Of a stretch of DNA of 64,000 bases, positions 1-64,000 are shown one piece after another. The DNA comes from a phage. Below the pieces are notes generated by a model. The model searched no databases. It was not told the DNA's origin and saw nothing but the letters and a program-made list of their open reading frames with translations. Positions within the stretch are counted from its first letter, which is position 1. The number at the start of each line of letters is the position of its first letter. The translations under genes were made by a program, and so were the position numbers. The stretch lies in sequence record NC_100371.1; one strand, given 5' to 3'.

Positions 1-893
1 TGAGCGTACTCTTTCTTAAGCTCGATGGTGACCACGTGCAGTGTTTTAGCCACATCTAAAGGGCTGTCAATCTTAAACCCGCGATCCAGGATGATCTGCA
101 ATGCATTGATACTGTGCCCTGTCTCTACACCGATGGGGTCGTAAGAGGATTTACGCTTACCACCAGAACCTTGTGTACCGTTCTCTGCTTTAGGCGGGTA
201 GGCCTTGAAGCCGCTGATAATATTCCCGGTGTCTTTGTCAACAATAGCTGCAACACGACCGCCAACCACCAGGTCTTTAAGCTGCTCATCAGAGACAACC
301 ATAGCACCTTCACCAATCTTGTGATCATTGACAGTAACCACGTTGCCAACAATCTGAGTCACATCACCATAGATGCGTAAAACGTCCTGATTGGCATTCT
401 GCTGAGGTTTCTGCTTCTGGCCTTGTGATTGTGTGCCTTGTTGCTGTTTTTGTTGCTGTGGAGCTGCTGGAGCCTCTCCTGCCCCCAACTTAACCATTTT
501 AGCCAGTGAGCCTTTGTAGTAGGTCTTGCCGTTATGCTCGTTTGCCTTCAAAGGGATATTTACGATCCATCCTGGCGTTACGGTTTCCCACTTGTCGTCA
601 ATTTTAACAGAGACGGAGTCTTGATGACCAGGCTTAAGCAGCTTATCACCCATACTGATCCAAACTTCTTCACCACCTTGGAGCAGGTTATCAGAGGAGT
701 CCAGTTCAGAAATCAGTAAAGAGATGGTGTGGCTGGATTCAATTTTCTTACCTTGCCACACAGTGGTTTTAATACCTGTTGTAGGATCAGCACCTTTAAT
801 GGGCTTGATGCTGACACGTTTAATCATACCGTGAGCCAGTAAAACAGTTTCACGCGGATTCATCGGGTTGGCAAATTGTTGAATAACGCTCAT
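1..893 (-). CDS. hypothetical protein, partial (3' end beyond window); two domains joined by a Gln-rich linker
   Basis: Manual translation of the minus strand from ATG at 893-891 is open through position 1 (~297 codons, no stop); absent from the ORF track because it runs off the edge. Start overlaps the upstream stop (TAATG). Low-complexity APAAPQQQKQQQGTQSQGQKQKPQQNANQ linker. Confidence 0.55.
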   Translation of the reverse strand, partial: MSVIQQFANPMNPRETVLLAHGMIKRVSIKPIKGADPTTGIKTTVWQGKKIESSHTISLLISELDSSDNLLQGGEEVWISMGDKLLKPGHQDSVSVKIDDKWETVTPGWIVNIPLKANEHNGKTYYKGSLAKMVKLGAGEAPAAPQQQKQQQGTQSQGQKQKPQQNANQDVLRIYGDVTQIVGNVVTVNDHKIGEGAMVVSDEQLKDLVVGGRVAAIVDKDTGNIISGFKAYPPKAENGTQGSGGKRKSSYDPIGVETGHSINALQIILDRGFKIDSPLDVAKTLHVVTIELKKEYA

Positions 894-1258
894 TATTTGT
901 CTCCTTGTTCTTCGTTGGTGTTTGCTGTGTGTGCAAACCCTGCTTGAATTAATTTGTCCTGGACTTGAGCTAACAGGCCCATTGCAAAACTCGTCGTCCC
1001 AGAAAGGGCCATTAGCATATCTCGTTGTTGAGCTACCCAACCTAAGGCATAATCCAAACGACGATATTTTTCTTCTTCACGCAGAGCCTGAAATAACTGT
1101 TCAGCCTCTGGTTGTTGTGTGAGCTCCTGAAGTCTTCCCATAAAAGAAGAAAGTACCAGCAGAAGAGACACTTGATCTTTGCTTAACCCTAAGAAAAATT
1201 CTTGAGGTTGTTCTTGCTCGTTCATCGCAACCGACGCTTGATCGTTCATTTGTTCCAT
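893..1258 (-). CDS. hypothetical protein
   Basis: ORF track 893..1303; preferred start is the internal ATG (MEQMNDQ...) preceded by GGAGA. Stop overlaps the next start codon. Confidence 0.45.
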   Translation of the reverse strand: MEQMNDQASVAMNEQEQPQEFFLGLSKDQVSLLLVLSSFMGRLQELTQQPEAEQLFQALREEEKYRRLDYALGWVAQQRDMLMALSGTTSFAMGLLAQVQDKLIQAGFAHTANTNEEQGDK

Positions 1259-1340
1259 TGTGGAATCTCCGATTTTATTTGAACAACATAAAGGAGACAC
1301 CATTTTAGCATCTCCCTCTGTAAATTACAACAGATATTTG

Positions 1341-1586
1341 TTAGCCAATTACTTCGAAAGTACCCCAACTCCCGTTCAGCAGGCAGGTGATCGGATCACC
1401 ATCATCGTCAATTATTTCAAAGTTTTCAACATCCAGAATATGGTCATCGAACACAATACTTTCGTCACCACCACCAGAAACAACAGTGTATTCCTTACCT
1501 TGAGTCAAGTTTTGACACCCTTTGCCACCAAAACCTACTTCAACACAACGTACTTTCTGTCCTGCGCGAGCAACTACTTCAGCCAT
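1341..1586 (-). CDS. hypothetical small protein (81 aa)
   Basis: ORF with AGGAGA RBS about 6 nt upstream of ATG; co-oriented with the operon. Confidence 0.5.
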   Translation of the reverse strand: MAEVVARAGQKVRCVEVGFGGKGCQNLTQGKEYTVVSGGGDESIVFDDHILDVENFEIIDDDGDPITCLLNGSWGTFEVIG

Positions 1587-1603
1587 CTTAAGGTCTCCTG
1601 ATA

Positions 1604-1924
1604 TTAATCGTCAAGTTCAAAATAGATTTTAACAGCTTCATCAAAGATTGGAATCCCGATGTTGTTGATAAGCTGCCAAACTACCATATCTTTTCCTGGA
1701 TCTGGGAGAATGTCAACCTTTCTCCATGCGCTGTATATCCAGTTCGGACCGCCTTCTGCACTAACTGGTAGATTTTCACCAGCTTCCTGTAGATACTTAT
1801 ACAGCAAAAGATATTCTGGGTACTCTAGAACACTATCTTCTGTAGTATACAGCAGTTCACGGTATACTTTCAAGAATCCTGTTGGGTTGATGTTTTCAGT
1901 CTTCATTTGCTGCTTCTCCTGCAT
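1604..1924 (-). CDS. hypothetical protein (106 aa)
   Basis: Co-oriented ORF in operon; start uncertain (overlaps upstream gene by 29 nt if the first ATG is used). Confidence 0.4.
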   Translation of the reverse strand: MQEKQQMKTENINPTGFLKVYRELLYTTEDSVLEYPEYLLLYKYLQEAGENLPVSAEGGPNWIYSAWRKVDILPDPGKDMVVWQLINNIGIPIFDEAVKIYFELDD

Positions 1925-2300
1925 TCATCAGATCTGCCATAGCGTCACCAACGAAGAGGACAACCACGTCGTTGACAGCGTCAGCATCATCTTTATTGAT
2001 GTTGCTGAATTTGGGGCACACTGCAATGACCATATAGACCCCGTTGCCCAACTGAACAGTGCGTGTAGTGCACATCAGTGTGGTGCTTGTGCCTTCTTTA
2101 AAGGCAAATCCTTGCAGACGTTCTTCCAGAGAGTCACCTGTTGATTTCAACAAGGCAAGATCTCCCAATGCGTAGGTAGTGTCCTCATAGGTCAGTCCAG
2201 AGGTCAATGTTACCTTTCCATCAGAGACTATAATAACTCCATCGGCACCGTCAAGCTCAGAGGCTTCAAAGATATTAATATCCCAAATGTTTTTCATCAC
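1896..2300 (-). CDS. hypothetical protein (134 aa)
   Basis: ORF with GAGGAA RBS-like sequence upstream; ATGA-type overlap with the upstream gene. Confidence 0.45.
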   Translation of the reverse strand: MMKNIWDINIFEASELDGADGVIIVSDGKVTLTSGLTYEDTTYALGDLALLKSTGDSLEERLQGFAFKEGTSTTLMCTTRTVQLGNGVYMVIAVCPKFSNINKDDADAVNDVVVLFVGDAMADLMNAGEAANED

Positions 2301-2569
2301 GCTTCCTCGTCATCTAAGTAATCATCAAGAGAGGTGAAGATTTCACCGAAGTATTCTAATACCTCCAGCTCTCTGGTGGTGCAACAAACATAATCCCCCT
2401 GGTCATCCTTGATAGTAGCCTCCTTACCTAGCACATCCACTTCAAATTCATCGTTTAGCAGGACGGCCCCTGTGTAAATTTTGTCTGCTGTGCAGTCCCG
2501 AAAAGCAGAGTCCTTCTCCAGATAGTCTGGCTTAACCTTGGCTTTAATTCGTTGATATTGTTTGGTCAT
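2297..2569 (-). CDS. hypothetical small protein, paralog family A (AF[RK]DCT ... DD[QE]GD motif)
   Basis: ORF track 2297..2629 (TTG at 2629); preferred ATG at 2569 has a strong AGGAGA RBS and aligns with the N-terminus of the neighbouring paralog 2633..2887. Confidence 0.5.
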   Translation of the reverse strand: MTKQYQRIKAKVKPDYLEKDSAFRDCTADKIYTGAVLLNDEFEVDVLGKEATIKDDQGDYVCCTTRELEVLEYFGEIFTSLDDYLDDEEA

Positions 2570-2632
2570 TGCTGTGGTCTCCTTTCGTTTTGATAGGGCC
2601 ATTATATTAGGCCCCATCACTGTTGTCAAGTA

Positions 2633-2887
2633 TTAATGTTCAGGTTTTACAAAAACTACTTCATTAACAGTGCACCAGACAGAGTCTCCTTCATCATCTT
2701 TAAAGGTAAGGCACTGTGCTGAGTTTTCCAGCTCATCAATCTCTTCTTGTGATAAAGGGGCCCCTTCTTCCAGAAGGGCTTTTACCCGGGGATTCTCACA
2801 AAACTCTGCTTCATAAATTGCACCGACTGTGCAATCTTTAAAAGCTCGGTCATTTGCAACGCATTCTGGCTTCAAAGTGATTTTCAT
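2633..2887 (-). CDS. hypothetical small protein, paralog family A
   Basis: AAGGAGA RBS upstream; shares KP...AFKDCT...IY...KDDEGD pattern with 2297..2569. Confidence 0.5.
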   Translation of the reverse strand: MKITLKPECVANDRAFKDCTVGAIYEAEFCENPRVKALLEEGAPLSQEEIDELENSAQCLTFKDDEGDSVWCTVNEVVFVKPEH

Positions 2888-2962
2888 CTTGGAGGTCTCC
2901 TTAATTATTTGAAATCAACGCTCTGTTTGTGTGAAGCATCTTATATCTAATCTTACTTCTTG

Positions 2963-3334
2963 TCAATGGCTATTTTCAATCAGCCACACAGGGTCGAGGT
3001 AAATTTGTTGGCGTTTTGCCCAATGACAAACTTCATTGTACATCTGAATCTCTTTGTCTGTCAATTCACGAATAGGCTCATCTATACCCTCATTTTTGTG
3101 GTAATCCCAGTCGGCATCGATTTCCCACAACCATGACTTGTTGTCACCACGCTTACGCACACAGAAGTCACCGGGGCGGCCTGCCAGTGCATTTAAGAAC
3201 TCGTTCTCCGCTCGCTCCTGGAGAATACTGAGGAGCAAAACGTTGGAGCATGACTGTAAAATATGCTTCAGCTCGCAGTCATCAATCTCAACTTCAATAC
3301 GTTGCTTGACTGTGTGGGTACCTTTTACTAACAT
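2963..3334 (-). CDS. hypothetical protein
   Basis: ORF track 2963..3361; internal ATG at 3334 has a GAGGAGG RBS and avoids overlap with the upstream gene. Confidence 0.45.
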   Translation of the reverse strand: MLVKGTHTVKQRIEVEIDDCELKHILQSCSNVLLLSILQERAENEFLNALAGRPGDFCVRKRGDNKSWLWEIDADWDYHKNEGIDEPIRELTDKEIQMYNEVCHWAKRQQIYLDPVWLIENSH

Positions 3335-3344
3335 TCTACCTCCT

Positions 3345-3539
3345 CTATACAAACTCTGCAAGGGTTGTGTTGTTCACCGCACCGCAGTAGATGGAATATC
3401 CCAACCCATTATGGTGCAGAAACCACGGCACACCTTGGTCATCCTTCACGTATACATCTCCATTTTCCGTGAAGGGCCAATACTCTTCCCCAAGGGTAAA
3501 ATACCTACTCATACCTTCAGCCAGATACTTTACTTTCAT
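3345..3539 (-). CDS. hypothetical small protein, paralog family B
   Basis: 64-aa ORF; shares KDDQG-x-W[FY] ... hydrophobic C-terminal pattern with the next two genes; ATGA overlap. Confidence 0.45.
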   Translation of the reverse strand: MKVKYLAEGMSRYFTLGEEYWPFTENGDVYVKDDQGVPWFLHHNGLGYSIYCGAVNNTTLAEFV

Positions 3540-3763
3540 AGATCCTCTTCAACAACTACAAACTTGGCAAGCAGGGTGGTCCCATAGATATGATACTCAC
3601 CATTTGCCAGATGGGAGATATACCAGGAGATACCGTCCTCGTCTTCGATCATATTGTTCCTGCGATCCTTATCGTAATAAACCTTGTAGACCTTACCTTC
3701 TTCAAAGAATGACAGGTCTGTCATCTTTTCTTCTACAAACGTAGCTTTAACCAAAGTTGTCAT
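3536..3763 (-). CDS. hypothetical small protein, paralog family B
   Basis: 75-aa ORF; EDEDGISWYISHL...IYGTTLLAKF resembles flanking paralogs; ATGA overlaps on both sides. Confidence 0.45.
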   Translation of the reverse strand: MTTLVKATFVEEKMTDLSFFEEGKVYKVYYDKDRRNNMIEDEDGISWYISHLANGEYHIYGTTLLAKFVVVEEDL

Positions 3764-4044
3764 TGATCTGTCTCCTTCTTGTTGAGCCGGAACACTGCAA
3801 TAATAGCATTTCCAAGATGCAGTGTCAAATCATTCCCCAGATACCATAACATTCCACGGTCATCTTTAATGAAAGGGTAACAATCCGGTGCCTTCCAGAC
3901 ATTATACACTTTGCCGACCTGAAAGAAATCAGGCCCTGTTGGAATTTTAGTACCGGGCCACACTTGGGACACCTGAACGCACTCTACCTGCATAATGACA
4001 GGGATAGTCATGGAGGTAAATGTTTTTGTTGGTTCTACTACCAT
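3760..4044 (-). CDS. hypothetical small protein, paralog family B
   Basis: 94-aa ORF; KDDRGMLWYL...AIIAVF pattern; RBS AGAGGAGA upstream. Confidence 0.45.
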   Translation of the reverse strand: MVVEPTKTFTSMTIPVIMQVECVQVSQVWPGTKIPTGPDFFQVGKVYNVWKAPDCYPFIKDDRGMLWYLGNDLTLHLGNAIIAVFRLNKKETDQ

Positions 4045-4095
4045 AAAAGTCTCCTCTCTTTGTCTAACAACACTTCCGTGTGTTGATAGTTTACA

Positions 4096-6873
4096 TTAGT
4101 GACAATCGCCCCAGTTACGACCGCACAAGTATTCACCTGTGATCTGGAACGGAACGCCCATCATTTTAGAAGCCTGCCAGAAGCAATGCACCACCATTTC
4201 GCCCACAGGGCTCCAGATAAGTTCAAGCTTTCCGTCATCATTCAAGATAGGATCATATACCGTATTTCCGTCCTTGTCAACCACTTCGTTTCCATCCTCA
4301 TCCTTGCGTGCCTTTTTGTACTTATGACCGTCGAACACATGAAGTTTAGCCTCCTGCTTGGCCTTAAATGTTTCCAGCTCTTCAATTGTGTCGAAGGTGT
4401 ATACGGTTTTATACTTAGGTGTGTCAGGCACTTGAAGCTGATATTCGTCATGGTAATAAATAATACGACGAACACCCTCATCATACCATCCACGCTTCAC
4501 CATCTGGTGGTGCATGAGTATCCCAACTAAGTCACACAATGATGCACCGCCATTTTGCTGGTATGCATTAAGCAAAGAGTGTTTAGAGCGGGTCCAAATA
4601 GCATGACCGTCAAAAGAGTAGATAAATTTCTTACCTGTTGCTTCCCAGAATTTCTCCAGATCCTCTTTGCGCCCCTTAAGACCTGGGTTGGCATCCCAGA
4701 GAGCATCGATTACTCTCTGCCCCAGTTCTGGAGAGATATCCAGCATATCTGCAACTTTATCTTTTTGTGCCCCATACATAACCCCATACGTGATAGGTTT
4801 ACCATCGTTACGAGACACCTCTCTACCTGCTACTTTTGTATATGCCTCAGCATTGTTTTGGTGCGCGTCCCCGTTACTTACAACATCATAATACAGACCG
4901 TTGTCAAACTCAAAGGCACCCCAGGCCCCGATGAGCTGCTCTAAGTTGGACCCGTCAATACCGATCTCAAAGTATCCCGGAGGAACACCCCACAGACTAC
5001 GCATCTCTTTACCCATAACCACTTTAGGAGATGGTTTAGGCATGTTTGCACAGATACTATGTTTCTGTCTGGAAGTGTTTGTTAATCCAGAACTTTTAGC
5101 AGGAAGCTTGTGGTCAATCTTCAAACGTGGATGATTAAGAAGACCAGTATCAACCTTATCTTCCTTGATTGGATCAAGGACCGATCTGCGGTTTCGCAAT
5201 GATAACCACAAAACGATATCTTTAGCCATCTCTCCGTTCAATTTTTCAAGATTCGGGCACAGGTGTCCAAACGTATCTTTCAGTTGCGGAGAAGTAATAA
5301 GCGCTCTGGCTTTTCTACGTATCTTCCCAAACACTTCCTTTTTAATCCTTTCTGAGTTAGGGAAGCTTCGGAACTTATGCACAGTTGTCTGGAACTTGGC
5401 ATCAGTTTTGTTCCAGAAGTTGATAATTAGATCACAATACTCTGACTCCAAAAGCTCGTCCATATATGCATATACGCGTGCATCAACATCTGCATCAGGT
5501 AAAGCTTTCTTCTTACTATCCTTAGTTACATCTTTAGTTCTCCACATTGTTGGGAGCCAACCAGCACTGATCAGGTATCGCTTGATGTCGTCCTGATTGC
5601 TGATTTTCATAGGTATCTTGCAGTCAGGCATTCGCTTCTGCTGCAGATCACTTATTGCCTGATCCATTAGCTCTTTAGGTAAAGGGTGTGGTGTAGAAGT
5701 TCCTTTGATATACCCCCTCAAGAAATCAGCCATCTTATCTGGGTCTTTACAGCCCATCTCTTCACACCATTTTATCCCCATTTTGCTGACATCTCCTGTG
5801 GAGGTAAATGCTCGCTTAGGTGGAGCTTTGAACTCTAAAGCACTCATGTCCACAGGATAGCCAAGCTTGTCTTTTAACCATTTCCAACCATTATTGGAGA
5901 TTGTCCCATCCTGGTTAAACGGCTTTTCAGGGAACTTAGGCCGCTGAGACATTGATAACTCTTTTAAAGGAAGCTGTGGTTCAACACGATCAGCGATCTC
6001 TTTCATCCACGCATCGCAACGGTCACGTAAAGCAATAGCCCCATCTATGTCGAAATACACCCCCTGTCGAGCCTGCAGCTCCATCAGGAAGTGCTGTAAC
6101 ATGCCTCGGCGTAATGCGTTCTTCCAGGTGATCTTCTTGAAGCCTTTCGGCTTCTCTTTGGCAGGATCGTACATAAAGTTCTGCATGTCAGATTTGCCGT
6201 AGAATACACCTTTTGATTCAGCTACCAACTCCTTCCAGAGCAACTCCTGAATGATAACGTCCTCGAACACACGATCCACATACTTCCACAGCGGAAGCTC
6301 ACGCCAGTCATCGATTTGAACTTTCTGGTTACCAAGGGCATAGCCCCATGCCATAAGGCCATGAGGCCCAACAGGCTGCATTTTCTTGGTAACTGGATTG
6401 AATACTGCGTCCGGACAACCTTTTGGCAAAGGGCGGTCAGGCCACAAGATTCTACTCATCGCTAACGTATCAAACAGATTAACCTGGTGGTCATTGATAG
6501 TTCCCATGCATTTAGGATCACGGAACATATCAAAATGAATACCGGATAATCTTTCCATCAGCATAAAGTCGTAACTGTAGCAGTTATGGCAGTTCAAAGC
6601 CGTAGGTGACCAGTCTGAATTGCCTGTAAGCCAGCCTTCCAACTCTGAAAAATCTGCTATGCGAGCCTCAAAATCTGTATAAAGGGTCTTCTTTGCCAGA
6701 ATGAAGTTCTTAGCTTTCTCCACATCCTCTTCAGAGTAGTGTGTGCGGTCATTTAGGGGAAGGAACAGCATAAAACGGTTCTTATTCAGCTCTTTAAACA
6801 AACCGCAGTGATAATAAAGATCTGGGTCTTCCAGCAAGCCAGAGGCCTCAAAATCGAACGACCACATGCTCAT
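4096..6873 (-). CDS. DNA polymerase, family A (Pol I-like) with N-terminal 3'-5' proofreading exonuclease
   Basis: 925 aa. Exo I-like FDFEASGL near N-terminus; Pol A motif A-like IGIDGSNLEQLIGAW, motif B RNDGKPITYGVMYG, motif C YYHDEYQLQV. AAGGAG RBS upstream of ATG. Confidence 0.9.
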   Translation of the reverse strand: MSMWSFDFEASGLLEDPDLYYHCGLFKELNKNRFMLFLPLNDRTHYSEEDVEKAKNFILAKKTLYTDFEARIADFSELEGWLTGNSDWSPTALNCHNCYSYDFMLMERLSGIHFDMFRDPKCMGTINDHQVNLFDTLAMSRILWPDRPLPKGCPDAVFNPVTKKMQPVGPHGLMAWGYALGNQKVQIDDWRELPLWKYVDRVFEDVIIQELLWKELVAESKGVFYGKSDMQNFMYDPAKEKPKGFKKITWKNALRRGMLQHFLMELQARQGVYFDIDGAIALRDRCDAWMKEIADRVEPQLPLKELSMSQRPKFPEKPFNQDGTISNNGWKWLKDKLGYPVDMSALEFKAPPKRAFTSTGDVSKMGIKWCEEMGCKDPDKMADFLRGYIKGTSTPHPLPKELMDQAISDLQQKRMPDCKIPMKISNQDDIKRYLISAGWLPTMWRTKDVTKDSKKKALPDADVDARVYAYMDELLESEYCDLIINFWNKTDAKFQTTVHKFRSFPNSERIKKEVFGKIRRKARALITSPQLKDTFGHLCPNLEKLNGEMAKDIVLWLSLRNRRSVLDPIKEDKVDTGLLNHPRLKIDHKLPAKSSGLTNTSRQKHSICANMPKPSPKVVMGKEMRSLWGVPPGYFEIGIDGSNLEQLIGAWGAFEFDNGLYYDVVSNGDAHQNNAEAYTKVAGREVSRNDGKPITYGVMYGAQKDKVADMLDISPELGQRVIDALWDANPGLKGRKEDLEKFWEATGKKFIYSFDGHAIWTRSKHSLLNAYQQNGGASLCDLVGILMHHQMVKRGWYDEGVRRIIYYHDEYQLQVPDTPKYKTVYTFDTIEELETFKAKQEAKLHVFDGHKYKKARKDEDGNEVVDKDGNTVYDPILNDDGKLELIWSPVGEMVVHCFWQASKMMGVPFQITGEYLCGRNWGDCH

Positions 6874-6931
6874 ATACAGTTCTCCTTAAAGGGGAGGCGG
6901 TTGTACTACCCCTCCCACTCTTGGTTAAACA

Positions 6932-9010
6932 TTAAAAAGGTGTTTCGTCGTCTTCAAAACCAGGAACGTGGTTAGAGGACGGATCATCATACTGAAGATC
7001 TTCCTGTGTGTCAACAGGGTTAACAGCAGGAGTTATAACCTTATCAGCCACAACCTTGCCCACAGGTGTTTCTACAACTGCATGCTCCTGATCCTCAAAC
7101 ATAGCTTGAGGTCTCCAAACAACCTCTCCACCTTCCCCGTCTGTAAACATCTGCATCTCTTTATCCCAATACCAATTGCTGGCATCGTGGAACTTGCCTG
7201 TGTGGGGATCCATAACTAGGGTGTCCGCAATACCTAAGGTTTTTGCTGGGCGGTTTTTAAGACCTACCAGCCGGACACGCCCACGGGAACGATCCACCAT
7301 CTCCTCTGCCTCTACCCCGACAACCACCCAGCTAAGTTGCTCCAATCCGGCACTACCGCGAAGGTTCTCTTTTCGTACAGGGTACCAGAAAGGTAACGGA
7401 TTTCCATCCTTATCCTTCGGAGGTACAATCTCTGTGCGCTTCAGGTGAGCAATCACCAAGATAAACACATTAAACTGCTTACAGAACGCGGCTAGTTGAG
7501 TCATAGCCATGTCAAGCTCTTTACGCTCATCCTTAACATTAAGCCCTGAAATCACCATAGACAAGTGATCCAGCACAATGTAACGGCAGTGATACAGGCA
7601 CACCATTTGTTTAAGCTTAGTGATCAGCTCATCTACAGGGATGGAGCCGAAATGCTTGAACACTTTGATTTTTCCGGCCTTGGCCCAAGATTGATGAATC
7701 TCAGCGTGCTCCTGATCGGTCAGGAACTGACTGGGGTCTTCAACAAACTCTTTAACATCAAACCCCAGCTGGTTAGCGTACAGAGAGTTGATTGCTTCCT
7801 CTGGATCCTCTTCAAGATGAATCAGGCACAGGCGATCATCCTCTTCATAATCATCAGCTTTAGGGCATGTTGGATCCATCAAGTATCTTGCAATGCAGTG
7901 TTCCAGTTTCTTGGCTACAGTTGTTTTACCACCACCAGATGGGCCTGTCAGCATCATCAAGGTGCCTTTGTGGAGCCCTTTCAGCATCTTCTGCAATTTA
8001 GGGAACTCCGCACTGATATCTACGCCATTGGAAGTCTTCTTACGAAGAGATTCAATGGAGAAGTCTTCTAAATCAGATACAGCATCAGGCACATATTTGA
8101 CTGGGTGACGGAACATGTTGACAATATCTTCCAGCTTTTTAGCCTTCAGCATGTCACGGATATCTTTTACACCATCAGGGTCGTTTACCTCGCCAGGATA
8201 TTCCACGTGGTAAACGTTGTCAGCCATCAAAAATGCTGCGATATTATGTGTAGCTTCAACACCTTTGATAACGTGTTTTTGCTTCTCTACCTCGTTAGCT
8301 GCATCGTTGTCCATTGCAAGGACTACTGTTCCGTAGCTACGGATAAATTTCTCATTGTTCGCAAAAGTGTCTACGGCGTTTGCACACCCGCAGTTAATTC
8401 CGACAAAAGGCAGGCATGGTTTTCCTGCCAGATCACCGCCGTTGATAACTGCATCAATCCCATCCTGGACTTCTTTAGCCCACTGCTTCACCTTCGCTGG
8501 GGCTTTAGCATTGGTGAGAATTCCTTTTACTTGTACCTGATATGCAGCCTGCCACGCTGCAATAACATCTCCTTCCCCCTCACAAACGTTAATCTGCTTG
8601 CGGTTGTTGGAGGATGCACACAGCTTTTGACCAAACATCTGGGAGTTGGCCTTTACTATGCCGACAACCGAGAAATGGCCCCTTTGCTCTTTAGGGATTG
8701 TCCAGTCCCGCTTTTTAAAGCCGGATAGATTACCGTAGCGGTCATAGTACGGGAAGTAGGTGGCAGTAACAGTTACACCATCCTCTTGGGATAGGGATGA
8801 TCGTACACCAAAATATTGTGCAGCCATCAGTCCAATATTTTGTTGTGGAACAGGGACAATTTTAGTGTTTTCTAAAACAGTCTCCACAGTTTCAACTTCT
8901 TTTTCATCACGATAGTCTCGTTTCACACTTCCCCCACTTTTATACTTAGTTGCTTTCGGGTTTGGCTCACCGAAACGGTTGTATGCAGATGCCATGAATT
9001 TACTGCCCAT
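6932..9010 (-). CDS. bifunctional DNA primase (TOPRIM) / replicative helicase, T7 gp4-like organisation
   Basis: 692 aa. TOPRIM signatures (VCEGEGD ... LAMDNDAANE) in N-terminal half; Walker A MLTGPSGGGKTT plus DnaB/gp4-like helicase region in C-terminal half. AAGGAGA RBS 7 nt upstream of ATG 9010. Confidence 0.85.
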   Translation of the reverse strand: MGSKFMASAYNRFGEPNPKATKYKSGGSVKRDYRDEKEVETVETVLENTKIVPVPQQNIGLMAAQYFGVRSSLSQEDGVTVTATYFPYYDRYGNLSGFKKRDWTIPKEQRGHFSVVGIVKANSQMFGQKLCASSNNRKQINVCEGEGDVIAAWQAAYQVQVKGILTNAKAPAKVKQWAKEVQDGIDAVINGGDLAGKPCLPFVGINCGCANAVDTFANNEKFIRSYGTVVLAMDNDAANEVEKQKHVIKGVEATHNIAAFLMADNVYHVEYPGEVNDPDGVKDIRDMLKAKKLEDIVNMFRHPVKYVPDAVSDLEDFSIESLRKKTSNGVDISAEFPKLQKMLKGLHKGTLMMLTGPSGGGKTTVAKKLEHCIARYLMDPTCPKADDYEEDDRLCLIHLEEDPEEAINSLYANQLGFDVKEFVEDPSQFLTDQEHAEIHQSWAKAGKIKVFKHFGSIPVDELITKLKQMVCLYHCRYIVLDHLSMVISGLNVKDERKELDMAMTQLAAFCKQFNVFILVIAHLKRTEIVPPKDKDGNPLPFWYPVRKENLRGSAGLEQLSWVVVGVEAEEMVDRSRGRVRLVGLKNRPAKTLGIADTLVMDPHTGKFHDASNWYWDKEMQMFTDGEGGEVVWRPQAMFEDQEHAVVETPVGKVVADKVITPAVNPVDTQEDLQYDDPSSNHVPGFEDDETPF

Positions 9011-9764
9011 TAATTCTTCTCCTTACTGCAGGCTCGTTTGCTAAGAATACAGCTCTTGCCCAGCCACGTGGTGTAAGGCTTCGAATCATCTTCGTCCTTG
9101 CGCTCTTTCCACCTAGCTTAGCGTGTTGCATGGAATAACCACTAACCACATCAACTATTTGCGGGACAGGCTTTGTGGCAGGGATTATAAATCCATTGCC
9201 TATCCAACCGCAAGTTATTTTTGGGTAGGCATCCCGTGGAGCTATAAATTCAGGAAACCAGGGGTTTACATCATCCTCCGGTAAATACCCGCCATAATCT
9301 GAAGGATGAAAACGGTAATCAGGTTTTCGCCACAGTGTTGACATAACTCCTACAGGGTTCTCTACATGCCACGGGCAATCGTAAATCTCTCCCAACTCTT
9401 CTGCAACCCGAGCATCTTTCACAGCATTAATTTGGATCAGAGGATCCTTAGCCAGCTTTTTCTTAAAGTGTGCAGCTCCGGATACTGCTAAATGCGTGCA
9501 CGGAGGGAATGCAAGAATAAAGTCTGGAGCTGGATACATGCAAAAAGTTTCTTGAGGGAACCATGGATCAATCCAATAATCCACATAGTGAATGTTAGGA
9601 TGATCTGTTATCACCTCTGCATAACTGCCGTGGTCAGCACCTTCTGCATTAAAGCACAGGCACAGGTACCCAGCTTTTGCCCAGTCAATAACTGCACCAC
9701 CCGACCCGTCAAATAGACTCCACACAACACCTTTGTGGTAGTGTTCTTTGTAGATAAATTTCAA
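9000..9764 (-). CDS. putative DNA (cytosine-5)-methyltransferase-like protein
   Basis: Motif I-like VWSLFDGSGG, motif IV-like AFPPCTHLAVSG, motif VI-like HVENPVG in canonical C5-MTase order. ORF-track start (GTG 9794) lies inside a hairpin; TTG at 9764 with GGAGA RBS is preferred. Short for a C5-MTase (~255 aa). Confidence 0.5.
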   Translation of the reverse strand: MKFIYKEHYHKGVVWSLFDGSGGAVIDWAKAGYLCLCFNAEGADHGSYAEVITDHPNIHYVDYWIDPWFPQETFCMYPAPDFILAFPPCTHLAVSGAAHFKKKLAKDPLIQINAVKDARVAEELGEIYDCPWHVENPVGVMSTLWRKPDYRFHPSDYGGYLPEDDVNPWFPEFIAPRDAYPKITCGWIGNGFIIPATKPVPQIVDVVSGYSMQHAKLGGKSARTKMIRSLTPRGWARAVFLANEPAVRRRINGQ

Positions 9765-9815
9765 TTTGCTGTCTCCTAATGCAAAAAGCCCCACCCTTTC
9801 GGGCAGGGCCTAGTG

Positions 9816-10298
9816 TTAAACCCGGATACCTATTGTATACTCGGTGGATACCAATGTCAAATCTAAATTTAAAATTTCTTGCATCTCATAGTATGCGTCT
9901 AGGGTGAGATACATTTCACCATCCTTTTCTACATACTTGTCAAGGTGTTTGAGGCATTTTGGATAGCTATCAAGGGCAGCCTTTAGGCACTCAAACTCCG
10001 TGCTGTTGATGAATCCTTCCATCTTGGCTACCCGTTCCGGAGTAACGATAGCACTGTAGTGAGATTTAGCTTCCTGAATGCAATGGGTCCAAGCATCAAC
10101 TTTCTCTTCGAAAAGTCCGAAGAACTTCTTCTTGGTGAGCTTCAGATTCTTTAAGTGCTTAAGAACTCGGTTGCCGATTACAGACACATCACGAAACTTA
10201 AGGATCACTTTGTCAATATCCTCGCGGCCTATTTTCACAAAGCAGGCCTCACACATTTCAGGAGAGGCATAGCCTACTTTCCACATAAAATCTGACAT
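9816..10298 (-). CDS. hypothetical protein (160 aa)
   Basis: Co-oriented ORF; no recognisable motif. Confidence 0.45.
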   Translation of the reverse strand: MSDFMWKVGYASPEMCEACFVKIGREDIDKVILKFRDVSVIGNRVLKHLKNLKLTKKKFFGLFEEKVDAWTHCIQEAKSHYSAIVTPERVAKMEGFINSTEFECLKAALDSYPKCLKHLDKYVEKDGEMYLTLDAYYEMQEILNLDLTLVSTEYTIGIRV

Positions 10299-10310
10299 AA
10301 CACTCTCTCC

Positions 10311-10706
10311 TTATTCCTGAAAAGCAACAATATCATATGCACTTGCAGATGATCCTGGTGAAGAGTGACTCCAGTCTAGGTCATCAGAGTAGTCAGCATA
10401 CTGTGCACCGCTACGTAGTTTGTATTTTACCCACTTACCTGGTGCAGGGTTCTCACCACCTTCCCATGCTTCCCAGCCTTCTGGCAGGCCATCTTGAGAG
10501 TAGTAGTCCACCTCACTAATAATCTTAGGGTTTGGCACCAAGATTCCGGCTGGTTCTTCCTTCTTAGCAAGTGTCCACACAATGTATGTGTCTGAACAGG
10601 AGCATGTCAGTAAAGTATACCCACTGTTCAGAACTTCTGAAAGCTCTTTTTCAGCATCTTCTAATTTGGTTAGGTGGTATTGGATAATCTTCACATCTGT
10701 AATCAT
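10311..10706 (-). CDS. hypothetical protein (131 aa)
   Basis: Co-oriented ORF; 1-nt overlap with the upstream gene. Confidence 0.45.
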   Translation of the reverse strand: MITDVKIIQYHLTKLEDAEKELSEVLNSGYTLLTCSCSDTYIVWTLAKKEEPAGILVPNPKIISEVDYYSQDGLPEGWEAWEGGENPAPGKWVKYKLRSGAQYADYSDDLDWSHSSPGSSASAYDIVAFQE

Positions 10707-11008
10707 TAGAAGCCTCCCACTTCTTCAGCAAATGCTGCCGCTGTCGTCGCTGCATCCAGATAGGACTCTAGTTCACGTGCTGCACGTTTGTAAATCGAGT
10801 GGCGCAGATCGTTTGGTAACTGGTGAAAATCCACCTCTTCTCCGTTGTGGTAAACATGCACATCAGTAATCTGTCTAAATCCATAATAATCAACATCAGA
10901 ATCACGGCACTCCGGATCTGGCAACTGGACAACTGCCTGAGCTTCTACAGTGAGCATATCGTCAAGTTCGAAATCGATTTCAAAAGTGTATGGTTTATAA
11001 CGCTTCAT
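10706..11008 (-). CDS. hypothetical protein (100 aa)
   Basis: Co-oriented ORF. Confidence 0.45.
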   Translation of the reverse strand: MKRYKPYTFEIDFELDDMLTVEAQAVVQLPDPECRDSDVDYYGFRQITDVHVYHNGEEVDFHQLPNDLRHSIYKRAARELESYLDAATTAAAFAEEVGGF

Positions 11009-11067
11009 CGTTTGGTGTTCTCCTTATCTTGTGTGAAGAGTAGACCTACCCTTCGATATTTTAAATA

Positions 11068-12411
11068 TTACTCTAAATCTTCTTCTGAGTCAAGCTTATC
11101 TTTCATAACTAAGTTCGGGGCAAGTTTGTAATAGCGAAAGCCCCCGCCACCTTGCCAGTTTACAGATTTAGAAATACCACTTTGATCTTCGCCATCGATC
11201 ACTTTTTGCAAGCGCGGGATGATATGGGTATGACAATGATCACCTAACTCGACAGAGATCCAACGTCTTTTCATCTTGTGAGCTACAGCAGCAGTAGTTC
11301 CTGAACCGCCGAATGAATCCAAGACTAAATCTCCTTCTCGCGTACACATTTCGAAAATTCGCTTCAAAAGCGCTTCGGGCTTTTTTCCATTTTTGAAACT
11401 AACGCCGCCTTCATTTGCTATTCCATTCCAACTAATGTCGGTCCAAACATCAGTTATTAGTTCAGCAGGCTGCATCTCACCGTCAATTTCCAAAAGCCTA
11501 TTGGAATAAAAGACCATTTGCCTACCATTTGCGATATAAAAGCCTTCGACATCCTCATTTGGATGTACATAAACCTTATCCCTATCTTTCTTTGACTTCT
11601 CGATAGTTTCTTTTCTCTTTATTTTGGCACCACCACCAATTGCAACGGATTGAAATACACGTTCTGCATTATCAATTGCAAATTGTGCTAATTCATCATC
11701 AAATGTATCAGGAAGTTTTTTCTTGGCTTCTTTTGCATCCTTATATCCATTGGCCTTTGCAAACGCATCGGCAATACCGCACCACGTCCAACTTTTATAA
11801 TGGTCATCTGGGTTTAATAGATATTTGTTATATCCCGTATCATACTCTTTAGGTATATAGATTTTGTTAAGTGGTTTCTTGGTACGATCTTTTGCATATA
11901 CAAGCAAAAAGTTTGCTGTGGAGAAAACTGTAGTTCCTGTTGCCTTAAAGCCTGAAGGGCAATTTGTAGTCATCGATATGGTATTTAACTGATTTGCACG
12001 ACCAAAAATCTCGTCCATCAAGACTTTTAAATAAGCCATTTCGCAGTCATCTAAGTGAACGAATATCACTCCATCATCGCTTAGCAGATTACGAATTATT
12101 TCTAATCTGTCCCGCATTAAGCCCAGCCAAAGGGAGTGCTCCAGGCTATCATCGTAGTGCTCAAAATCCCTTCCGGTATTGAATGGCGGGTCTATGTAAA
12201 CACACTTCACTTTGCCTGCATACTCTTGCTCTAGTGCCTTCAATGCCAGTAAGTTATCTCCAAAAATCAGTTTATTATCAAAAATATCGTTTTCGGTCAC
12301 CTTTTTACTGGCGTGATAAGACTTGCTCGAATCTTCTAACAAAATGTGAGGCTCTAGCTTTTTGCGCTCGTTCTTACCTATCCAGGTAAGTTCTAATTTG
12401 GTTTTACTCAT
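11068..12411 (-). CDS. DNA methyltransferase, beta-class N6-adenine/N4-cytosine (N6_N4_Mtase-like)
   Basis: 447 aa. Catalytic motif IV VYIDPPFNTG precedes SAM-binding motif I DSFGGSGTTAAVA (circular permutation typical of beta-class amino-MTases). AAGGAGAG RBS upstream. Confidence 0.85.
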   Translation of the reverse strand: MSKTKLELTWIGKNERKKLEPHILLEDSSKSYHASKKVTENDIFDNKLIFGDNLLALKALEQEYAGKVKCVYIDPPFNTGRDFEHYDDSLEHSLWLGLMRDRLEIIRNLLSDDGVIFVHLDDCEMAYLKVLMDEIFGRANQLNTISMTTNCPSGFKATGTTVFSTANFLLVYAKDRTKKPLNKIYIPKEYDTGYNKYLLNPDDHYKSWTWCGIADAFAKANGYKDAKEAKKKLPDTFDDELAQFAIDNAERVFQSVAIGGGAKIKRKETIEKSKKDRDKVYVHPNEDVEGFYIANGRQMVFYSNRLLEIDGEMQPAELITDVWTDISWNGIANEGGVSFKNGKKPEALLKRIFEMCTREGDLVLDSFGGSGTTAAVAHKMKRRWISVELGDHCHTHIIPRLQKVIDGEDQSGISKSVNWQGGGGFRYYKLAPNLVMKDKLDSEEDLE

Positions 12412-12437
12412 CGTTTGGTGCTCTCCTTAGTTTTTGT

Positions 12438-12455
12438 GGGGAGGAGTGCCTCCCC
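12438..12455. other. perfect 7-bp intergenic stem-loop upstream of the methyltransferase RBS
   Basis: GGGGAGG-AGTG-CCTCCCC; on the minus-strand transcript it is followed by A-rich sequence and the RBS, so not a canonical terminator in that direction. Confidence 0.4.
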
Positions 12456-12472
12456 TTTATACTCACATCTTA

Positions 12473-12814
12473 CTACTCAAGGTCTTCAGAGTCAAGCTCA
12501 AAAAGAATCAAACTGTGCATGCCTGCAGAGAGATCAACACACCCTGCAACAATAAGGGTTTGATAGTAAGGTTCAGCACCCTCAATATCTTCGTTAAAAT
12601 CCACAACAAGGTAGTCACCTTTGTTAAAGGTGTATTTGTCCGATGTAAACGCAAAACCTGCCCAGTCCCCTACTGCAGGATCTTTATCAGTCACCTTTGT
12701 TAGCAGTAGATCTTTTTCACGAGATCTTTTAGTAAAATCGTGAATCACAACATCCTTCTCTTCAGGAGTCGGATTGCCACACACGTAGTTAACGATATTT
12801 CTCCACAAACTCAT
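12473..12814 (-). CDS. hypothetical protein (113 aa)
   Basis: Co-oriented ORF; ATGA overlap with the upstream gene. Confidence 0.45.
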   Translation of the reverse strand: MSLWRNIVNYVCGNPTPEEKDVVIHDFTKRSREKDLLLTKVTDKDPAVGDWAGFAFTSDKYTFNKGDYLVVDFNEDIEGAEPYYQTLIVAGCVDLSAGMHSLILFELDSEDLE

Positions 12815-13458
12815 ACGTCCCCCTTTTCTGCTCTAGTTTCAAAATCTTTCCTGACTTTCTCGTCTAAACCAGGGAAAGTTGTATTATAAAACTCTACGAC
12901 TCTCGGGTCAACAATAATATCCACCTCTCTTAATGGACGCAACAAGTTTATTCCTTGTATCGTCTTAACCCGACTCAAGGCAACATACGTCATTCCGGGA
13001 GAGAAAGCTCCGTTCTTTCCGAGGTCTAGGTTGTAACAATCTAACGTAAGTCCTTGACTTTTATGCGATGTTACTGCGTACCCAGATTTCAAAGGAAGTT
13101 GCTCATAAGACCCGATCACAACCCTCTCTATGAACTTCTCCATCTTCCTTTCGGCAATATTGTACCTCTGGGAAGGTTTGTACTCGTTATTCTCCCACAA
13201 TCTCGGCTCAATTTCAACCTGTGTCCCGTCTTCCAGCTCAACCACCACAGACTTGGTCTTGAATTTTACCACTGTGGCTCGTGTCCCGTTGACATAGTAC
13301 GGAACTTTGTGTGTCGGGTCAACATCGTTTGAGGTTATCATAACCTTCATCCCTATCTTCAGCCTCATTTCCTGCTCCACAGGTAGTGTGGAAGGGAACT
13401 TACCTTTCATTTTACCAATGTAGGTCTTCTCTGGGGCCTTGATGGCATCATAGAAACG
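12811..13458 (-). pseudogene. Pif1/RecD/Dda-like SF1B helicase, C-terminal part (frame-shifted relative to the N-terminal part)
   Basis: Contains helicase motifs V/VI (VTSHKSQGLTLD, TYVALSRVKT). This frame is open upstream to 13458 and overlaps the end of the N-terminal ORF in a different frame. Confidence 0.7.
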
Positions 13459-14179
13459 TCATCACCTCCTCTGCTTGCTTATTGGTGGCACAGATGGTCA
13501 AGGCATCTGTTGGGACACCACCATGATAGCAACGAGTGTTAAGCTCTGCTACAACCTCTTTTATGCGACGACCTTCACGAACACAGTTCAACATTGTGGC
13601 GAAGCGAACAGATTCCTGACGGAACTGGTCTACTAATGCTATGTTGTGAAGATTAAGATCCTCCCAAGATTCTGTATAGCAACACAGATCTGTGTGGTAG
13701 AAGTTGAAGTAGGCTTCTTTCTCCATAGAAGAGACAACTGGAGGTGCTTGGTAGAAATCTCCAAACAATAACACCTGAATGCCTCCGAAAGGTTTGTCAT
13801 TTTTCCGAAGAAAGCGGAGTTTTCTATCCATCTCTATGAACTTGTCAGCACGGATCATAGAGATTTCATCGATAATCAGGATGGTAAATGCCTTGCTTTT
13901 CAGAGGCTTTGCTGTTTTTGCCCTTATTGCTGTCCAGTCTGACTCCATGCTCACACCTGCGGCAAGATCGAAAGTTCGGTGCGCTGTTGCTCCATTAACG
14001 TTTAAAGCGGCTACCCCTGTCGGGGCAACCGTTATGCAAGAGTCTCCATACATGGACTGGATCATGTTGATAAGATATGTCTTCCCGGTTCCACCAGGTC
14101 CACTTACGAAGACATTCTCACCGCTCATGATTGCAACAAGGGCAGCATCTGTGCCTACATCGTACTGCCCTTTTTCCAT
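13448..14179 (-). pseudogene. Pif1/RecD/Dda-like SF1B helicase, N-terminal part
   Basis: Walker A GPGGTGKT, motif II LIIDEISM, motif III LLFGDFYQAPPV; ends ...ATNKQAEEVMTFL and continues in another frame as the C-terminal part. Confidence 0.7.
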
Positions 14180-15420
14180 TACGCCTCCTCGTAGATAATG
14201 TCGATAGTATTACCGTCGCGGTCAACCACGTACTCAATTGGGTCGCCATCTTTGCGCGATTCTGGAGCTACTACGATTTCGTAGCGGCATGCACGGCACT
14301 TGGCGCTGTTGTGTTGGTAAGGTACACTAACTACATCAGCAGGGTCAACCATAACCGTCATCACAGTTCCGTAGCTCTTTGCATACTCTTTGCTGGCACA
14401 GTGCAGGCCATAAGAGCATGCAGCTTCCGGATCATCCTCTACAAAGTTACGAGGCATGGATACAAAAGCCCCCTGGTATTGTGGGACTTTACCACTGTGC
14501 CAATCCACCCACTTGTCGCCGTTAAACTGAACCCCTTTGTAGCAAATGATTCGACCATCTTCTGCAATCTGAATGTCGTTTGCCTGCATAAAATCGTAGA
14601 GCATGTTTACAGATTTTGCAGAAGGATTGCGTAGCAGGCGAACGAGGAATTTCACATAGCGGTCATCCAGTGTTCCGTCTGCATAATCTTTCTCAATTTT
14701 CTTTGCAATGGTGGATCGCATCTCTACACCGTAGTAGTAGAGCTTACCATCTTTCATGATCAGGTTGTCTGCAAGTGTGGTGAACTCATTCTTGCGTTCC
14801 AGCCAGACAAGGATTTCACCAATTGCCTCGTCATATTCCTGAACAGAGATATGGTCGAAGACTTTCTGGTAAACTTCCTCACTTTCACTGCGGCGAATTT
14901 CAAAAATACCTTCGTTGCAGGTGATCTGGAGGAGTTCCCCGCAAATAACCACCAAAGGCTCGATGCTTCGGGTCTGTTGCTGAGACACACTGCTCACCAC
15001 CTCCAGCACCGGGTCTTTGACTTCTACTAAAGGTTCTTCTGACTTGATTGCTACCCCAGTGAACCCTACACCGTGAACAACACACAGCGGATATACCACG
15101 CCCCAACGTTTAACGGAACCTTCGCCTAAGTCTAAGATCATGGCGTACTTACCGTTATCTTCCAGCCCATATCGAAATAAACGGGCCTCTTCACGGGTTT
15201 CAAAATCCTCACGGGTGTAGCAGACGCTGTCACGGTCAGGATCGAACAACTCTGGGGCACCTACTGCCAGTGTCCAGGTTGTGTTACCTTTCTCAATAGC
15301 GCATGTGAAACCCTTCTTCTCAAGCTCTGCACGGCGGTCACGTGCTTCTTTACGAGTTTTGAAATGTTCGTAGATGAAAATCATCTTGGTCTCCTTATTT
15401 GATGTTATTCTTTGTATCAA
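14179..15420 (-). CDS. hypothetical protein with two N-terminal ~45-aa repeats
   Basis: 413 aa; repeated F-x-TR-x-EAR-x(4)-LE-x(2)-G motif (IFIYEHFKTRKEARDRRAELEKKG / YTREDFETREEARLFRYGLEDNG). Overlaps the GHKL gene by 26 nt. Confidence 0.5.
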   Translation of the reverse strand: MIQRITSNKETKMIFIYEHFKTRKEARDRRAELEKKGFTCAIEKGNTTWTLAVGAPELFDPDRDSVCYTREDFETREEARLFRYGLEDNGKYAMILDLGEGSVKRWGVVYPLCVVHGVGFTGVAIKSEEPLVEVKDPVLEVVSSVSQQQTRSIEPLVVICGELLQITCNEGIFEIRRSESEEVYQKVFDHISVQEYDEAIGEILVWLERKNEFTTLADNLIMKDGKLYYYGVEMRSTIAKKIEKDYADGTLDDRYVKFLVRLLRNPSAKSVNMLYDFMQANDIQIAEDGRIICYKGVQFNGDKWVDWHSGKVPQYQGAFVSMPRNFVEDDPEAACSYGLHCASKEYAKSYGTVMTVMVDPADVVSVPYQHNSAKCRACRYEIVVAPESRKDGDPIEYVVDRDGNTIDIIYEEA

Positions 15421-17377
15421 TCAGTTCACGGTATTCAATCATAGCAGGAGTGTCCCAATATTTCAAGCCTACATGCTTCAAAAGTGGATATTTCTTTTCC
15501 AATCTTGCAATATAGGCCTTCCCGCACTTAACCCGGTTGGCGATTAAGATTTTGGCACGATGATTTAGCTCACCGTACTTCCACGTGGTGCTACCTTCCC
15601 ACTTGTGGAAATGTGGCCGATAACTTCCAAAATCCTGCATGGGGATAATTTTACCTAACTGTCTGTACAGGTTGTCATATGAAGTTTCATTTGCTGCGCG
15701 AGTTAGTAAGAATTTCCAAGCATCCTCTTTCAACAAATGTTCCACATTCTTCTCTGTAACATATTGGCAATCAGGATCAGTCCAAAGCAGACGAGATTCC
15801 GACACCAGGTACAGATCTTCCCCTTCAGGAATCTGGAGTGCCGCACGCACACGGTCATAATCTTGCTGGTAGATGTTGCTCATCTGCCCTAGCCAACAAC
15901 TTCCGCGTTGGATATCCCCCTCATACGGTATGCAGTGCTTAATCTTCCTGAACTCTGCCTTAGTAATACGCTCACGCCGGAAGTAACCATCCTTCTCAAG
16001 TTTTTTAACCCAATAGCCTGGTTCGTAACGGGTTTTGGTTTCACCTTTCTTCGTAGGTCGGCGTGGAAGCTCCGATAACAATTTGACCGTATCTGCAAAA
16101 AACGGATGGTGTGCCGCCTCTTTAAACTCTTTCACCAGATCCGTGTTACGGCAATAGAAAACGTTGCGTCCGGTAATCTCGCTTAAGTAGTTACACTTAT
16201 TCCGGTTATATTTGCCGTCTCCGTCGTTAAATACTAAATAAACTCCCCGTAAGAATTCTACCTTTCCGTAGCAGGCGTAACCTATGCGGCCTTTATTTAA
16301 GCCGCCAGCGAAGATCTCGCAGTCCCCCAAATTTCCTAGCCCTGTTTCTTCCCAGCGGTCATACATAAAATTCTTACCGAAGATGTGCCCGAACACTCCA
16401 CTGTTCTTCATCATCTCGCGTGCTTCTGAGGATGTTTTTGCTGTCTCCAGTTCTGCAACAACTTCTGCTCCACGAAGGCGAATGCCTTCTTTGACAAAAG
16501 CTTCCAAACGCTCTTGGAATCCACCATCGTCGTGACCTTCTATGGTCCATTCACGCCCTGGGTTAATATTGCAATCTCCGATAGGGATCTCTACACAAAT
16601 TGCAGGATAATCTATTAGTGTCTCCAGGAACTTAGAACGGTAAGGTTGGTGACCCATTACCACACGACTCTCGTCAGAGCTGGTATAACCCTTCAGGATG
16701 GTCATCTTCCAACCATCTTTTTCATAATAATACTGCGCCTCTACTTTGTCTCCCTCCAGCATCTTGCTCGTCATCGGGTCGGTGACAGTGAACGGAAATT
16801 TTGCATAGCGCAGGCATGATGCAATAGCGGTGCGATATTTCAGAACATGCTCTTTCTTAACATGAAACTGAACTTTTACCCCGTTGTGCTCTTCAGTCTT
16901 CCGCTCACGGATCTTGGTGACATTTGGGATACCCTGGTCCAAGAACAATAGGTATGTGCTTTCCACACCGTTGTGCACACTGATTACATCGAAAGTGTCC
17001 ACCATGCTGAACGGGGCCTTTGAACCAACACCTTTATTGCCTACCAGAGCGTTGCTGTTGCGCTTGGTCGACTCACCGAGGTTCATGAAAGTGTTACGGA
17101 CCATCTCTTCTGACATGCCTAATCCAACGTCCTGCACAAAGAAGTATGGTTCAAGGTCTGTAGGAGAGTGAATGATGATCGGAACATCACCCCGTCCAGA
17201 CTCAACATGGGAGTCCACAGCATTGAAGATCGGTTCACGGCAGCTTGCCAGTACCTTATCTTCATAAATCCCTTTGATGATTAGCCCAAAAGTCTCTTTG
17301 TTCAGAGAAATTGATCCCCTGGTTACCTCCATATTCCCAGTTAGCACCGCTTTAGTTTCATTGCTGTTTACAATCAT
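15395..17377 (-). CDS. GHKL-superfamily ATPase (Hsp90/MORC-like ATP-binding domain) with ~450-aa C-terminal region of unknown function
   Basis: 660 aa. N-terminal Bergerat-fold motifs: REPIFNAVDS (N box), DVGLGMSEEM (G1), GNKGVGSKAPF (G2). Confidence 0.65.
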   Translation of the reverse strand: MIVNSNETKAVLTGNMEVTRGSISLNKETFGLIIKGIYEDKVLASCREPIFNAVDSHVESGRGDVPIIIHSPTDLEPYFFVQDVGLGMSEEMVRNTFMNLGESTKRNSNALVGNKGVGSKAPFSMVDTFDVISVHNGVESTYLLFLDQGIPNVTKIRERKTEEHNGVKVQFHVKKEHVLKYRTAIASCLRYAKFPFTVTDPMTSKMLEGDKVEAQYYYEKDGWKMTILKGYTSSDESRVVMGHQPYRSKFLETLIDYPAICVEIPIGDCNINPGREWTIEGHDDGGFQERLEAFVKEGIRLRGAEVVAELETAKTSSEAREMMKNSGVFGHIFGKNFMYDRWEETGLGNLGDCEIFAGGLNKGRIGYACYGKVEFLRGVYLVFNDGDGKYNRNKCNYLSEITGRNVFYCRNTDLVKEFKEAAHHPFFADTVKLLSELPRRPTKKGETKTRYEPGYWVKKLEKDGYFRRERITKAEFRKIKHCIPYEGDIQRGSCWLGQMSNIYQQDYDRVRAALQIPEGEDLYLVSESRLLWTDPDCQYVTEKNVEHLLKEDAWKFLLTRAANETSYDNLYRQLGKIIPMQDFGSYRPHFHKWEGSTTWKYGELNHRAKILIANRVKCGKAYIARLEKKYPLLKHVGLKYWDTPAMIEYRELIDTKNNIK

Positions 17378-17874
17378 TTATTGCGCTCCTTGTAGTAGAT
17401 ATGACTCCCGAATTGAGCTGTCCTCTGCATCTTTTTTGCCCATTTCGGTCGTACTTTTGTTGTATGGTAGTGTGTTGCTCCACCTGTTATATCCATAGCC
17501 ATGTATGCAACATGGTTGTTATTATAAACCTTTAGAAGCATCTTTGCAAGACTTTTAGCGTGATCCCATGAATCTTTTTCTGTCACCTTAAAAGTTTTGC
17601 CGTGGTTTGTCCACGAAAACTGGTTAGGTTGGTAGACAATCTTTCTTATAGTGTCTGGGTATTTGGGGTGAGATTTCCTGTTTAGTGTGGCAAATCCGGA
17701 TGCCAGCATCCCCATCGTGCCATCCCCTCTAGCCTCCCTGTAGATATTGCATGCTAGAATGTTTTCCTTAGTATCCGACGGCTTGCAAGTGTGATATACT
17801 TTTTGTTTTGGTGCTGCAACAACAGGCAGCGATAAAAATGCGCTCAAAATAATAGCAAAGATTTTAATTTTCAC
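17374..17874 (-). CDS. secreted SleB/CwlJ-family cell-wall hydrolase (candidate signal-peptide endolysin)
   Basis: 166 aa, GTG start with GGAG RBS. N-terminal signal-peptide-like MKIKIFAIILSAFLSLPVVAAP; SleB/CwlJ signature ACNIYREARGDG ... LNR ... QPNQFSW. Confidence 0.75.
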   Translation of the reverse strand: MKIKIFAIILSAFLSLPVVAAPKQKVYHTCKPSDTKENILACNIYREARGDGTMGMLASGFATLNRKSHPKYPDTIRKIVYQPNQFSWTNHGKTFKVTEKDSWDHAKSLAKMLLKVYNNNHVAYMAMDITGGATHYHTTKVRPKWAKKMQRTAQFGSHIYYKERNK

Positions 17875-17894
17875 AATAGCTCCAAATAGAAAAT

Positions 17895-17910
17895 CCCCGC
17901 CGAAGCGGGG
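17895..17910 (-). terminator. intrinsic terminator (UUCG-loop hairpin)
   Basis: Minus-strand RNA CCCCGC-UUCG-GCGGGG followed by AUUUUCUAUUU; same 16-mer as at 44316-44331. Confidence 0.55.
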
Positions 17911-17923
17911 TGTGTCTTAGAAA

Positions 17924-18304
17924 TTAATCGTAGTGTGCCAAAATCTCTCCATCGTTGCAAGTCCCCTCTACGAAGTTGTGAAGATTCATGCATTCATCTT
18001 GATAGAAGAATTTACCGCTTTTCAGCCGTAGACCAAACAACTCCGCATCTCCACGATGGCAAGCCTCTACAAGTTCATAGATTTCATACGGTAATTCCCC
18101 ATCGTCATGGAAGAACCCCGCTTTATCGTTGACATAGATGAAGAAATAGTCACTGCTGTCGCAAGCGTCCAGTATTTTAAACCAGATTTCATCCACATCT
18201 TTTTCTCGGATATCGATCACACAAGTGGAGCTGCATTCGTACTCCTTCTCCGGCTCCTCGGTCAATACCACTAGGTAGTTTCCCCGCTTACCTACTTTAG
18301 CCAT
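17924..18304 (-). CDS. hypothetical protein (126 aa)
   Basis: Co-oriented ORF followed by a terminator hairpin. Confidence 0.45.
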   Translation of the reverse strand: MAKVGKRGNYLVVLTEEPEKEYECSSTCVIDIREKDVDEIWFKILDACDSSDYFFIYVNDKAGFFHDDGELPYEIYELVEACHRGDAELFGLRLKSGKFFYQDECMNLHNFVEGTCNDGEILAHYD

Positions 18305-18313
18305 ACAACCTCC

Positions 18314-19498
18314 TCAAGCTTTAGCTAAAATGGCGCTAAACTCTTCACCAAACTCTTTTACAATCTTCATCAGGTTTGGGTATGCTTTGATCAGCTGAGC
18401 AACGATCTTGTCCCTGCCTTTACCAATAAGTAAGGCATTTCCTAAGGCGTTAGGTTTCATCATCGCCATAAAGACTGAGAATACAAAGTCTCGGTTCTCA
18501 TCCTTGAAATTTTCCCAAAGGAAATCAAGGAAGTTTGCCACACAGCTGACGAGATCTTCGTCGGAGATACTTGCATTTTCCATCATATTACGAATAGCGA
18601 TACAACCTTCAGACCCCAGAATCCACAAGATGTCTGGCTGCTTAGGACCTACATATTCTTTGCAGCCTCCTGCCATAATCCGACCGATTTCTGGCAAGTT
18701 TCGTTTCTTGGTGTGGTAGGTCCAAATTTCTACCGCTGCAGTGTGACCAATTGCACCTTGTAGAAGGACACGGGCCATAGCGTCAGAAATAATACCGCTG
18801 TCAAAATCGTGCAGGATGTCAGATGCAGCAACCCAAGATCGCGGTGTAGCAAAAGATGGACAATTAATCTCAGCCATGGCCTCATAATTATCGATGGCTG
18901 ATGGGACTCTTTTCAGATATCCAATTACCGAGGAGTGCACCCCATTAAGGAATGCATAGTCCTCAATAAACACCTCTGCACTGCTTGTAACTTCTACAAT
19001 GATAAAGCGGTTAGCTAGAGGAGCTTCGAGCGCCGAAAGAACAGCACCGTCTGTAGCACGGTTACCTGCAGCTACAAAAACAGAGCCCTTAGGAAATGCA
19101 TAGGTGCCGCACTTGTGGTCGAGCATAATTTGCATTGCAACCTTCTGCAGGTAGTTATCTGCATGAGTAAGCTCATCTAGAAAGATAATTCCGCTCCAGT
19201 CCGGATCTGCAGGCCAAAATTCTGGAATTGCAAACACTGTGCGTGTAGTCCCATCCGACTCTACAGGGATAGGTAGCCCAGATAAGTCAGCAGGATCTTT
19301 ATCTGACAACCGCACGTCAACCAGGTTGTCATCTCGCTCACCGAACATATTATCAGCAATCTGCTTCATCACCTGGCTCTTCCCCACGCCCATCGGTCCT
19401 AAAATCAGGACAGATCGGTTATGACGCTGGGCAAATTGAATAATAGCTGGCAACTCGCGGACAGTGATTTGACCACTTTCGAATACGTTTCTTGACAT
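18314..19498 (-). CDS. MoxR-family AAA+ ATPase (AAA_5; CobS/RavA-like)
   Basis: 394 aa. Walker A ILGPMGVGKS, Walker B IIFLDELTHA, sensor/arginine region AAGNRATDG ... ANRF typical of MoxR/CobS AAA+ proteins. Confidence 0.8.
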   Translation of the reverse strand: MSRNVFESGQITVRELPAIIQFAQRHNRSVLILGPMGVGKSQVMKQIADNMFGERDDNLVDVRLSDKDPADLSGLPIPVESDGTTRTVFAIPEFWPADPDWSGIIFLDELTHADNYLQKVAMQIMLDHKCGTYAFPKGSVFVAAGNRATDGAVLSALEAPLANRFIIVEVTSSAEVFIEDYAFLNGVHSSVIGYLKRVPSAIDNYEAMAEINCPSFATPRSWVAASDILHDFDSGIISDAMARVLLQGAIGHTAAVEIWTYHTKKRNLPEIGRIMAGGCKEYVGPKQPDILWILGSEGCIAIRNMMENASISDEDLVSCVANFLDFLWENFKDENRDFVFSVFMAMMKPNALGNALLIGKGRDKIVAQLIKAYPNLMKIVKEFGEEFSAILAKA

Positions 19499-19767
19499 TA
19501 GTAAAAGTCCTCTACTTGTGTGTAAGTGTTTTCAAAGTTTTCCAAAACAGACATCACATCGGATCTGTCAATATCATACGCAACTCTCCAGCCATATGCA
19601 ACCCTTTCTGCTGTTGCCTCTTCTGGCGCTAGTCGTCTGCTGGCATAAAAGAGTGTTGGAGTACACTTTCTTGCTTGCCCTCTAACTTTCCCATAATAAT
19701 ATCTGTGAATATCTTTGTCAAAATTTAATTCTTTTTCTGCACGAAGTTCGTACTGCTGGTATAACAT
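19498..19767 (-). CDS. hypothetical protein (89 aa)
   Basis: Co-oriented ORF; 1-nt overlap with the MoxR gene. Confidence 0.4.
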   Translation of the reverse strand: MLYQQYELRAEKELNFDKDIHRYYYGKVRGQARKCTPTLFYASRRLAPEEATAERVAYGWRVAYDIDRSDVMSVLENFENTYTQVEDFY

Positions 19768-19811
19768 CTCTACTGCTCCTTAAGCAGCATCCTTGCCGCC
19801 ATCCCTACCCA

Positions 19812-20192
19812 CTAAAATGCAGTCCGAATCCAGACAAGGTTCTTATCTGCCCAATCATAGAGGCAAGTCATTGCACTATTGAATTGCTCACACGGAGGAT
19901 AATCTTCTTCCATCTTGCGCATAGCAGAGCCTTGTGGGTAAAGCTCCCGTGCTGCAAACCACGCGTCGTAGTCATCAACGGTATCGAAGTAGTATACAAC
20001 ATCCTCCAACTCAGGATCGAACTTTGAACTATCAGGATCCAGCCGTTCAGGGAACTTGGAGCGTAACTTGCCAGCCACAATACTTGCCAACTCGCTAACA
20101 TGTTTGTTGTCCCACTCTACCAGTTTCCCGTCTTCAGTTATGCGTCCTAACCACTGATCATGAAGGTCAACTGTTGTCTTCCACTGGGCCAT
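19812..20192 (-). CDS. hypothetical protein (126 aa)
   Basis: Co-oriented ORF. Confidence 0.45.
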   Translation of the reverse strand: MAQWKTTVDLHDQWLGRITEDGKLVEWDNKHVSELASIVAGKLRSKFPERLDPDSSKFDPELEDVVYYFDTVDDYDAWFAARELYPQGSAMRKMEEDYPPCEQFNSAMTCLYDWADKNLVWIRTAF

Positions 20193-20194
20193 TA

Positions 20195-20452
20195 TCAGTC
20201 TACCTCTTCTTCTCGTTGCAGTTCAAGATACCCATAGGTCTGGATATCTTCAAAGGTGTGGAACTCTCCATCTGCCGCTAAGGCACGGACAACCTGGCAT
20301 AGAGTTTTATAAGGTACTTTCTCCAAACCCAGATTCAGCGCAGGAAAAACCTTATCTAAGTCAACAAAATATACAAACTGTAGCTCACCAGTTTCAAAAG
20401 GCGTATCTTCGATAAACATCTTCTCGGCATTAGTTAAGATTTGCACTTTCAT
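20195..20452 (-). CDS. hypothetical protein (85 aa)
   Basis: Co-oriented ORF; tightly packed. Confidence 0.4.
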   Translation of the reverse strand: MKVQILTNAEKMFIEDTPFETGELQFVYFVDLDKVFPALNLGLEKVPYKTLCQVVRALAADGEFHTFEDIQTYGYLELQREEEVD

Positions 20453-20808
20453 TATTCTGCCTCCTCTTCTTTTTCTTCAGCATTAGTTTCAGTACCACCC
20501 CACTCTGGAGTTTCCACCTCGACAGTAAACTCACGCACTACACGGTAATTGCCCATGAAGCGCTCCACTTCTTCAAGGCTTATGGAGAGGCCATTGGCAA
20601 CCAAGTCTGCAGCACCCTTCTCTACCAGGTAGTCCAGATTGGCTTCCAAGGCTTCAGGCTCAAACCCTGTCAATGCAATCATATAACCTTCCCCTTCATC
20701 AGGGAGGGCAATACAGCCCAACTGATTTTCTTTAAAAAAGCAGTGACCATCACTATTGATTGGTTGCTCATTGCAGTAAATAGCTGCACGATAAGTAACT
20801 TTAGACAT
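20452..20808 (-). CDS. hypothetical protein (118 aa), acidic C-terminus
   Basis: Co-oriented ORF; C-terminal AEEKEEEAE tail. Confidence 0.45.
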   Translation of the reverse strand: MSKVTYRAAIYCNEQPINSDGHCFFKENQLGCIALPDEGEGYMIALTGFEPEALEANLDYLVEKGAADLVANGLSISLEEVERFMGNYRVVREFTVEVETPEWGGTETNAEEKEEEAE

Positions 20809-20820
20809 TGATAGGCCTCC

Positions 20821-21099
20821 TTAGGCAACTGTCATTTTACATTCTTGAAATTTTAGCACAAGACGGTGATTGTGTCTAGTGTCTAAAAAGATTTTTTCAA
20901 CCATCAGGCACACGGTATAACCGTCTGTCTTGTTGACAACAAAATCCCCAGGGTGAGGGAGAATGTCCCCAGGATTGGGGAAACATAACCCGCTCAAGAA
21001 GGCATCATCGGTGGTGGACTTAATGGATTTCCACACACTATCTGCCTGAACATTCTCACCAACATAATATACACTACCACATGACTTCATCATAGTCAA
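20821..21099 (-). CDS. hypothetical protein (92 aa)
   Basis: Co-oriented ORF. Confidence 0.4.
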   Translation of the reverse strand: MTMMKSCGSVYYVGENVQADSVWKSIKSTTDDAFLSGLCFPNPGDILPHPGDFVVNKTDGYTVCLMVEKIFLDTRHNHRLVLKFQECKMTVA

Positions 21100-21995
21100 A
21101 TCTCCGCGTAAATTAAACTGGAATCAGTATACTTCTTTAGTGGGTAAATATCCTGTCCATAGATGCCGTCATTAAACACCTCATCTACCCAAAGGCTACA
21201 CTTATATCCCATCATCTCTAAAACACCCATCTCTTCTTCGGTAAACTTATCACCGCTCTTGCAAGATGTCAACACCTCATTCTGTACTCTTGCTACCTCG
21301 AAGCGATTATTGGCAATATCGCTATTGGCGATCAAATACTCACCTAAAGGGTGTGCGGCATTAAAGATGCACAGTGGGCGGTTGACGTAATAGTCTCCAG
21401 GTGTATAAAAATTATTGAGGTCTTTCACTAGGACATTCTTATCAGTCACTTCATTTATAACATCATGCATATCGCACATCTTTATATGTTTGAGGATTCC
21501 ATCCCCCATCACAAAATAAAAACTTGCTGAGACACTCTCGGCATAGATCTTACTAGATCCGTTGTAGTTGTATTTTACTCGGATGCTAACGGGGGTTTTT
21601 CCTGTCGCGTTAGCCATCATCCAAAGAAATGGCAGCTCATACTTCTCCTCTGAGGAAACAAAAGGTGAAGTTGCCAGAGATCGGAAACCTCCAGAGAAGT
21701 TGAAAGTTACAGAACCGCTCCGGCGGTATGATACTGCGTATTCCACTTTTATATCAACATATCCGTTGGAGTAAGTATGCCCTCCATTATCAAGGTATGT
21801 CCACTTATCTGACCCAGATACCAACCTCCGCTCAATTACCTTCATCACTACAGGGATTAGCGGATTAGTACAAACCGATTTTGAAGTAGCTTTATCATCC
21901 AAAGCCTCGTAAATTGCAGAAAGGATATCACCTGCTGAGAGATTGGTTGTGATATCTTGTTTCCACCTGGTGCTAAAACTGTTAAGATTTGCCAT
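21096..21995 (-). CDS. hypothetical protein (299 aa), first gene of the leftward operon
   Basis: ATG at 21995 with AGGAG RBS; immediately downstream of the minus-strand promoter. Confidence 0.5.
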   Translation of the reverse strand: MANLNSFSTRWKQDITTNLSAGDILSAIYEALDDKATSKSVCTNPLIPVVMKVIERRLVSGSDKWTYLDNGGHTYSNGYVDIKVEYAVSYRRSGSVTFNFSGGFRSLATSPFVSSEEKYELPFLWMMANATGKTPVSIRVKYNYNGSSKIYAESVSASFYFVMGDGILKHIKMCDMHDVINEVTDKNVLVKDLNNFYTPGDYYVNRPLCIFNAAHPLGEYLIANSDIANNRFEVARVQNEVLTSCKSGDKFTEEEMGVLEMMGYKCSLWVDEVFNDGIYGQDIYPLKKYTDSSLIYAEI

Positions 21996-22035
21996 GAGTA
22001 AGTGCTCCTATGTTAGTTTTCTTTTGAATGGGTGC

Positions 22036-22064
22036 ACTATATCGTGGATTTAGAGTAAAGTCAA
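22036..22064 (-). promoter_or_regulatory. sigma70-type promoter, leftward (-35 TTGACT, 17-nt spacer, -10 TATAGT)
   Basis: Read on minus strand: TTGACT-N17-TATAGT in the divergent intergenic region upstream of gene 21096..21995. Confidence 0.6.
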
Positions 22065-22077
22065 TACGTTTTTCAGG

Positions 22078-22106
22078 TTGACATCTTCTCAGGCACTTGG
22101 TAAGAT
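22078..22106 (+). promoter_or_regulatory. sigma70-type promoter, rightward (-35 TTGACA, 17-nt spacer, -10 TAAGAT)
   Basis: TTGACA at 22078-22083, 17-nt spacer, TAAGAT at 22101-22106; upstream of the first plus-strand gene. Confidence 0.6.
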
Positions 22107-22138
22107 TTCTCCACCCACAGAGAACAAGAGACAACTCA

Positions 22139-23127
22139 TGAATCTTGAAAAATATTATACACCAGAAGAGTTAGAGCGCTTGCTCAAAAAATACAGACGC
22201 AAACAGAATAACGCACGGAAACGGGATATAGAGTTCAACCTGTCATGGGAAGAATATCTCCTATTTGGTAAAAAACTTTTAGGAGAGGGAGTATGCGACT
22301 ATACCCTTATACCTTTCGACATGCACACAGATGAAAACGGACTGGGAAATCCTTTCTACCCATCTCTAGAGCGGATAGATGATGAAGGTCCTTATGCGGT
22401 TGATAACTGTTGTGTGGTAGGATTGAGATGCAACTCTCTAAAGGACTGTCTGGTAGATAAAAAGACCGCAGTCTTGATTAAAGACAAAACTGATCGAAAA
22501 ATTGTCCAGCAGATGATGCTCCACCTGAGCGAAGAGCGTATGGAGAAATTGAAAGGTGATTACACTTTTGAAGATTTCATCTTGCAATATGGAACGGAAG
22601 AGGATAAACTAGCACTCTTTGACGAAGAATGGGAGGAAGATATGTCACCAATGCAGGATTTTAAAAACTTCATGGCTAATCGTGGAGCCAACAAGCACAT
22701 TTCTGACATTGTAAACGAGCCTGCAGTAGAGGAGATTGAAGAGATGACGCAACAGGCTTACGAAGAGGAAAAAGAGCCTCAAGGGGTCGAAGAAGAGCTT
22801 ACAGAAGAGGTTCCTGCACTGCCTGACGATGTTGAGATTGCCAAAGCTTACACTTTCTATTGCCAGACGTTCTACGATGCAGGTATGAAAGTTGATCTGT
22901 CATTCAGCCAGTTTAAGAGCACATACATTCGAAAATGTTGTGCTTTAACTGGTGAACGTCTCGGTGCCGGACTTAAACCCCTATTAGTTACCGACTGGAA
23001 CAAAGGTTTCACCAAAGGTAACTTCATGGTAGTATCTCCAATCATGGAGAAGGCTATGACAGACCTTATGAAGACCACTCGCATGACAATGACCGAGTTG
23101 GCTGGTATTTTCAAGCACGTTAAATAA
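22139..23127 (+). CDS. hypothetical protein with internal duplication and acidic linker
   Basis: ORF track 22078..23127 starts at a TTG inside the promoter; ATG at 22139 preferred. Two related segments (…SLERIDDEGPYAVDNCCVV… / …LTGERLGAGLKPLLVTDWNKGF…NFMVV…) separated by a Glu-rich region. Confidence 0.5.
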
Positions 23128-23160
23128 TGACAGGGGCCAATGGCCCCTTCTGGAGTTTTA

Positions 23161-24621
23161 ATGGATAGCAGAAGTTCAGAAATCATTACCGCACAAAAAG
23201 ATGATGCCTTGCGAATGCTGCAGGCCGCTCGCATGTACCTTCTTGAAAAGCTGCCGTTTTATGGCACACTGTTGTCAGGGTTACAGTTCGTAGAAAACCA
23301 CACATGGTGCTCCACTATGGCAACAGACCATAAACGCATCTACTACAGTCCTGAGTTCATTATGGGGTTGGCAGATGAGCGTAAAACCATTCTTAAAGCA
23401 TCTCTGACTGACAAGCAGTTTGAGATGGCTGAAGTTTTCTATTCCCCAAAATCTGTGAAAGAGGTGGCCTTTCTTCTGTCACATGAGGTGGGGCATATTA
23501 TCTGTGATCATCTGGTCCGTGGTAAAAGCTTTGAGCCGGAACTGTTCAATATTGCTTGTGATCACGTTATCAACACAGGTCTTGTGGTTGACTTTAGCAA
23601 GCCTCCTTGTGTTTTCTTCCCGAAGGGGAAAAGCACTGAGTTCGTAAAAGGTAAGCCTTTTGGCTTCTTAGCCAGTTGCTACTGCGACATGGAGTTTCAT
23701 GGATGGATTGCTGAGAACGTCTATGCAGTTCTTGATAAACAAAGAGATCAGAATAGCGGTAAAAGTAAGAACGGTAAAGGTGAGAACTCCCAAGGAGATA
23801 AACGACAAACCGATGATCACATGAGTGGGAACGGTGGCACCAGTGATGATCTTGGAAAGGCTATGGGGTATGATCAGCCGCAACCAGTAATCAGTCAATC
23901 TGATAAAGATCAGGCCATGCAGGACTCTGGTGACATGTTGGAAGCAGCAATGCAAGCTTCAGGAGGTCGTTGCCCCGAGGCGGTGCGCGAGTTTGTCAAA
24001 AACAGAGGCAAGCCTGTAATCAATTATATAGATATTATTAAGCAACGTATGTTATCTAAAAGAAAGGCTGAGTTAACCTACAGAAAACCTGGTCGCCGAT
24101 CTGGGTCTTTGACCACCACAATGCGAAAAGTTGGAGCTATAAACAAGAATCAACACGTTATTGTTCCTGGTCGTAATCCGGAAAACACTATAGATATTGT
24201 AGTGGCTTTAGACGTTTCTGGATCGATCTCACAAAGAACTTTAAAGAAAATGTTCAATGAGATCACCGGGTTGTGCAATTTGTATAAAGAGTTTAAGGTT
24301 ACGATGTTCTGTTGGTCAACCGAGGTTGGAGAGGTTAAAGTATACACTCGCGGTAACATCGATGAGATGATCAACTATGAGGTCCACTCAACATGGGGCA
24401 CAACAGCCGCCTGCGTGTTCGAGTATCTGGATGCTAACATACCGAATGCAAAAGATGTCATCGTCCTTACCGATCTCTACTTTGAGCATAACTTTGAACA
24501 AAAGGCTGTTGACAACAAGTGGAAAAAGTACGATACTTTATGGGTTCTCACTGAAGGGTATAATAAAAATTATATCCCGAGCTTTGGGAAAACTGTGGAA
24601 TTAATCGAGTACGTTAAATAA
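23161..24621 (+). CDS. HExxH metallopeptidase-like / von Willebrand factor A (vWA) domain protein
   Basis: N-terminal HExxH (LLSHEVGHIICDH); C-terminal vWA with MIDAS DxSGS (VVALDVSGSIS) and VIVLTDLYF. Preferred start ATG 23161 (GGAG RBS) after hairpin 23132-23148; ORF-track start 23140. Confidence 0.7.
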   Translation: MDSRSSEIITAQKDDALRMLQAARMYLLEKLPFYGTLLSGLQFVENHTWCSTMATDHKRIYYSPEFIMGLADERKTILKASLTDKQFEMAEVFYSPKSVKEVAFLLSHEVGHIICDHLVRGKSFEPELFNIACDHVINTGLVVDFSKPPCVFFPKGKSTEFVKGKPFGFLASCYCDMEFHGWIAENVYAVLDKQRDQNSGKSKNGKGENSQGDKRQTDDHMSGNGGTSDDLGKAMGYDQPQPVISQSDKDQAMQDSGDMLEAAMQASGGRCPEAVREFVKNRGKPVINYIDIIKQRMLSKRKAELTYRKPGRRSGSLTTTMRKVGAINKNQHVIVPGRNPENTIDIVVALDVSGSISQRTLKKMFNEITGLCNLYKEFKVTMFCWSTEVGEVKVYTRGNIDEMINYEVHSTWGTTAACVFEYLDANIPNAKDVIVLTDLYFEHNFEQKAVDNKWKKYDTLWVLTEGYNKNYIPSFGKTVELIEYVK

Positions 24622-24636
24622 AGGAGGAGATTATTT

Positions 24637-24900
24637 ATGGCAACAGAGTTAAAATTTGCATCCAACCGTAAAACTAAGAAGTATCTGTCTTCAGTAGCTC
24701 CAGGTACTGTGGTGATGTTTGTTGATGAACTTGGAGATGTGAATACAGCACTTGTTGTGAGATCACATCCTGCAAACATATATGTTGGGGTATTTGACCT
24801 GTTCAGAAAGGTGTTTGCAGAACTACCTCACACCTTGGTTGTTACAGAAATGGATGCCTGCATAGAAATTCTTGGCGAAGTTATGGTGGAGGAACAATAA
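24637..24900 (+). CDS. hypothetical small protein, tandem paralog 1 of 4 (87 aa)
   Basis: AAGGAGGAG RBS; MAT...GTVV...D..G pattern shared with the next three genes. Confidence 0.55.
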   Translation: MATELKFASNRKTKKYLSSVAPGTVVMFVDELGDVNTALVVRSHPANIYVGVFDLFRKVFAELPHTLVVTEMDACIEILGEVMVEEQ

Positions 24901-25163
24901 TGGCTACTAGCATTGTATTCAATTCTAAAGTGAAGAACAAAAAGCGTGCAGACAGTTTTCCATGTGGGACCGTGGTAAGTTGTGACGGAGACGGCATTCA
25001 AAACATAGTTATGATTGTCAAAACAGGGGAACATTGTGTATGGGGGTTCGATTTAGAAAATAATGAGTTGTACGATCTGCCACCAAACATGAAAGTTACA
25101 GAGCTTGACACCAAAATTACCATCCTTGGAGAGACAAGCTATTCAAAAGAAGGAGGAGAATAA
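24900..25163 (+). CDS. hypothetical small protein, tandem paralog 2 of 4 (87 aa)
   Basis: TAATG stop/start overlap; same length and pattern (MATSIVF...CGTVVSCDGDG). Confidence 0.55.
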   Translation: MATSIVFNSKVKNKKRADSFPCGTVVSCDGDGIQNIVMIVKTGEHCVWGFDLENNELYDLPPNMKVTELDTKITILGETSYSKEGGE

Positions 25164-25426
25164 TGACCACGAAAATCACCATTGCAGAACCAAAAGCTAA
25201 CACGCAACCTATCGAAAAGTTTAAATGCGGTGAGGTGGTAACATTTACACCAGATAATGAAGATGCTAAGATTTTTGCCATGGTAACAGCCGAGTGGATG
25301 TGTGACAATACCACACAGGTGCTGCGTTTTGACACCTATCTTACAGATGAAATCAGGAACGACAAGATCGTGACTGGTGTGGATACTGAGATTATTTTCT
25401 ACAAGAGCTTTTTAGAGGGTTTCTGA
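25163..25426 (+). CDS. hypothetical small protein, tandem paralog 3 of 4 (87 aa)
   Basis: TAATG overlap; KFKCGEVVTF pattern. Confidence 0.55.
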   Translation: MTTKITIAEPKANTQPIEKFKCGEVVTFTPDNEDAKIFAMVTAEWMCDNTTQVLRFDTYLTDEIRNDKIVTGVDTEIIFYKSFLEGF

Positions 25427-25427
25427 T

Positions 25428-25661
25428 ATGGCAAAAATTCGTAAATTATCCAGCAATCAGGTTGTGAAAGACTTTGAATCTGGAGAGATCTTGTATGTCC
25501 GTGATGCAGATGATGAATGTGAAGATCTTGTTATGCTGGTAGGGCACGCTGAAGACGGATGCATCCAGGCTGTTTTTCTTGAAACAGCGATGGTGCACTG
25601 GATAGAGCTGGACCTGAAAGCACGAAAACCTAAAGCAGAAATCATTATTTACGAAGATTAA
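25428..25661 (+). CDS. hypothetical small protein, tandem paralog 4 of 4 (77 aa, more divergent)
   Basis: Adjacent, co-oriented; FESGEILYVRDADDECEDLVMLV pattern resembles paralogs 1-3. Confidence 0.5.
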   Translation: MAKIRKLSSNQVVKDFESGEILYVRDADDECEDLVMLVGHAEDGCIQAVFLETAMVHWIELDLKARKPKAEIIIYED

Positions 25662-25677
25662 CAAGAAGGAGAGAGCC

Positions 25678-26127
25678 GTGTTGAGCAAACGTGAATGCGA
25701 CAGCATTAGCCTGAATTCTTATAAGAAACAATGGTTTGGGGTAGAAGTTTGCCGACTACGGCTGGGCTCCTACTTGAACTTCGTCTATTATGAGAGTGAC
25801 AGTCGTATCGTTTCTTATGAAGTGTTCTACACTAAGAATACATTCGAGCTGAGACGTAAGGTGGATGGCGGGAGATCTACCGCCCAGAATAATTGGGAAA
25901 CTATTCTGCCTCCAGATGTTATAGGAAGTCCCCTGAATGTATCTGAAGATGAAAATCTTATGGTTCATGCTATGATGGGACTTGACAGCTTAGAGCTGGC
26001 GATCTATGATATGTCTATCGAAGCAGTTAAGCTGGACTACATCGAAAACACTTTAGAGGAAGGTATCAAGAAGTTTCTCGGTGAGAAATTGAAAGCCCAC
26101 TTTCATAAGGAGCTATATCTGTTATGA
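25678..26127 (+). CDS. hypothetical protein (149 aa)
   Basis: ORF with AAGGAGAG RBS; non-ATG (GTG/TTG) start likely. Confidence 0.45.
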   Translation: MLSKRECDSISLNSYKKQWFGVEVCRLRLGSYLNFVYYESDSRIVSYEVFYTKNTFELRRKVDGGRSTAQNNWETILPPDVIGSPLNVSEDENLMVHAMMGLDSLELAIYDMSIEAVKLDYIENTLEEGIKKFLGEKLKAHFHKELYLL

Positions 26128-26369
26128 AGACCCGTAAAGAACGTAACAAGATTTTACCTGGCGCTCTCGAACACATGATGAAGTGCAGATCTATCTGGCA
26201 CTCTGCCAAGGAGGGGCAGCATGTGGTCGTGGTTAGTGATAATGCCAACCCGTTCGGTGATTATGTCACCATGATGACTCCATACATCCGCGACGGTGTT
26301 GTGGAAGTGGTTCCTTATAGTGGTCTGCATGAGAGGCATTTTGAGAGCACTTTGCTAGTGGAGCTATAA
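26124..26369 (+). CDS. hypothetical protein (81 aa)
   Basis: ATGA overlap with the upstream gene. Confidence 0.45.
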   Translation: MKTRKERNKILPGALEHMMKCRSIWHSAKEGQHVVVVSDNANPFGDYVTMMTPYIRDGVVEVVPYSGLHERHFESTLLVEL

Positions 26370-26371
26370 TT

Positions 26372-26938
26372 ATGGCGGTCAATGTGGCTTACAACACAGG
26401 AAAGCTTGACAGAGACATTGGGTGTCTTGTCCTTTCAGATACAGAGGAGTATTGGGGTTATGGGTTGCTGTCAGACCCACACCCGAGCAACCTTGTATCA
26501 ACAGTGCTATATCGCTACGACCCTGTACCAACGGTGCACGACAAAGATATTCACGACCTTCGGGTCAAGTGTCTGGAAGATCTTCTGAACAATGGCTGCA
26601 ACGATCTGCAGGTAGCCAAGGAGAAGCTTACAAACATCCACAAAGAGGAAGTGATGAGCACCCTCAGTAAGAGGTCAGTGCACAAAAAGATGATGCTGAA
26701 CTTTGCAATGGGTATCTACATGGATGGGTATAAGGGAGGGGATCCGATCCTCAAGCTTCGCTGCCCAACACTGTGGGAAAGAGTGGTTGACAGTAAGGAC
26801 GGTACTGCCCTGCTAGAACTCCACACTGCAGGTTGGATTTGGCGGTATGTAGACGGATACCCTCTGTGGGCATGTGGACCCGGTGAGTTTGTTGACAGAC
26901 CTAGCGCGGTGGTGGATTTGCTATTGCAGTTTGAATAA
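26372..26938 (+). CDS. hypothetical protein (188 aa)
   Basis: Co-oriented ORF, 2-nt spacing from the upstream gene. Confidence 0.5.
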   Translation: MAVNVAYNTGKLDRDIGCLVLSDTEEYWGYGLLSDPHPSNLVSTVLYRYDPVPTVHDKDIHDLRVKCLEDLLNNGCNDLQVAKEKLTNIHKEEVMSTLSKRSVHKKMMLNFAMGIYMDGYKGGDPILKLRCPTLWERVVDSKDGTALLELHTAGWIWRYVDGYPLWACGPGEFVDRPSAVVDLLLQFE

Positions 26939-26994
26939 AAGGTGAGTTATAAAGCATTCATACACCTATCAACAATACAACAAGAGAGACTGAG

Positions 26995-27270
26995 ATGACG
27001 AAAGAAGAAGCTGACGTATTAGACTTTGCACTAGAGGCTACGCAAGAGGCTCTAGTGTTAGCTTGGAAAATGAACCAACGTGCTGCAGAATGCAACCGCC
27101 GAATCAATGAGATCCTGGGTATGTCTATGTATGATTTCACCATGCATGCTGGAGAGATTCCTGAATTAACTGCTGAGATGAATGATCTTGACAATAAAAT
27201 TAATATCATTCTGAAGACAGCAGAAACAACTCACCAAACCGCCCGTAAATTTATCAACGAGAAGGTGTGA
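26995..27270 (+). CDS. hypothetical protein (91 aa), predicted helical
   Basis: Co-oriented ORF. Confidence 0.45.
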   Translation: MTKEEADVLDFALEATQEALVLAWKMNQRAAECNRRINEILGMSMYDFTMHAGEIPELTAEMNDLDNKINIILKTAETTHQTARKFINEKV

Positions 27271-27746
27271 ATATGGACTACAGCTACTGCGGAGAAGAAG
27301 TACCTTTTAACTACAGCAATCTCACCACGAGCAATCCATATGAGACTCGTCACGGCACGCATATCATTGCTATTGACTTTGATGGAACGTTTAATGCGAG
27401 CCCTTTCATCTTCTCCCGCCTTATTAAGGACCTGAAGAAGGAGGGGTGGACAGTCTATCTTGTGACTTTCCGATTCATCACTCAAGACAACGTGGACATC
27501 GAATACTGGCGCAAGGAGCTCGATGTTGGAGTGTTTTATACTGGAGGCGTTCAGAAGGCCGCTTATCTGGCGCAGTTTGATATCTACCCAGACATCTGGG
27601 TTGATGATTCTCCAGCTTGCATTCCGGCTAAGAATCAGTTAGAGTTTGCAATGAAGGAGATTGAGTATAAGTCTGACGCTAAGCGTAACGGATGGCCCTT
27701 TATTATTGAAGATTACCCAGATCCTGAACCGGAGAAAGAACCATGA
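27267..27746 (+). CDS. HAD-superfamily phosphatase (possible nucleotidase)
   Basis: HAD motif I IIAIDFDGT and C-terminal acidic motif IWVDDSP. Confidence 0.6.
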   Translation: MNMDYSYCGEEVPFNYSNLTTSNPYETRHGTHIIAIDFDGTFNASPFIFSRLIKDLKKEGWTVYLVTFRFITQDNVDIEYWRKELDVGVFYTGGVQKAAYLAQFDIYPDIWVDDSPACIPAKNQLEFAMKEIEYKSDAKRNGWPFIIEDYPDPEPEKEP

Positions 27747-27913
27747 AACGAAGATACCATTACGTGATGTGGAAGTTATATCATGGTGCTGCTAAGGCTT
27801 ATCGAGCCGTGTTTGGTAATGACAATCACTGCATTATGTTACACCTTACATCCATTGAGCATCACAATGAGTGGATTCGTGAAATCGTAATAGGTGACAA
27901 AGACTTTAAGTAA
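27743..27913 (+). CDS. hypothetical small protein (56 aa), below the ORF-track length cutoff
   Basis: Manual translation MKRRYHYVMWKLYHGAAKAYRAVFGNDNHCIMLHLTSIEHHNEWIREIVIGDKDFK; ATGA overlap with HAD gene stop; GGAGA RBS ~7 nt upstream. Confidence 0.4.
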   Translation: MKRRYHYVMWKLYHGAAKAYRAVFGNDNHCIMLHLTSIEHHNEWIREIVIGDKDFK

Positions 27914-27943
27914 AGTATGGCTTTCTAGATGGAGACTGACTAA

Positions 27944-28324
27944 ATGTGCAAGTGTAAATCTTATAATTGGAAAGTGAAAGGTGCCAAGCATCCAAATGTT
28001 ATCGTTGATGTGCCTAAAAAGCTCCGTGACGGCAAAAAACGTGTGTGCCTTGATAAGTGCATGGCTAAACCTATCATGAGTCTATGGGCGGCAGGATTGA
28101 AAACTCTAAACTGCTGCTGTGGTCATAACAAAGATGTTCCAAGCATCATTATCCCAGAGGATGCAGACCCTAAAGCTTATGCCAAAATACTGACTCGCTA
28201 CCCCAGCACCTTTCTGATCGGAAAATGGTGTCACGATGAACTTCAATGGTGGATAGCGTACGGTAGTGTAGGTGCTGCTTTTGGCTTCCCAGCTTTGTCA
28301 GAGCGCTACGTCAAATCGTCATAA
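27944..28324 (+). CDS. Cys-rich hypothetical protein (126 aa)
   Basis: Cysteine clusters CKC...C...C and NCCCGH; GGAG RBS. Confidence 0.5.
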   Translation: MCKCKSYNWKVKGAKHPNVIVDVPKKLRDGKKRVCLDKCMAKPIMSLWAAGLKTLNCCCGHNKDVPSIIIPEDADPKAYAKILTRYPSTFLIGKWCHDELQWWIAYGSVGAAFGFPALSERYVKSS

Positions 28325-28428
28325 TCTGTTTTAAGGCCTCAAACGAGGCCTGTGCCTTCATAAACTGCCTACCTCTGTGTGATTACCTCTCTAAATAAAA
28401 TACCCTCTCAAATTGCTTAAAATTAAGC

Positions 28429-28457
28429 TTGACATCAACACCAGATTTATATATGAT
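28429..28457 (+). promoter_or_regulatory. sigma70-type promoter (-35 TTGACA, 17-nt spacer, -10 TATGAT)
   Basis: TTGACA 28429-28434, TATGAT 28452-28457, ~30 nt upstream of ATG 28488; preceded by hairpin AGGCCTC-AAAC-GAGGCCT (28331-28350). Confidence 0.55.
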
Positions 28458-28487
28458 TATCTCATCAACCAAGCAGAGGAGATTGTC

Positions 28488-28895
28488 ATGGATAATCTTG
28501 CAAGTGTGAACGTCGAAATTGTTAAACTAAAGTTCTTGGGCTTTCGAGACCCTAATTCTCTAACAGCTATACTGATGGATACCCACTTCACACCTGGGAA
28601 AGAGTACACTGCCTTCCGTTATATTTGTGGAGATCACGAATCGGCCTATAGTGTGAATACAAACCTCGGCGAGGGGTATTTCATCAAAGATATCACAGAT
28701 CACTTGTGGGGTATGTGGGAATTGGTGGAAGAAGAGAATAAATCCCTTCCCAAAGAGATTTGGGTGCACACCTTCCACACAGGTAAGTTCGGAGGTACGG
28801 AACATAAGTCTATCCACTATGAAGAAGAAAGTGCCATCAAACAACAAGCTGTGCTTGGTGGATCTGTAGAAAAATTTGTTAAATGCGAGGACTGA
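28488..28895 (+). CDS. hypothetical protein (135 aa)
   Basis: ORF track 28413..28895; ATG 28488 preferred (GAGGAG RBS, downstream of promoter). Confidence 0.5.
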   Translation: MDNLASVNVEIVKLKFLGFRDPNSLTAILMDTHFTPGKEYTAFRYICGDHESAYSVNTNLGEGYFIKDITDHLWGMWELVEEENKSLPKEIWVHTFHTGKFGGTEHKSIHYEEESAIKQQAVLGGSVEKFVKCED

Positions 28896-28898
28896 GAA

Positions 28899-29099
28899 AT
28901 GGCTGATTTTTGTAAAGATTGCTCTGAAGAGTTGTTTGGCTTTGACTGCAAAGATTTGGAAGGTCTGATCACTGAGGATCAGTGGAAGGAAGGCTATGCA
29001 GCACCTGTTATTTGTGAAGGTTGTGGCTATACCTATGTTGACCATAAAGGTAAGCGCGTCAAGCCGTCTGAAGATGGGGCATGTTGGGAGTATTACTAA
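28899..29099 (+). CDS. small zinc-ribbon-like Cys-rich protein (66 aa)
   Basis: CKDC ... CEGCG cysteine pairs. Confidence 0.45.
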   Translation: MADFCKDCSEELFGFDCKDLEGLITEDQWKEGYAAPVICEGCGYTYVDHKGKRVKPSEDGACWEYY

Positions 29100-29112
29100 C
29101 TATAAAAAGAAA

Positions 29113-29137
29113 GGGGCCATTTGGCCCCCCTTTTTTA
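29113..29137. terminator. bidirectional intrinsic terminator between convergent operons
   Basis: GGGGCC-ATTT-GGCCCC hairpin flanked by an A-run upstream and a T-run (TTTTTT) downstream. Confidence 0.7.
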
Positions 29138-29148
29138 TCTACTACTTG

Positions 29149-32100
29149 TTAAAGAGAGAAAGTCGCGTAGGCTCCCAGACGATACTGCTGGTCACCAGGG
29201 AACATAACACCTATAGAGGCTGTCCCTAGAATCCTGCCTTCCTTTCCAGACTCCATTCTGAACCCTACCCATCCTGAACTCCTTGCAGCCTCGATGTTGT
29301 CGCTATACCCGAAAGTGGCAAGATCGTCAACACCAGCCCCAAACAGCAACTGAAGCTGACTTCTCGGAAGCCCTATAATTTCAGGAATATATGCACCAAA
29401 GTACACCATCTGCCCTACCTTAGGACCGCTGCCGTACTCCATCGGCTTGCTTGTAGCAAAAGTCTTCATACCAGAAGTCCCTGCCGGATTAGGGTATGCC
29501 CCGTTTGTTGCTGTACCTATCCACATTCTCCACTGTGGTGTCATCTGTTTGACAGTAAAAGATGTTGAAGACGTTTTGCGACCTGCATCATCAGTAGCTA
29601 CAAACTTTATAGTGACATTACCAGGAGCTTTAAATGTTACCAGCCCTGTGGTAGCATACACTGTTGCAATGTTGGTATTACTGCTTTCCCAAGTCTTTCT
29701 AATCCCAGACACATTGGAAGGGGTAATAGAAGGTTCCTGCATCTGCAGTTTACCACCCACAATCCCTATGCCGTTACCTGGGTTATACAACGCACCAACT
29801 TCATCTATAATGTTACCTGCCTTGAGACTGTACTTCCTTGAGAAGTTGTAAGTTCCGTTATAAGCGTGTGTCCCTGAGAAGGTGACATCTGCTTTTCCGT
29901 AAGAGATGCAAACCAAAGCATACTTCCTGTCAGGCAACGTTTCTCCAGTCTCTGGGTGAGTTTTACCTACCTGGAACACACTCGGGTCAGTGGAGTCGTG
30001 GCTATCACTAACGGAGCTTGGACCACCCATCAGTTGTGACAAGCAATTCCTTACCCATGTCCAGTTATTGTCACTGGAGAAGTCTACGGTCAAATCAAAC
30101 ACAACCCACTCATTTGGCTTCCACACAGGTGTTGTGATCAACTTACCAACACCCCCACCCTGAAGAGTAGGAGATTGTTCAGTGATCAGGGCAGAGTATG
30201 CCAGAGTGCCCAACTGCATAGTCTGGCTTGCTGTCCTCACTACCTTAGAATCAGCATCTGTGAAGTTGTTGATGATCTGGAATGTGCCATAAGTGTTTTT
30301 ACAGGTAATTCTGGCGTTCAGTGTGTCAATCTTCCTCACATCTGCCATAGCAGTGTTAGACACAGAGAAGTCAGAAGCTTTAGCTGAGTTTGCCGCAACA
30401 GCAGGATCAACGTTAAGAGTTGCGTTGAACTGACAAGCAGGGGTAACCAGCAGCTTGTTATCACCTATTTGCTTCCATGAAACACTTTGAACAGGGAGAT
30501 TCCATTTAATACCTGAGAAAACTTTAGCAACCCTTGGTCCCAGGGCTCCAGTCCTGTTGTCTTTACAGCACATGGACATGGTGATCGTTGACGGAGTTGC
30601 CTGACCAAACAATTGCTGTGCTTTTGCAGAGGACATAGTGTAGAAATTGTCCTTAACAAACTCATCAGCCGCTAACGATCCGTCAGATCTCCACCATTGT
30701 ACCTGGTATCCTGTCTTATCCCAGCCACCAACCTGCTTCAAGTCCTCCCAAGAGATTTCCAGATCCCCAGTGGTAGGGTTGATTGCCGCAGTTCCTGGTG
30801 TTCCAGATGACCATATTGGGATATCGAACCACGCTGGTTTAACAGACTGCACTGCGTTAGGTCCTATTGCAGCAGCAAGTTGTTGACCCATCAATACGCG
30901 AGCATCTTTCACCAGGCCCCACTCAATCATAGATCCAGAGTAACCCTCTTTCTTATATGCAGAGGACCCGTTCAAATGGATGAGCCTGCTGCAGTCGAAG
31001 CCATACGCTCCACCACCATTAGGGTCTGCGAAGTTAGTTATGATTCTATCCCTAATATTTTTCCATGCCCTACCCCCAATCTCGTAGTCATGGTCATAAC
31101 ATCTTTGCAGCGTTGTCCAGCAAATGATTGCCATTCTTCTGCCACCTGTAAACCCGAAAGCGCCGTCATTCAACTCTTTCCACAGGTAGCAGTTAGTTGT
31201 CCACATAGCTCTGTGAATGTTGAACCAGTTTATGGACTTGGCTGAGTTATCCCACTGAGTCCCAGGTAATTCAGGCCACACTGCATTAACCAGCATGTCT
31301 TCTGTTCCTGCATCAACCAAGAACCCTCTTACCTTTTTACCCATGCCTACCCTGTCTTTTGCAATCCAACTGCCAAACAATCTCAGTTTTGGACCGTAAA
31401 CAACATCTTCCGGATGCTCAAAAGAGACATACTTTAAGTAGATTGTTGGGTCACCGTAGGTGCCATCACAAACACTTTTGTGCATGTTTTCGCCAAGATC
31501 TAGACGAAGCCCTGTCACCACTTTAGACGTGTCAGTGAATTTGTCTGTTAAATCAAATTCATACCACCACCATCCACCACCAAGCATAAATTTCTTGCAT
31601 CGAGTATTGTCTGTATCAGATATTCTCTTATCCCCTGCAAAAGGTGAATCAGCAAACTGATAATGCAGAGCAGTCTCGAATAGATGTGTTGAGGTTCCGT
31701 TTTCTGCAAGAACTTGCTTACCTATTAAGTCGCACTTAATGATCATCACAACACGTTTGTACCCGTTTGTTACTGGAACTTGCATAGATATGGATGTTCC
31801 GTCCATGTTCGATCTTAGTGCTGTCATGATGATATATGGGTCAACAGCGTTGCCTAAAGTTTCAGGCCCTGGGATTATCTTGTACTTCTTAACCTGCCCC
31901 ATGAACCTGTCACTGGCGTAAGTTGCAGCCTCAAAGCAAGATCCTCCATTAGGCAGTTCGCCAGGACCCCAGAAAAATGCGCCATAACAGTTATAAAACC
32001 ACTTGTTAGGGTCGTATTTGTTCTTGAAGGTCTGAACCTCGTTAGCCTGTTTTGTCAAGAAAACCTGCGTATCTGTAAAGATTGCAGGATTTACTCTCGC

Positions 32101-32883
32101 CTGACGTTGAGGGTACCCTGTCGATTGGTTAAACCACTGATTACAAGAGTAATCTCTCATATAGTCATAATCAGAGTATTTGTTTGCATCTTCGTTCCAA
32201 CACATATTTAGGTTGGTACCGCCCATGCACACAATGTATTCTGCGATATACTTATCGCTTCTGGTAGGAATACCTATGAACCATCTATTAACAGGCTCAT
32301 CCCAAGCTGTGCGCTCATCTTTAACGCAGATAGCAATCCAGTCATGTGTTCCTGTTTTCTTGCATACATCTCGCTTCATACCGTAGTAGAACTCTTTAGT
32401 ATTCGGCTCAGGTGCATTTATCAGGTAACTCCATGCCTGATTTGCATAAGTTCCATTGGTTCGCGGGTCATGATCAAAGGCATACATGATGATCCTTTCC
32501 CCACCAAGATGTTCGCCAAGAGTAACTTTGACATTCACATCGCCGTAACCATTGCGAACAACATCCATATTATCAATAGAGATGCCCCTAGGGGTGTAGG
32601 CAATTTTCAGAGAGCTATCTTCACTGGTGCCTCCAAGTGTAATCCCTATGTTGTTTGTTGTCCCGTCGGCATATCTTACTGTGGCTTCCCAGCGTATTCC
32701 GAAATATCCTGCATCATGGCTGACAATTTTCAGTGTACGAGCACCTGGGTGAGGTTTTCCAGGATCAGGCCAAGGGTCTGGGTGTTCGTGGACAGTCAAC
32801 GACGTTCCGTTTTGCTCGTTAACCTGCAACATTTTACCGCCTCTGCCGTTAGGGTTGAACTCCCATACGGCCTGTGTCTGCAC
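29149..32883 (-). CDS. large virion-associated protein with C-terminal Big_2-like Ig domain (putative distal fibre/adhesin)
   Basis: 1244 aa; last gene of the tail operon. Ig-like Big_2-type segment (ITPSNVSGIRKTWESSNTNIATVYATTGLVTFKAPGNVTIKFVATDDAGRKTSSTSFTV). Confidence 0.55.
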   Translation of the reverse strand: MQTQAVWEFNPNGRGGKMLQVNEQNGTSLTVHEHPDPWPDPGKPHPGARTLKIVSHDAGYFGIRWEATVRYADGTTNNIGITLGGTSEDSSLKIAYTPRGISIDNMDVVRNGYGDVNVKVTLGEHLGGERIIMYAFDHDPRTNGTYANQAWSYLINAPEPNTKEFYYGMKRDVCKKTGTHDWIAICVKDERTAWDEPVNRWFIGIPTRSDKYIAEYIVCMGGTNLNMCWNEDANKYSDYDYMRDYSCNQWFNQSTGYPQRQARVNPAIFTDTQVFLTKQANEVQTFKNKYDPNKWFYNCYGAFFWGPGELPNGGSCFEAATYASDRFMGQVKKYKIIPGPETLGNAVDPYIIMTALRSNMDGTSISMQVPVTNGYKRVVMIIKCDLIGKQVLAENGTSTHLFETALHYQFADSPFAGDKRISDTDNTRCKKFMLGGGWWWYEFDLTDKFTDTSKVVTGLRLDLGENMHKSVCDGTYGDPTIYLKYVSFEHPEDVVYGPKLRLFGSWIAKDRVGMGKKVRGFLVDAGTEDMLVNAVWPELPGTQWDNSAKSINWFNIHRAMWTTNCYLWKELNDGAFGFTGGRRMAIICWTTLQRCYDHDYEIGGRAWKNIRDRIITNFADPNGGGAYGFDCSRLIHLNGSSAYKKEGYSGSMIEWGLVKDARVLMGQQLAAAIGPNAVQSVKPAWFDIPIWSSGTPGTAAINPTTGDLEISWEDLKQVGGWDKTGYQVQWWRSDGSLAADEFVKDNFYTMSSAKAQQLFGQATPSTITMSMCCKDNRTGALGPRVAKVFSGIKWNLPVQSVSWKQIGDNKLLVTPACQFNATLNVDPAVAANSAKASDFSVSNTAMADVRKIDTLNARITCKNTYGTFQIINNFTDADSKVVRTASQTMQLGTLAYSALITEQSPTLQGGGVGKLITTPVWKPNEWVVFDLTVDFSSDNNWTWVRNCLSQLMGGPSSVSDSHDSTDPSVFQVGKTHPETGETLPDRKYALVCISYGKADVTFSGTHAYNGTYNFSRKYSLKAGNIIDEVGALYNPGNGIGIVGGKLQMQEPSITPSNVSGIRKTWESSNTNIATVYATTGLVTFKAPGNVTIKFVATDDAGRKTSSTSFTVKQMTPQWRMWIGTATNGAYPNPAGTSGMKTFATSKPMEYGSGPKVGQMVYFGAYIPEIIGLPRSQLQLLFGAGVDDLATFGYSDNIEAARSSGWVGFRMESGKEGRILGTASIGVMFPGDQQYRLGAYATFSL

Positions 32884-32934
32884 TAAGTTGTTGTAGGTAT
32901 TTCGTCTCTGATCATAAATCTCTTGGGTAACATC

Positions 32935-34785
32935 CTAGGTGACTGATCCAGCATCCATTCTGTGGAGTCGGACCATATACGATGTATCTCCTTCTACCGC
33001 AGGCTGAGTCCCATTCAGCCCGAAGTATACAGTATCGTTAACATGGAACTGCTTGTTTCTACCAACGGTATGCCACTTACCGTCAGAAGGATACGCAGGA
33101 ACTATGGTGTTCCAGTTCAAAGTCCTTGTCGTGTGAGTTCTTCCTGTGCCATGTTTGTCATGATAGGTTATTTTTACAGAGTACAGGCCACGTCTGTTAA
33201 CATTCCTGTTATACTGAGTAACAACAACTTCGTTGGCCCCGCCGTGGTTCCAGTTGGTGGAGAATTGGTAATTTGCATCTGTAACAACCGTACCCGCAGC
33301 ATTTACCAGTTCAATCTTGTCAATAATGAACGTAGCCCCCTCTGGCTGAGGCTTCAATTTCATCTTGACCGTGTCACCAATGTAAATATTGCTAACACTG
33401 CTAACACCGTTAACGTCAAAAATATCATCAACACCCCAACTGTCTACTGGGACATTTTTATACCAATTCTCAGGAACCTCTGTGAACCCCTGACTATTAA
33501 GTCTTCCGCCAAACAGGTTGTTAGAGCCTGCAAAACTTCCCCTTGGGATGCCTGACCACCAAAGTTTACCATTAACAACAGTAAAGGTACCTAAAAAACC
33601 TTCTCTGTGAATGCCCTGGAAATAAACACTCTCTGTCCAGCTAACTGGGAGGCGTTGCTCAACGTATTTGGCTGTGGCAAGAGCTTGATAGTGGATAAAA
33701 TTGGCCCTAGGGTTATTGTTTGCAGATTGTGCGCCAATATCATTACATAAGTTGCGAGAGAATCCGCGATACTGCTTAGTGCCATTATTGAAGAAAATGC
33801 CACTTGTTCCGTACCCACGAGCCATTATTACTTCATGGGTGTAGGTAATATTTAAGGAACGCCATGTATCATCTCCCCAGACATCTTGCCCGTAGAATAC
33901 GTTAACAAGCTGCTGATCATTAGGCTTGTGCATCCTCTGCGTTGCAATTATCGCCCCGTTCGGACCACACATGAATCCTTTCCACTCCTCATCTGCAGGA
34001 ATGCCTTTCAAATCGTTGCGAGTAATCTGAGCAGGGGGCCAAACAAGGTCGTTTCTACTGTTGTTTCTCAGAAAGTCGTATCCAGCAATCCAAAAACCTC
34101 TGGGCCCACCGAAAATAACAGAGTTGTCATGCACCTCGCAGTTGATACTTGGGTTTTTCCAAGGGCCTGTTTCAGGATTTTCCGATGTTTCACCAATCTT
34201 TACAGGGGTTGCATGCTGGTTCTTATCTACATGTAAAGATCCGTAGGTGTTGTTACCAGACCCGTACAGGTGTAAAATGCCGTCACCCTCAGCCTCTGCC
34301 ATAACCCAAACAGTGTTGTTAATACCGCCCATTACCTCGATAAGGCGCTCTGGGTGGGTGTCAAGGTGCAATCCTTGAACAATCTGTTCCGGAAGAGGTG
34401 TCCACTCGTTTACGCAAACATCGTTACCACCTGCCGCAGTGGATCCGATAAGACCTGCAGTGCAGCCGATGTAGAAAAACTGGTTATCAAAAGTCCGGAT
34501 CACAAACGCACGGTCTGCTCTCCACACATGATCAACATTCCAGGCCGTCTCGCTCGGGTAGTTTATAGGGTTACGATCCCCAGTGCGACACTCCCCGAAC
34601 TTGTTATAGCCAGTAATATTAAGCTGACCATCGTCAAAAAGTATAGCTAAGCTATTTACATAAGCTACTGTAGTGCTTGTACCGTCACTGTTGTCTATTG
34701 GGTATGACAGAACAGCAAGTTCCTTAACTCCACCCCTCTTATCGAGGAAATGACGACCAAGTTTTAGCAAAGGGATTGGAAGCAT
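32935..34785 (-). CDS. putative tail fibre / receptor-binding protein
   Basis: 616 aa, Gly/Asn-rich beta-type sequence; located in fibre cluster. Confidence 0.45.
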   Translation of the reverse strand: MLPIPLLKLGRHFLDKRGGVKELAVLSYPIDNSDGTSTTVAYVNSLAILFDDGQLNITGYNKFGECRTGDRNPINYPSETAWNVDHVWRADRAFVIRTFDNQFFYIGCTAGLIGSTAAGGNDVCVNEWTPLPEQIVQGLHLDTHPERLIEVMGGINNTVWVMAEAEGDGILHLYGSGNNTYGSLHVDKNQHATPVKIGETSENPETGPWKNPSINCEVHDNSVIFGGPRGFWIAGYDFLRNNSRNDLVWPPAQITRNDLKGIPADEEWKGFMCGPNGAIIATQRMHKPNDQQLVNVFYGQDVWGDDTWRSLNITYTHEVIMARGYGTSGIFFNNGTKQYRGFSRNLCNDIGAQSANNNPRANFIHYQALATAKYVEQRLPVSWTESVYFQGIHREGFLGTFTVVNGKLWWSGIPRGSFAGSNNLFGGRLNSQGFTEVPENWYKNVPVDSWGVDDIFDVNGVSSVSNIYIGDTVKMKLKPQPEGATFIIDKIELVNAAGTVVTDANYQFSTNWNHGGANEVVVTQYNRNVNRRGLYSVKITYHDKHGTGRTHTTRTLNWNTIVPAYPSDGKWHTVGRNKQFHVNDTVYFGLNGTQPAVEGDTSYMVRLHRMDAGSVT

Positions 34786-34833
34786 TGTGTTCTCCAGATA
34801 AGAAAACCGCCCCGTCAGGAGCGGTCAGATATA

Positions 34834-36579
34834 TTAACGTTGTGCAATAACCACATCCACAATATCACCAACACCACAATATGTCAATTGTAGCAAGGTG
34901 ACACTGTTGGCTTTGTTGTTAATAACAGGAGTAGCCGACAGTATGGCATATTTATCGTGTAAAGTCACGTTGTGGCCTACAGCATCCTGAATGACATAGA
35001 TGATTGCAGTGAACGGGTAAGGTTTATCTTCAGCCGATGTTCCAGGCCATTGCCCTATTGTAAAATCCCCTTTCGCGTGGACAACATACATATTGGCCTG
35101 CCCGTTAGGTGTCCATGTCCCACTAGATGCGTCAGCCTCCTCTAAGTCAAACTCCACCTTCCCTGCATGGAAAGCAGGGGCAGTAATAGTTTTACCAGCT
35201 TCAATTTCTTGAGAGGTGGTTATCTTGCCACTAGAGTTAATGCCATTACAGACAAAGTTGACATTAGAGAAGTCTGGCAGCCACCCAGTCACTGTACCTG
35301 ATATTTCAAGGTTGTGAAGGTGGGTGGTGCCAGTCCCTGCTGCGTTTAAACTAACATCTCCATTTACCTGCAAGTTTCTGGTAACGTTGCAGTTTTCAGA
35401 GTTTGCAGTTGTTGCAGTTAAAGTGGTGGTTGTCAGCTCGGTAATTACACCTTTGTTGGCTGTAAGTCCTTCTCCTTCAAAAGTGGCACGCTCATTCACC
35501 CTCAGAGTATTTAAAGATATGTTCTGGACAGATGCTGTGCCACGAATGACTATAGATCCTCCAACCTCTAAATCTCCATTGATCAGTGCATCTCCCGTGC
35601 TTTCAATATAGCTAGGGTAGATCATGGTGCCATCTACAGAGTAGGTTATCCCTGTAACGGTGCCTGTCACCTCAAGGTTCTTAACCCTAGTGGTCCCATC
35701 AACCTGCAATGTCGGTTCGGTGGCTGCCTTCATGGCATTACCGCGAATGTACACGTAGTCAAAAAAGTTATTACCTAGACCATCAAAATGCACATCGTTG
35801 TTATTAGCCACTGGTTTCCCAGAAGTTATAGTGTCAGCTATAACTCTGTGAGTTGATACTTCATGAGGTTGCAGCTCTGTGCTCCTCCAGTCTGCATGCT
35901 TAGGATCGCTCCACGCAAAAGTCAGTGTAGAAGTATTTGCCGTAAGGATTAGGTTCCTGAAGCGTGCAGTAGAATCTGCTCCATTAACAGGTCCGTGTAA
36001 GGTAAGGGTACCCCCAACTATAGTGTTAGCAAGTTCTGTAAGACCTTTTACCACCAAAGATCCTACAGTAACTTTCATCCCCTCCATGGCTTTAAATATG
36101 CTATCCACATAGTCAACAACAAACTCTGTGTTTGCTATAGACTCGGACTTATCATCCATTGGAGGTGTAGGTACTCTCGGGTCACCTTCGAACCTTGGGC
36201 TGTTAAGTTTTGCGTAGTATTTTGCCATTACTGCAGAGTCGGTGTATAATCTCCAGTTCGGAGATTGTGAAGGATCTGCTGGCATCCTAACCGGGTTAGA
36301 TTTTGACGCTGCTGGAGCGTACCACCACTGAGGGCCTGTATCTCCTTTAAACTCATACAGCTGGTTAAAAACTGTTGTGGATGCACCATACGCCCAAGGG
36401 ATCGGTGGCGTTTTAAAATAAAGGTTGTCAAGCATGGCTTTTCGTACCGTAGGGATAGTGGTCCCATCCTCTACGACAACTTCATCCACAGCGTTACCGT
36501 TGACAACCAAGTGCAAACGTTCAGAATCAACAATTACTTGATCTACCGCCTGCTCGAAGCTTGTCATGTCTTGCGCCAT
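34834..36579 (-). CDS. putative tail fibre protein (beta-helix-like repeats)
   Basis: 581 aa; repetitive Thr/Gly/Asn-rich segments (NLEVTGTVTGITY, LEVGGSIVIRGTASVQNISL). Confidence 0.5.
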   Translation of the reverse strand: MAQDMTSFEQAVDQVIVDSERLHLVVNGNAVDEVVVEDGTTIPTVRKAMLDNLYFKTPPIPWAYGASTTVFNQLYEFKGDTGPQWWYAPAASKSNPVRMPADPSQSPNWRLYTDSAVMAKYYAKLNSPRFEGDPRVPTPPMDDKSESIANTEFVVDYVDSIFKAMEGMKVTVGSLVVKGLTELANTIVGGTLTLHGPVNGADSTARFRNLILTANTSTLTFAWSDPKHADWRSTELQPHEVSTHRVIADTITSGKPVANNNDVHFDGLGNNFFDYVYIRGNAMKAATEPTLQVDGTTRVKNLEVTGTVTGITYSVDGTMIYPSYIESTGDALINGDLEVGGSIVIRGTASVQNISLNTLRVNERATFEGEGLTANKGVITELTTTTLTATTANSENCNVTRNLQVNGDVSLNAAGTGTTHLHNLEISGTVTGWLPDFSNVNFVCNGINSSGKITTSQEIEAGKTITAPAFHAGKVEFDLEEADASSGTWTPNGQANMYVVHAKGDFTIGQWPGTSAEDKPYPFTAIIYVIQDAVGHNVTLHDKYAILSATPVINNKANSVTLLQLTYCGVGDIVDVVIAQR

Positions 36580-36588
36580 GATTTCTCC

Positions 36589-36780
36589 TTAAGCTTTTTG
36601 CTCTTCGTTTTTAACGTGGTCAGGGTGCTGGCAACCCCACCGGAGCGAGATGAATTTGCTAATAAGCTGGGGGCAGGCTACTGAAGGTGCGTATATCCAC
36701 GCATACCATTCAGGAAGCGTATCATTGTACCCCATATGAATAAACACCCCAGTCATCACTGCCATGCCTATGTAGACCAT
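36589..36780 (-). CDS. questionable small ORF (63 aa) with hydrophobic N-terminus
   Basis: Only ORF in a 284-bp gap; no convincing RBS. Confidence 0.2.
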   Translation of the reverse strand: MVYIGMAVMTGVFIHMGYNDTLPEWYAWIYAPSVACPQLISKFISLRWGCQHPDHVKNEEQKA

Positions 36781-36863
36781 AGCTTAGATTGGGACACTTT
36801 CGTAGGGTCATCCGATGCCGCAACCAACCCCCATAAAAACTGAGTTAATTTCATTTACCCTCT

Positions 36864-37907
36864 TTAAGCATAAGATATAGTGATCCATTGACCGTTTACA
36901 AATTTTTGAATGGCACCAGTCCAATAGTCGCCTTGATACGGGTGTTTATAGGCGTAATTGCCGGAGCACATTACATGCCCAGGGTATACTCTTGATTCTC
37001 TGTAGGTGGTTCTGAAACGGTTTGCTATCCTTACATCTTCAACACCCCTACTAGGCATAGGAATAGTAAGGTTACCACTGCTATCTGCGCTACTACCATT
37101 TACCCTGCGGACCACGTTTCTCCCACCAACTGTTGCATATTGACCCCTGGCGGTGTTATCGTTACAATCCACTCTTCCACCTATTTGAGCGCTGCCGCAG
37201 GATTGTTGTCCATTAACAGTGGCTCTTGGTATCGTTACCGCATTAGCATTTGCAGAGGAGCTTTTTGCATCATTGCATTCAAGATTCCCTTGGATAGCCA
37301 GTCTTGCACGGTTGGCAGTTATAGCATTAAGCTTCATAGCCGAAAACACAGGCTGCCCACCAGAAGGTTGAAATCTCCAACGGAAACCGTCTATTTGGTG
37401 AGAAGGATCATCAAGGTCTGTGCCGTCAGCGCCGCCGATGTTGTCCATAATCCAGAAATCCATCATCGTTTTGTCTGGAGTTATGGTGGTGTATATCGCT
37501 GCATTGTCTGTTGACGCGGATGCAAACTCGATTCTTTGAAGACCCAAAGTTTGAGTCTGGGTCATTGTGTCTCCAGTCTTGTCAACATACAGGTCATCCA
37601 TTTCTTCAGGCGAGTATACATTGAGGACTTTACGTGCAGCAGCTTTGTCTGGAACGTCTGCCAGATTATTAGTGACCCTTAAGAATCTATTATCCCATCC
37701 AGGGACAACATCTTCTGTTAAATGCTTTAGCCACGCAGAGAGCATGTGGAGTTCAAAGTTAACAACTTCACATGCTATCCTTTGTGTCATATCCCAACCT
37801 TTCAATCTCTCTTCTTTGTTCGGTTGAGACTTGTTCAACTCTCCTGTATTTTCAAGCACAACATCCTGATTGGCCCAAATATCGAGAGGGATAACTGGTT
37901 TAGTCAT
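36864..37907 (-). CDS. tail fibre protein, P2 gpH-like C-terminus (paralog 2)
   Basis: Paralog of 38923..39963 at both ends (MTKPVIPLDIW ... QKFVNGQWITISYA); C-terminus resembles the gpH-family tip. ATG 37907 with AGGAGA RBS (ORF-track GTG at 37910). Confidence 0.6.
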   Translation of the reverse strand: MTKPVIPLDIWANQDVVLENTGELNKSQPNKEERLKGWDMTQRIACEVVNFELHMLSAWLKHLTEDVVPGWDNRFLRVTNNLADVPDKAAARKVLNVYSPEEMDDLYVDKTGDTMTQTQTLGLQRIEFASASTDNAAIYTTITPDKTMMDFWIMDNIGGADGTDLDDPSHQIDGFRWRFQPSGGQPVFSAMKLNAITANRARLAIQGNLECNDAKSSSANANAVTIPRATVNGQQSCGSAQIGGRVDCNDNTARGQYATVGGRNVVRRVNGSSADSSGNLTIPMPSRGVEDVRIANRFRTTYRESRVYPGHVMCSGNYAYKHPYQGDYWTGAIQKFVNGQWITISYA

Positions 37908-37926
37908 CACATTCTCCTGAGAAAAT

Positions 37927-37989
37927 TCCTTAAGGACTATTTTAACACTTTAGAGAACAAAATGCAAGAACGGCATCCTTACCGTTCTT
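37927..37989 (-). promoter_or_regulatory. terminator hairpin followed by extended -10 promoter-like motif
   Basis: Minus strand: hairpin AAGAACGG-N8-CCGTTCTT (37966-37989) then TTGCAT-N17-TGT-TAAAAT (-10 at 37939-37944) upstream of fibre gene start 37907. Confidence 0.4.
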
Positions 37990-37997
37990 ACCTTTGT

Positions 37998-38312
37998 TTA
38001 CCTTTTACTATGCTCTACAAGCATGTGCAAAATCTTTTGTACATCAGCTCGGATACCGGAGACATCTGTCCTGACATCTTGCTTAAGGTCGTTAATATCG
38101 GCCTCTAGCTTACTTAACCGGGTCTCGATAATGGAATCAAGTCTATCTTTTGTAACCATGCTATTTTTCACTAAAATGAGGTCTTTCTCCAGCTCATCCA
38201 ACCTCTTGGAAATGCCTTTCCATTTGGTGTGCCACTGGTTGAAAGCCCATACACAGATCGGGACAACGGTACCCATGCAGATACCGTACAATGCCGCCAA
38301 ATCCAACTCCAC
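37998..38312 (-). CDS. membrane-anchored coiled-coil protein (104 aa)
   Basis: N-terminal hydrophobic segment LAALYGICMGTVVPICVWAF followed by charged helical region. Confidence 0.45.
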   Translation of the reverse strand: MELDLAALYGICMGTVVPICVWAFNQWHTKWKGISKRLDELEKDLILVKNSMVTKDRLDSIIETRLSKLEADINDLKQDVRTDVSGIRADVQKILHMLVEHSKR

Positions 38313-38323
38313 AACACCTCCTC

Positions 38324-38908
38324 TTAGAGGGTAGGTCGTTCCGGGAAGAAAATGTCAGGGGCTTTAGATGTATCTATTTCAAGAAGTTTTACCCTGTACA
38401 TTTTCAAATCTCTGATGTTGCGTTTTTGGTCATCAGTAAGATCGTATTCAAGGTCAATCATGTCTTGATAGGCACCAATTCTAGCAGTAGCCCAAGCAAG
38501 TTCTGTCTCTATGACACCCTCTGCCTGTTGAACAAAGAATTCATTGTCTGTGACAAATTCATCACCAACTAAACGCAAAGCGTCGTGGTGGAGCATAATG
38601 TTTTCTGGTACCTCTTCTTTTTTGGCGATAACCACACGAAGACCTGGAGCAGGCCACAAGGCATCAGGTTCTTCTGTAGATGTCTTAAGAATACCCTTCT
38701 CGTCAACAAGTAAGAAGATACAGCCGGGATTTTCTTGTCGCAGTGTTCGTGATTGCACATACCAATCGCCATCATCATTACGTAAAAAATATCCAGTGTA
38801 TGCTGTGTAATCCTCAACCTCCTGAGGAGTCAGCTCCTTGGTCTCCTTGTTGGTGTAGTATTCGCCAGATCCCGGTTGGTAAAGTTTAAACTCTTGAAGT
38901 ATTTTCAT
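38324..38908 (-). CDS. tail fibre assembly protein (Tfa / P2 gpG-like chaperone)
   Basis: 194 aa immediately downstream of a fibre gene; C-terminal region DQKRNIRDLKMYRVKLLEIDTSKAPDIFFPERP matches the conserved Tfa C-terminal pattern. Confidence 0.7.
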   Translation of the reverse strand: MKILQEFKLYQPGSGEYYTNKETKELTPQEVEDYTAYTGYFLRNDDGDWYVQSRTLRQENPGCIFLLVDEKGILKTSTEEPDALWPAPGLRVVIAKKEEVPENIMLHHDALRLVGDEFVTDNEFFVQQAEGVIETELAWATARIGAYQDMIDLEYDLTDDQKRNIRDLKMYRVKLLEIDTSKAPDIFFPERPTL

Positions 38909-38922
38909 GCTAGTCCTCCGAT

Positions 38923-39963
38923 CTACGCATAATTAACAGTGATCCATTGACCATTTACAAGTTTTTGTAAAGGTCCTGCCCAGTAGGTTGAACCACGCAT
39001 CTCTTTTTTATCACCAAAATGCCAACCTGTGACAACGTAGCCGTTGCGAACTGGAGATTCAGAAACACCATCAACAAGTCTTGCACCGATTCTGATATCC
39101 TGTACCCCTGTCTGCGGGATGGTGATCGTTACATCTCCGTTACCGTTAGCCGTCACTCCATTCACAGAGCGCACCACATTTCTGTTACCGACAACACAAT
39201 GCTGGCTTCTTACAACCATACTGTCACAACTTGCACCGCCATTAACATATACGGACCCAGCGGTCAACTGACTAGCCACATTACAGTTGGTGAATGTTGC
39301 TGTGCTGCTGATGGTAAGGTTGTTACACCGCATGTTATCGACAACTTCAACATTACCTACCACTTTCAACAGCGCACGGTTAGCCGTGATCGCGTTCAGG
39401 TACATCAAAGTGAACTCTGGATTAATGTCTGGCTGAGTTGGCTGGAATCTCCAACGAAACGCATCTACTGTAGATGTGCCACCATCATCAAACGCCCCAG
39501 TGTTATCACTTAACCCAAAGTCGAGAGTTGTCTTATCTGGACCAATAGTTGTCTCTATCCAAGCCTTATCTGTCTCGGCAGCTTTAAAGTTGATACGCTG
39601 CAAACCTAAGGGGCCTGTCATTGTATCGCCTGTAACTTTTACATACCTGGCGTCTGCCTCTTCCTTAGTGATAATCCCAAGGTTTCTACGGGCAACAGGA
39701 ATGTTCAAAAGATCGCTCAGGTTATTATCACGTACCAGATAACGGCCCTCTTGGGCAGGGATCTGCTCGTCAGCAATATATTTTGCCCAAGTCCCGAGCA
39801 TATTGAAAATATAGTTAAGTTCTTCACATGACGGCTTTTGACCAAGATCCCAACCTTTTCTCCACAAATCATCAATCGGGCGTAGCCTGTTCTGTCTGTG
39901 GGTGTTAGGCAGAACCTGATCCTCCTCTGCCCAAATCTCTAATGGAAAACTAGGTTTTGACAT
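38923..39963 (-). CDS. tail fibre protein, P2 gpH-like C-terminus (paralog 1)
   Basis: 346 aa; N-terminus MSKPSFPLEIW and C-terminus LQKLVNGQWITVNYA shared with 36864..37907. Confidence 0.6.
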   Translation of the reverse strand: MSKPSFPLEIWAEEDQVLPNTHRQNRLRPIDDLWRKGWDLGQKPSCEELNYIFNMLGTWAKYIADEQIPAQEGRYLVRDNNLSDLLNIPVARRNLGIITKEEADARYVKVTGDTMTGPLGLQRINFKAAETDKAWIETTIGPDKTTLDFGLSDNTGAFDDGGTSTVDAFRWRFQPTQPDINPEFTLMYLNAITANRALLKVVGNVEVVDNMRCNNLTISSTATFTNCNVASQLTAGSVYVNGGASCDSMVVRSQHCVVGNRNVVRSVNGVTANGNGDVTITIPQTGVQDIRIGARLVDGVSESPVRNGYVVTGWHFGDKKEMRGSTYWAGPLQKLVNGQWITVNYA

Positions 39964-39975
39964 TTTATCTCCTGA

Positions 39976-42048
39976 TTATGAGAAGTCTGGCGGAACAACA
40001 TCTTCTACATACCCTTTCAGAGCAACCTGCCCCATATGCAGAACAGTAGAATCTCTGGCGGTAACAGTGATGCTGTCAGACATTACTTGCGGGTATGCCC
40101 ACACATACTGTTTTACCTCAGGGTATCTATACTCTATGGTTGCCATGTTTCCGCAAATACATCTCCATAAAAATTCTTGGTAATTCCTGGTTGGGTCGTA
40201 GCCATATACCGGAGCAAGCTCTTTGCTAGGAACGAACCCTGCAAGGTATTGTATTTCAGACGGTTTCCAACCTAACTTAACGATAGGTATGTTTACAGAC
40301 TCTTTTGCCTTTTCAATACCTCCCTGCATCACCCAATCGTAGCACTCAGTGCAGAAGAAATCAAGAGCACCTGCTTCCTTTTTATATTGGTCAGCAAGGT
40401 TCAGTTTTTGCGTAAGCTCGGTTTCCATAATAGTGGGGAAAAACAGTAAAGCTGTCATCTGAGCCGATGCAGCGTGTGCTTTTATTGCCTTTGAAATGGC
40501 TGCAATACGAGCGCCAAGCTTACCACGACAAAATGCTACATACTTGTCATAAACACCGCCAGTTTTAGGATCGTCAATAGTCCCAATGTCTAGTGCATAT
40601 TCACCAGTCTCATCATAAAACGCCTGCTTTGTAGGGTAGTCATAAATACAAGGCTTACGAGTATCGGTATTGAACCACCACCACGGTTCACCAATCTGCA
40701 TAATCACTGGCAGGTTGTTTCTCATAGCGGCTGATGCAAAATTCTTAAATACTGCAGTAAGGAAATTCATGCCCTCTTCAATGGTTGGAGACAGGAGGTA
40801 ACTACAAGGCGTATAGCCTGTTTTAGCATAGTTATCGTTCCAGTCTCTCTGGGTCCATTCCAACGGACAGGCATCGCTATAAAGCTCAAAGCTTACAGAC
40901 TGCATAACGTCGAAGTCATGTCGTTTGGCATTGTACATAAAATCATCATGCCATTTATAAGCTGCAGCGTTTAGAGCTCCTGTTTTGTTTATAGACCATT
41001 GGGTTCCTGACCATGTGTAGTCATAATAATGGCTCATACCAACATAATGGTTTATGGTTCCTGTATAGCCCAGACGCTTGATATTGCTCAACACCCTTAA
41101 AGGGGATACGTTCCACATATCGTCATATGCTGTGCAGATCCCAACATCGTGTTCTTTCACCTGAATATTGTTAAGTTGCATCATTTTCCAGCCTGTGTCC
41201 GGCTGAAGAAGATCTAGACGCAACTCACACTCTACATTTTCCGTTCTCGGGTCTGTGCTATTACCTACCCAATCTTTAGGCATAAGTGGTATTAGAATCC
41301 TTCTCACCTGCCGAGGATCAACACCCATCATGTTGTTGTTCTGGTCCATCCCGACGCAGTCCTCGAAATCAATATGAATTTCTGCAACATTCTTATCCTC
41401 TGAGATGCTGACAGCATATTGAGCTAAAGGAACATAGATGATTGTACCATCAACAAGGTCTACAGTCATAATCATCTTTTCAGGGGTGGAGAAGTTGCTG
41501 GCATTGGTTATTGACATTCTGAACCAAAGCTTGGTGTTTCTCATCTCGTAGTGATCATCAAATCCAATGCCGAAATGGTCATACTTGTCAACTGTTTCCC
41601 AAATGCACCCAGCCATGCCCCCATATGTTCTTGACACTAAACGGTTAATACAGCAGTTATTATCCGCAACAATACAGGTGCTTTCAGTCTGCTGTGTGGT
41701 TGTAACCCAGTATCTTGGGTGAAACATTCTCTCCTCAACTGTATCCCAAGATATTCTGTCAAGATTCTCATCTGAAACTATTGTACATTTCGCTCTTTGT
41801 GTTCCAATCATAACCCCTTGGGAGTTTGATGAAAACTCCATAAAGAAGCTCCTTGGCAACCTGTTTGGCAATTTGTCAACAATTTCTACAGGGATCTCGA
41901 TACTGGTTGCCCCAACCGGGATAGTTACATCGCCCTCAACATGATCATAATCCCTACCCGGAACTGCAGTATCCTGAACTGTGCGGTAATGAAACCGTGC
42001 AGCCATTGTAGAGTAATCACGGTAAGGTTTAAAAACAGCTGTTGCCAT
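39976..42048 (-). CDS. baseplate-associated structural protein (possible fibre or glycan-binding/hydrolase)
   Basis: 690 aa; follows gpI-like gene; N-terminal Calx-beta-like segment (RDYDHVEGDVTIPVGATSIEIPVEIVD). Confidence 0.4.
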   Translation of the reverse strand: MATAVFKPYRDYSTMAARFHYRTVQDTAVPGRDYDHVEGDVTIPVGATSIEIPVEIVDKLPNRLPRSFFMEFSSNSQGVMIGTQRAKCTIVSDENLDRISWDTVEERMFHPRYWVTTTQQTESTCIVADNNCCINRLVSRTYGGMAGCIWETVDKYDHFGIGFDDHYEMRNTKLWFRMSITNASNFSTPEKMIMTVDLVDGTIIYVPLAQYAVSISEDKNVAEIHIDFEDCVGMDQNNNMMGVDPRQVRRILIPLMPKDWVGNSTDPRTENVECELRLDLLQPDTGWKMMQLNNIQVKEHDVGICTAYDDMWNVSPLRVLSNIKRLGYTGTINHYVGMSHYYDYTWSGTQWSINKTGALNAAAYKWHDDFMYNAKRHDFDVMQSVSFELYSDACPLEWTQRDWNDNYAKTGYTPCSYLLSPTIEEGMNFLTAVFKNFASAAMRNNLPVIMQIGEPWWWFNTDTRKPCIYDYPTKQAFYDETGEYALDIGTIDDPKTGGVYDKYVAFCRGKLGARIAAISKAIKAHAASAQMTALLFFPTIMETELTQKLNLADQYKKEAGALDFFCTECYDWVMQGGIEKAKESVNIPIVKLGWKPSEIQYLAGFVPSKELAPVYGYDPTRNYQEFLWRCICGNMATIEYRYPEVKQYVWAYPQVMSDSITVTARDSTVLHMGQVALKGYVEDVVPPDFS

Positions 42049-42734
42049 TAACCCTCCTGTCTAGTTGCGTTTACTGTAATACTTTCACAATAAATGGTTG
42101 TAGTGTCCCAATCAAGTCTTACGTCAGGAACATATAACAAAGTAGCCAGCCCACCAACCCCGAACTGATTTTCTTCCCACACTGATCCAAAGCCGAGAGC
42201 TGTAGAGTCCCCTTCAAAACCAAAAGCTTGTCCTTGCGACTCCGTAAGACGCAAATGACAAGGCAATGGCAGCATATCTAAGATTTGGTCGATAGACTGC
42301 AATATGTCAAAGCAAGTTTTTCTAATGTTTATGTCAAACCTGAAATTGTCACCTTTCCACGTATCGAAATTATCTCTTCCGAACAACTGTCGTAAGGTGG
42401 AGATGACATCTTCGCGAGTACCACCTCTTGATGATGCTGCCTGCTGAATAATCAGCGTAGCACGAAAATCCGCGTCTGAAAGACCATTCCTAAGAATACC
42501 AAGTTGATTACCAACTTCGTCAAGGTATCTCCCGCTGGCATTGTTAAGCAATCTTCCTTCAGCCAAGCCTACCAGCATTTTATCAACATTCTCCAACCTT
42601 TTAAGGTACACGGTTAAGAATGTGACTAAATTAACCTTCTCAGCCAGAAAATCCCCAGAGAGGTAATCAAGACCTCCCTGAACAAAATCTGGCAGAGTGT
42701 GGATGTGGTTGACATCCGACTTAATCTCTGCCAT
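42048..42734 (-). CDS. putative baseplate wedge protein (P2 gpI / Mu gp48-like position)
   Basis: 228 aa immediately downstream of the Baseplate_J-like gene with 1-nt overlap; assignment by synteny only. Confidence 0.35.
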   Translation of the reverse strand: MAEIKSDVNHIHTLPDFVQGGLDYLSGDFLAEKVNLVTFLTVYLKRLENVDKMLVGLAEGRLLNNASGRYLDEVGNQLGILRNGLSDADFRATLIIQQAASSRGGTREDVISTLRQLFGRDNFDTWKGDNFRFDINIRKTCFDILQSIDQILDMLPLPCHLRLTESQGQAFGFEGDSTALGFGSVWEENQFGVGGLATLLYVPDVRLDWDTTTIYCESITVNATRQEG

Positions 42735-42745
42735 ATCTCACCGCC

Positions 42746-44236
42746 TTAAATAGTTTGTTGGAAAGTTATATTACTTTCGTCTAGATCAAACACCTCAGTC
42801 ATGTTTGCAACAATATCGTTTGTGGTGTAAGCTTCATCAGAGGCCCCCACAGGTTTGACTTGAATTACAAGTCTGTTAAATCTGCCTATTGACACAGCAG
42901 CCGATGCAGCACCAACCAATTGGATATTGTACAATGTATCTGCAACATCCAGTCCGTTAACAACCTGCAAAAGAGCCTCTACAATGGCATCTTTTTCGGT
43001 TGTAGAAAGCGCAGCACCTGAGTAGGTAATTCTTACATCTAGGCGGTAGGTATTTGCCTTGGAGTAATAAATCCTTTCAGTCTGACCGTCTGATGTGGTA
43101 ATATCGTAGAAGATATTCCCATAAGTTCTGTTTGTGCAAGCTATGGTTTGATACAGCGCCTGACAGATATCCTCTGTTGCACCACCAAACACCACCACTT
43201 GAAACTTATAAGGTGGTATACCTTTCGCATCCGTTTTATCGGTGTTGTTAGAGAACACTCTTACTTTCTCAACACCCTTCACCTCGCTTACAGCGCTAAG
43301 GATTGCAGGACGGGTAGCTTTAGATGTCAACTGTTTAGTGCTGGAAGCTCTTAGGCGATACTCAGAGTCTTTCTCAACATCCCTGCCCTCATTGAATCTT
43401 TCTCGGTTGGTAAGCTTGATAAATCCACTGGGAGTAGGTGACATTGTTGTCACGGTTTCTGCCTCTCTTGACAGCTCACCCGCCTCGTTAGCGATAACAT
43501 CTAGGGTGATAGTTCTTTCCCCTACAATCGGGGATACTCTGAAATCTACCCTGCTATTAAGTCCAACTTGATCAAGATTCGAATTGTACCCTATCCACAA
43601 CGTCCCTGTCAACATATCTATCTGAATTAAATCATCATTCAGCAGGGTTGTATTATCGACAATGAATTGCTTAATCTCGCCGTAAAAGCTTGGCAAATCA
43701 GAAGAGTCCAGAGCCTTATCTGTTAAAACCAGACTTTTTGTTTTGATACTTCCGTCTGTCTGGTTGGTAATTTGAAAGTTGTATTTCCCAATTCTTAGGT
43801 CTGGAGCGTTTATTCTGTGAGCAATAAGATTTCCCGCCACCTGCACATCGTTGCTAAGAACAAAGTTGCCACTGTCCAGCGTATAAGTTTTGGAATCATA
43901 AATCATATTGTACGGCACAGTTGTATTGATTGTCAACTGGCAGGTACCTGATGATTTAGAACGGCCTCTTCGGTAAATACCCTGTCTTCCAAGAAGCTCA
44001 TCCAGGTAAATACCTTCTGCCCCATATAGCGTCTGTGATGCGTATACAGATGCTGCCATAAGAATAAGTTGATATTCTCGCTCGTTGAAAATAGTGGTCA
44101 GCTTATCTGCAACTGAGTTACTTTGTACGTTGAAGTTTTCGCCAAAAGCACGGATCAGGCTTTGCTTAGTTTCAACGATTAGGTCATTTAGGGTTGGTAT
44201 AACGAAACCAGCCTCTGTCAATCCATACTTAGCCAC
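42746..44236 (-). CDS. baseplate wedge protein, Baseplate_J-like (P2 gpJ / Mu gp47 family)
   Basis: 496 aa; N-terminal MAKYGLTEAGFVIPTLNDLIVETKQSLIRAFGENF typical of Baseplate_J proteins. Confidence 0.55.
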   Translation of the reverse strand: MAKYGLTEAGFVIPTLNDLIVETKQSLIRAFGENFNVQSNSVADKLTTIFNEREYQLILMAASVYASQTLYGAEGIYLDELLGRQGIYRRGRSKSSGTCQLTINTTVPYNMIYDSKTYTLDSGNFVLSNDVQVAGNLIAHRINAPDLRIGKYNFQITNQTDGSIKTKSLVLTDKALDSSDLPSFYGEIKQFIVDNTTLLNDDLIQIDMLTGTLWIGYNSNLDQVGLNSRVDFRVSPIVGERTITLDVIANEAGELSREAETVTTMSPTPSGFIKLTNRERFNEGRDVEKDSEYRLRASSTKQLTSKATRPAILSAVSEVKGVEKVRVFSNNTDKTDAKGIPPYKFQVVVFGGATEDICQALYQTIACTNRTYGNIFYDITTSDGQTERIYYSKANTYRLDVRITYSGAALSTTEKDAIVEALLQVVNGLDVADTLYNIQLVGAASAAVSIGRFNRLVIQVKPVGASDEAYTTNDIVANMTEVFDLDESNITFQQTI

Positions 44237-44269
44237 GTCACTCCTCCGGTATGAAAATCTCTACAAGGT

Positions 44270-44331
44270 ATTTTACCAAATTTTGTAACAATAGTCAATC
44301 TGAGCATAAAAATAAACCCCGCCGAAGCGGG
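44270..44331 (-). promoter_or_regulatory. intrinsic terminator (UUCG-loop hairpin) followed by extended -10 promoter
   Basis: Minus strand: CCCCGC-TTCG-GCGGGG (44316-44331) + U-rich tract, then TTGACT (44297-44292), 16-nt spacer, TGG-TAAAAT (-10 at 44275-44270). Confidence 0.55.
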
Positions 44332-44341
44332 GCTTTAAAGG

Positions 44342-47300
44342 TTAGTCGTGAGACTCGTTCCAAGGTCCCTGGAAGCTTGAGTTAGAACGACTAACGATCA
44401 CAGTGGGACAGGAGATTGTGACACCTGTCACGCTAGACGTTGACCACGGTGTGTAAATCTCGATAACAATGTCTATAGTTTGTTCACCCAGACCTGTTAT
44501 CCCTACCGCACACATGCCGTTGTTGTCGTTAAAATACTTCTTGCCAGCAAGGATCTGATGACCAGCTATCCATGCATTCAGCTGGGAGCTGGCAAGAGTA
44601 CCATTCAGTTTAAAGAAGAATGTTACGTTCTTACCCTGACCTGAAACGTTATCTACGTATCTCCACCTCCAACGGCAAACCCTTTGCTGGGAGTTATATA
44701 CTGGAGCACAATCTCCGTAAGTCCTGTGTGCAACGATTGCACCTTCGAACTGGTTAGCACGGATAACGGAAGCTTCTACACGTCCACGGAATGTACCTCC
44801 TGTTGCATCTATGGTCCCTCTAAAGCTACCGTTGTTGGCATAAACATCCCCACGGAAGGTACCACTGGTGGCGTTAACTGCCCCTGTGAAGTTACCTGCA
44901 CTAGCGTTAATGTTACCTTTCACCCACACATCCATAAACTGGGCGTGCCCGTTCTTGTTAATATACCAACCGTATTTGTGGTACCCATTGCCATCGTAGT
45001 TGTTTGACGAAATTTCTTGCGCGATCTTGGCAGAAGAGATCGTGCCGTTCTCTATAAAAGCGTCTTTCAAGAACGCTTGGTTGTTCTTGATTGCGAAAGC
45101 AAGGGTTGCTGTCCCATTGCCCGGGTTGTATACCGCAAAGTTGTTTGCGCTAACCATGAAATATGACTGAACTTGGCCTCCAGAGCCTTCCATGCCTAAC
45201 TGGATACCTGCCACATACTTATTCCCTGCGGAGTCTACCTGTATTTTTGTGCCCCATTGAGCATTTACTTTGCCCTCTAAGTCGGTCACAGCCTTAGATG
45301 TTGTAGCCACTGCAGCTCTGAGCTCTGACACATCCCCAACATCATCAATGATCTCCTGCTTAGCAACAGCAAGTTCTTGACGAATAGCTGACGCTGTGCC
45401 GTTAATAAGATCCACGGTTGCTTTGTTGGTATCGGAAATTGTAGCATCCAGAGCTGTCTTTGTGGAGGTCAGTTTACCATCTAAATCCTTAATCGCCTGT
45501 TTGTTGGTAGAAATCTCCCCACGTGCAGAGGTTATCTGCTCTGACAGTGCAGAGGTTTTCTGATTCAACAAATCGGTGGTGGCCTTGTTGGTATTGGCAA
45601 TCAAGGTATTGAGATCAGTTTTTGCGGTAGTTATCTTACCATCAAGGGTGGTATAGTTTTTAGATACCGTCGCGTTTGTCTGACTAATCTTTTGATCCAG
45701 GGTCTCAGAGGTCTTGTTCAAAAGATCCACTGTCGCTTTGTTGGTGCTCAGGATGCTTGCATCAAGTTCCGTTCTCTGGGTGTTGATCTTGCCATCCAGA
45801 GTTTTATCTCCGGCAAGGTATCCGCTCTCCACACCATCTATTTGTTCTACCAACTCCCCTTTGGCTGCAACCAATTTCTCGTCTAAAGCCTCTGTCTTTT
45901 TGTTCAGAAGATCAGTGGTTGCTTTATTGGTTGTCTCGATCAGGGATGCCAGTCTTCCACTTTCAGTGTTCAGATCGTTGGTGAACTTGTTCTGTGCAGC
46001 AACAAGTTTCCTATCCAGAGCTGTGATATTTCCATTGACATCCTCAAACTTCTGAGTTGTCTCTGTAACTACCGCACCTATCCTATCTCCAAGTTGTTGG
46101 AATGCCTCATCTACCCTTCCGTCCATGTACTTGTTAAGCTCTGTGACACGATTTTCAACCTCCTCGATAGAGGAATCTAAAGTGCTCATCAACTCTTTAT
46201 AAGTTTCTGTCTTTTTAAATTCAGCATCTATCTGAGGCATCAAATCTTCAATAGAGGTGTAGCAGCGTGCAGCGCATTCTACAAACTGAGAACTACCAAA
46301 AGCGTTTGTGGTTCGAATATACCAATAATAAATCTTATCGTTCTGCAGACCTTCAGATGTCCAAGTTGAACCAACACCCATACGGGTGGCTTTTGAAGTA
46401 ACGGTTGCATCACTTGTGTCCGGCAACCTTGTCATACCAGATGTCCAAAAATCATACTGGGTGCTTACACTTGCTAAGTCCCTGCTGTGCGGAATCAAGG
46501 TGATAGCAAAGTATCCCTGCTTAACTTCTACAGAAACAGGAGCTTCAGGTGCTTGAATGTTGAACTCGCAGTAGGCTTCTGGAGATACACCACCTTTATA
46601 AGATGTTGCAACCACGGTTGCTGTGTATGACCCTTTGGTCAATCCTTCTACGCGGACAAACTGCTCGACTGTTTGTGCTGTCCAAATAATCTCTCCGTTC
46701 TTTCTTACCTGCACAATATTTTGAGCATAAGTTCCAACGTTGTCCCAAGCCAAAACACCATGAGTTACTTCCCCAGCTTGAAGAACAGAGTATCTGAAGT
46801 TTTGCGGTTGAGCTACGCCGGACGGGGATATCGGAATATCCACATCTCCAGAATCCGGAAGTTGCCCTGTGGCATCATTCCACTCTTTAGCATCTTGACG
46901 GAGTTTTACCTTGACACCGCCCTTTTTGGTGAACTCCCATTCAAGAACCCTCATTTCTTGGCCCACTATACCAATACTTGGAAGGTCCATCGTAACGTAA
47001 CGCCCAGGCTTAAATTTAAAACCCCGCATATTGCAGGTTACTTCAATAATCCTGCCAGCTCTGGCACGTCTTAAGAATATTGCGGAAACACGCTGAGCCT
47101 GATAAGGACTGGTAACAAAACGATAATCTATATCAATTATCTTTCTTTCTCCGTCCTTCTCTACCCATTCAGGTACGAACACCGACGGGAAGTCTGTTTC
47201 AGAATACCCTTTGGTTGGACTGGTGAATCTTCCGGTTATTGTGTTTGATCTTTTGTCGAAGGAGGCTTCAGGATAGATCTTAACCTCACCGCAAACACAG

Positions 47301-48181
47301 TCCTCACTCAGTGTCATTGTTGCCGGGCCATAGTATGCACCTACCAGTAGACCATATTTGCCAGCCACATAGCTAAGGTCTGCACCACAAGCCTTCAGCA
47401 TCTCTGCCATAATACTTGCTGGTGCTTCGTCCATGTCGAACTCGCCATTAATGGTGTAACGGCGCTCACTGGTTCCGTCCGCGTTTTTTACAGCCTCGTC
47501 GCATATGTTGGCAGCTTCCTTGAAGGACTCCCAGTTGATGGTTTCGTCAGGACATTTAAGGTACGTTCTTAGATAGTCCAGAATCACCAAGGCAGCGTTA
47601 TTGGTATACATCTCTTTACTGATACGAGGATCATAACATTTTTTACCAACCTTGACAAGTGTAACGTTTGGCAACCCAAAAGGAAACTTGTTAGGGTCAA
47701 ACTTAAAGCTGGCACGTAGCCAACTGATACCTCTACCTATCATGTCTGGTGACCACGAAGGGCAGTGTGTTCCCATGAAAGGATCAGAGGTTTTCCTGTC
47801 GTTATGTAACTCCCACGATACCAAATCCCCATACGAGGAAATAGGATTACCGTCGATAAGTATATCTTCTATACCTTCCAAGGGATGATTGGCAAGAACA
47901 ATAGCACAATGAAGGGTTCTGTCCCTGTCCTGCTCCAAAAACGCAAGCAACCCAGATGTGCGTGTCTTCCCATACACTACAGAGCAAGGTGCAGCAGAAG
48001 ATCTGAGAAGTTTTTGTCTATCTTGCTGACTCCTGTAAGATTTGTTTCCTTCGAAAATCTTATCCAGGGTTCTGGTGGTAACAGTGTTCAGGCTGTCAGC
48101 CAGAGCTGCCTTGGATGCGTTCCAGTCATAGCTCGAAGATCTTGCAGAAGCAACGATGTTATCAATCATTGCAATTGGCAT
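44342..48181 (-). CDS. central tail fibre / host-specificity protein, lambda gpJ-like, with internal coiled-coil tandem-repeat insertion
   Basis: 1279 aa. FN3-like region (APEAPVSVEVKQGYFAITLIP ... YYWYIRTTNAFGSSQFVE) and C-terminal region (FMVSANNFAVYNPGNGTATLAF) resemble lambda J from memory; ~200-aa insertion with TNKAT[TV]DLLN-type repeats. Confidence 0.65.
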   Translation of the reverse strand: MPIAMIDNIVASARSSSYDWNASKAALADSLNTVTTRTLDKIFEGNKSYRSQQDRQKLLRSSAAPCSVVYGKTRTSGLLAFLEQDRDRTLHCAIVLANHPLEGIEDILIDGNPISSYGDLVSWELHNDRKTSDPFMGTHCPSWSPDMIGRGISWLRASFKFDPNKFPFGLPNVTLVKVGKKCYDPRISKEMYTNNAALVILDYLRTYLKCPDETINWESFKEAANICDEAVKNADGTSERRYTINGEFDMDEAPASIMAEMLKACGADLSYVAGKYGLLVGAYYGPATMTLSEDCVCGEVKIYPEASFDKRSNTITGRFTSPTKGYSETDFPSVFVPEWVEKDGERKIIDIDYRFVTSPYQAQRVSAIFLRRARAGRIIEVTCNMRGFKFKPGRYVTMDLPSIGIVGQEMRVLEWEFTKKGGVKVKLRQDAKEWNDATGQLPDSGDVDIPISPSGVAQPQNFRYSVLQAGEVTHGVLAWDNVGTYAQNIVQVRKNGEIIWTAQTVEQFVRVEGLTKGSYTATVVATSYKGGVSPEAYCEFNIQAPEAPVSVEVKQGYFAITLIPHSRDLASVSTQYDFWTSGMTRLPDTSDATVTSKATRMGVGSTWTSEGLQNDKIYYWYIRTTNAFGSSQFVECAARCYTSIEDLMPQIDAEFKKTETYKELMSTLDSSIEEVENRVTELNKYMDGRVDEAFQQLGDRIGAVVTETTQKFEDVNGNITALDRKLVAAQNKFTNDLNTESGRLASLIETTNKATTDLLNKKTEALDEKLVAAKGELVEQIDGVESGYLAGDKTLDGKINTQRTELDASILSTNKATVDLLNKTSETLDQKISQTNATVSKNYTTLDGKITTAKTDLNTLIANTNKATTDLLNQKTSALSEQITSARGEISTNKQAIKDLDGKLTSTKTALDATISDTNKATVDLINGTASAIRQELAVAKQEIIDDVGDVSELRAAVATTSKAVTDLEGKVNAQWGTKIQVDSAGNKYVAGIQLGMEGSGGQVQSYFMVSANNFAVYNPGNGTATLAFAIKNNQAFLKDAFIENGTISSAKIAQEISSNNYDGNGYHKYGWYINKNGHAQFMDVWVKGNINASAGNFTGAVNATSGTFRGDVYANNGSFRGTIDATGGTFRGRVEASVIRANQFEGAIVAHRTYGDCAPVYNSQQRVCRWRWRYVDNVSGQGKNVTFFFKLNGTLASSQLNAWIAGHQILAGKKYFNDNNGMCAVGITGLGEQTIDIVIEIYTPWSTSSVTGVTISCPTVIVSRSNSSFQGPWNESHD
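45380..46010 (-). repeat. imperfect tandem repeats (~160 bp unit, about 4 copies) inside the gpJ-like gene
   Basis: Recurrent DNA segments near 45400, 45560, 45720 and 45905 (e.g. gatccac[tg]gt[tc]gctttgttgg) encoding repeated TNKATxDLLN units. Confidence 0.55.
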
Positions 48182-48618
48182 TAATACCTCCAGACATCAA
48201 CAACGATAGAATCTTTCATGTCGAACATAAAGATCCCTTTATCACCTTTCGCCCAAATCTGGTTGTTCCAGAACACACCAGCGGTTAGCCCGTTCAGACC
48301 TTTGAAAATAACAATATCACCACGCTGAACCTGTTTAGGAGTATCCAGTCGAGTCAAAAAGAGATCAAAAATAGTAGGCAGGTGTGTGGTTTTGAAACGA
48401 AGCATGCACCATCTCTTGCTTTCCAACTCTGTTTTATATGTTCCTTCAAAGTTAGAAATAAAATCTGTTCCGTATTGGGCATCAACACACTTAGCCGCAA
48501 AGGTGCAGCAATCGTGGAATCCCCATTCAAACGGGACGGTGGCTTCTTCGTCAAACACTTTCCACAATCTTTCTTGCCAGTCTACTAAACGAGGGTGTGT
48601 GCTCATTAAACCTCCCAA
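48181..48618 (-). CDS. tail assembly protein, NlpC/P60-like (lambda gpK-like position)
   Basis: 145 aa directly upstream of gpJ-like gene (start/stop overlap); HDCCTF and GDIVIF resemble a possibly degenerate NlpC/P60 fold. Confidence 0.35.
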   Translation of the reverse strand: MGGLMSTHPRLVDWQERLWKVFDEEATVPFEWGFHDCCTFAAKCVDAQYGTDFISNFEGTYKTELESKRWCMLRFKTTHLPTIFDLFLTRLDTPKQVQRGDIVIFKGLNGLTAGVFWNNQIWAKGDKGIFMFDMKDSIVVDVWRY

Positions 48619-49172
48619 ATGATCGGGCGGCTTGCCACCTGATCCACATATTTAAAAAATCTGTCATTATCGTTTCTTGAGCTATGGCTTTCCTCTGTGT
48701 ATCGATAAGGAAAACCTCTTAACCAGCTGTTGAAGATGGAAGAGATGGATATAGACAAAGCACTATTCTCCCCTGTCTGAATAGCCATGTCTGTTATAAG
48801 GCCGTCAAACAAGCCATTAGTTGTAACAGGTAAACCATTCTCCATAGCGGTGATATATAACGTGGCACGGCAACCAGAATACTCCGTCTTCAGCAGATCA
48901 CCTACATACTTGGGATCAAACCCGTTCAATGTTGCTACCACAGATCCGAAGTTGGTGGCATCTTTCTCAGACACAGCAGTCAATGTTGCTGATCCACCTA
49001 TTCCTATAAAATGTTGCCCCTCAATCACCACAACACCAGTGCCTGAGCACACCCTGACAGTTCCTGTTGGCAGCTCTAGCTTTGCAGCAATTAAGATCTC
49101 AACACTATCAAGCTCTAGCTTTTCAAGAAATAAATTATCTAATGGCGCTCTTATCATCTTAGAAATCCTCAA
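48606..49172 (-). CDS. putative minor tail protein (lambda gpL-like position)
   Basis: 188 aa; synteny upstream of K-like and J-like genes. Confidence 0.3.
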   Translation of the reverse strand: MRISKMIRAPLDNLFLEKLELDSVEILIAAKLELPTGTVRVCSGTGVVVIEGQHFIGIGGSATLTAVSEKDATNFGSVVATLNGFDPKYVGDLLKTEYSGCRATLYITAMENGLPVTTNGLFDGLITDMAIQTGENSALSISISSIFNSWLRGFPYRYTEESHSSRNDNDRFFKYVDQVASRPIIWEV

Positions 49173-49749
49173 AGAAGTTGATAACTATATTGTCACCTTT
49201 CTGCATAGCATCAACCTTTTGCTTAATCTTATAGAGATCCCTGATATGAAATCTACCCTTCGGAGATTGAGTTATTATCTTCATAGTATCTCCTGCGGCA
49301 ATAGGTTTCCTAAGTCTTGGTGATATGTTTATAACAGCTGCCCCCACACCATCACTTCGCACTGAGGATGTTACAACTTTCAACTCATCATTGACAGATA
49401 TTTTATCCCCAGCCCTGACTATATCTCTGTTCGGTTCCCAACCAACCGTCTTCAAAAAATCGTCATTACCAGTTGGTCCTAGAGCGATTGGCTCATTGGA
49501 AGTAACTGAATGACCATAGGCCTTGATAAGAAAAATGTTTCCATCTTTGTAAACCTGATCAACAAAACTTTTAAGCTCCAATAGCTGGGACTCACTTATA
49601 TTGGAAACCGTCAAAGTTCCTTTCCAGTTGGGCGTGGCATAGGTTACTTTTTGCGTCTTACCTGTAAACGGGCTTTTAAACGTAACAATATCTGCCAGCA
49701 ACTCCAATCTAATATCTGGAAGATATCTAGGTCTTTCCCATAAAAACAT
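49159..49749 (-). CDS. putative tail protein (196 aa)
   Basis: First gene after a terminator/promoter junction; GGAGG RBS. Confidence 0.4.
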   Translation of the reverse strand: MFLWERPRYLPDIRLELLADIVTFKSPFTGKTQKVTYATPNWKGTLTVSNISESQLLELKSFVDQVYKDGNIFLIKAYGHSVTSNEPIALGPTGNDDFLKTVGWEPNRDIVRAGDKISVNDELKVVTSSVRSDGVGAAVINISPRLRKPIAAGDTMKIITQSPKGRFHIRDLYKIKQKVDAMQKGDNIVINFFEDF

Positions 49750-49780
49750 TATGCCTCCAGGTTAAACAATTATGATAGTT

Positions 49781-49840
49781 ATTTTACCAGATTTTAAGTT
49801 AATACGCAATACAAACAAAAAGCCCTCGCCGAAGCGAGGG
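49781..49840 (-). promoter_or_regulatory. intrinsic terminator (UUCG-loop hairpin) followed by extended -10 promoter-like motif
   Basis: Minus strand: CCCTCGC-TTCG-GCGAGGG (49823-49840) + CUUUUUGUUUG, then TTGCGT (49809-49804), 17-nt spacer, TGG-TAAAAT (-10 at 49786-49781). Confidence 0.5.
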
Positions 49841-49854
49841 CAATACTTTATACT

Positions 49855-50187
49855 TTAAAGTGCTTCCAAGGTAGATACTGATGGGTCGAACATGTTCAAC
49901 CTTATCGGATCTACAATTTTTCCGCTTTTAGAGATGATATTTTCTGCATCTTCGTCCAGAGCCAGAACGTTGACATAAAACAATTTACTTTTCTCGCAAA
50001 CTGGGTAGACAACCATGTTGCCAAACTCATCCTCGGCCTCATAAGTGTCTTCAGTTTCTGTGTAAATGAACCCGACAACCTCTACAAGAAGGGTGTTTTG
50101 CAACACCTCATTCTCGTAAAAGCCGATTTCGTCCATGAAACCGTTAAAATCCTCCCTACCAGTAAACCCAAGGGTAAAAGTATTCAT
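49855..50187 (-). CDS. hypothetical protein (110 aa), possible fibre chaperone
   Basis: Start overlaps the stop of the 1479-aa fibre gene; acidic. Confidence 0.4.
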   Translation of the reverse strand: MNTFTLGFTGREDFNGFMDEIGFYENEVLQNTLLVEVVGFIYTETEDTYEAEDEFGNMVVYPVCEKSKLFYVNVLALDEDAENIISKSGKIVDPIRLNMFDPSVSTLEAL

Positions 50188-53100
50188 TATTCAACACTCT
50201 CCATCATAAGCTGGGTGTCGGTCAATGCAGAGTTCCAAACTCTTACATCTTTAATATGACCAAACAAATGTCTTTCACCTGTCGCCGTTTGACCTCCGAG
50301 ACGGATGAGAGCGCCTCCTGCCAGGAATTCCCAAGAAGATTGCGTTTCCGTACTCACCAATCCGTTAGCAAAAGAGCAGGTTTTACCGTCATCTTTTATC
50401 CTGAACCCAATTTTCAATTTACGTGTTTTAGCCATCTCATAGACACGTCTGTTTGAACCGCCAATATCACAATATGGATAACCATCTTCTGCAATATTTG
50501 CTGCAGAGCCAAATCCCATGATAAATGCAGCACCGTATTGGTGGCCCTCTGTATCAATAACTCTAGGAGCTGCGTTAGGAGCTTTTCCCCAACCTCTCCA
50601 GTTGGCATCCACCGTAGCGGCGATGGTGAACGGTCTAGGTGCTAAATTATCAGTCATTGGGAATTTACAAAGGTCTGCTGCCCTAGTCACTGGTGAAGAC
50701 CCTGTAGGGATAAACGAGGACTCACAAGATCCTAACTCGAACTGAGGTATTGCGACGTCAACCCAATCCCCTACGGCATGTTGAGAACCATCCGGTGGGG
50801 CAATCTGGAACTGGCACCCAATATTCATGTCAGAGTCCACTGCCTCAAACGTAGCAACAACTCTTATCCAAGCAGGTCCGGCTGTTTGCCATCTCTCAGC
50901 TTTTACTTTAATTCTCCCAGCTGCAACACCTGTTGTTTTAACTTCAAGTGTTGACAGGTTAACATAGGCATCACCTTGGAATACTGTGGTGGATCCGTTA
51001 TACATGTCAAATCTTACACGCAGTCTCTGGTGAGCTTTACCACCTCTTGCAATAATAGACCCAGTACAAAATTTCTCAGCACCTGTTACATCTGCACCAC
51101 GGGTGGCTGGAACTGTAGCCAGGTTTAACGCTGTTGTTTCTACACCGGATACGTTGCTTACTGTAAATCTTGCACCTTTTGTGCCGTTGGTGTTTGTTAC
51201 AGTGTTACCGACCGTAATCTGTGACTGGGCTCCCCATTTGCTCGGATCTTCACTGTTAAGCATCAGATTTGTCCTTTGACCTTCAATGAGCAGACCATCT
51301 CTTTCGAAACGTGGTTGGTTTGCCTGTGCAACAGCCATGACACCGCGCTTAGTGAAATAGGTTGCGGTAGAAGGTCTGGAGAAGATCATCTCCCCCTCAC
51401 CTAACACAGGTTTCAGGTTAGAGGTTAAAGGTAGCCACAGATCTGGCATAACTGGGGCAGTTGTACTTTCTGGGAAGCTAGTTCTCTTCCAAGGGCTCCA
51501 GTTCATTCCACTGCCAGTGTTATTATAATACCTTTCCCACGTTCCACCAAGATACATTTTATATATCTGGACACACCCTGTACCCTCGTTGGCAGAGTTT
51601 CTAAGCACGATAAGCGTACCAGCCATCTGCTGTCCTGGTGGGTAGTGTCTCTCCGCTGTGGCGTTGGCATTTGCCTCTTGATGGTAAATACCTTCGCGAT
51701 CCGCTTTGTAATCGTTAAGGTCGCTAGTTCCCAACCCTTGTCCACGGTGCTGAATAACTTTGTTCCACGCTCTGTGGTTACCCTGCTCTATGGAACGGGT
51801 GTACAGCTGATCTAAACGACCTGCCATCTGGAAAGCATAGTTTCCAGAAAATGCCACAGACAACCCACCAACAACCATTGAACCTTCAGGCCCGTTGACG
51901 TTGCCAGCCAGTATTTTGGACGGATTATTATTTCCGAACTGGTTGTTCCAGTCTGCACCTGTGTGGCATACAAAACCACCTGGGGCCGAGAAAGTACCGT
52001 CTTTGTTGAAATTGTAGAATCTGTGAGCTGTGCCAACAACATCGCGAACAATAACTTGACCCGCTTCTGGAGTAGATCTGAACTCTGCCTGACCTTTGAG
52101 ACCAGCACCATTGCCGCATTTAGAGGTAAATGTGCCGTTAGTCAGATCCTCTGTCCCATCTGATGCACACTGGAATCCTGCATTAGAGAATAACGCCTTT
52201 CTAGGACTGCTGTAGCACAAATAGTCAATACCGTCTGCCCATAGCTCGACTTTCGGCATGTTCATTTTGCTCATCACTGCATAGCGTTCAGCAGTGCCTA
52301 TATAGTGCCACTGTGTGCCGCCGCCAGTGTAGAACCCAGAAGTACCTTTGAAGTCAACAATAGGTCTGGTGTTTGTATTGTTATCTCCAAGAACAGCAAG
52401 ATTCAAGTCTGCCGACTGGAGAGGTGAAACGAACTTAACACCGTCCTGATTGTTTGTTACAGAGCCGACCTGATAATCTTGCTCTCTGGTAAACACTTCG
52501 ACAACATTTCTACTTGCGTATATGCTAACAGGGAAAGCACGAGCCTCTACATAGAAAGCAACATACTCTTGTTTACCCCTTGTTGGAGCAACCATCCCAA
52601 GAATTGCTTTTTCATTCTGGTAGAAATTTACTACCCCGTAGAAAGAGTCTCCTCTGTCTGTCCAACCACCAGTTCTATAGTGACACTGCAAGGTGGCGCA
52701 GTTCATAGGGTCACCGCCAGATGAAGATCTGGTAACTATGGTAATATCAGTGCCAGTTGCTGGAGCATAGTACGGATCTGTTCTGACGATGATCGGGTAG
52801 TATTTCCCATCTTCCATTCCTGCGGTTCTTGGCAGTGTTAAGAAGTCTTTTACACCTGCTGCTATAGGAACTTTGAACAGATTCTGAGCATCTGCTAAAG
52901 TTGTAGCCCCAGTGCCGCCTGCGGCTTGAGGTAAAGGTTCCCACTTGGCCTTCCGGTTGTTATACACACCCCATTCCAGAGTGCCGTTACCGGATTCATC
53001 CATCCCTCCATCCCAAACGACCATTTTTGCGGCTTTCTTGGATCCCCAGAACCCTCTTTCTGCTCCTGAACTACGGATCCATTCCCCAAGTCCCCAGTTT

Positions 53101-54626
53101 GTCAGCTGACCAGTGAGATCCCCAACCTGCATGTATTTAGGACAATCTAATACGCCATCCTCACGGAATCCTAAATATCTATGAGTTTCAGATCCTTTTG
53201 CACCTTTGTGGAGGTGAATTGTTAACCAAGCCTTATTATCGTTTCTTACCTCGGAGTAGATCCTATACCCATGCTCAAGAACACCGTCGGTGTCATATTT
53301 ATCCCCATGGAGAATACCTGAAGCAGATTTAACATCTCCTGAGTATTGAGCCAAGTAAAGGTGCCCGAAAGCAGGGGAGTTGTTTTTACCAAGGCCGATA
53401 TGAGATCTGAAGGTGTCATCATTCCGAGGTCTGACCATCGGCTGCCATGCAGTCCACTGGTTTGTGTTGGCCTGATAGGTTCTCAAATACCAAACATCTA
53501 CGTTAGAGAATGGATAGTATTCCTGACGACAGCCAGTGCCACCGTTAGCATTGTTCTGCCAAACAATCAGGTGACCAGCACCAGAACCTGCAGGGTAACC
53601 ATTTGCCTCAGTTGCATTAGCGGTTATCGGCTGGTAGTATATGCCGTCCTGATTACCAGTCAAGTTATTGATATTGAAATTTGCCTCAAGGGCTGCACGT
53701 TGCTTATAGAAAGCACCGATATTGATACGGACTCCAGCGGCATCTCTAGCTCCTGTACCGCCTTGCTCTATAGCAAGAGGTTGCCACGAGGCTGTTTGTT
53801 GGTTCCACATGCCCCAACGGCCTGCTGCATCAAGCTGCAAATACCCTGCCGTGTTTAAATCATCTCCGGCACGGATAACTGTTCTTGTTGGGTTGTTTGC
53901 CTCTAGGCGTTTAAATTCATCACGAAGTGCTATTCTTTTTGTTGTTGCCACACCGTTGGTCACTGCAATGGTGTACATGGCTCCGGAGGTAGCGCCACGG
54001 AAAATACCATCAACAGTTGTAGTATCACGACGAGATACCACACCGTTCAGAAATTTTTCACCAGCTGCTTCAGAAGGGTAGTTAGTAGTTCTTCCCTCTT
54101 CAATAACTGCAGGACCCACAAAGTTGACAAGGTGAATAACATCGCCTACAGTATGCACTGTACCAAAATCTACCCGCTGTGCAAGTGCTTTAGCATCGTT
54201 GGCTGTCTGAACAGTAACATCCATTACATCCTGGACAGACTGCCCTTCGGCTGTCATGATCATAGATGCGCCAATGGTAGATTCCAGCTCCTCCCTTAAG
54301 GACGGATCTGTATATACCATCCATGCAGCGTCAGTAATCCCCCCGTCGGAGTACGGTGAAGACAGTGCAGGAACAGTGTGTGGAAATTCGCCTTTCCAAC
54401 GCAGGTAGAGGTCTTCCTCTTCGAAGTAGGCAAAATCCATTGGGCCGTTTAACTTACCACCTTCCTTAAAGGAGATTACATGAGAAACAGTCCCATCCAC
54501 ATGGACAACATCGCCAATTTTTACACGACGGGTCAGGTCTGGTTGTTGAACAACCAGGTAATCATCCTCTGTCACTGCGGTAGTGGCAGGAAGAGATTCA
54601 ATTCTGACAACTTTAATATCAGCCAT
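50187..54626 (-). CDS. large tail fibre / receptor-binding protein with N-terminal anchor domain and C-terminal LamG/ConA-like lectin domain
   Basis: 1479 aa. N-terminal ~100 aa shared with 57263..57931; repeated W-x-PL-x(3-5)-GGTGA motifs; C-terminal LFGHIKDVRVWNSALTDTQL resembles the LamG-type signature. Confidence 0.6.
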   Translation of the reverse strand: MADIKVVRIESLPATTAVTEDDYLVVQQPDLTRRVKIGDVVHVDGTVSHVISFKEGGKLNGPMDFAYFEEEDLYLRWKGEFPHTVPALSSPYSDGGITDAAWMVYTDPSLREELESTIGASMIMTAEGQSVQDVMDVTVQTANDAKALAQRVDFGTVHTVGDVIHLVNFVGPAVIEEGRTTNYPSEAAGEKFLNGVVSRRDTTTVDGIFRGATSGAMYTIAVTNGVATTKRIALRDEFKRLEANNPTRTVIRAGDDLNTAGYLQLDAAGRWGMWNQQTASWQPLAIEQGGTGARDAAGVRINIGAFYKQRAALEANFNINNLTGNQDGIYYQPITANATEANGYPAGSGAGHLIVWQNNANGGTGCRQEYYPFSNVDVWYLRTYQANTNQWTAWQPMVRPRNDDTFRSHIGLGKNNSPAFGHLYLAQYSGDVKSASGILHGDKYDTDGVLEHGYRIYSEVRNDNKAWLTIHLHKGAKGSETHRYLGFREDGVLDCPKYMQVGDLTGQLTNWGLGEWIRSSGAERGFWGSKKAAKMVVWDGGMDESGNGTLEWGVYNNRKAKWEPLPQAAGGTGATTLADAQNLFKVPIAAGVKDFLTLPRTAGMEDGKYYPIIVRTDPYYAPATGTDITIVTRSSSGGDPMNCATLQCHYRTGGWTDRGDSFYGVVNFYQNEKAILGMVAPTRGKQEYVAFYVEARAFPVSIYASRNVVEVFTREQDYQVGSVTNNQDGVKFVSPLQSADLNLAVLGDNNTNTRPIVDFKGTSGFYTGGGTQWHYIGTAERYAVMSKMNMPKVELWADGIDYLCYSSPRKALFSNAGFQCASDGTEDLTNGTFTSKCGNGAGLKGQAEFRSTPEAGQVIVRDVVGTAHRFYNFNKDGTFSAPGGFVCHTGADWNNQFGNNNPSKILAGNVNGPEGSMVVGGLSVAFSGNYAFQMAGRLDQLYTRSIEQGNHRAWNKVIQHRGQGLGTSDLNDYKADREGIYHQEANANATAERHYPPGQQMAGTLIVLRNSANEGTGCVQIYKMYLGGTWERYYNNTGSGMNWSPWKRTSFPESTTAPVMPDLWLPLTSNLKPVLGEGEMIFSRPSTATYFTKRGVMAVAQANQPRFERDGLLIEGQRTNLMLNSEDPSKWGAQSQITVGNTVTNTNGTKGARFTVSNVSGVETTALNLATVPATRGADVTGAEKFCTGSIIARGGKAHQRLRVRFDMYNGSTTVFQGDAYVNLSTLEVKTTGVAAGRIKVKAERWQTAGPAWIRVVATFEAVDSDMNIGCQFQIAPPDGSQHAVGDWVDVAIPQFELGSCESSFIPTGSSPVTRAADLCKFPMTDNLAPRPFTIAATVDANWRGWGKAPNAAPRVIDTEGHQYGAAFIMGFGSAANIAEDGYPYCDIGGSNRRVYEMAKTRKLKIGFRIKDDGKTCSFANGLVSTETQSSWEFLAGGALIRLGGQTATGERHLFGHIKDVRVWNSALTDTQLMMESVE

Positions 54627-54640
54627 TCTTTCTCCTGAAA

Positions 54641-54657
54641 GGGGGCAAACAGCCCCC
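54641..54657 (-). terminator. intergenic hairpin (weak terminator/attenuator) between 865-aa and 1479-aa genes
   Basis: GGGGGC-AAACA-GCCCCC with only a short U tract on the minus-strand RNA, immediately before the RBS AGGAGAAAG of the next gene. Confidence 0.35.
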
Positions 54658-54663
54658 TATATG

Positions 54664-57261
54664 TTAAAGGTACAATCCACGGTATTGAGCATAAAGACCC
54701 AGACCGCGAAGGATTTCGCCAGAGTGATAGCCAACCGGATCAGAAACTGCCCAGCAGCCGTTTAAAATATTATCCCCGTTAATGAAGTGGTGCTTTTGCA
54801 GTAACTTCACACAGGCCTCTACAACAATATCTATTTGAGGTATTGTCTCTGAATACCCGCAAAGACCTAGCCAGCAGCAACCTGCAAGCCATTCACCTAC
54901 CACCCACATCCTGTCACCTCTGTCTTGATAAGAGTATCCACCAGAGGTGTTAAAGTCTGTAGGCAAATTTCCTGAATGGGATGACTGGAATCTGTTGAGG
55001 AACCATGCCCATTTCTGGCAGAACAGGAATAGTCTTTCATCAACAGGCTCTTTATGTTTCTTGAGCTCATATATTGTGCGGCACGCAGCAACAAAAGATC
55101 TTGACTGGAGTTTAGAGTTATCTACCATCTCCCACCAACCAGTCAACCCTTCATTACCTCTCTGCCATACATAACGTGAGGCAACTGGACCCTCTGTCTT
55201 AAATGTATTGTTATACCAGACTTGAGAGTCATACAGAAAGCCTATTGTATTTGACAATCTATGGCGGTCTATGTTTTCTGCGCCCATGCAGTAGACTGCT
55301 GGGTATTGCATACCAGGGTAGGGCCAATTTGGCCTTTCCTCTAAGAGATAATTTTCCTTATCTATCACCTTTCCGGCAGGGAACACACCCGGCGTGTGCC
55401 TGTATGCACCTTGCTTGTAGTTTCTGACATAACAATCGCCAACCTTAGCGGTCGATTCTGTCTTGCTTGCCATCCATACACTAAACCAAATTAGGTAAGC
55501 ATCTCTATCTGCAACATAAAATTGCGGTAGCGTGTTGACGCAATACAGATCAAACAAGCCATTGCCTATCTGCCTGTCGCTCAGACTGAAATCTACAGAG
55601 GTGATCCCCTTGGTGTTAGCAAAGAAAGGTTTAATCTCCTCTTCGGTGTGATGAGGTTGTGTAGGGTCTAGTTTAAAATCTCCCAGAGTAAGAGTTTCTG
55701 TTATCCATTGTCCATTAGTGGCATATAGATCAGCATACCATAACCAACGGTCTTTGTCAAGAAATTTGACCCTTACCATCTCATCATCTGATCGATAAGT
55801 CACTGAGTTTAAAGAAATCTCTCTTCCAAAATTGAAAGTTACTTTGCCTTTTACTATATTGCAACGGGTGAAGTTGTCAGAGTGGTTGTAAATGTCGGTA
55901 TCATACTGCATACTAACACTAGCGCCACCGCTTACGGCAATGTTTTCCTCTTTTGGCAAGAGATATGGGTTACCGTCTTTACCAACCACCTCTACAAAAT
56001 CAGTAACCTTGGCAACTGTTTCTGTTACCTCTGCCCCTCCAAAAGGGACACCTATTCTGTACTGTTTTTTGTTATTGTTGCCATCATTAAGGATGAAATG
56101 TGGCTGGAACAGAACCCCTTCTCCTCCGAAATTCATAACAATTTCAGCATCTCTGCCTATTTTGTATGTAGTCCCTTTTTGGATTATTTCGCAAGGCTGG
56201 CGTGCGTTCATTCTAAAATTGATATATCCGTCACTATCCCTACTTATGACAGGTACTGTTCCTGCAACTAGACAAGTGCCATCTGTGAACGGGGCCTTAA
56301 TCAACGTGGTCTTTCTGAACAGCTTGTCGTAGGCATTTATATCACTAAAATTAAGCAACTTATTGTAAGACTGCTTAAACGCGGTGTAATACTTTTCCTC
56401 ACCTGTCAGGGTGTAGAGTTGATAACAAGCGTCACACCACATCTCTTCCCCATCTAACTCTGGGGCTTGATTGTCTGCAACCACGTTTATAGGATTTACA
56501 ATTACAGGGGATCCAGCAGGTATCACCGATCCGCCCTGCTCTTGAGGCAATCTCACACAATAGGTAACCTTGTGGTTGCCTGTAACACCCTTATCTTGCA
56601 GTTGGATTGTGCCGAACTCTGCAGACGTATGACCACTGTCGGCTATGCTACCGTTGGCCCAATAGCGGTTACCATCCCATGCTATATACCACTCAACCCA
56701 CCAACTTAATCCGGAAGTTGTCCAATTAGGATTAGCATCTGTGCCGCCGTAAACATCAGAGTCTACAGTGTTTCTTCCTAAAACACCGTTATACGCCTGA
56801 AAAGCCTTGTCCAAGTATTCTCCCCATGTCGGGGATCCTGCTGGTATTTTTCCTCTACCTTTGTTAAAAGACACAACCACATCTTTAAACCCACCATGTG
56901 ATGGAACTCCATCTGTGGATAACGGGTAGTGGGACAATCTTTGCATTTTACTTTCTACTGCATATACGCCCAGAAGATGACTGTTGTAGGCTTCCCAAGC
57001 CTCTTTGGCCCTGTCTAGATAAAAATCGCTTTTTGATGCCCTGTATGCCTCAATGTATCCCAGAATCAACACAGCTTGGGACTCATGCATTGCCCAATCA
57101 TTATTTATCTTACTCCCTGACCAACCTGACGCTATAAGTCCATCCTGGTTTACCAGTTTGTTCTGTGTAGGGAGATTGGTAATACCTGTGTTGTTATCGA
57201 GGCACTTCCTGTGCCCCTCGATCATCTGAAATACGTTATCAATGTTGTGTTGAATACGCAT
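54664..57261 (-). CDS. virion structural protein, putative tailspike / glycan-degrading enzyme
   Basis: 865 aa in fibre cluster; aromatic-rich sequence faintly reminiscent of alpha/alpha-toroid glycosidases. Confidence 0.35.
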   Translation of the reverse strand: MRIQHNIDNVFQMIEGHRKCLDNNTGITNLPTQNKLVNQDGLIASGWSGSKINNDWAMHESQAVLILGYIEAYRASKSDFYLDRAKEAWEAYNSHLLGVYAVESKMQRLSHYPLSTDGVPSHGGFKDVVVSFNKGRGKIPAGSPTWGEYLDKAFQAYNGVLGRNTVDSDVYGGTDANPNWTTSGLSWWVEWYIAWDGNRYWANGSIADSGHTSAEFGTIQLQDKGVTGNHKVTYCVRLPQEQGGSVIPAGSPVIVNPINVVADNQAPELDGEEMWCDACYQLYTLTGEEKYYTAFKQSYNKLLNFSDINAYDKLFRKTTLIKAPFTDGTCLVAGTVPVISRDSDGYINFRMNARQPCEIIQKGTTYKIGRDAEIVMNFGGEGVLFQPHFILNDGNNNKKQYRIGVPFGGAEVTETVAKVTDFVEVVGKDGNPYLLPKEENIAVSGGASVSMQYDTDIYNHSDNFTRCNIVKGKVTFNFGREISLNSVTYRSDDEMVRVKFLDKDRWLWYADLYATNGQWITETLTLGDFKLDPTQPHHTEEEIKPFFANTKGITSVDFSLSDRQIGNGLFDLYCVNTLPQFYVADRDAYLIWFSVWMASKTESTAKVGDCYVRNYKQGAYRHTPGVFPAGKVIDKENYLLEERPNWPYPGMQYPAVYCMGAENIDRHRLSNTIGFLYDSQVWYNNTFKTEGPVASRYVWQRGNEGLTGWWEMVDNSKLQSRSFVAACRTIYELKKHKEPVDERLFLFCQKWAWFLNRFQSSHSGNLPTDFNTSGGYSYQDRGDRMWVVGEWLAGCCWLGLCGYSETIPQIDIVVEACVKLLQKHHFINGDNILNGCWAVSDPVGYHSGEILRGLGLYAQYRGLYL

Positions 57262-57262
57262 C

Positions 57263-57931
57263 TTAGATAGCTCCTGCGATGATCAGTGCCCCGTACCAAG
57301 TTAGTCCATTATCATATGTTTCCAACTTGAAAATGTCTGTTGCACCAGCTGTAAATGTTAGGATAGGATCTCTTCCGTAGGCCCATTTAACATTGTCAGG
57401 CCAATAAACTTTGTTACCACCAGAGGTCTGCGTTATGCATACAGTTATAGTTCTTGCCACTCCGTCGAGCCCTTCTGTTTGATTTTCAAAAGAGATTGTG
57501 GTGTTTGAAGTGAGCCGAACTTTAAACGTGTCTGCAACGTCAAGATCCATGTCAAGTTGACCACCAATAGAGCCGTAATCAACTATCCTACCTGAAGAAG
57601 TTGCAGCAAGCTCTCCAAAAACAGACCATGCTTTTGCAGACACACCTCCGGCACCCTCTACAGTGGAATCTGGGAGGATTATTTTAGGATAATCTCCATT
57701 CCATGTGTAGTAGCGCTTAGTTTCCGGATCATAAGCAAAATCCTTCTTGCTCTTAAGATAACCGCCCTCTGTGAAATAAACTATTTTAGTAATGCTAAGA
57801 TCATTGACAACATCATCAATCTTAGCCTTTCTTGTCCCGTCAGTCTGGTTGACAACCAAGAAGTCATCACTCAAGACTGTTTCTGCATCTTCAAGATCTG
57901 GGATTGGTATTGTAGGATAAGCTACAGCCAT
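57263..57931 (-). CDS. tail fibre adaptor-like protein sharing N-terminal domain with the 1479-aa fibre
   Basis: 222 aa; N-terminus LEDAETVLSDDFLVVNQTDGTRKAKIDDVVNDL aligns with the 1479-aa protein N-terminus LPATTAVTEDDYLVVQQPDLTRRVKIGDVVHVD. Confidence 0.5.
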   Translation of the reverse strand: MAVAYPTIPIPDLEDAETVLSDDFLVVNQTDGTRKAKIDDVVNDLSITKIVYFTEGGYLKSKKDFAYDPETKRYYTWNGDYPKIILPDSTVEGAGGVSAKAWSVFGELAATSSGRIVDYGSIGGQLDMDLDVADTFKVRLTSNTTISFENQTEGLDGVARTITVCITQTSGGNKVYWPDNVKWAYGRDPILTFTAGATDIFKLETYDNGLTWYGALIIAGAI

Positions 57932-57940
57932 GATTTCTCC

Positions 57941-58657
57941 TTAGTTAACATCAATAGCACGACCAGACTGGTTGGCAATAGCCTCATCATTAGAGGTAGC
58001 AATAACACCAGAATATTCGCGCTCATCTGGAGCAAGCGTCCAGGTATTGCGGTTAATGGTTTGTTCTGCATCAGTCATCAGCAGATCTTTATCCTGAGTC
58101 AACAGAGAACCTACAGGGATCGGGTTTTCCATCTCAGGACCAGCATACTGGTTCCACCACGTAGCATCCCCAGTTCTAGGCAATCTGAAATTGATCAGGT
58201 AGTACAGTTTATTAGCCCACTTAATCCAACCTTCATCATCACAAAGAGAGGTTGCCCCGTCATCAGGCTGTGGGTAGGTAAACTGATCAAGACCTACGAA
58301 AGCCAGCCTTACAATCTCGTTCTCCTTGGTAACAACCTCAAAGAACGCTTGGTATGTTCTCGATCTTCGATCCATAGTAGACTGGAAGTTTATGATGTTT
58401 AGCACATCTGGCTCTTGTCTTGCCACTTCCATAATCTTGTTATCAAGAACAGTCTTCATGACCTTCTTACTGAGAAAGTCCATATAAGGGAAACCAAACA
58501 ACTCATCAAAGTACCAGCTCCCCTTCCATGTATTAAACCTCATCCACAGGCGCTGGCGCAGACTTACTTGGTTTGAATCTATCAACTCAAGACCTTTGTC
58601 TATCGCCAAATCACCTGTCTGTGGGTCCATCAATATATCACTATAAAGCGTAGCCAT
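57941..58657 (-). CDS. putative baseplate protein (gp25/W-like or Mu gp46-like)
   Basis: 238 aa; N-terminal LAIDKGLELIDSNQVSLRQRLWMRFNTWKGSWYFDELFGFPY resembles small baseplate wedge proteins. Confidence 0.4.
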   Translation of the reverse strand: MATLYSDILMDPQTGDLAIDKGLELIDSNQVSLRQRLWMRFNTWKGSWYFDELFGFPYMDFLSKKVMKTVLDNKIMEVARQEPDVLNIINFQSTMDRRSRTYQAFFEVVTKENEIVRLAFVGLDQFTYPQPDDGATSLCDDEGWIKWANKLYYLINFRLPRTGDATWWNQYAGPEMENPIPVGSLLTQDKDLLMTDAEQTINRNTWTLAPDEREYSGVIATSNDEAIANQSGRAIDVN

Positions 58658-58669
58658 TCAAGCCCTCTA

Positions 58670-59347
58670 TTAGTGCGGTCCACTTGTCTCGCCATCAGGG
58701 CAAGAGTGGGTATGACCTTTATATTCTGCATAGAATGAGTCCAAATCCACACCAGCAGCCGTTATAATTCTACCTGATGGGTCTATTGTGGCACCATTCA
58801 TTCTGATATTTCCATCCACAGCAGCTCGTAAATTGGCAGCCCCGTTGGTGAAAGAAAACTCCCCGCTACTGTCGCACCGTAATGTTCCACCAGGTGTTTG
58901 AAGCTCAAAATCACCAGAAGGTGTCAGCTTAAAATAAACCCTATCATTCCATAACTCCACATTATCAGGATCGATCTGTAAAGCGTTAGAGTCTGAATGA
59001 ACAGAGGTTATTGCCCACCCTGGAAACAGGCCGTGAGTTTGTTGATCATCATTATTGTTTTCATTTCTCTCTGAAAACTGCAATCCTACAACATCACCAG
59101 CCTTAATAGGAAGTGTTAACCTTGCCTTCCCGCTGTTTGCAGACATCACCTGGATTGGCACATCATAGATAAGAGGGTATCTCTCAACATCCCCGTCATC
59201 AAACGTGGTTTCAGCTATTGGCTGCACTGCTGCGGAGGGGATACTGTAATCTACACTGACAACTCTGGCCCTGATACTGGTGTGGTAGTCCCTCATTATT
59301 TTTTCTATAAAGGATCTTACAGCAGCATCTTTCCTATTAATTGCCAT
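58670..59347 (-). CDS. baseplate spike protein (P2 gpV / Mu gp45-like)
   Basis: 225 aa; C-terminal YKGHTHSCPDGETSGPH resembles the spike-apex HxH motif. Confidence 0.5.
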   Translation of the reverse strand: MAINRKDAAVRSFIEKIMRDYHTSIRARVVSVDYSIPSAAVQPIAETTFDDGDVERYPLIYDVPIQVMSANSGKARLTLPIKAGDVVGLQFSERNENNNDDQQTHGLFPGWAITSVHSDSNALQIDPDNVELWNDRVYFKLTPSGDFELQTPGGTLRCDSSGEFSFTNGAANLRAAVDGNIRMNGATIDPSGRIITAAGVDLDSFYAEYKGHTHSCPDGETSGPH

Positions 59348-60348
59348 TATACCTCCTCAGTTTTGTCAACAACTCCACCCACTGTTTCCCCAAGGCCAAG
59401 CTCTGTAGTGTAATCACCACCTTCTATGGTGCCCTTATGATGGACTGTGATCACCTTATAGAAGCCTGTGTATTGCCTACTTTTAAGATAAATGGTGGAC
59501 TCTGGGAGGATAGCCCCGTTAAGACATGTGGTTACAGTAAGACCAACATCCTCTCTCGGGTTTTTCTTTTTCTTCTTACTTGTGCCACCTTTCGCAGCAG
59601 CTTTAGCTTTTCGTTTTTTAGCAGGTTCTGGGTTTTTAGGTGTGGGTGAACCGTGCATCCCAGACTCTGCACTTATTTCAAACACAGAGTCCTTGAACCT
59701 TTTTCCAACCTTGGTCCAATATAAAGCCCCGTCCTGAACGCTAAATGTTGAGTTTGTCAGCCTTGCAAACCTGCGCAGGTTCTCTGCGGTGTTTCCGGAG
59801 AAAGCCATAGAGTATTGCAAAGTTTGGTTTCCAAAACCAACAACCCTCCCTTTTGGCAAGTTCATATCCTTCAGCAGGTCATTAAGCACAGAGTTCAGAG
59901 GTGTACCTTTCTGATAAGATCTTGTGCTTTGGCACTTAATGATGTTCTCAGTGCCATCCCCAAAGATGAACTTAGTTTTTCTGGTAGGGCCTTCCCATCT
60001 GTCCTCAACAAACTCTACAGTTCCGGAGAATATCAACTGGTTCTCATTATCATAGCCAGCCTCAAACATAACTGCAAGAGCATCAGCTTGATGCATATCT
60101 AGATAGTTAACTGTATCGTCAGACAGGTTGTAAACTGTCACATAGCCTTTGTTTGGCTCTTTGGTATTGTCCTTTTGTATGTCAAACTCTATATTGGCAG
60201 CACCAGTGTCCGAGCTAATCTCATAAACTCCGGAATCACTTTCTCCTTTCTTTTCAACAGATTTCGGGATATTGGTTTTTGATTTACCACCATGCTCTAC
60301 AGGGCGACCAAATAACAATCGCCATGTTCTACGTCTGTACTCTGCCAT
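59347..60348 (-). CDS. putative baseplate hub protein with internal Lys-rich segment
   Basis: 333 aa directly upstream of spike gene (start/stop overlap); KKRKAKAAAKGGTSKKKKKNP stretch; assignment by position. Confidence 0.35.
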   Translation of the reverse strand: MAEYRRRTWRLLFGRPVEHGGKSKTNIPKSVEKKGESDSGVYEISSDTGAANIEFDIQKDNTKEPNKGYVTVYNLSDDTVNYLDMHQADALAVMFEAGYDNENQLIFSGTVEFVEDRWEGPTRKTKFIFGDGTENIIKCQSTRSYQKGTPLNSVLNDLLKDMNLPKGRVVGFGNQTLQYSMAFSGNTAENLRRFARLTNSTFSVQDGALYWTKVGKRFKDSVFEISAESGMHGSPTPKNPEPAKKRKAKAAAKGGTSKKKKKNPREDVGLTVTTCLNGAILPESTIYLKSRQYTGFYKVITVHHKGTIEGGDYTTELGLGETVGGVVDKTEEV

Positions 60349-60728
60349 TATTCTAACCCTTGCTGTTCCTTGTAAAGATCAACTGGAGTACCGTATACAA
60401 GTTGCAACTCAGATCTTGCTCCAAGGTTGTATCTTCCAACTCTCCCCCAATATTGATCGTCTTTAAACGACAGCGCCATCAATCTACCTTTCGGTAAATC
60501 GTCTCTGTAATGCAGTCCGTCTAGAATATCTTGACAAGCTGTTACTTTTCTGGTTACTAAAGGGCTGTCACCTACCGGACCAAGAGATAACCACCAGGAC
60601 TCATCCCTCTCATTCCATTGCATACGCATTTCATACGTCTCATTGTCTAAAACAACACGCATGGTTTGATCAGGAAAGCCGTCAATGTCCCACACAAAGG
60701 TGATTATGCACCAATCTTTAAGCTCCAT
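60348..60728 (-). CDS. putative small baseplate/tail protein (126 aa)
   Basis: Co-oriented tightly packed ORF between the TMP-proximal gene and hub. Confidence 0.35.
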   Translation of the reverse strand: MELKDWCIITFVWDIDGFPDQTMRVVLDNETYEMRMQWNERDESWWLSLGPVGDSPLVTRKVTACQDILDGLHYRDDLPKGRLMALSFKDDQYWGRVGRYNLGARSELQLVYGTPVDLYKEQQGLE

Positions 60729-60739
60729 TGCACGCCCCC

Positions 60740-61651
60740 TTATTTTCCGTTAACTTTGTTGTAGTTTCCCTGCTCAGATGGGACTATGGTAGAAGGTCTT
60801 CCATATTCCTGATAGTACCAATCCGCAGCAGATTGGGTGACACCGTTTTCATCTGTCCACATCATAGATTTGTATGGCTGCCACTCTTCTGCGGCATTTG
60901 TGGATGCAGTGTCTGCAAATGCCCCTGTGTCCCTCTTGTTACCTACGTTACTGCCATTCTTACAGTCGTTGACAGCACCTTTTTGCTGGGTCTTGCCTAC
61001 TTTCTTAGGGTTGCTGTATACAGTTGCATTAACAACCTTGTTCAAGTAGAATGTGCGGAACTCTGTAAGTTCTACATCAAACACCATCGCAGCACCTTCA
61101 CCAACAGACTTGTTGGCAGAAAGGCTGGTTATGATGTAGTTCTCAAGGAGTCTTTCCTCGGTAACCAAAGAAACCAACTGGCGCTTATTAATGATCTCAG
61201 TCAAAGCCTCCAGTGCAGCGCCTGGTCGCATAGATGCTGCAGGATTTTTAGAGTCAGTATTCCTGTCAATGTAGTTTTGCTCATAGATTATATGTGGTGA
61301 TGTATTTACCCTACCAGTAAAAGAAAATACACCATCTTTAATTACAGCGTGGTCTGACAGAGTAGATTTATCTTCCACCGCAAACCCAGTTTTATCAACA
61401 GAATGTTTGAAAGAGTAGTTCTCAACCTGATCGAAGATAATGGCAAGATCGTTAGTAAAGTTTTTACCCTTCATCTCCATATTGCGACCACCATAGTTAA
61501 GACCGCTGACAAACATAGTGTACTTTACATCGCTTTCAGTTTGCTGCTCTGCCTTTTCAGCCTTTGGAGATTTAACCTCTTGAGGCTTGTACAGGTCTTT
61601 TTCATCAACTATATTGCTTGGCATAACCTCTCCAGGACACTCCGATACCAT
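60740..61651 (-). CDS. putative tail protein following tape measure (distal tail / DNA-circulation-like position)
   Basis: 303 aa; first gene after TMP; start may be at a downstream ATG (MPSNIV...). Confidence 0.35.
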   Translation of the reverse strand: MVSECPGEVMPSNIVDEKDLYKPQEVKSPKAEKAEQQTESDVKYTMFVSGLNYGGRNMEMKGKNFTNDLAIIFDQVENYSFKHSVDKTGFAVEDKSTLSDHAVIKDGVFSFTGRVNTSPHIIYEQNYIDRNTDSKNPAASMRPGAALEALTEIINKRQLVSLVTEERLLENYIITSLSANKSVGEGAAMVFDVELTEFRTFYLNKVVNATVYSNPKKVGKTQQKGAVNDCKNGSNVGNKRDTGAFADTASTNAAEEWQPYKSMMWTDENGVTQSAADWYYQEYGRPSTIVPSEQGNYNKVNGK

Positions 61652-61701
61652 CTAGATATTGTATCATAAAATAGCCGTTTTTACAACACCGATAAAATAA
61701 A

Positions 61702-61717
61702 GGGGGCCGGAGCCCCC
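61702..61717 (-). terminator. intrinsic terminator-like hairpin after the tape-measure gene
   Basis: GGGGGC-N4-GCCCCC followed by UUUAUUUUAU on the minus-strand RNA. Confidence 0.5.
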
Positions 61718-61730
61718 TATGTGCCGTTTA

Positions 61731-63920
61731 TTACCAAAGATCTGTTGACATAAAGTTAATATCTTTGTTGTTCTCCCACTCAAGTTTTGCATCAATTATT
61801 TTGTTAAACTCGCCCTCATTTATTGAAATAGTGATTTTCCCATCACTGATCTCTAAAGGTAGCATTTCCATAGTTCTTAATTGAGAAGCAAAACCAGGGC
61901 CACCTGGCAACGGAAGAGTACCGCCAAGTAAGGTGTCCAAAGGATCAACAAACCCGTTACCTCCCGATATGATATCTTTGCGAATCATATCGCTGATAGT
62001 ATCCAGTTGCTGATTTCTCTCACTCAGTGGGTTGAAACGGTCATTAAATAACTCTCCGGCGCTCAATATTGTACCGATAATACCCAGCTTACCAAGCAGG
62101 CCAACTTTACCACCAGGTGTCTTGAGGCCACCTCCACCTTTTCCTGCCGCGCCACCACCACCAGATCCTTCTGCAGTAGCTGCACCTGCTGCTCCAGCTG
62201 CGCCTCTTATAGAGCTAAGGAATTTAAAGGTTTTTACAAGCATAGATGCCATGACAAAACCTTTTGTTAGGGCGTTGACGACCAGCATGATGGCAGCAGC
62301 AAAACCTGCCCATTTAGCATAACTAAAGGTGTCATGAAGCTCTTCAGAATATTCCTTCGTCTTAGCTGTTATGAATCCCCATTTAATCCCCCATTCAAGG
62401 AAAAACAGGCGGATCTTGACTATGGTATTGTTTAGTTCACCAACTACCCAGTTGAGGCCTCTCACAAACCCGCTAACAAAATCACCAGAGGCATCCCACA
62501 CAAATTGCAAAGTCTCACCAGTGCGAATCAGTGTATAATAGAACTCTGTTAGTTCGTCAGCCCAACGGGTGAACAGTTTCTGACGGGACAGTTCGATGAA
62601 GGTTTTCAGCCTGTTTTCTGCCAACACGTTAGACTTCTGCATTCTCTCATAACCAGCTGCAGATGCCTCGTTCATGTACTTAGCCACATACTTCATGATC
62701 TTGGCTGTTTTAACCTCGCCTTTCTTCATCATGTCCATGAACTGATCCATGGAGAGTTCAGAAAGACCAAAAGCCTCTTTGGTGGCCTTGATAAAAGGTT
62801 CATATGCCCCAGGTAACGCTTCAGCAAGCTGTTGCTTAAGTTCTTCGGACATTACCTGCCCTTTACCGAGCATTTGCTGGATTGCCATAATACCGCGCTG
62901 GTATTTTACCTCATCAGCACCATAAGCAGCAGCATACTGGGAGTATGCAGAGAATAGCTCATGGACCTCTTGGTTTGTCATCTGGTTTTTGGCGTTTACC
63001 GCCATCTGGGCGTAACCTTGAAGACCAGATTTGAGATCAAAACCAAGACGCATAGCCTCTTGCTGGACAAACGCAACCTCACTGTTGGCTTTGTTTGGAT
63101 CTCCAGTAACAGCAGTAAGAGCAGCACTTGCCCCCTCCATCATGTGACCAGATCTGTTCACAGCAGTAAATCCAGAGAAAGCCGTATACGCAGCTGTTGC
63201 ATTAATAACAGATCTACGTAAGTCTCTCATGGCATCGCCTAGTGTAAGCGTTTGGCTGGTGGCGCTTTTAAATCCAGACTGCAGCGCTGACAGGTGGGCG
63301 TTAAAGGTTGACTTTTTCATCTCTCCGCGAGCAAACCTAGACTCTAACTCTGAGTATCCAGGCAAGCTTCCACGGAATCCGGCTCCATACTTGGCAGAAA
63401 GTCTTATTGCAGAGTTGTAGAGGTGGGTTCTCCTTGCCTCACGATCCGACATAAGCCTATTATCCATACCAGCTTTACTGTCCCTTCTTAGCTGTCTATG
63501 ATAACGATTCATAGCTGCTGTCTGAGCTTTCACAAGGTTAGGGTCGGAAGCCACACCACCCATATTAGGGTTACCGGGGATATACTTGAAAGATTTGGCA
63601 TTAGCCAAAACTCTTGCCTTAGGTGCCTTATAACCGCCGTAAGACACTGGTGCAGATTTGGCAACCTTTTTGGCCTCTTTAGCTTGCTGCTGGTAGAACT
63701 TACGCATCCTAGCCATTTCTGGATTTTTAGCGGTAAGATTACCTACAGCTTGTTTACGTCTCGCGTTCTCCCTACGTTCTATTGCAGCCCTTACTGCAGC
63801 CTCTTTCTTGGCTTGTGTTACGCTCTCCCTGTGCAGTTTAGCATTTGCCTGAGATTGCTGTCTGGCAACCCGCTGCATTGTTTGCTGGGTTTTAACAGCC
63901 ACTGCCTGCCATCTACTCAT
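61731..63920 (-). CDS. tail tape measure protein (possibly 5'-partial)
   Basis: 729 aa from first in-window ATG; reading frame stays open upstream to the window edge. Helical Ala/Gln/Lys-rich N-terminus, hydrophobic segment, Gly-rich stretch GAAGAAGAATAEGSGGGGAAGKGGGG. Confidence 0.65.
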   Translation of the reverse strand: MSRWQAVAVKTQQTMQRVARQQSQANAKLHRESVTQAKKEAAVRAAIERRENARRKQAVGNLTAKNPEMARMRKFYQQQAKEAKKVAKSAPVSYGGYKAPKARVLANAKSFKYIPGNPNMGGVASDPNLVKAQTAAMNRYHRQLRRDSKAGMDNRLMSDREARRTHLYNSAIRLSAKYGAGFRGSLPGYSELESRFARGEMKKSTFNAHLSALQSGFKSATSQTLTLGDAMRDLRRSVINATAAYTAFSGFTAVNRSGHMMEGASAALTAVTGDPNKANSEVAFVQQEAMRLGFDLKSGLQGYAQMAVNAKNQMTNQEVHELFSAYSQYAAAYGADEVKYQRGIMAIQQMLGKGQVMSEELKQQLAEALPGAYEPFIKATKEAFGLSELSMDQFMDMMKKGEVKTAKIMKYVAKYMNEASAAGYERMQKSNVLAENRLKTFIELSRQKLFTRWADELTEFYYTLIRTGETLQFVWDASGDFVSGFVRGLNWVVGELNNTIVKIRLFFLEWGIKWGFITAKTKEYSEELHDTFSYAKWAGFAAAIMLVVNALTKGFVMASMLVKTFKFLSSIRGAAGAAGAATAEGSGGGGAAGKGGGGLKTPGGKVGLLGKLGIIGTILSAGELFNDRFNPLSERNQQLDTISDMIRKDIISGGNGFVDPLDTLLGGTLPLPGGPGFASQLRTMEMLPLEISDGKITISINEGEFNKIIDAKLEWENNKDINFMSTDLW

Positions 63921-64000
63921 TGGGTTGGCTGAGTTAAAATCCTCGCCCAGTTTCCTGAACTCCCTCCCAATACTGCGAATTTTCTCTACAGCTTTTTTGT

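Follow-up and report, generated by a model that had tools for sequence, protein, structure and literature searches.

The window analysed here, the whole 64,000-nucleotide stretch of phage DNA in record NC_100371.1, carries on its minus strand the gene for a gpJ-like tail fibre protein together with three upstream partner genes. The features of this locus, with the evidence by which each was assigned, are as follows.

44342..48181, minus strand: gpJ-like tail fibre gene, orthologue of rV5 gp37 (ORF, 1279 aa)
48181..49749, minus strand: three upstream partner genes, 145 aa (DUF6950), 188 aa ('tail protein') and 196 aa ('distal tail protein') (Pfam, PHROG)
46706..48181, minus strand: N-terminal hub-type domains, aa 1-492 (identity to a Seuratvirus J-like protein, weak T5 pb3 match)
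46226..46705, minus strand: two FNIII/Ig-like domains, aa 493-652 (Pfam Ig_J and Ig_J_second)
45254..46252, minus strand: predicted alpha-helical shaft, aa 644-976, ~333 aa (AlphaFold2 helix, hydrophobic periodicity)
45977..46252, minus strand: proximal shaft with degenerate unit, aa 644-735 (U0 similarity, LD[GR]K[IL] motif)
45791..45976, minus strand: repeat unit 1, aa 736-797, 62 aa (pairwise scores, alignment)
45791..45835, minus strand: Gly-rich stretch in unit 1, aa 783-797, four Gly (possible hinge)
45638..45790, minus strand: repeat unit 2, aa 798-848, 51 aa (pairwise scores, alignment)
45476..45637, minus strand: repeat unit 3, aa 849-902, 54 aa (pairwise scores, alignment)
45314..45475, minus strand: repeat unit 4, aa 903-956, 54 aa (pairwise scores, alignment)
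45254..45313, minus strand: junction with degenerate terminal unit, aa 957-976, TTSKAVTDLEGKVNAQW (similarity to the remaining units, z = 3-5)
44891..45313, minus strand: beta-prism 'tail tip' domain, aa 957-1097 (Pfam Phage_Tail_Tip, E = 2.4e-38, passing its cut-off)
44345..44890, minus strand: C-terminal distal domain, aa 1098-1279 (position, by lambda domain order)

The 1279-aa product shares 100% identity with the Escherichia phage vB_EcoM-ECP26 tail fibre and matches PHROG 31 ('central tail fiber J') at E = 2.5e-162, and virions of rV5 were found by mass spectrometry to contain gp37 (PMC3606486). Whole-protein alignment to a Seuratvirus J-like tail tip protein gave ~53% identity, and aa 243-472 showed a weak match to the T5 hub protein pb3 (E = 3e-4). 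Within the FNIII/Ig-like pair, which aligns with lambda gpJ residues 666-806, Ig_J_second (aa 547-652) passed its Pfam cut-off at E = 1.4e-30 and Ig_J (aa 493-545) scored 24.1 bits, below the cut-off of 29 bits. The succession of FNIII/Ig pair, predicted helix and Phage_Tail_Tip domain follows the J-type plan according to Pfam and to alignment with 8iyk_J; judged by this domain order and by the hub-type N-terminal domains, the protein is a member of the J-like family. The counterpart of the beta-prism in lambda gpJ forms the central straight fibre (PMC11101478), and by analogy the distal domain (aa 1098-1279) is presumed to be the receptor-binding end.

Between the FNIII/Ig pair and the prism lie four tandem units of 62, 51, 54 and 54 aa followed by a degenerate terminal copy, which bears out the original prediction that about 200 aa of the protein consist of repeated ~50-aa units. 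All four units have in common the motif T-N-K-A-T-x-D-L, with T-N-K-A-T at aa 751, 813, 864 and 918, and a degenerate version, T-S-K-A-V-T-D-L, is found at aa 961. BLOSUM62 local scores for all six pairs of units 1-4 were 81-111 in comparison to 27-32 (± 5-6) for shuffled sequences, giving z = 10-13 with none of 300 shuffles reaching the observed scores, and 11 columns of the four-unit alignment are invariant. The proximal segment U0 (aa 691-735) also resembles unit 1 (z = 4.7) and contains the LD[GR]K[IL] motif. Both ends of the region are conserved: the first ~20 residues of the proximal shaft are kept in all length alleles and in siphoviral relatives, and the junction at aa 957-976, which aligns with lambda residues 844-863, is likewise kept in every allele and, as ETSKAVVDLEGNVNAQWG, in siphovirus-like relatives of ~60 kb.

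The repeat shows at the level of the protein. In the DNA it is weak and consists of a 30-nt core family only, with spacings of 162, 153 and 186 nt; nucleotide identity of the units is 63% as a column mean in a gapped alignment and 47-50% ungapped. An earlier description as ~160-bp imperfect DNA repeats thus holds only loosely. Because the DNA repeat is too diverged, Tandem Repeats Finder missed the unit array and reported only a 7-nt micro-repeat between 44000 and 48000. The GC content of the cassette is 0.44 in comparison to 0.46 for the whole gene, which ruled out a foreign base composition.

AlphaFold2, run on a single sequence as a single chain, predicted a helix from aa 644 to 976 with one 7-residue break at aa 785-791, at modest confidence (pLDDT 55-78). 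The beta domains were poorly modelled (pLDDT <50 beyond aa ~975), so the model was used for the helix assignment only, and a Foldseek search of it against the PDB gave no match at E <= 0.001. The 333 residues of the shaft include one Pro and no Cys. A plain heptad register required constant register shifts, and Fourier analysis was used instead: it identified a hydrophobic periodicity of 3.62-3.64 in all three length alleles and none at 3.50, with a power of 200 in comparison to a shuffle maximum of 47 (0 of 300 shuffles reached 200). The hydrophobic phase remains within ±32 degrees along the entire shaft, and the core of this seam is rich in L, I, T, V and N, with N752 and T755 located on it. 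The unit lengths found (44, 47, 51, 54 and 62) can each be written as 7a+11b. The predicted helix and the coherent amphipathic seam agree with the helical stalk proposed originally; the location given for it, 45380-46010 (aa 724-934), does contain repeats, but the helical extent is larger, at 45254-46252.

These properties fit a straight bundle of mixed heptads and hendecads, ~50 nm long if extended. In lambda gpJ the corresponding alpha-helical shaft has 53 residues (809-861) arranged as a three-helix bundle (PDB 8IYK, 8XCI; Ge et al. 2024, PMC11101478) and is followed by a beta-prism built of three chains (PMC11101478); from this, and from a likeness to the gp26 tail needle, we infer that the shaft described here would be trimeric and parallel. 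The interval from Ig_J_second to Phage_Tail_Tip is 55 aa long in the nearest siphoviral J protein but reaches 225, 304 and 406 aa in the Vequintavirus alleles, and the insertion anticipated inside the gpJ-like protein is indeed present, as ~280 extra aa relative to both lambda gpJ and that siphoviral protein. When the shaft was compared by HMMER with 1.84 billion representative proteins, just five matches reached E <= 1e-3: two were Vequintavirus J alleles, and the other three were coiled coils of a generic kind or with other repeats. They offered no wider family for a profile.

Comparison of copy number among related phages, as suggested with the original prediction, did reveal differences, with relatives carrying 3, 4 or 6 units in proteins of 1199, 1279 and 1381 aa, respectively. 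Sequenced-phage records of the three alleles number about 55, 16 and 45. Loci from metagenomes and IMG/VR can be assigned to these three classes by their spacers (341, 443 and 261), 10 environmental loci from ~136-kb phages showing these values only, and spacers in ~60-kb siphovirus-like relatives are 90 or 125-126. DNA identity between alleles is 97-100% or ~92% in the flanks in comparison to 40-75% in the cassette, where pS is 0.74-0.78 in comparison to a flank dS of 0.05-0.47. Because their synonymous divergence is saturated, the three length classes are best described as discrete, old alleles, and saturated synonymous sites in a cassette lying between flanks of 92-100% identity point to cassette exchange by homologous recombination through the conserved flanks. 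The dN/dS value of the cassette was ~0.04, a ratio indicative of strong purifying selection that, with the saturated synonymous sites, ruled out positive selection behind the cassette divergence.

The position of the protein in the particle was considered from its gene neighbourhood. Close relatives are assigned to Vequintavirus, which is contractile-tailed, and the window holds separate hub, spike and tube-initiator genes of this myovirus: a tape-measure candidate at 61731-63920 followed by a Dit-like tube initiator, the hub and a gp138-like spike. The J module lies ~9 kb from this set, adjoining wedge genes, and so is not placed as in siphoviruses, where J comes straight after the tape-measure and tip partners and is the sole hub, at the tip of a non-contractile tail tube. 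The protein had been called a gpJ-like central fibre; gpJ-like it is, but the label 'central' is doubtful because the myovirus encodes its own hub and spike, and GenBank annotates the product as a lateral tail fibre. The three partner genes are 45%, 40% and 33% identical to those preceding J in Seuratvirus KurtStettler. Particles of rV5 display thin fibres of ~70 nm (PMC3606486), and by analogy the FNIII-to-tip distance here may be ~71 nm, obtained by exchanging the ~8-nm shaft within the 29.7 nm of lambda for one of ~50 nm. A broader scenario, which we regard as rather improbable, would have a contractile-tailed phage capture a complete tail-tip complex (J plus the Dit-like, 'tail protein' and DUF6950 proteins) from a Queuovirinae-like siphovirus and employ it as a peripheral fibre, the shaft corresponding to the ~70-nm rV5 fibres, the 3-, 4- and 6-unit cassettes tuning reach through surface glycans, and a lambda-like collapse triggered by the receptor possibly drawing the baseplate cellward.

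Overall, the reading that we favour, with a probability of about 0.68, is that the units build an enlarged alpha-helical shaft whose old length alleles are exchanged through the flanks. The units would be the building blocks of a lambda-type shaft expanded from 53 to ~333 residues, and would go back to an ancient series of duplications, the duplicated unit of 44-62 aa having its origin in the C-terminal junction motif T-S-K-A-V-x-D-L-E-G of the shaft. As unit lengths are sums of heptads and hendecads, the seam with its period of 3.63 would be held in phase from end to end, as expected of three parallel, nearly unsupercoiled helices, with the Asn and Thr of TNKAT placed in the bundle core. The shaft would most likely act as a rigid spacer that sets the reach of the distal binding domain from the particle. 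The Vequintavirus pool would then hold the shaft as three discrete alleles, with 3, 4 and 6 units (~38, 50 and 65 nm), that pass between near-identical genes by homologous recombination in conserved flanks and that are probably not products of present-day recombination between repeats.

Alternatively, shaft length may be adaptively meaningless, the spacer being tolerant and its three alleles neutral passengers of recombination. We consider this unlikely, although it retains an appreciable chance. Alleles that differ in shaft are 98-100% identical in the DNA of the distal domain, and with the same distal domain in all three, selection could be indifferent to length; the alleles have no known correlate in host range, and coiled-coil rods tolerate inserted units, as does the P22 needle in structure 4LIN, which we take to be an engineered, extended form. 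Against neutrality stand the low dN/dS of the cassette, the persistence of three old alleles at comparable frequencies and the preservation of helical register by all indels, as the length differences of 80 and 102 aa correspond to 22.0 and 28.1 turns.

A different geometry, in which the helices fold back, for instance at the Gly-rich aa 783-797, into an antiparallel or hairpin-like compact domain rather than a 50-nm rod, appears quite improbable. The sole predicted helix break does fall at this site, but the shaft has one narrow hydrophobic stripe that continues in phase across it, and the 3-unit allele, from which 18 aa from G787 (GYLAGDKTLDGKINTQRT) and hence most of the Gly-rich stretch are deleted, keeps the same architecture. 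Sub-threshold Pfam matches to apolipoprotein-type helical bundles are weak, at 17.7 bits in comparison to a cut-off of 90. The lambda shaft is able to flip and wrap back onto the prism once the receptor is bound (PMC11101478), which offers a precedent for folding back; the N-terminal end here must nevertheless meet FNIII-2 and the C-terminal end a three-chain prism, which fits a parallel arrangement, and the thin rV5 fibres likewise favour an extended shaft.

There is a slim chance that the shaft transmits a signal or collapses as in lambda, so that its expansion would multiply fibre shortening and pull the particle to the cell surface. Lambda junction residues 841-861 turn into beta-sheet (PMC11101478) and have a conserved counterpart at aa 957-976, and the polar Asn/Thr core layers, one per unit, could reduce local stability. 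However, the repeated part is without a lambda counterpart, and a myovirus, which brings its own hub, spike and contraction trigger, may have no use for a tube-opening signal through J. The least probable reading, now largely refuted, is the one offered originally, a recombination-prone array whose copy number changes readily and causes ongoing variation of stalk length within populations: relatives do differ in copy number and the units are clearly of duplication origin, but within each of the three alleles the units are no more than 40-64% identical in nucleotide sequence and match exactly over 15 nt at most, no array was detected by Tandem Repeats Finder, the protein has exactly 1279 aa in 121 of 121 distinct close relatives, with a shaft diversity (0.013) similar to that of its remainder, length classes are separated by saturated synonymous divergence and environmental loci take just three spacer values, so that by these sequence measures the DNA is not a contingency-type array.

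Fibre length sets the reach of a phage through O-antigen or capsule to its receptor, and modular shafts are handy engineering handles. The alleles provide a natural series of shafts attached to proteins that are identical elsewhere, and they occur in a phage group with wide application in the biocontrol of E. coli O157. The effect of length on adsorption and host range is therefore directly testable.

Among known systems, lambda gpJ has the same domain order and the same shaft site between FNIII-2 and the beta-prism, and the shaft ends described here align with lambda residues ~811-850 and 844-863. The lambda counterpart is a short signal-transmitting bundle without tandem units, whereas here units of 51-62 aa have enlarged it about six-fold, and in a myovirus with separate hub and spike a role in tail-tube opening is not expected. 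The closest relative outside Vequintavirus is the Queuovirinae J-like tail tip protein of Seuratvirus KurtStettler (bas22_0020), which shares 53% identity, the three upstream partner genes and the shaft ends; its shaft of ~55 aa lacks repeats, and its gene follows the tape-measure in a normal siphovirus tail tip. A larger expansion at the same site is found in gpJ of the lambdoid phage mEp021 (MH706966), with a 745-aa spacer of ~14 tandem 36-aa units and a period of 3.60. The mEp021 unit (VNASISxLDKKTDASVxRLDQAIADETSAR) is unrelated, with 28% identity to the present shaft, and mEp021 is a siphovirus in which J is a true central fibre. Tandem repeats have thus lengthened the J-type shaft on at least two independent occasions.

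Segmented or stuttered trimeric coiled coils, as in phage fibres (T4 fibritin) and the stalks of trimeric autotransporter adhesins, form long parallel rods with non-heptad insertions and polar Asn layers in the core. The periodicity of 3.63 and the core Asn and Thr of the present shaft are similar in kind, and no sequence relationship to fibritin or adhesin stalks was found. The closest precedent for a shaft of variable length is the P22-like tail needle gp26 (P22, Sf6, HS1), a comparable mosaic of conserved ends and a variable-length coiled-coil shaft; the HS1 and Sf6 needles are 98% identical in the N-terminal domain, 99% in the knob and 67% in the shaft, which has 16 and 11 heptads, respectively (PMC3741392). 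The repeat unit resembles the trimeric helical core of gp26 (4lin_A residues 100-222, E = 7e-5; z = 5.6). The present protein nevertheless lies outside the needle family, which differs in virion position, as the N-terminal plug domain of gp26 is absent and the shaft alone matches, the remainder being J-like. The needle is described as heptad-based, in comparison to the heptad/hendecad mixture here, and the present shaft is two to three times longer. Repeat-built variation in fibre length is a real and fairly ordinary phage route.

The repeats lie in a gpJ-like tail fibre protein that matches the Escherichia phage vB_EcoM-ECP26 (ECP26) tail fibre at 100% identity and was assigned by PHROGs to 'central tail fiber J' (E=2.5e-162). 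DNA identity of the gene was 93-97% to rV5, FV3 and ~100 other Vequintavirus genomes (~136 kb). The orthologue in rV5, a phage described as contractile-tailed, is gp37 (1279 aa), which was found in virions by mass spectrometry (PMC3606486).

Gene and Pfam domains
44342..48181, minus strand: gpJ-like tail fibre gene (ORF, 1279 aa), containing the repeats
aa 493-545, minus-strand ORF: Ig_J (24.1 bits, just under the 29-bit cut-off)
aa 547-652, minus-strand ORF: Ig_J_second
aa 957-1097, minus-strand ORF: Phage_Tail_Tip

Alignment with the solved lambda gpJ (8iyk) paired aa 497-684 with J 666-850 and aa 957-1115 with J 844-990, leaving ~270-280 residues between the aligned blocks that have no lambda counterpart. 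The repeats occupy exactly the shaft position of lambda gpJ.

The original prediction had proposed tandem protein repeats at 45380-46010 (aa 724-934), and these were recovered. A T-N-K-A-T-x-D-L motif recurs at aa 751, 813, 864 and 918, with a degenerate copy (T-S-K-A-V-T-D-L) at aa 961, and unit borders at aa 736, 798, 849 and 903 define units 1-4 of 62, 51, 54 and 54 aa. All six pairwise local alignments of these units scored 81-111 (z=10-13), a level reached in 0 of 300 shuffles, and 11 columns of the four-unit alignment were invariant; weaker copies were found upstream (aa 691-735) and in the terminal 20 residues (z=3-5). The further claim of ~160-bp imperfect DNA repeats held only in part: a single 30-nt core family recurs at spacings of 162, 153 and 186 nt, but Tandem Repeats Finder reported no array for the shaft repeats. 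Mean column identity of the unit DNA was 63% when gapped, and ungapped identity was 47-50%. The shaft repeat is genuine at the protein level, old in origin and faint in the DNA. A metagenomic protein of 482 aa (P0123) carries many tandem 22-aa repeats (NYTTLDTKIDxTKxELxxxIS, two hendecads) that resemble the LDGKITTAKTDL half of the shaft unit (36% identity, E=1.5e-8) and may represent a related fibre coiled-coil module.

Single-sequence AlphaFold2 modelling of aa 640-1100 (pLDDT 55-78 in the shaft helix, poor in the beta domains) gave a helix over aa 644-976 with a sole interruption at aa 785-791, and the shaft contains one proline and no cysteine. By Fourier analysis, hydrophobicity peaked sharply at 3.62-3.64 residues, both in the ECP26-type shaft and in the other two alleles, with a power of ~200 in comparison to a shuffle maximum of ~47 (0/300 shuffles) and hardly any power at 3.50. 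Across all 333 shaft residues, the hydrophobic moment kept its local phase to within +/-32 degrees. A period of 3.63 is what mixed heptads and hendecads should give, as in a nearly unsupercoiled bundle; unit lengths of 44, 47, 51, 54 and 62 aa all equal 7a+11b. Seam residues were L (23), I (15), T (11), V (9) and N (6), where the Asn and second Thr of the TNKAT motif are included. By analogy, we infer a three-chain parallel arrangement, as lambda has a flanking FNIII trimer and a three-chain prism and among PDB entries the repeat region best matched the trimeric helical core of a P22-type tail needle (4lin_A, E=7e-5; z=5.6 against shuffles, in comparison to z=1-2 for other J shafts). If extended at 0.15 nm/residue, the shaft would measure ~50 nm versus ~8 nm in lambda, and exchanging these lengths within the 29.7-nm lambda FNIII-to-tip distance gives ~71 nm for the window's fibre, a figure that is suggestive only. 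A Gly-rich stretch at aa 783-797 (window 45791-45835; four Gly in 15 residues) lies in the longest unit, spans the sole predicted helix break and could be a hinge dividing the rod into segments of ~21 and ~28 nm; a deletion in the 3-unit allele removes 18 aa starting at G787 (GYLAGDKTLDGKINTQRT), which the 4- and 6-unit alleles retain.

Outside Vequintavirus, the siphovirus KurtStettler (Seuratvirus) has the nearest relative, a J-like tail tip protein (53% whole-protein identity) whose shaft is only ~55 aa and lacks repeats in contrast to the repeat-built shaft of Vequintavirus. Within Vequintavirus the protein falls into three length classes, found in roughly 55, 16 and 45 records of the phage collection.

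Shaft alleles in Vequintavirus (spacer, distance from Ig_J_second to Phage_Tail_Tip; full units counted without the terminal copy)
APECc02 type: 1199 aa; 3 full units + terminal copy; spacer 225 aa
ECP26/rV5 type (window's allele): 1279 aa; 4 full units + terminal copy; spacer 304 aa
NHEP1 type: 1381 aa; 6 full units + terminal copy; spacer 406 aa

The original prediction of a helical stalk whose length varies thus holds. The NHEP1 shaft equals the ECP26 shaft plus two more 44-aa units and a 14-aa insertion, and the allele differences of 80 and 102 aa correspond to 22.0 and 28.1 helical turns, so that helical register is kept. In environmental contigs of ~136 kb, 10 of 10 loci belonged to the three known classes (FVEC-to-AQWG spacers of 341, 443 and 261 aa), and seven loci on siphovirus-like contigs of ~60 kb (one short) had spacers of 90 or 125-126 aa. 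The J-like gene of Escherichia phage vB_Eco_Alma is annotated as overlapping CDS (1500-3842 and 3829-5100) with the break inside the helical shaft, past the first repeat unit; a frameshift, a sequencing error or a truly split fibre gene would each explain this. Eighteen 'Campylobacter phage' GenBank records (e.g. MG065655, MG065658, MG065661) also carry the gene at ~93% DNA identity, and their ~135-140-kb genomes are typical of E. coli rV5-like phages; their Campylobacter jejuni host labels look doubtful.

In the flanks on either side of the shaft, sliding-window DNA identity to ECP26 was 97-100% for NHEP1 and ~92% for APECc02; inside the shaft it dropped to 40-75%, and the breakpoints differed between the two comparisons. 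Nei-Gojobori estimates for ECP26 and NHEP1 gave flank dS of 0.13 and 0.05, while the cassette, the allele-specific part of the shaft, had a saturated pS of 0.74, a dN of 0.14 and dN/dS of ~0.04. These values mark the cassettes as old, functionally constrained alleles, which appear to have been recombined into near-identical genes through conserved flanks; cassette GC did not differ from gene GC. Length change by recombination between repeats, as originally proposed, is unlikely at present judging from the sequences, because nucleotide identity between units is only 40-64% and their exact matches extend over <=15 nt (NHEP1's three adjacent 44-aa units included) and all 121 distinct close relatives are exactly 1279 aa. 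This constant length and the saturated synonymous sites also argue against a rapid tempo of length change; shaft amino-acid diversity among close relatives was 0.013, not above the rest of the protein. Rapid in-place diversification of the cassettes is contradicted by the same pS and dN/dS.

Genes bearing on the 'central fibre' label
42746-44236: Baseplate_J wedge genes
within 48181-49749: 196-aa gene before J, PHROG 'distal tail protein' (33% identity to KurtStettler counterpart)
within 48181-49749: 188-aa gene before J, 'tail protein' (40% identity to KurtStettler counterpart)
within 48181-49749: 145-aa gene before J, DUF6950 (45% identity to KurtStettler counterpart)
58670-59347: gp138-like spike
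59347-60348: hub homologue (35% identity to phi92 gp137)
60740-61651: Dit-like tube initiator
61731-63920: probable tape-measure protein (position and size only)

The 'central fibre' label is probably wrong, as the same window encodes its own tube initiator, hub, gp138-like spike and wedge. With its siphovirus-type partner genes, the protein is J-like by descent, in a contractile-tailed phage. The KurtStettler counterparts of the three partner genes likewise precede its J gene, and phi92, a related myovirus with a solved baseplate, lacks the distal tail protein, tail protein, DUF6950 and J module. The complete four-gene siphovirus-type tail-tip module (48181-49749 and 44342-48181; 33-53% identical to Seuratvirus) forms an insertion directly upstream of the wedge genes and co-occurs with the canonical set (57941-63920, 42048-44236). 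The myoviral J N-terminus (window 48070-48181, aa 1-37) is polar, unlike that of siphoviral J (L002 2848-3000), which is hydrophobic, Ala/Gly-rich and has a 14-aa insertion (LVIGMAATAAGALL); contacts inside the tail tube may have been lost. Neighbouring large fibre genes (39976-42048 and 50187-57261) encode proteins of 690, 1479 and 865 aa whose relatives carry glycosidase or deacetylase domain annotations, and the phage AlexBoehm orthologue of the 690-aa protein is annotated as a glycosidase/deacetylase fibre.

For rV5-like phages, no published description of the repeats or of the three shaft alleles was found in the literature, and the BASEL paper mentions allelic variation of large fibre genes in general terms only. 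The locus offers a natural series of three shaft lengths in a protein that is otherwise identical, together with a siphovirus tail-tip module inside a myovirus. The same combination of near-identical ends and a divergent shaft of differing length occurs in P22-like tail needles: identity between the HS1 and Sf6 needles is 98% for the N-terminal domain and 99% for the knob, but only 67% for a coiled-coil shaft of 16 and 11 heptads, respectively (PMC3741392). In the gpJ of lambdoid phage mEp021, Ig_J_second and Phage_Tail_Tip stand 745 aa apart; the spacer, at the same site as the window's shaft, is built from ~14 tandem 36-aa units (VNASISxLDKKTDASVxRLDQAIADETSAR; C-terminal part, translated residues ~880-1360) with a hydrophobic period of 3.60 and is an independent, larger expansion of the same shaft. 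The needles and mEp021 gpJ indicate that shaft expansion recurs in J proteins and phage fibres generally, and the Vequintavirus shaft is a well-defined new case among the known modular, variable-length helical shafts of phage fibres.

Follow-up and report, generated by a model that had tools for sequence, protein, structure and literature searches.

The window, i.e., the whole 64,000-nucleotide stretch of DNA that was analysed (NC_100371.1), represents an rV5-like Vequintavirus, a phage of E. coli. Three genes on its minus strand are central here, namely p222 (57263..57931, 222 aa), p865 (54664..57261), and p1479 (50187..54626, 1479 aa), which correspond to gp43, gp42, and gp41 of rV5; for p222 and p1479, the reading frames are those reported in a first-pass annotation of this DNA. 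The start codon of p865 lies 1 nt past the p222 stop codon, and the p865 region, located between the other two genes and disregarded in the first-pass annotation, is counted as part of the p222/p1479 unit. Over this region, the rV5-like BASEL phage Bas48 shows a nucleotide identity of 92.6%. Directly upstream of p222, also on the minus strand, lies p238 (57941..58657), a baseplate sheath initiator (gp25/W-like) that matches phrog_4233 and phrog_120 ('baseplate wedge subunit') and is orthologous to phi92 gp139, which was identified as the sheath initiator in the phi92 cryo-EM map. Because of this position of p238, the block can be regarded as part of the baseplate operon.

The smallest of the three proteins, p222, is the orthologue of rV5 gp43, PVP-SE1 gp51, and phi92 gp140. 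It is composed of an N-terminal module and a conserved C-terminal domain (C-domain), and belongs to phrog_7760 (E = 2.6e-118), a family labelled 'tail fiber protein'. p865 is homologous to rV5 gp42, PVP-SE1 gp50, and phi92 gp141 and has an (alpha/alpha)6-barrel, glycoside hydrolase (GH)-like architecture with beta-domain inserts; its homologues occur in ~525 phage records. p1479 is an allele of rV5 gp41 and a long mosaic lateral tail fibre (phrog_6578), as delineated from its ORF, tblastn matches, and an allele map. Its proximal region (aa ~106-290; 53757..54311, minus strand) is constant in the genus, being kept in all Vequintavirus alleles examined, and is closed by the first GGTGA junction motif at aa 289; the alleles P0002-P0005 and that of HeinrichReichert all retain at least the first ~290-330 aa. 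The distal tip (aa ~1049-1479; 50190..51482, minus strand) is exchangeable. Among the matches listed, partial-length Vequintavirus records cover only aa 1-1048 of p1479, and the tip, a ConA/laminin-G-like end that matches phrog_1419 (the match to Laminin_G_3 is weak), is 28-46% identical to Stf and lateral fibres of lambda-, T1-, and T5-like phages.

The p1479 stop codon is overlapped by 1 nt (ATAATGA) by the small gene p110 (49855..50187, minus strand), which is followed by a strong terminator-like hairpin (49841..49822). CarlMeissner, whose tip allele is the same (95% identity), also carries p110, whereas the gene is missing from HeinrichReichert (which carries an S74-chaperone tip), PVP-SE1, and phi92-like loci. 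It is thus probably a tip-specific accessory or assembly factor that is swapped together with the tip. These comparisons support p1479 as a host-range cassette whose natural alleles swap shaft and tip, the latter being common to siphovirus side fibres. The first-pass annotation had suggested that both p1479 and p222 are modular host-range cassettes. That suggestion suits p1479, with its shaft and tip exchanged among relatives, and does not suit p222, whose N-terminal 110 aa are at least 99% identical across 109 records and are under strong purifying selection.

A shared two-part N-terminal module

The N-termini of p222 and p1479 are homologous at the sequence level. BLASTP aligns aa 8-105 of p222 with aa 7-105 of p1479 at 38 identical residues out of 99 (38%; 71.6 bits, E = 2e-18). 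When the 110-aa N-terminus was shuffled 500 times, the real score of 72 bits stood against 17.3 +/- 2.1 bits for the shuffled sequences (maximum 26.2 bits; z = 25.6), so that the resemblance of the first ~100 aa noticed in the first-pass annotation is real. Taken singly, each half is significant as well (z = 10.8 for aa 1-45 and z = 17.8 for aa 46-110); none of 2000 shuffles equalled the real score. Beyond aa ~110 no meaningful similarity between p222 and p1479 was found (z = 3.4), in keeping with the earlier description of the two proteins as otherwise unrelated. The module was absent from every other ORF in all six frames of the window, and an all-against-all comparison of 24 tail ORFs yielded the p222/p1479 pair, two short-tail-fibre paralogues, and nothing else.

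The anchor module consists of two parts, N1 (aa ~5-45) and N2 (aa ~46-105). In p1479 the module spans aa 1-105 (54312..54626, minus strand; N1 aa 1-44 and N2 aa 45-105), as delimited by BLASTP, Pfam PF18668, and HMM matches (N1, 2e-21; N2, 3.6e-29). N1 of p222 (aa 1-45; 57797..57931, minus strand) is a conserved anchor peptide that matches the N1 of p1479 both in the shuffling comparison given above and by HMM. Its consensus reads approximately T-[IV]-K-[IV]-S-[DE]-L-P-x-A-x(6)-D-x-L-V-V-x-Q-x-D-x-T-[KR]-K, and the N1 HMM matched 15 proteins in five genera. A Pfam scan assigned N1 to no family, and its profile gave nothing significant against the PDB, where the N-terminus of crAss001 gp22 (E = 0.73) was no more than a lead. 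In the AF2 monomer model of p222, which is poor overall (pLDDT 46), N1 is disordered with low confidence, and neither N1 nor the C-domain has a resolved fold.

N2 of p222 (aa 46-105; 57617..57796, minus strand) was delimited by Pfam, PDB, and Foldseek matches. PF18668 (Tail_spike_N, the TSP1/Gp66 N-terminal domain) is matched at 40.4 bits (E = 3.1e-10; gathering threshold 25 bits) in both p222 (aa 51-104) and p1479 (aa 46-103), and PDB sequence matches of N2 include 9occ gp13, 8x8m, and the tailspike proteins TSP3, TSP1, and TSP4 of CBA120. The best Foldseek matches of the p222 model were G7C gp63.1, Shigella B2 Gp48, and CBA120 TSP3, TSP1, and TSP4 (4qnl, 9d84, 6nw9/5w6f, 4oj5, and 5w6h; probability 0.96-1.0 over 59-72 aligned columns), with a single match at E <= 0.001 and with aa 50-100 as the only confident part of the poor whole model (pLDDT ~75). 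The model is therefore supportive rather than strong evidence that N2 adopts the head-domain fold of the CBA120 TSPs and G7C gp63.1. PF09008, the head-binding domain of P22-type tailspikes, had no Pfam match at E <= 0.01; an HHpred match of rV5 gp43 to 2VNL with a probability of 96 has been published (PMC3606486).

Other phages carry the module on unrelated C-termini. A word-indexed homologue search with the 114-aa module retrieved one fragment only, and a locus search in IMG/VR returned near-identical relatives only; tblastn and an exhaustive profile search were used instead of the word-indexed search. The exhaustive search located the full module at the extreme N-terminus of proteins 214-1599 aa long, and the C-termini linked to it include ConA-like, beta-helix, GDSL, SASA, and S74-ended domains. 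N1 heads two proteins in Seunavirus (gp51 and gp49), two in phi92 (gp140, E = 8e-19, and the endosialidase gp143, E = 1.5e-10), and five in Mydovirus AV124, some of which have GDSL esterase, SASA esterase, or S74-chaperone domains. A 'tail fibers protein' of NINP13076, taken for an Ackermannviridae example, was rejected as another Seunavirus. As phi92 gp140 and gp143 and four of the AV124 proteins carry N1 but lack N2, the part that all carriers have in common is N1, and N2 is dispensable; it is thus N1 and not N2 that recurs as the anchor across relatives. The shared N-terminus is a module of the attachment type, its second half being PF18668, and follows a known principle for mounting differing host-recognition proteins on one tail.

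Within Vequintavirinae the identities among paralogues and orthologues are star-like (37-50%), so that co-variation in this subfamily alone does not decide and distant lineages are needed. In five of five lineages tested, the anchor of the small protein matched that of the neighbouring fibre (z = 9.8-25.4, 0/1000 shuffles), and anchors of different lineage groups were unrecognizable as similar (z < 3). Each lineage with a C-domain and GH gene has its own lineage-specific anchor, and the combination of a small protein and a fibre sharing an anchor recurs in two further lineages with unrelated anchor sequences. The sequence comparisons show that anchors co-vary within genomes and that the C-domain gene is invariantly paired with the GH gene. 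The co-variation, seen in five lineages, favours a common type of socket.

The C-domain of p222 and its pairing with p865

The C-domain of p222 (aa 113-222; 57266..57595, minus strand), a conserved domain defined by alignment, is the proposed docking knob for p865. Its motif Q-G-x-G-x-N-x-V-x-W-P-x-x-[VI]-K-W-x-x-G-x-x-P-x-L is kept in phages of E. coli, Vibrio, Erwinia, Yersinia, and Burkholderia, and such constancy over very different hosts points to a protein-protein interface rather than to binding of a host receptor. In all 15 loci examined, drawn from 10 lineages (Vequintavirus, Seunavirus, Justusliebigvirus, a Burkholderia prophage-like locus, Erskinevirus, Kolesnikvirus, Rosemountvirus, Asteriusvirus, the podovirus Pienvirus, and Vibrio phage D533), the C-domain ends the ORF directly upstream of a p865 homologue, with matches of E = 1e-12 to 4e-43 in the distant lineages. 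The pair corresponds to gp140 and gp141 in phi92, to gp041 and gp042 in Erwinia M7, and to g043 and g044 in phiR8-01. In the Pienvirus protein, the N-terminal part matches PF03906, the domain by which the T7 tail fibre is attached (36.3 bits, cutoff 25.2). AV124 has neither the C-domain nor the GH gene, and PVP-SE1 gp69 gives a weak C-domain-like match and has no GH neighbour. In Rosemountvirus and the jumbo phages the pair is not beside baseplate genes, and the position in the virion may therefore differ there.

p865 has the fold of an (alpha/alpha)6 toroid resembling glycoside hydrolases, at a sequence identity of 9-13% to solved enzymes. Its family profile gave only marginal matches to (alpha/alpha)6 epimerases among the PDB sequences, with no phage structure. 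The (alpha/alpha)6 fold is also found in epimerases and terpene cyclases, and the role of p865 as a glycosidase is putative. Neither N1 nor N2 was found in p865 homologues of any lineage, and p865, when searched for conserved segments that might form an interface, showed none that stands out. Two further ideas were discarded. Fusion of N1/N2 to p865 homologues in the manner of a Rosetta stone, suggested by ~113 extra positions in a PHROG profile, was dropped, as every homologue opens with one and the same conserved motif, and p865 as a universal docking platform for N1 is at odds with AV124, where five N1 proteins occur with no p865 homologue.

The proteins gp41, gp42, and gp43 were all detected in rV5 virions by proteomics (PMC3606486). 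The S144 paper reports a 'tail protein' of the virion for which a hydrolase fold is predicted and nothing further on the pairing. No earlier description of the C-domain/GH pairing, including for phiR8-01 and Rosemountvirus, was found in the literature searched, the coverage of which is incomplete, and the adaptor-enzyme pairing thus appears to be undescribed so far.

A proposed shared socket and alternative explanations

The explanation that we consider somewhat better than evenly probable is that the plug-bearing p1479 fibre and the p222 stub are mounted together through the same type of socket, with p222 holding p865. The ~105 residues would form a virion-attachment 'plug', made of N1 as a ~40-residue peptide of rV5- and phi92-like myoviruses and of N2 as the PF18668 head. 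Two trimeric tail components bearing this plug would sit simultaneously on the baseplate periphery in the same kind of socket. One would be p1479, a long lateral fibre in which everything beyond ~aa 290, including the siphovirus-shared tip and p110, may be exchanged by recombination. The other would be p222, a short stub with a conserved knob at its C-terminus that most likely holds p865, which has no anchor, so that p222 and p865 would constitute a two-protein enzymatic appendage.

We infer the contact of the N-terminal segment with the virion from analogy, from the joint detection of the three proteins in rV5 virions, and from the co-variation of the anchors. N1/N2 would then dock physically on the baseplate, probably at the periphery of the wedge (J-like p496 or p228; gp145/gp146 in phi92), and p222 and p1479 would presumably use the same socket type. 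Binding of p865 by the C-domain is likewise suggested by gene adjacency and co-occurrence, which do not prove it. Most (alpha/alpha)6 enzymes are monomers, whereas the knob proposed here is trimeric, a point of stoichiometry that counts against this binding. The idea of the first-pass annotation that the two proteins interchangeably occupy one baseplate site had to be abandoned: gp41, gp42, and gp43 are present together in rV5 virions, and p222 and p1479 are therefore not alternative occupants. As the C-domain is always paired with an anchorless, glycosidase-like gene downstream, an adaptor role is more probable for p222 than that of an independent fibre. At roughly even chances, the pair may represent a hitherto unrecognized, widespread two-gene tail module of at least nine myovirus lineages and a T7-like podovirus, in which a trimeric stub (a lineage-specific anchor and the conserved ~105-aa knob) tethers an anchorless (alpha/alpha)6 protein and the stubs have been refitted with the plug of their own fibres.

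Alternatively, p222 and p1479 could be independent receptor-binding proteins in the same socket, with the p222 knob binding a host-surface molecule and p865 attached otherwise and merely co-transcribed. The shared anchor, the PHROG label, the layout of p222 as a miniature spike of attachment segment and knob (like Pa223 gp52), and the C-domain-like ends of longer fibre proteins (phrog_3904 and a 473-aa protein of L014) fit with this. Such independence is nevertheless unlikely, since the N-terminus of p222 is nearly invariant in the 109 records where true host-range genes vary, a motif that is constant from E. coli to Burkholderia phages would be unexpected in a receptor-binding tip, and p865 is anchorless in all lineages and yet a virion protein, encoded directly behind the C-domain gene in each of the 15 loci.

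Still less probable is a branched complex of the CBA120/G7C type, where N2 would dock on a T4 gp10-like XD domain of a third fibre and not on the baseplate. Membership of N2 in PF18668 recalls the CBA120 TSP1 head, which binds XD3 of TSP4; in Kolesnikvirus M7, gp039 (Gp10_C, 55 bits) is encoded just upstream of two anchor-sharing proteins and itself has an N1-like N-terminus; and fibre II of phi92 branches from the base of fibre I. On the other hand, Pfam detected no gp10-like domain in the 16 tail ORFs of the window that were scanned, and the proteins of phi92 and AV124 that carry N1 alone show that N2 is dispensable. That the similarity was simply left behind by an ancient duplication or recombination event, or marks a general nucleus for trimerization or folding, with no shared docking, seems very improbable. 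The identity of only 38%, the star-like divergence of paralogues and orthologues, and the lack of a confident N1 fold would agree with a relic, against which stand the retention of the pair in every genus examined, the purifying selection on the p222 module, and the recurrence of anchor sharing in two more lineages whose anchor sequences are unrelated, something that would not be expected of a passive relic.

Relation to known tail architectures

The principle of a shared anchor is already established, and the original observation by itself therefore adds little that is new. rV5- and phi92-like phages are among the coliphages with the broadest host range and are used in biocontrol and therapy. 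Naming the plug residues (N1 with or without N2) and their carriers (gp43 and gp41; gp140 and gp143 of phi92) would deliver assignments open to testing and a rational point at which to exchange receptor-binding modules; the probable recruitment of the gp42 enzyme by gp43 is a further concrete assignment to test. If the reading as a two-gene tail module is true, N1 would be the plug for engineering new fibres onto broad-host-range phages of the rV5/phi92 type.

In T7 gp17 (PF03906) and Pa223 gp52, a short N-terminal segment likewise suffices to attach the trimeric fibre or spike to the virion. These have no sequence similarity to N1 and are analogues, not homologues; in Yersinia phage phiR8-01, however, the p222 orthologue has PF03906 instead of N1/N2. 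In CBA120 (Kuttervirus, TSP1-4), several receptor-acting proteins with exchangeable C-terminal modules are similarly placed on one baseplate by conserved N-termini, N2 belongs to PF18668 and matches the head fold of TSP1, TSP3, and TSP4, and it is with the surface of this head that TSP1 docks onto TSP4 (PMC8825819). Here, in contrast, the head domain follows the ~40-aa N1, which is the part shared across relatives, and the module is carried by a long fibre and by a short stub instead of by beta-helix tailspikes. Pfam sequence profiles found neither AD nor T4 gp10-like XD1-3 docking domains in 16 tail ORFs of the window, so that the CBA120 docking scheme is not simply transferable.

In the podoviruses G7C (gp66/gp63.1) and K1E/K1-5/SP6, an anchored protein carries an anchorless enzyme, as p222 presumably does here; p865 homologues are anchorless and always co-encoded with an anchored partner (15/15 loci), and G7C gp63.1 is the best Foldseek match. 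The cargo in these podoviruses is a trimeric tailspike whose own N-terminus docks to a gp10-like or adaptor domain, whereas here it is an (alpha/alpha)6 GH-like protein with no recognizable docking N-terminus, and the dock would be the C-terminal knob. For PVP-SE1, the 2011 annotation (GenBank GU070616) listed gp49 as a 'putative fusion protein' with an N-terminus like that of rV5 gp43, the p222 orthologue; the annotators thus recorded the same shared N-terminus, without a functional interpretation, a dissection into submodules, or a link to the middle gene. The C-terminus of gp49 is a different one (712 aa; described as 'colanic-acid-degrading' in relatives).

A further parallel is offered by the 'Swiss army knife' of phi92 (gp140-gp143; fibres I-III). 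phi92 gp140 and gp143 lack N2, an endosialidase stands in place of the mosaic lateral fibre, and the lambda-J-like cassette of the window is missing there. Alike are the syntenic orthologues gp139, gp140, and gp141 of p238, p222, and p865, the presence of N1 on gp143 as on p1479, and the co-expressed fibres on a Mu/P2-like wedge. The phi92 authors noted a likeness between their model of gp140 and Pa223 gp52, a TNF-knob spike, and in the 2026 cryo-EM structure gp140 and gp141 are unplaced while fibre II and the fibre I arm have no assigned protein (PMC13450770). If the two-gene tail module exists as proposed, gp43-gp42, i.e., gp140-gp141 in phi92, would constitute fibre II or the fibre I arm of that 'Swiss army knife'.

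The region and its shared N-terminal module

The phage is a Vequintavirus, an rV5-like E. coli myovirus, and over the 7.7-kb region considered here it shares 92-96% nucleotide identity with phages B9-1, rV5_ev146, and BASEL Bas48 CarlMeissner. All genes of this region are located on the minus strand within the baseplate and tail-fibre operon. Named by their length in amino acids, their products are in transcription order the sheath-initiator-like p238 (57941..58657), p222 (57263..57931), p865 (54664..57261), p1479 (50187..54626), and p110 (49855..50187), with a siphovirus-type Dit/J-like cassette and the wedge genes coming next. Based on synteny and annotation, p222 corresponds to rV5 gp43, PVP-SE1 gp51, and phi92 gp140; p865 to rV5 gp42, PVP-SE1 gp50, and phi92 gp141; and p1479 to rV5 gp41 and PVP-SE1 gp49. 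Roughly 18-24 GenBank records (MG0656xx) of 'Campylobacter phage' C11, C12, A12a, D1, and others share 92-100% identity with rV5-like phages of E. coli in this region and probably represent mislabelled hosts or contaminants.

The siphovirus-type tail-tip cassette inside this myovirus baseplate operon (44342..49749, minus strand) encodes the Dit-like p196 (phrog_1302), p188 (phrog_2048), p145 (DUF6950), and the lambda-J-like p1279 (Ig_J_second, Phage_Tail_Tip), and was not found in the Seunavirus and phi92-like loci examined. Following the wedge genes, p690 (39976..42048, minus strand) combines the N-domain and TIM barrel of the Pfam 'non-contractile tail sheath protein' (PF23844, PF23845) with Calx-beta; its homologue gp142 in phi92-like phages lies between the p865 homologue and an N1-bearing spike (N1 being the anchor peptide described below). 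Further along on the same strand, p616 (32935..34785) and p1244 (29149..32883, GTG start) match positions 1-616 and 636-1877 of phrog_15684, a single PHROG family of 1878 positions. Two ORFs with 51 nt between them encode here what is elsewhere a single giant tail protein; the gene may truly be split, or the separation may stem from a frameshift or a sequencing error.

The first-pass annotation had proposed that p222 and p1479, otherwise unrelated, share an N-terminal anchor, and this similarity is correct. Residues 8-105 of p222 align with residues 7-105 of p1479 at 38% identity (BLASTP, 71.6 bits, E = 2e-18), compared with at most 26 bits (mean 17.3, sd 2.1) when the N-terminus was shuffled 500 times, and each half of the module is significant alone (real score reached by 0 of 2000 shuffles). 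Outside the module the two proteins are unrelated. A six-frame search found the module on no further ORF of the window, and the only similarities among 24 tail ORFs are this module and two short-tail-fibre paralogues.

The module consists of two separable parts. N2 (aa ~46-105) is Pfam PF18668 'Tail_spike_N' (40.4 bits in both p222 and p1479, cutoff 25) and matches, in sequence and, for the one confidently modelled stretch of p222, also in fold, the N-terminal head regions of CBA120 TSP1/3/4, G7C gp63.1, Shigella B2 Gp48, and others. N1 (aa ~5-45), with the rough consensus T-I-K-I-S-D-L-P-x-A-...-D-x-L-V-V-x-Q-x-D-x-T-K-K, is unstructured in the p222 monomer model and has neither a Pfam family nor a significant solved homologue in the PDB; residues 28-58 of the crAss001 tail fibre gp22 (PDB 7qoj_J, …ETVVLVQNGKNVKASVKDVV…) match its profile at a nonsignificant E = 0.73. 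In some relatives (P0019/23/27/28), an insert of 60-80 aa separates the two parts. N1 stands alone, with no N2 behind it, in phi92-like phages and on four of the five N1-bearing proteins of Mydovirus phage AV124. Judged from sequence, the shared element is therefore N1, with N2 as an optional head or spacer domain.

Throughout the Vequintavirinae, the module is present twice per genome (tblastn). An exhaustive profile search over 1.84 billion representatives returned 576 matches. The complete module stands right at the N-terminus of proteins between 214 and 1599 aa long, and in the many other matches listed N2 occurs alone, at an internal position. HMM scans located N1 on the small and 'fusion' proteins of PVP-SE1, EC152, and EspYZU08, on gp140 and the gp143-position spike of phi92/SD2 (an endosialidase in phi92, E = 1.5e-10), and on five AV124 proteins. 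The suggested search of other phage genomes for the module on different C-termini was therefore positive, the C-termini of N1 carriers including a GDSL esterase, a SASA acetylesterase, a pectate-lyase-like beta-helix with an S74 chaperone, and an S74-ended fibre.

The long fibre p1479 and p110

The shared anchor had been interpreted as a sign of interchangeable host-range cassettes on the same baseplate site, which is supported in part: the long fibre p1479 is a cassette, and the small p222 is not a variable fibre. Full-length matches to p1479 were limited to 34 phage records. In the Vequintavirus records listed with a partial match, this covers aa 1-1048 only (87-94% identity), and these phages therefore carry a different tip. 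The tip found here (aa ~1050-1473) shares 28-46% identity with side or lateral tail fibres of lambda-, T1-, and T5-like siphoviruses, and the shaft (aa ~170-970) resembles the lateral fibres of T5-like phages and Seuratvirus. Natural alleles of 617, 827, 988, 1266, and 1481 aa all keep at least the first ~290-330 aa, and their junctions fall at internal repeats (GGTGA at aa 289 and 570; a ~50-aa repeat at aa 318-370 and 969-1020). The ~50-aa block ends in ...N-x-A-N-x-G-T-G-C..., and the repeats, which coincide with the junctions of the deletion/shuffle alleles P0003 and P0004, look like built-in recombination joints.

The p110 gene overlaps the p1479 stop codon by 1 base. It was found only with the present tip allele and is missing next to tips with an S74 intramolecular chaperone at their end; this accessory gene thus moves together with the tip. 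Downstream of p110 (49822..49841) lies a strong hairpin resembling a terminator (8 bp, 7 of them GC, then TTTTTG), and the p865-p1479 spacer (54627..54663) contains the GC-rich hairpin GGGGGC-TGTT-GCCCCC without a long T-run. The variable fibre and p110 are thus bracketed by structured intergenic elements.

The small protein p222 and the enzyme-like p865

The first 110 aa of p222 are at least 99% identical in 109 records, and the protein has its own conserved C-domain of ~105 aa. Its stop codon is 1 nt from the start of p865, a glycosidase-like protein of (alpha/alpha)6 type for which neither a Pfam family nor an anchor was detected. The p865 family is present in 525 phage records from many groups. 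At every locus examined (15 loci from 10 lineages, namely Vequintavirus, Seunavirus, Justusliebigvirus, a Burkholderia prophage-like locus, Erskinevirus, Kolesnikvirus, Rosemountvirus, Asteriusvirus, the podovirus Pienvirus, and Vibrio phage D533), the p222 C-domain forms the end of the ORF that directly adjoins the p865 homologue (the two overlap or lie no more than 12 nt apart), with E = 1e-12 to 4e-43 in the distant lineages. AV124, the sole relative without the C-domain, also lacks p865. Ahead of the C-domain, the small protein varies from lineage to lineage; in the T7-like phiR8-01 its N-terminal part is the T7 tail-fibre attachment domain PF03906. Phages of widely differing hosts share the C-domain motif, a pattern that favours a protein-protein interface over a receptor-binding tip.

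It was shown by proteomics that gp41, gp42, and gp43 are all present in rV5 virions (PMC3606486). In S144, from a phage group carrying the p865 family, ORF17 is a 'tail protein' with predicted hydrolase activity, and mass spectrometry confirmed 32 structural ORFs (PMC7432712). Directly upstream of gp314c in Escherichia phage phAPEC6 (MK817115), a 181-aa ORF (L020:5439-5981, plus strand) that the gene call of the deposited record missed ends in a p222-type C-domain (E = 1.1e-26). A 911-aa p865 homologue in a Burkholderia vietnamiensis contig (CADERB010000011, 7460-26195; L014) adjoins a phage integrase and follows a 473-aa SPRY-domain protein that has the C-domain at its end; the pair therefore also occurs in a prophage-like element.

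Anchor co-variation, proposed attachment, and known systems

The initial ~50 aa of the small protein match, in five of five lineages tested, the N-terminus of a long fibre or spike encoded nearby in the same genome (z = 12.6 in the window, 25.4 in PVP-SE1, 9.8 in phi92, and 24.7 and 15.1 in the relatives' loci L016 and L017; real score reached by 0 of 1000 shuffles in each). Comparisons across the three lineage groups no longer recognise the anchors as similar (z < 3), and within the Vequintavirinae alone paralogues and orthologues are about equally divergent (star-like identities of 37-50%). Such co-change would be expected if one lineage-specific socket must fit both proteins.

N1, with or without N2, may act as a plug by which trimeric appendages are held at the baseplate periphery. 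The socket probably lies on or next to the J-like/I-like wedge (p496/p228), in part because a weakly N1-like N-terminus is found on the first fibre-like gene past the wedge genes of Erwinia phage M7. This gp039-like protein (L019:3911-4984 / L017:4588-5661) has a Gp10_C domain (PF21939, 55 bits), and its N-terminus (IQINALPQATTPLSDADIF...) reaches z = 6.8-8.5 against window p1479 and phi92 gp140, with a weak HMM E = 0.046. It may link N1 to direct wedge attachment and serve as a gp10-type socket for two downstream proteins with another common anchor. The phi92 authors noted that gp140 resembles the TNF-knob spike Pa223 gp52. In the proposed arrangement, p1479 would be a recombining lateral fibre plugged in directly, and p222 a plugged stub; its knob would most likely hold p865, the enzyme-like protein that has no anchor of its own.

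The finding as first stated is an ordinary, partly already-noticed case of known architecture: the PVP-SE1 GenBank record labels gp49 'fusion protein similar to rV5 gp43 at N-terminus'. A conserved N-terminal anchor with an exchangeable C-terminus is standard. In a 2026 atlas of Klebsiella phage receptor-binding proteins, the N-terminal domain of ORF210 (TSP1) is among the most widely reused anchors. In the CBA120 and G7C systems, the head domain docks to a gp10-like domain (PMC8825819); unlike these, the window has no gp10-like docking domain detectable with Pfam profiles in the tail ORFs scanned. No description of the pairing of C-domain and glycosidase-like gene was found in the literature searched, coverage of which was incomplete. 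The part worth pursuing is the co-varying plugs and the conserved stub-plus-enzyme gene pair, which provide testable assignments for the fibre composition of rV5/phi92-type phages (PMC8594841; PMC13450770). Unlike in known anchor systems, the true shared element here is the additional, uncurated N1 peptide, and the small carrier is predicted to be an adaptor for an enzyme that is not a tailspike.
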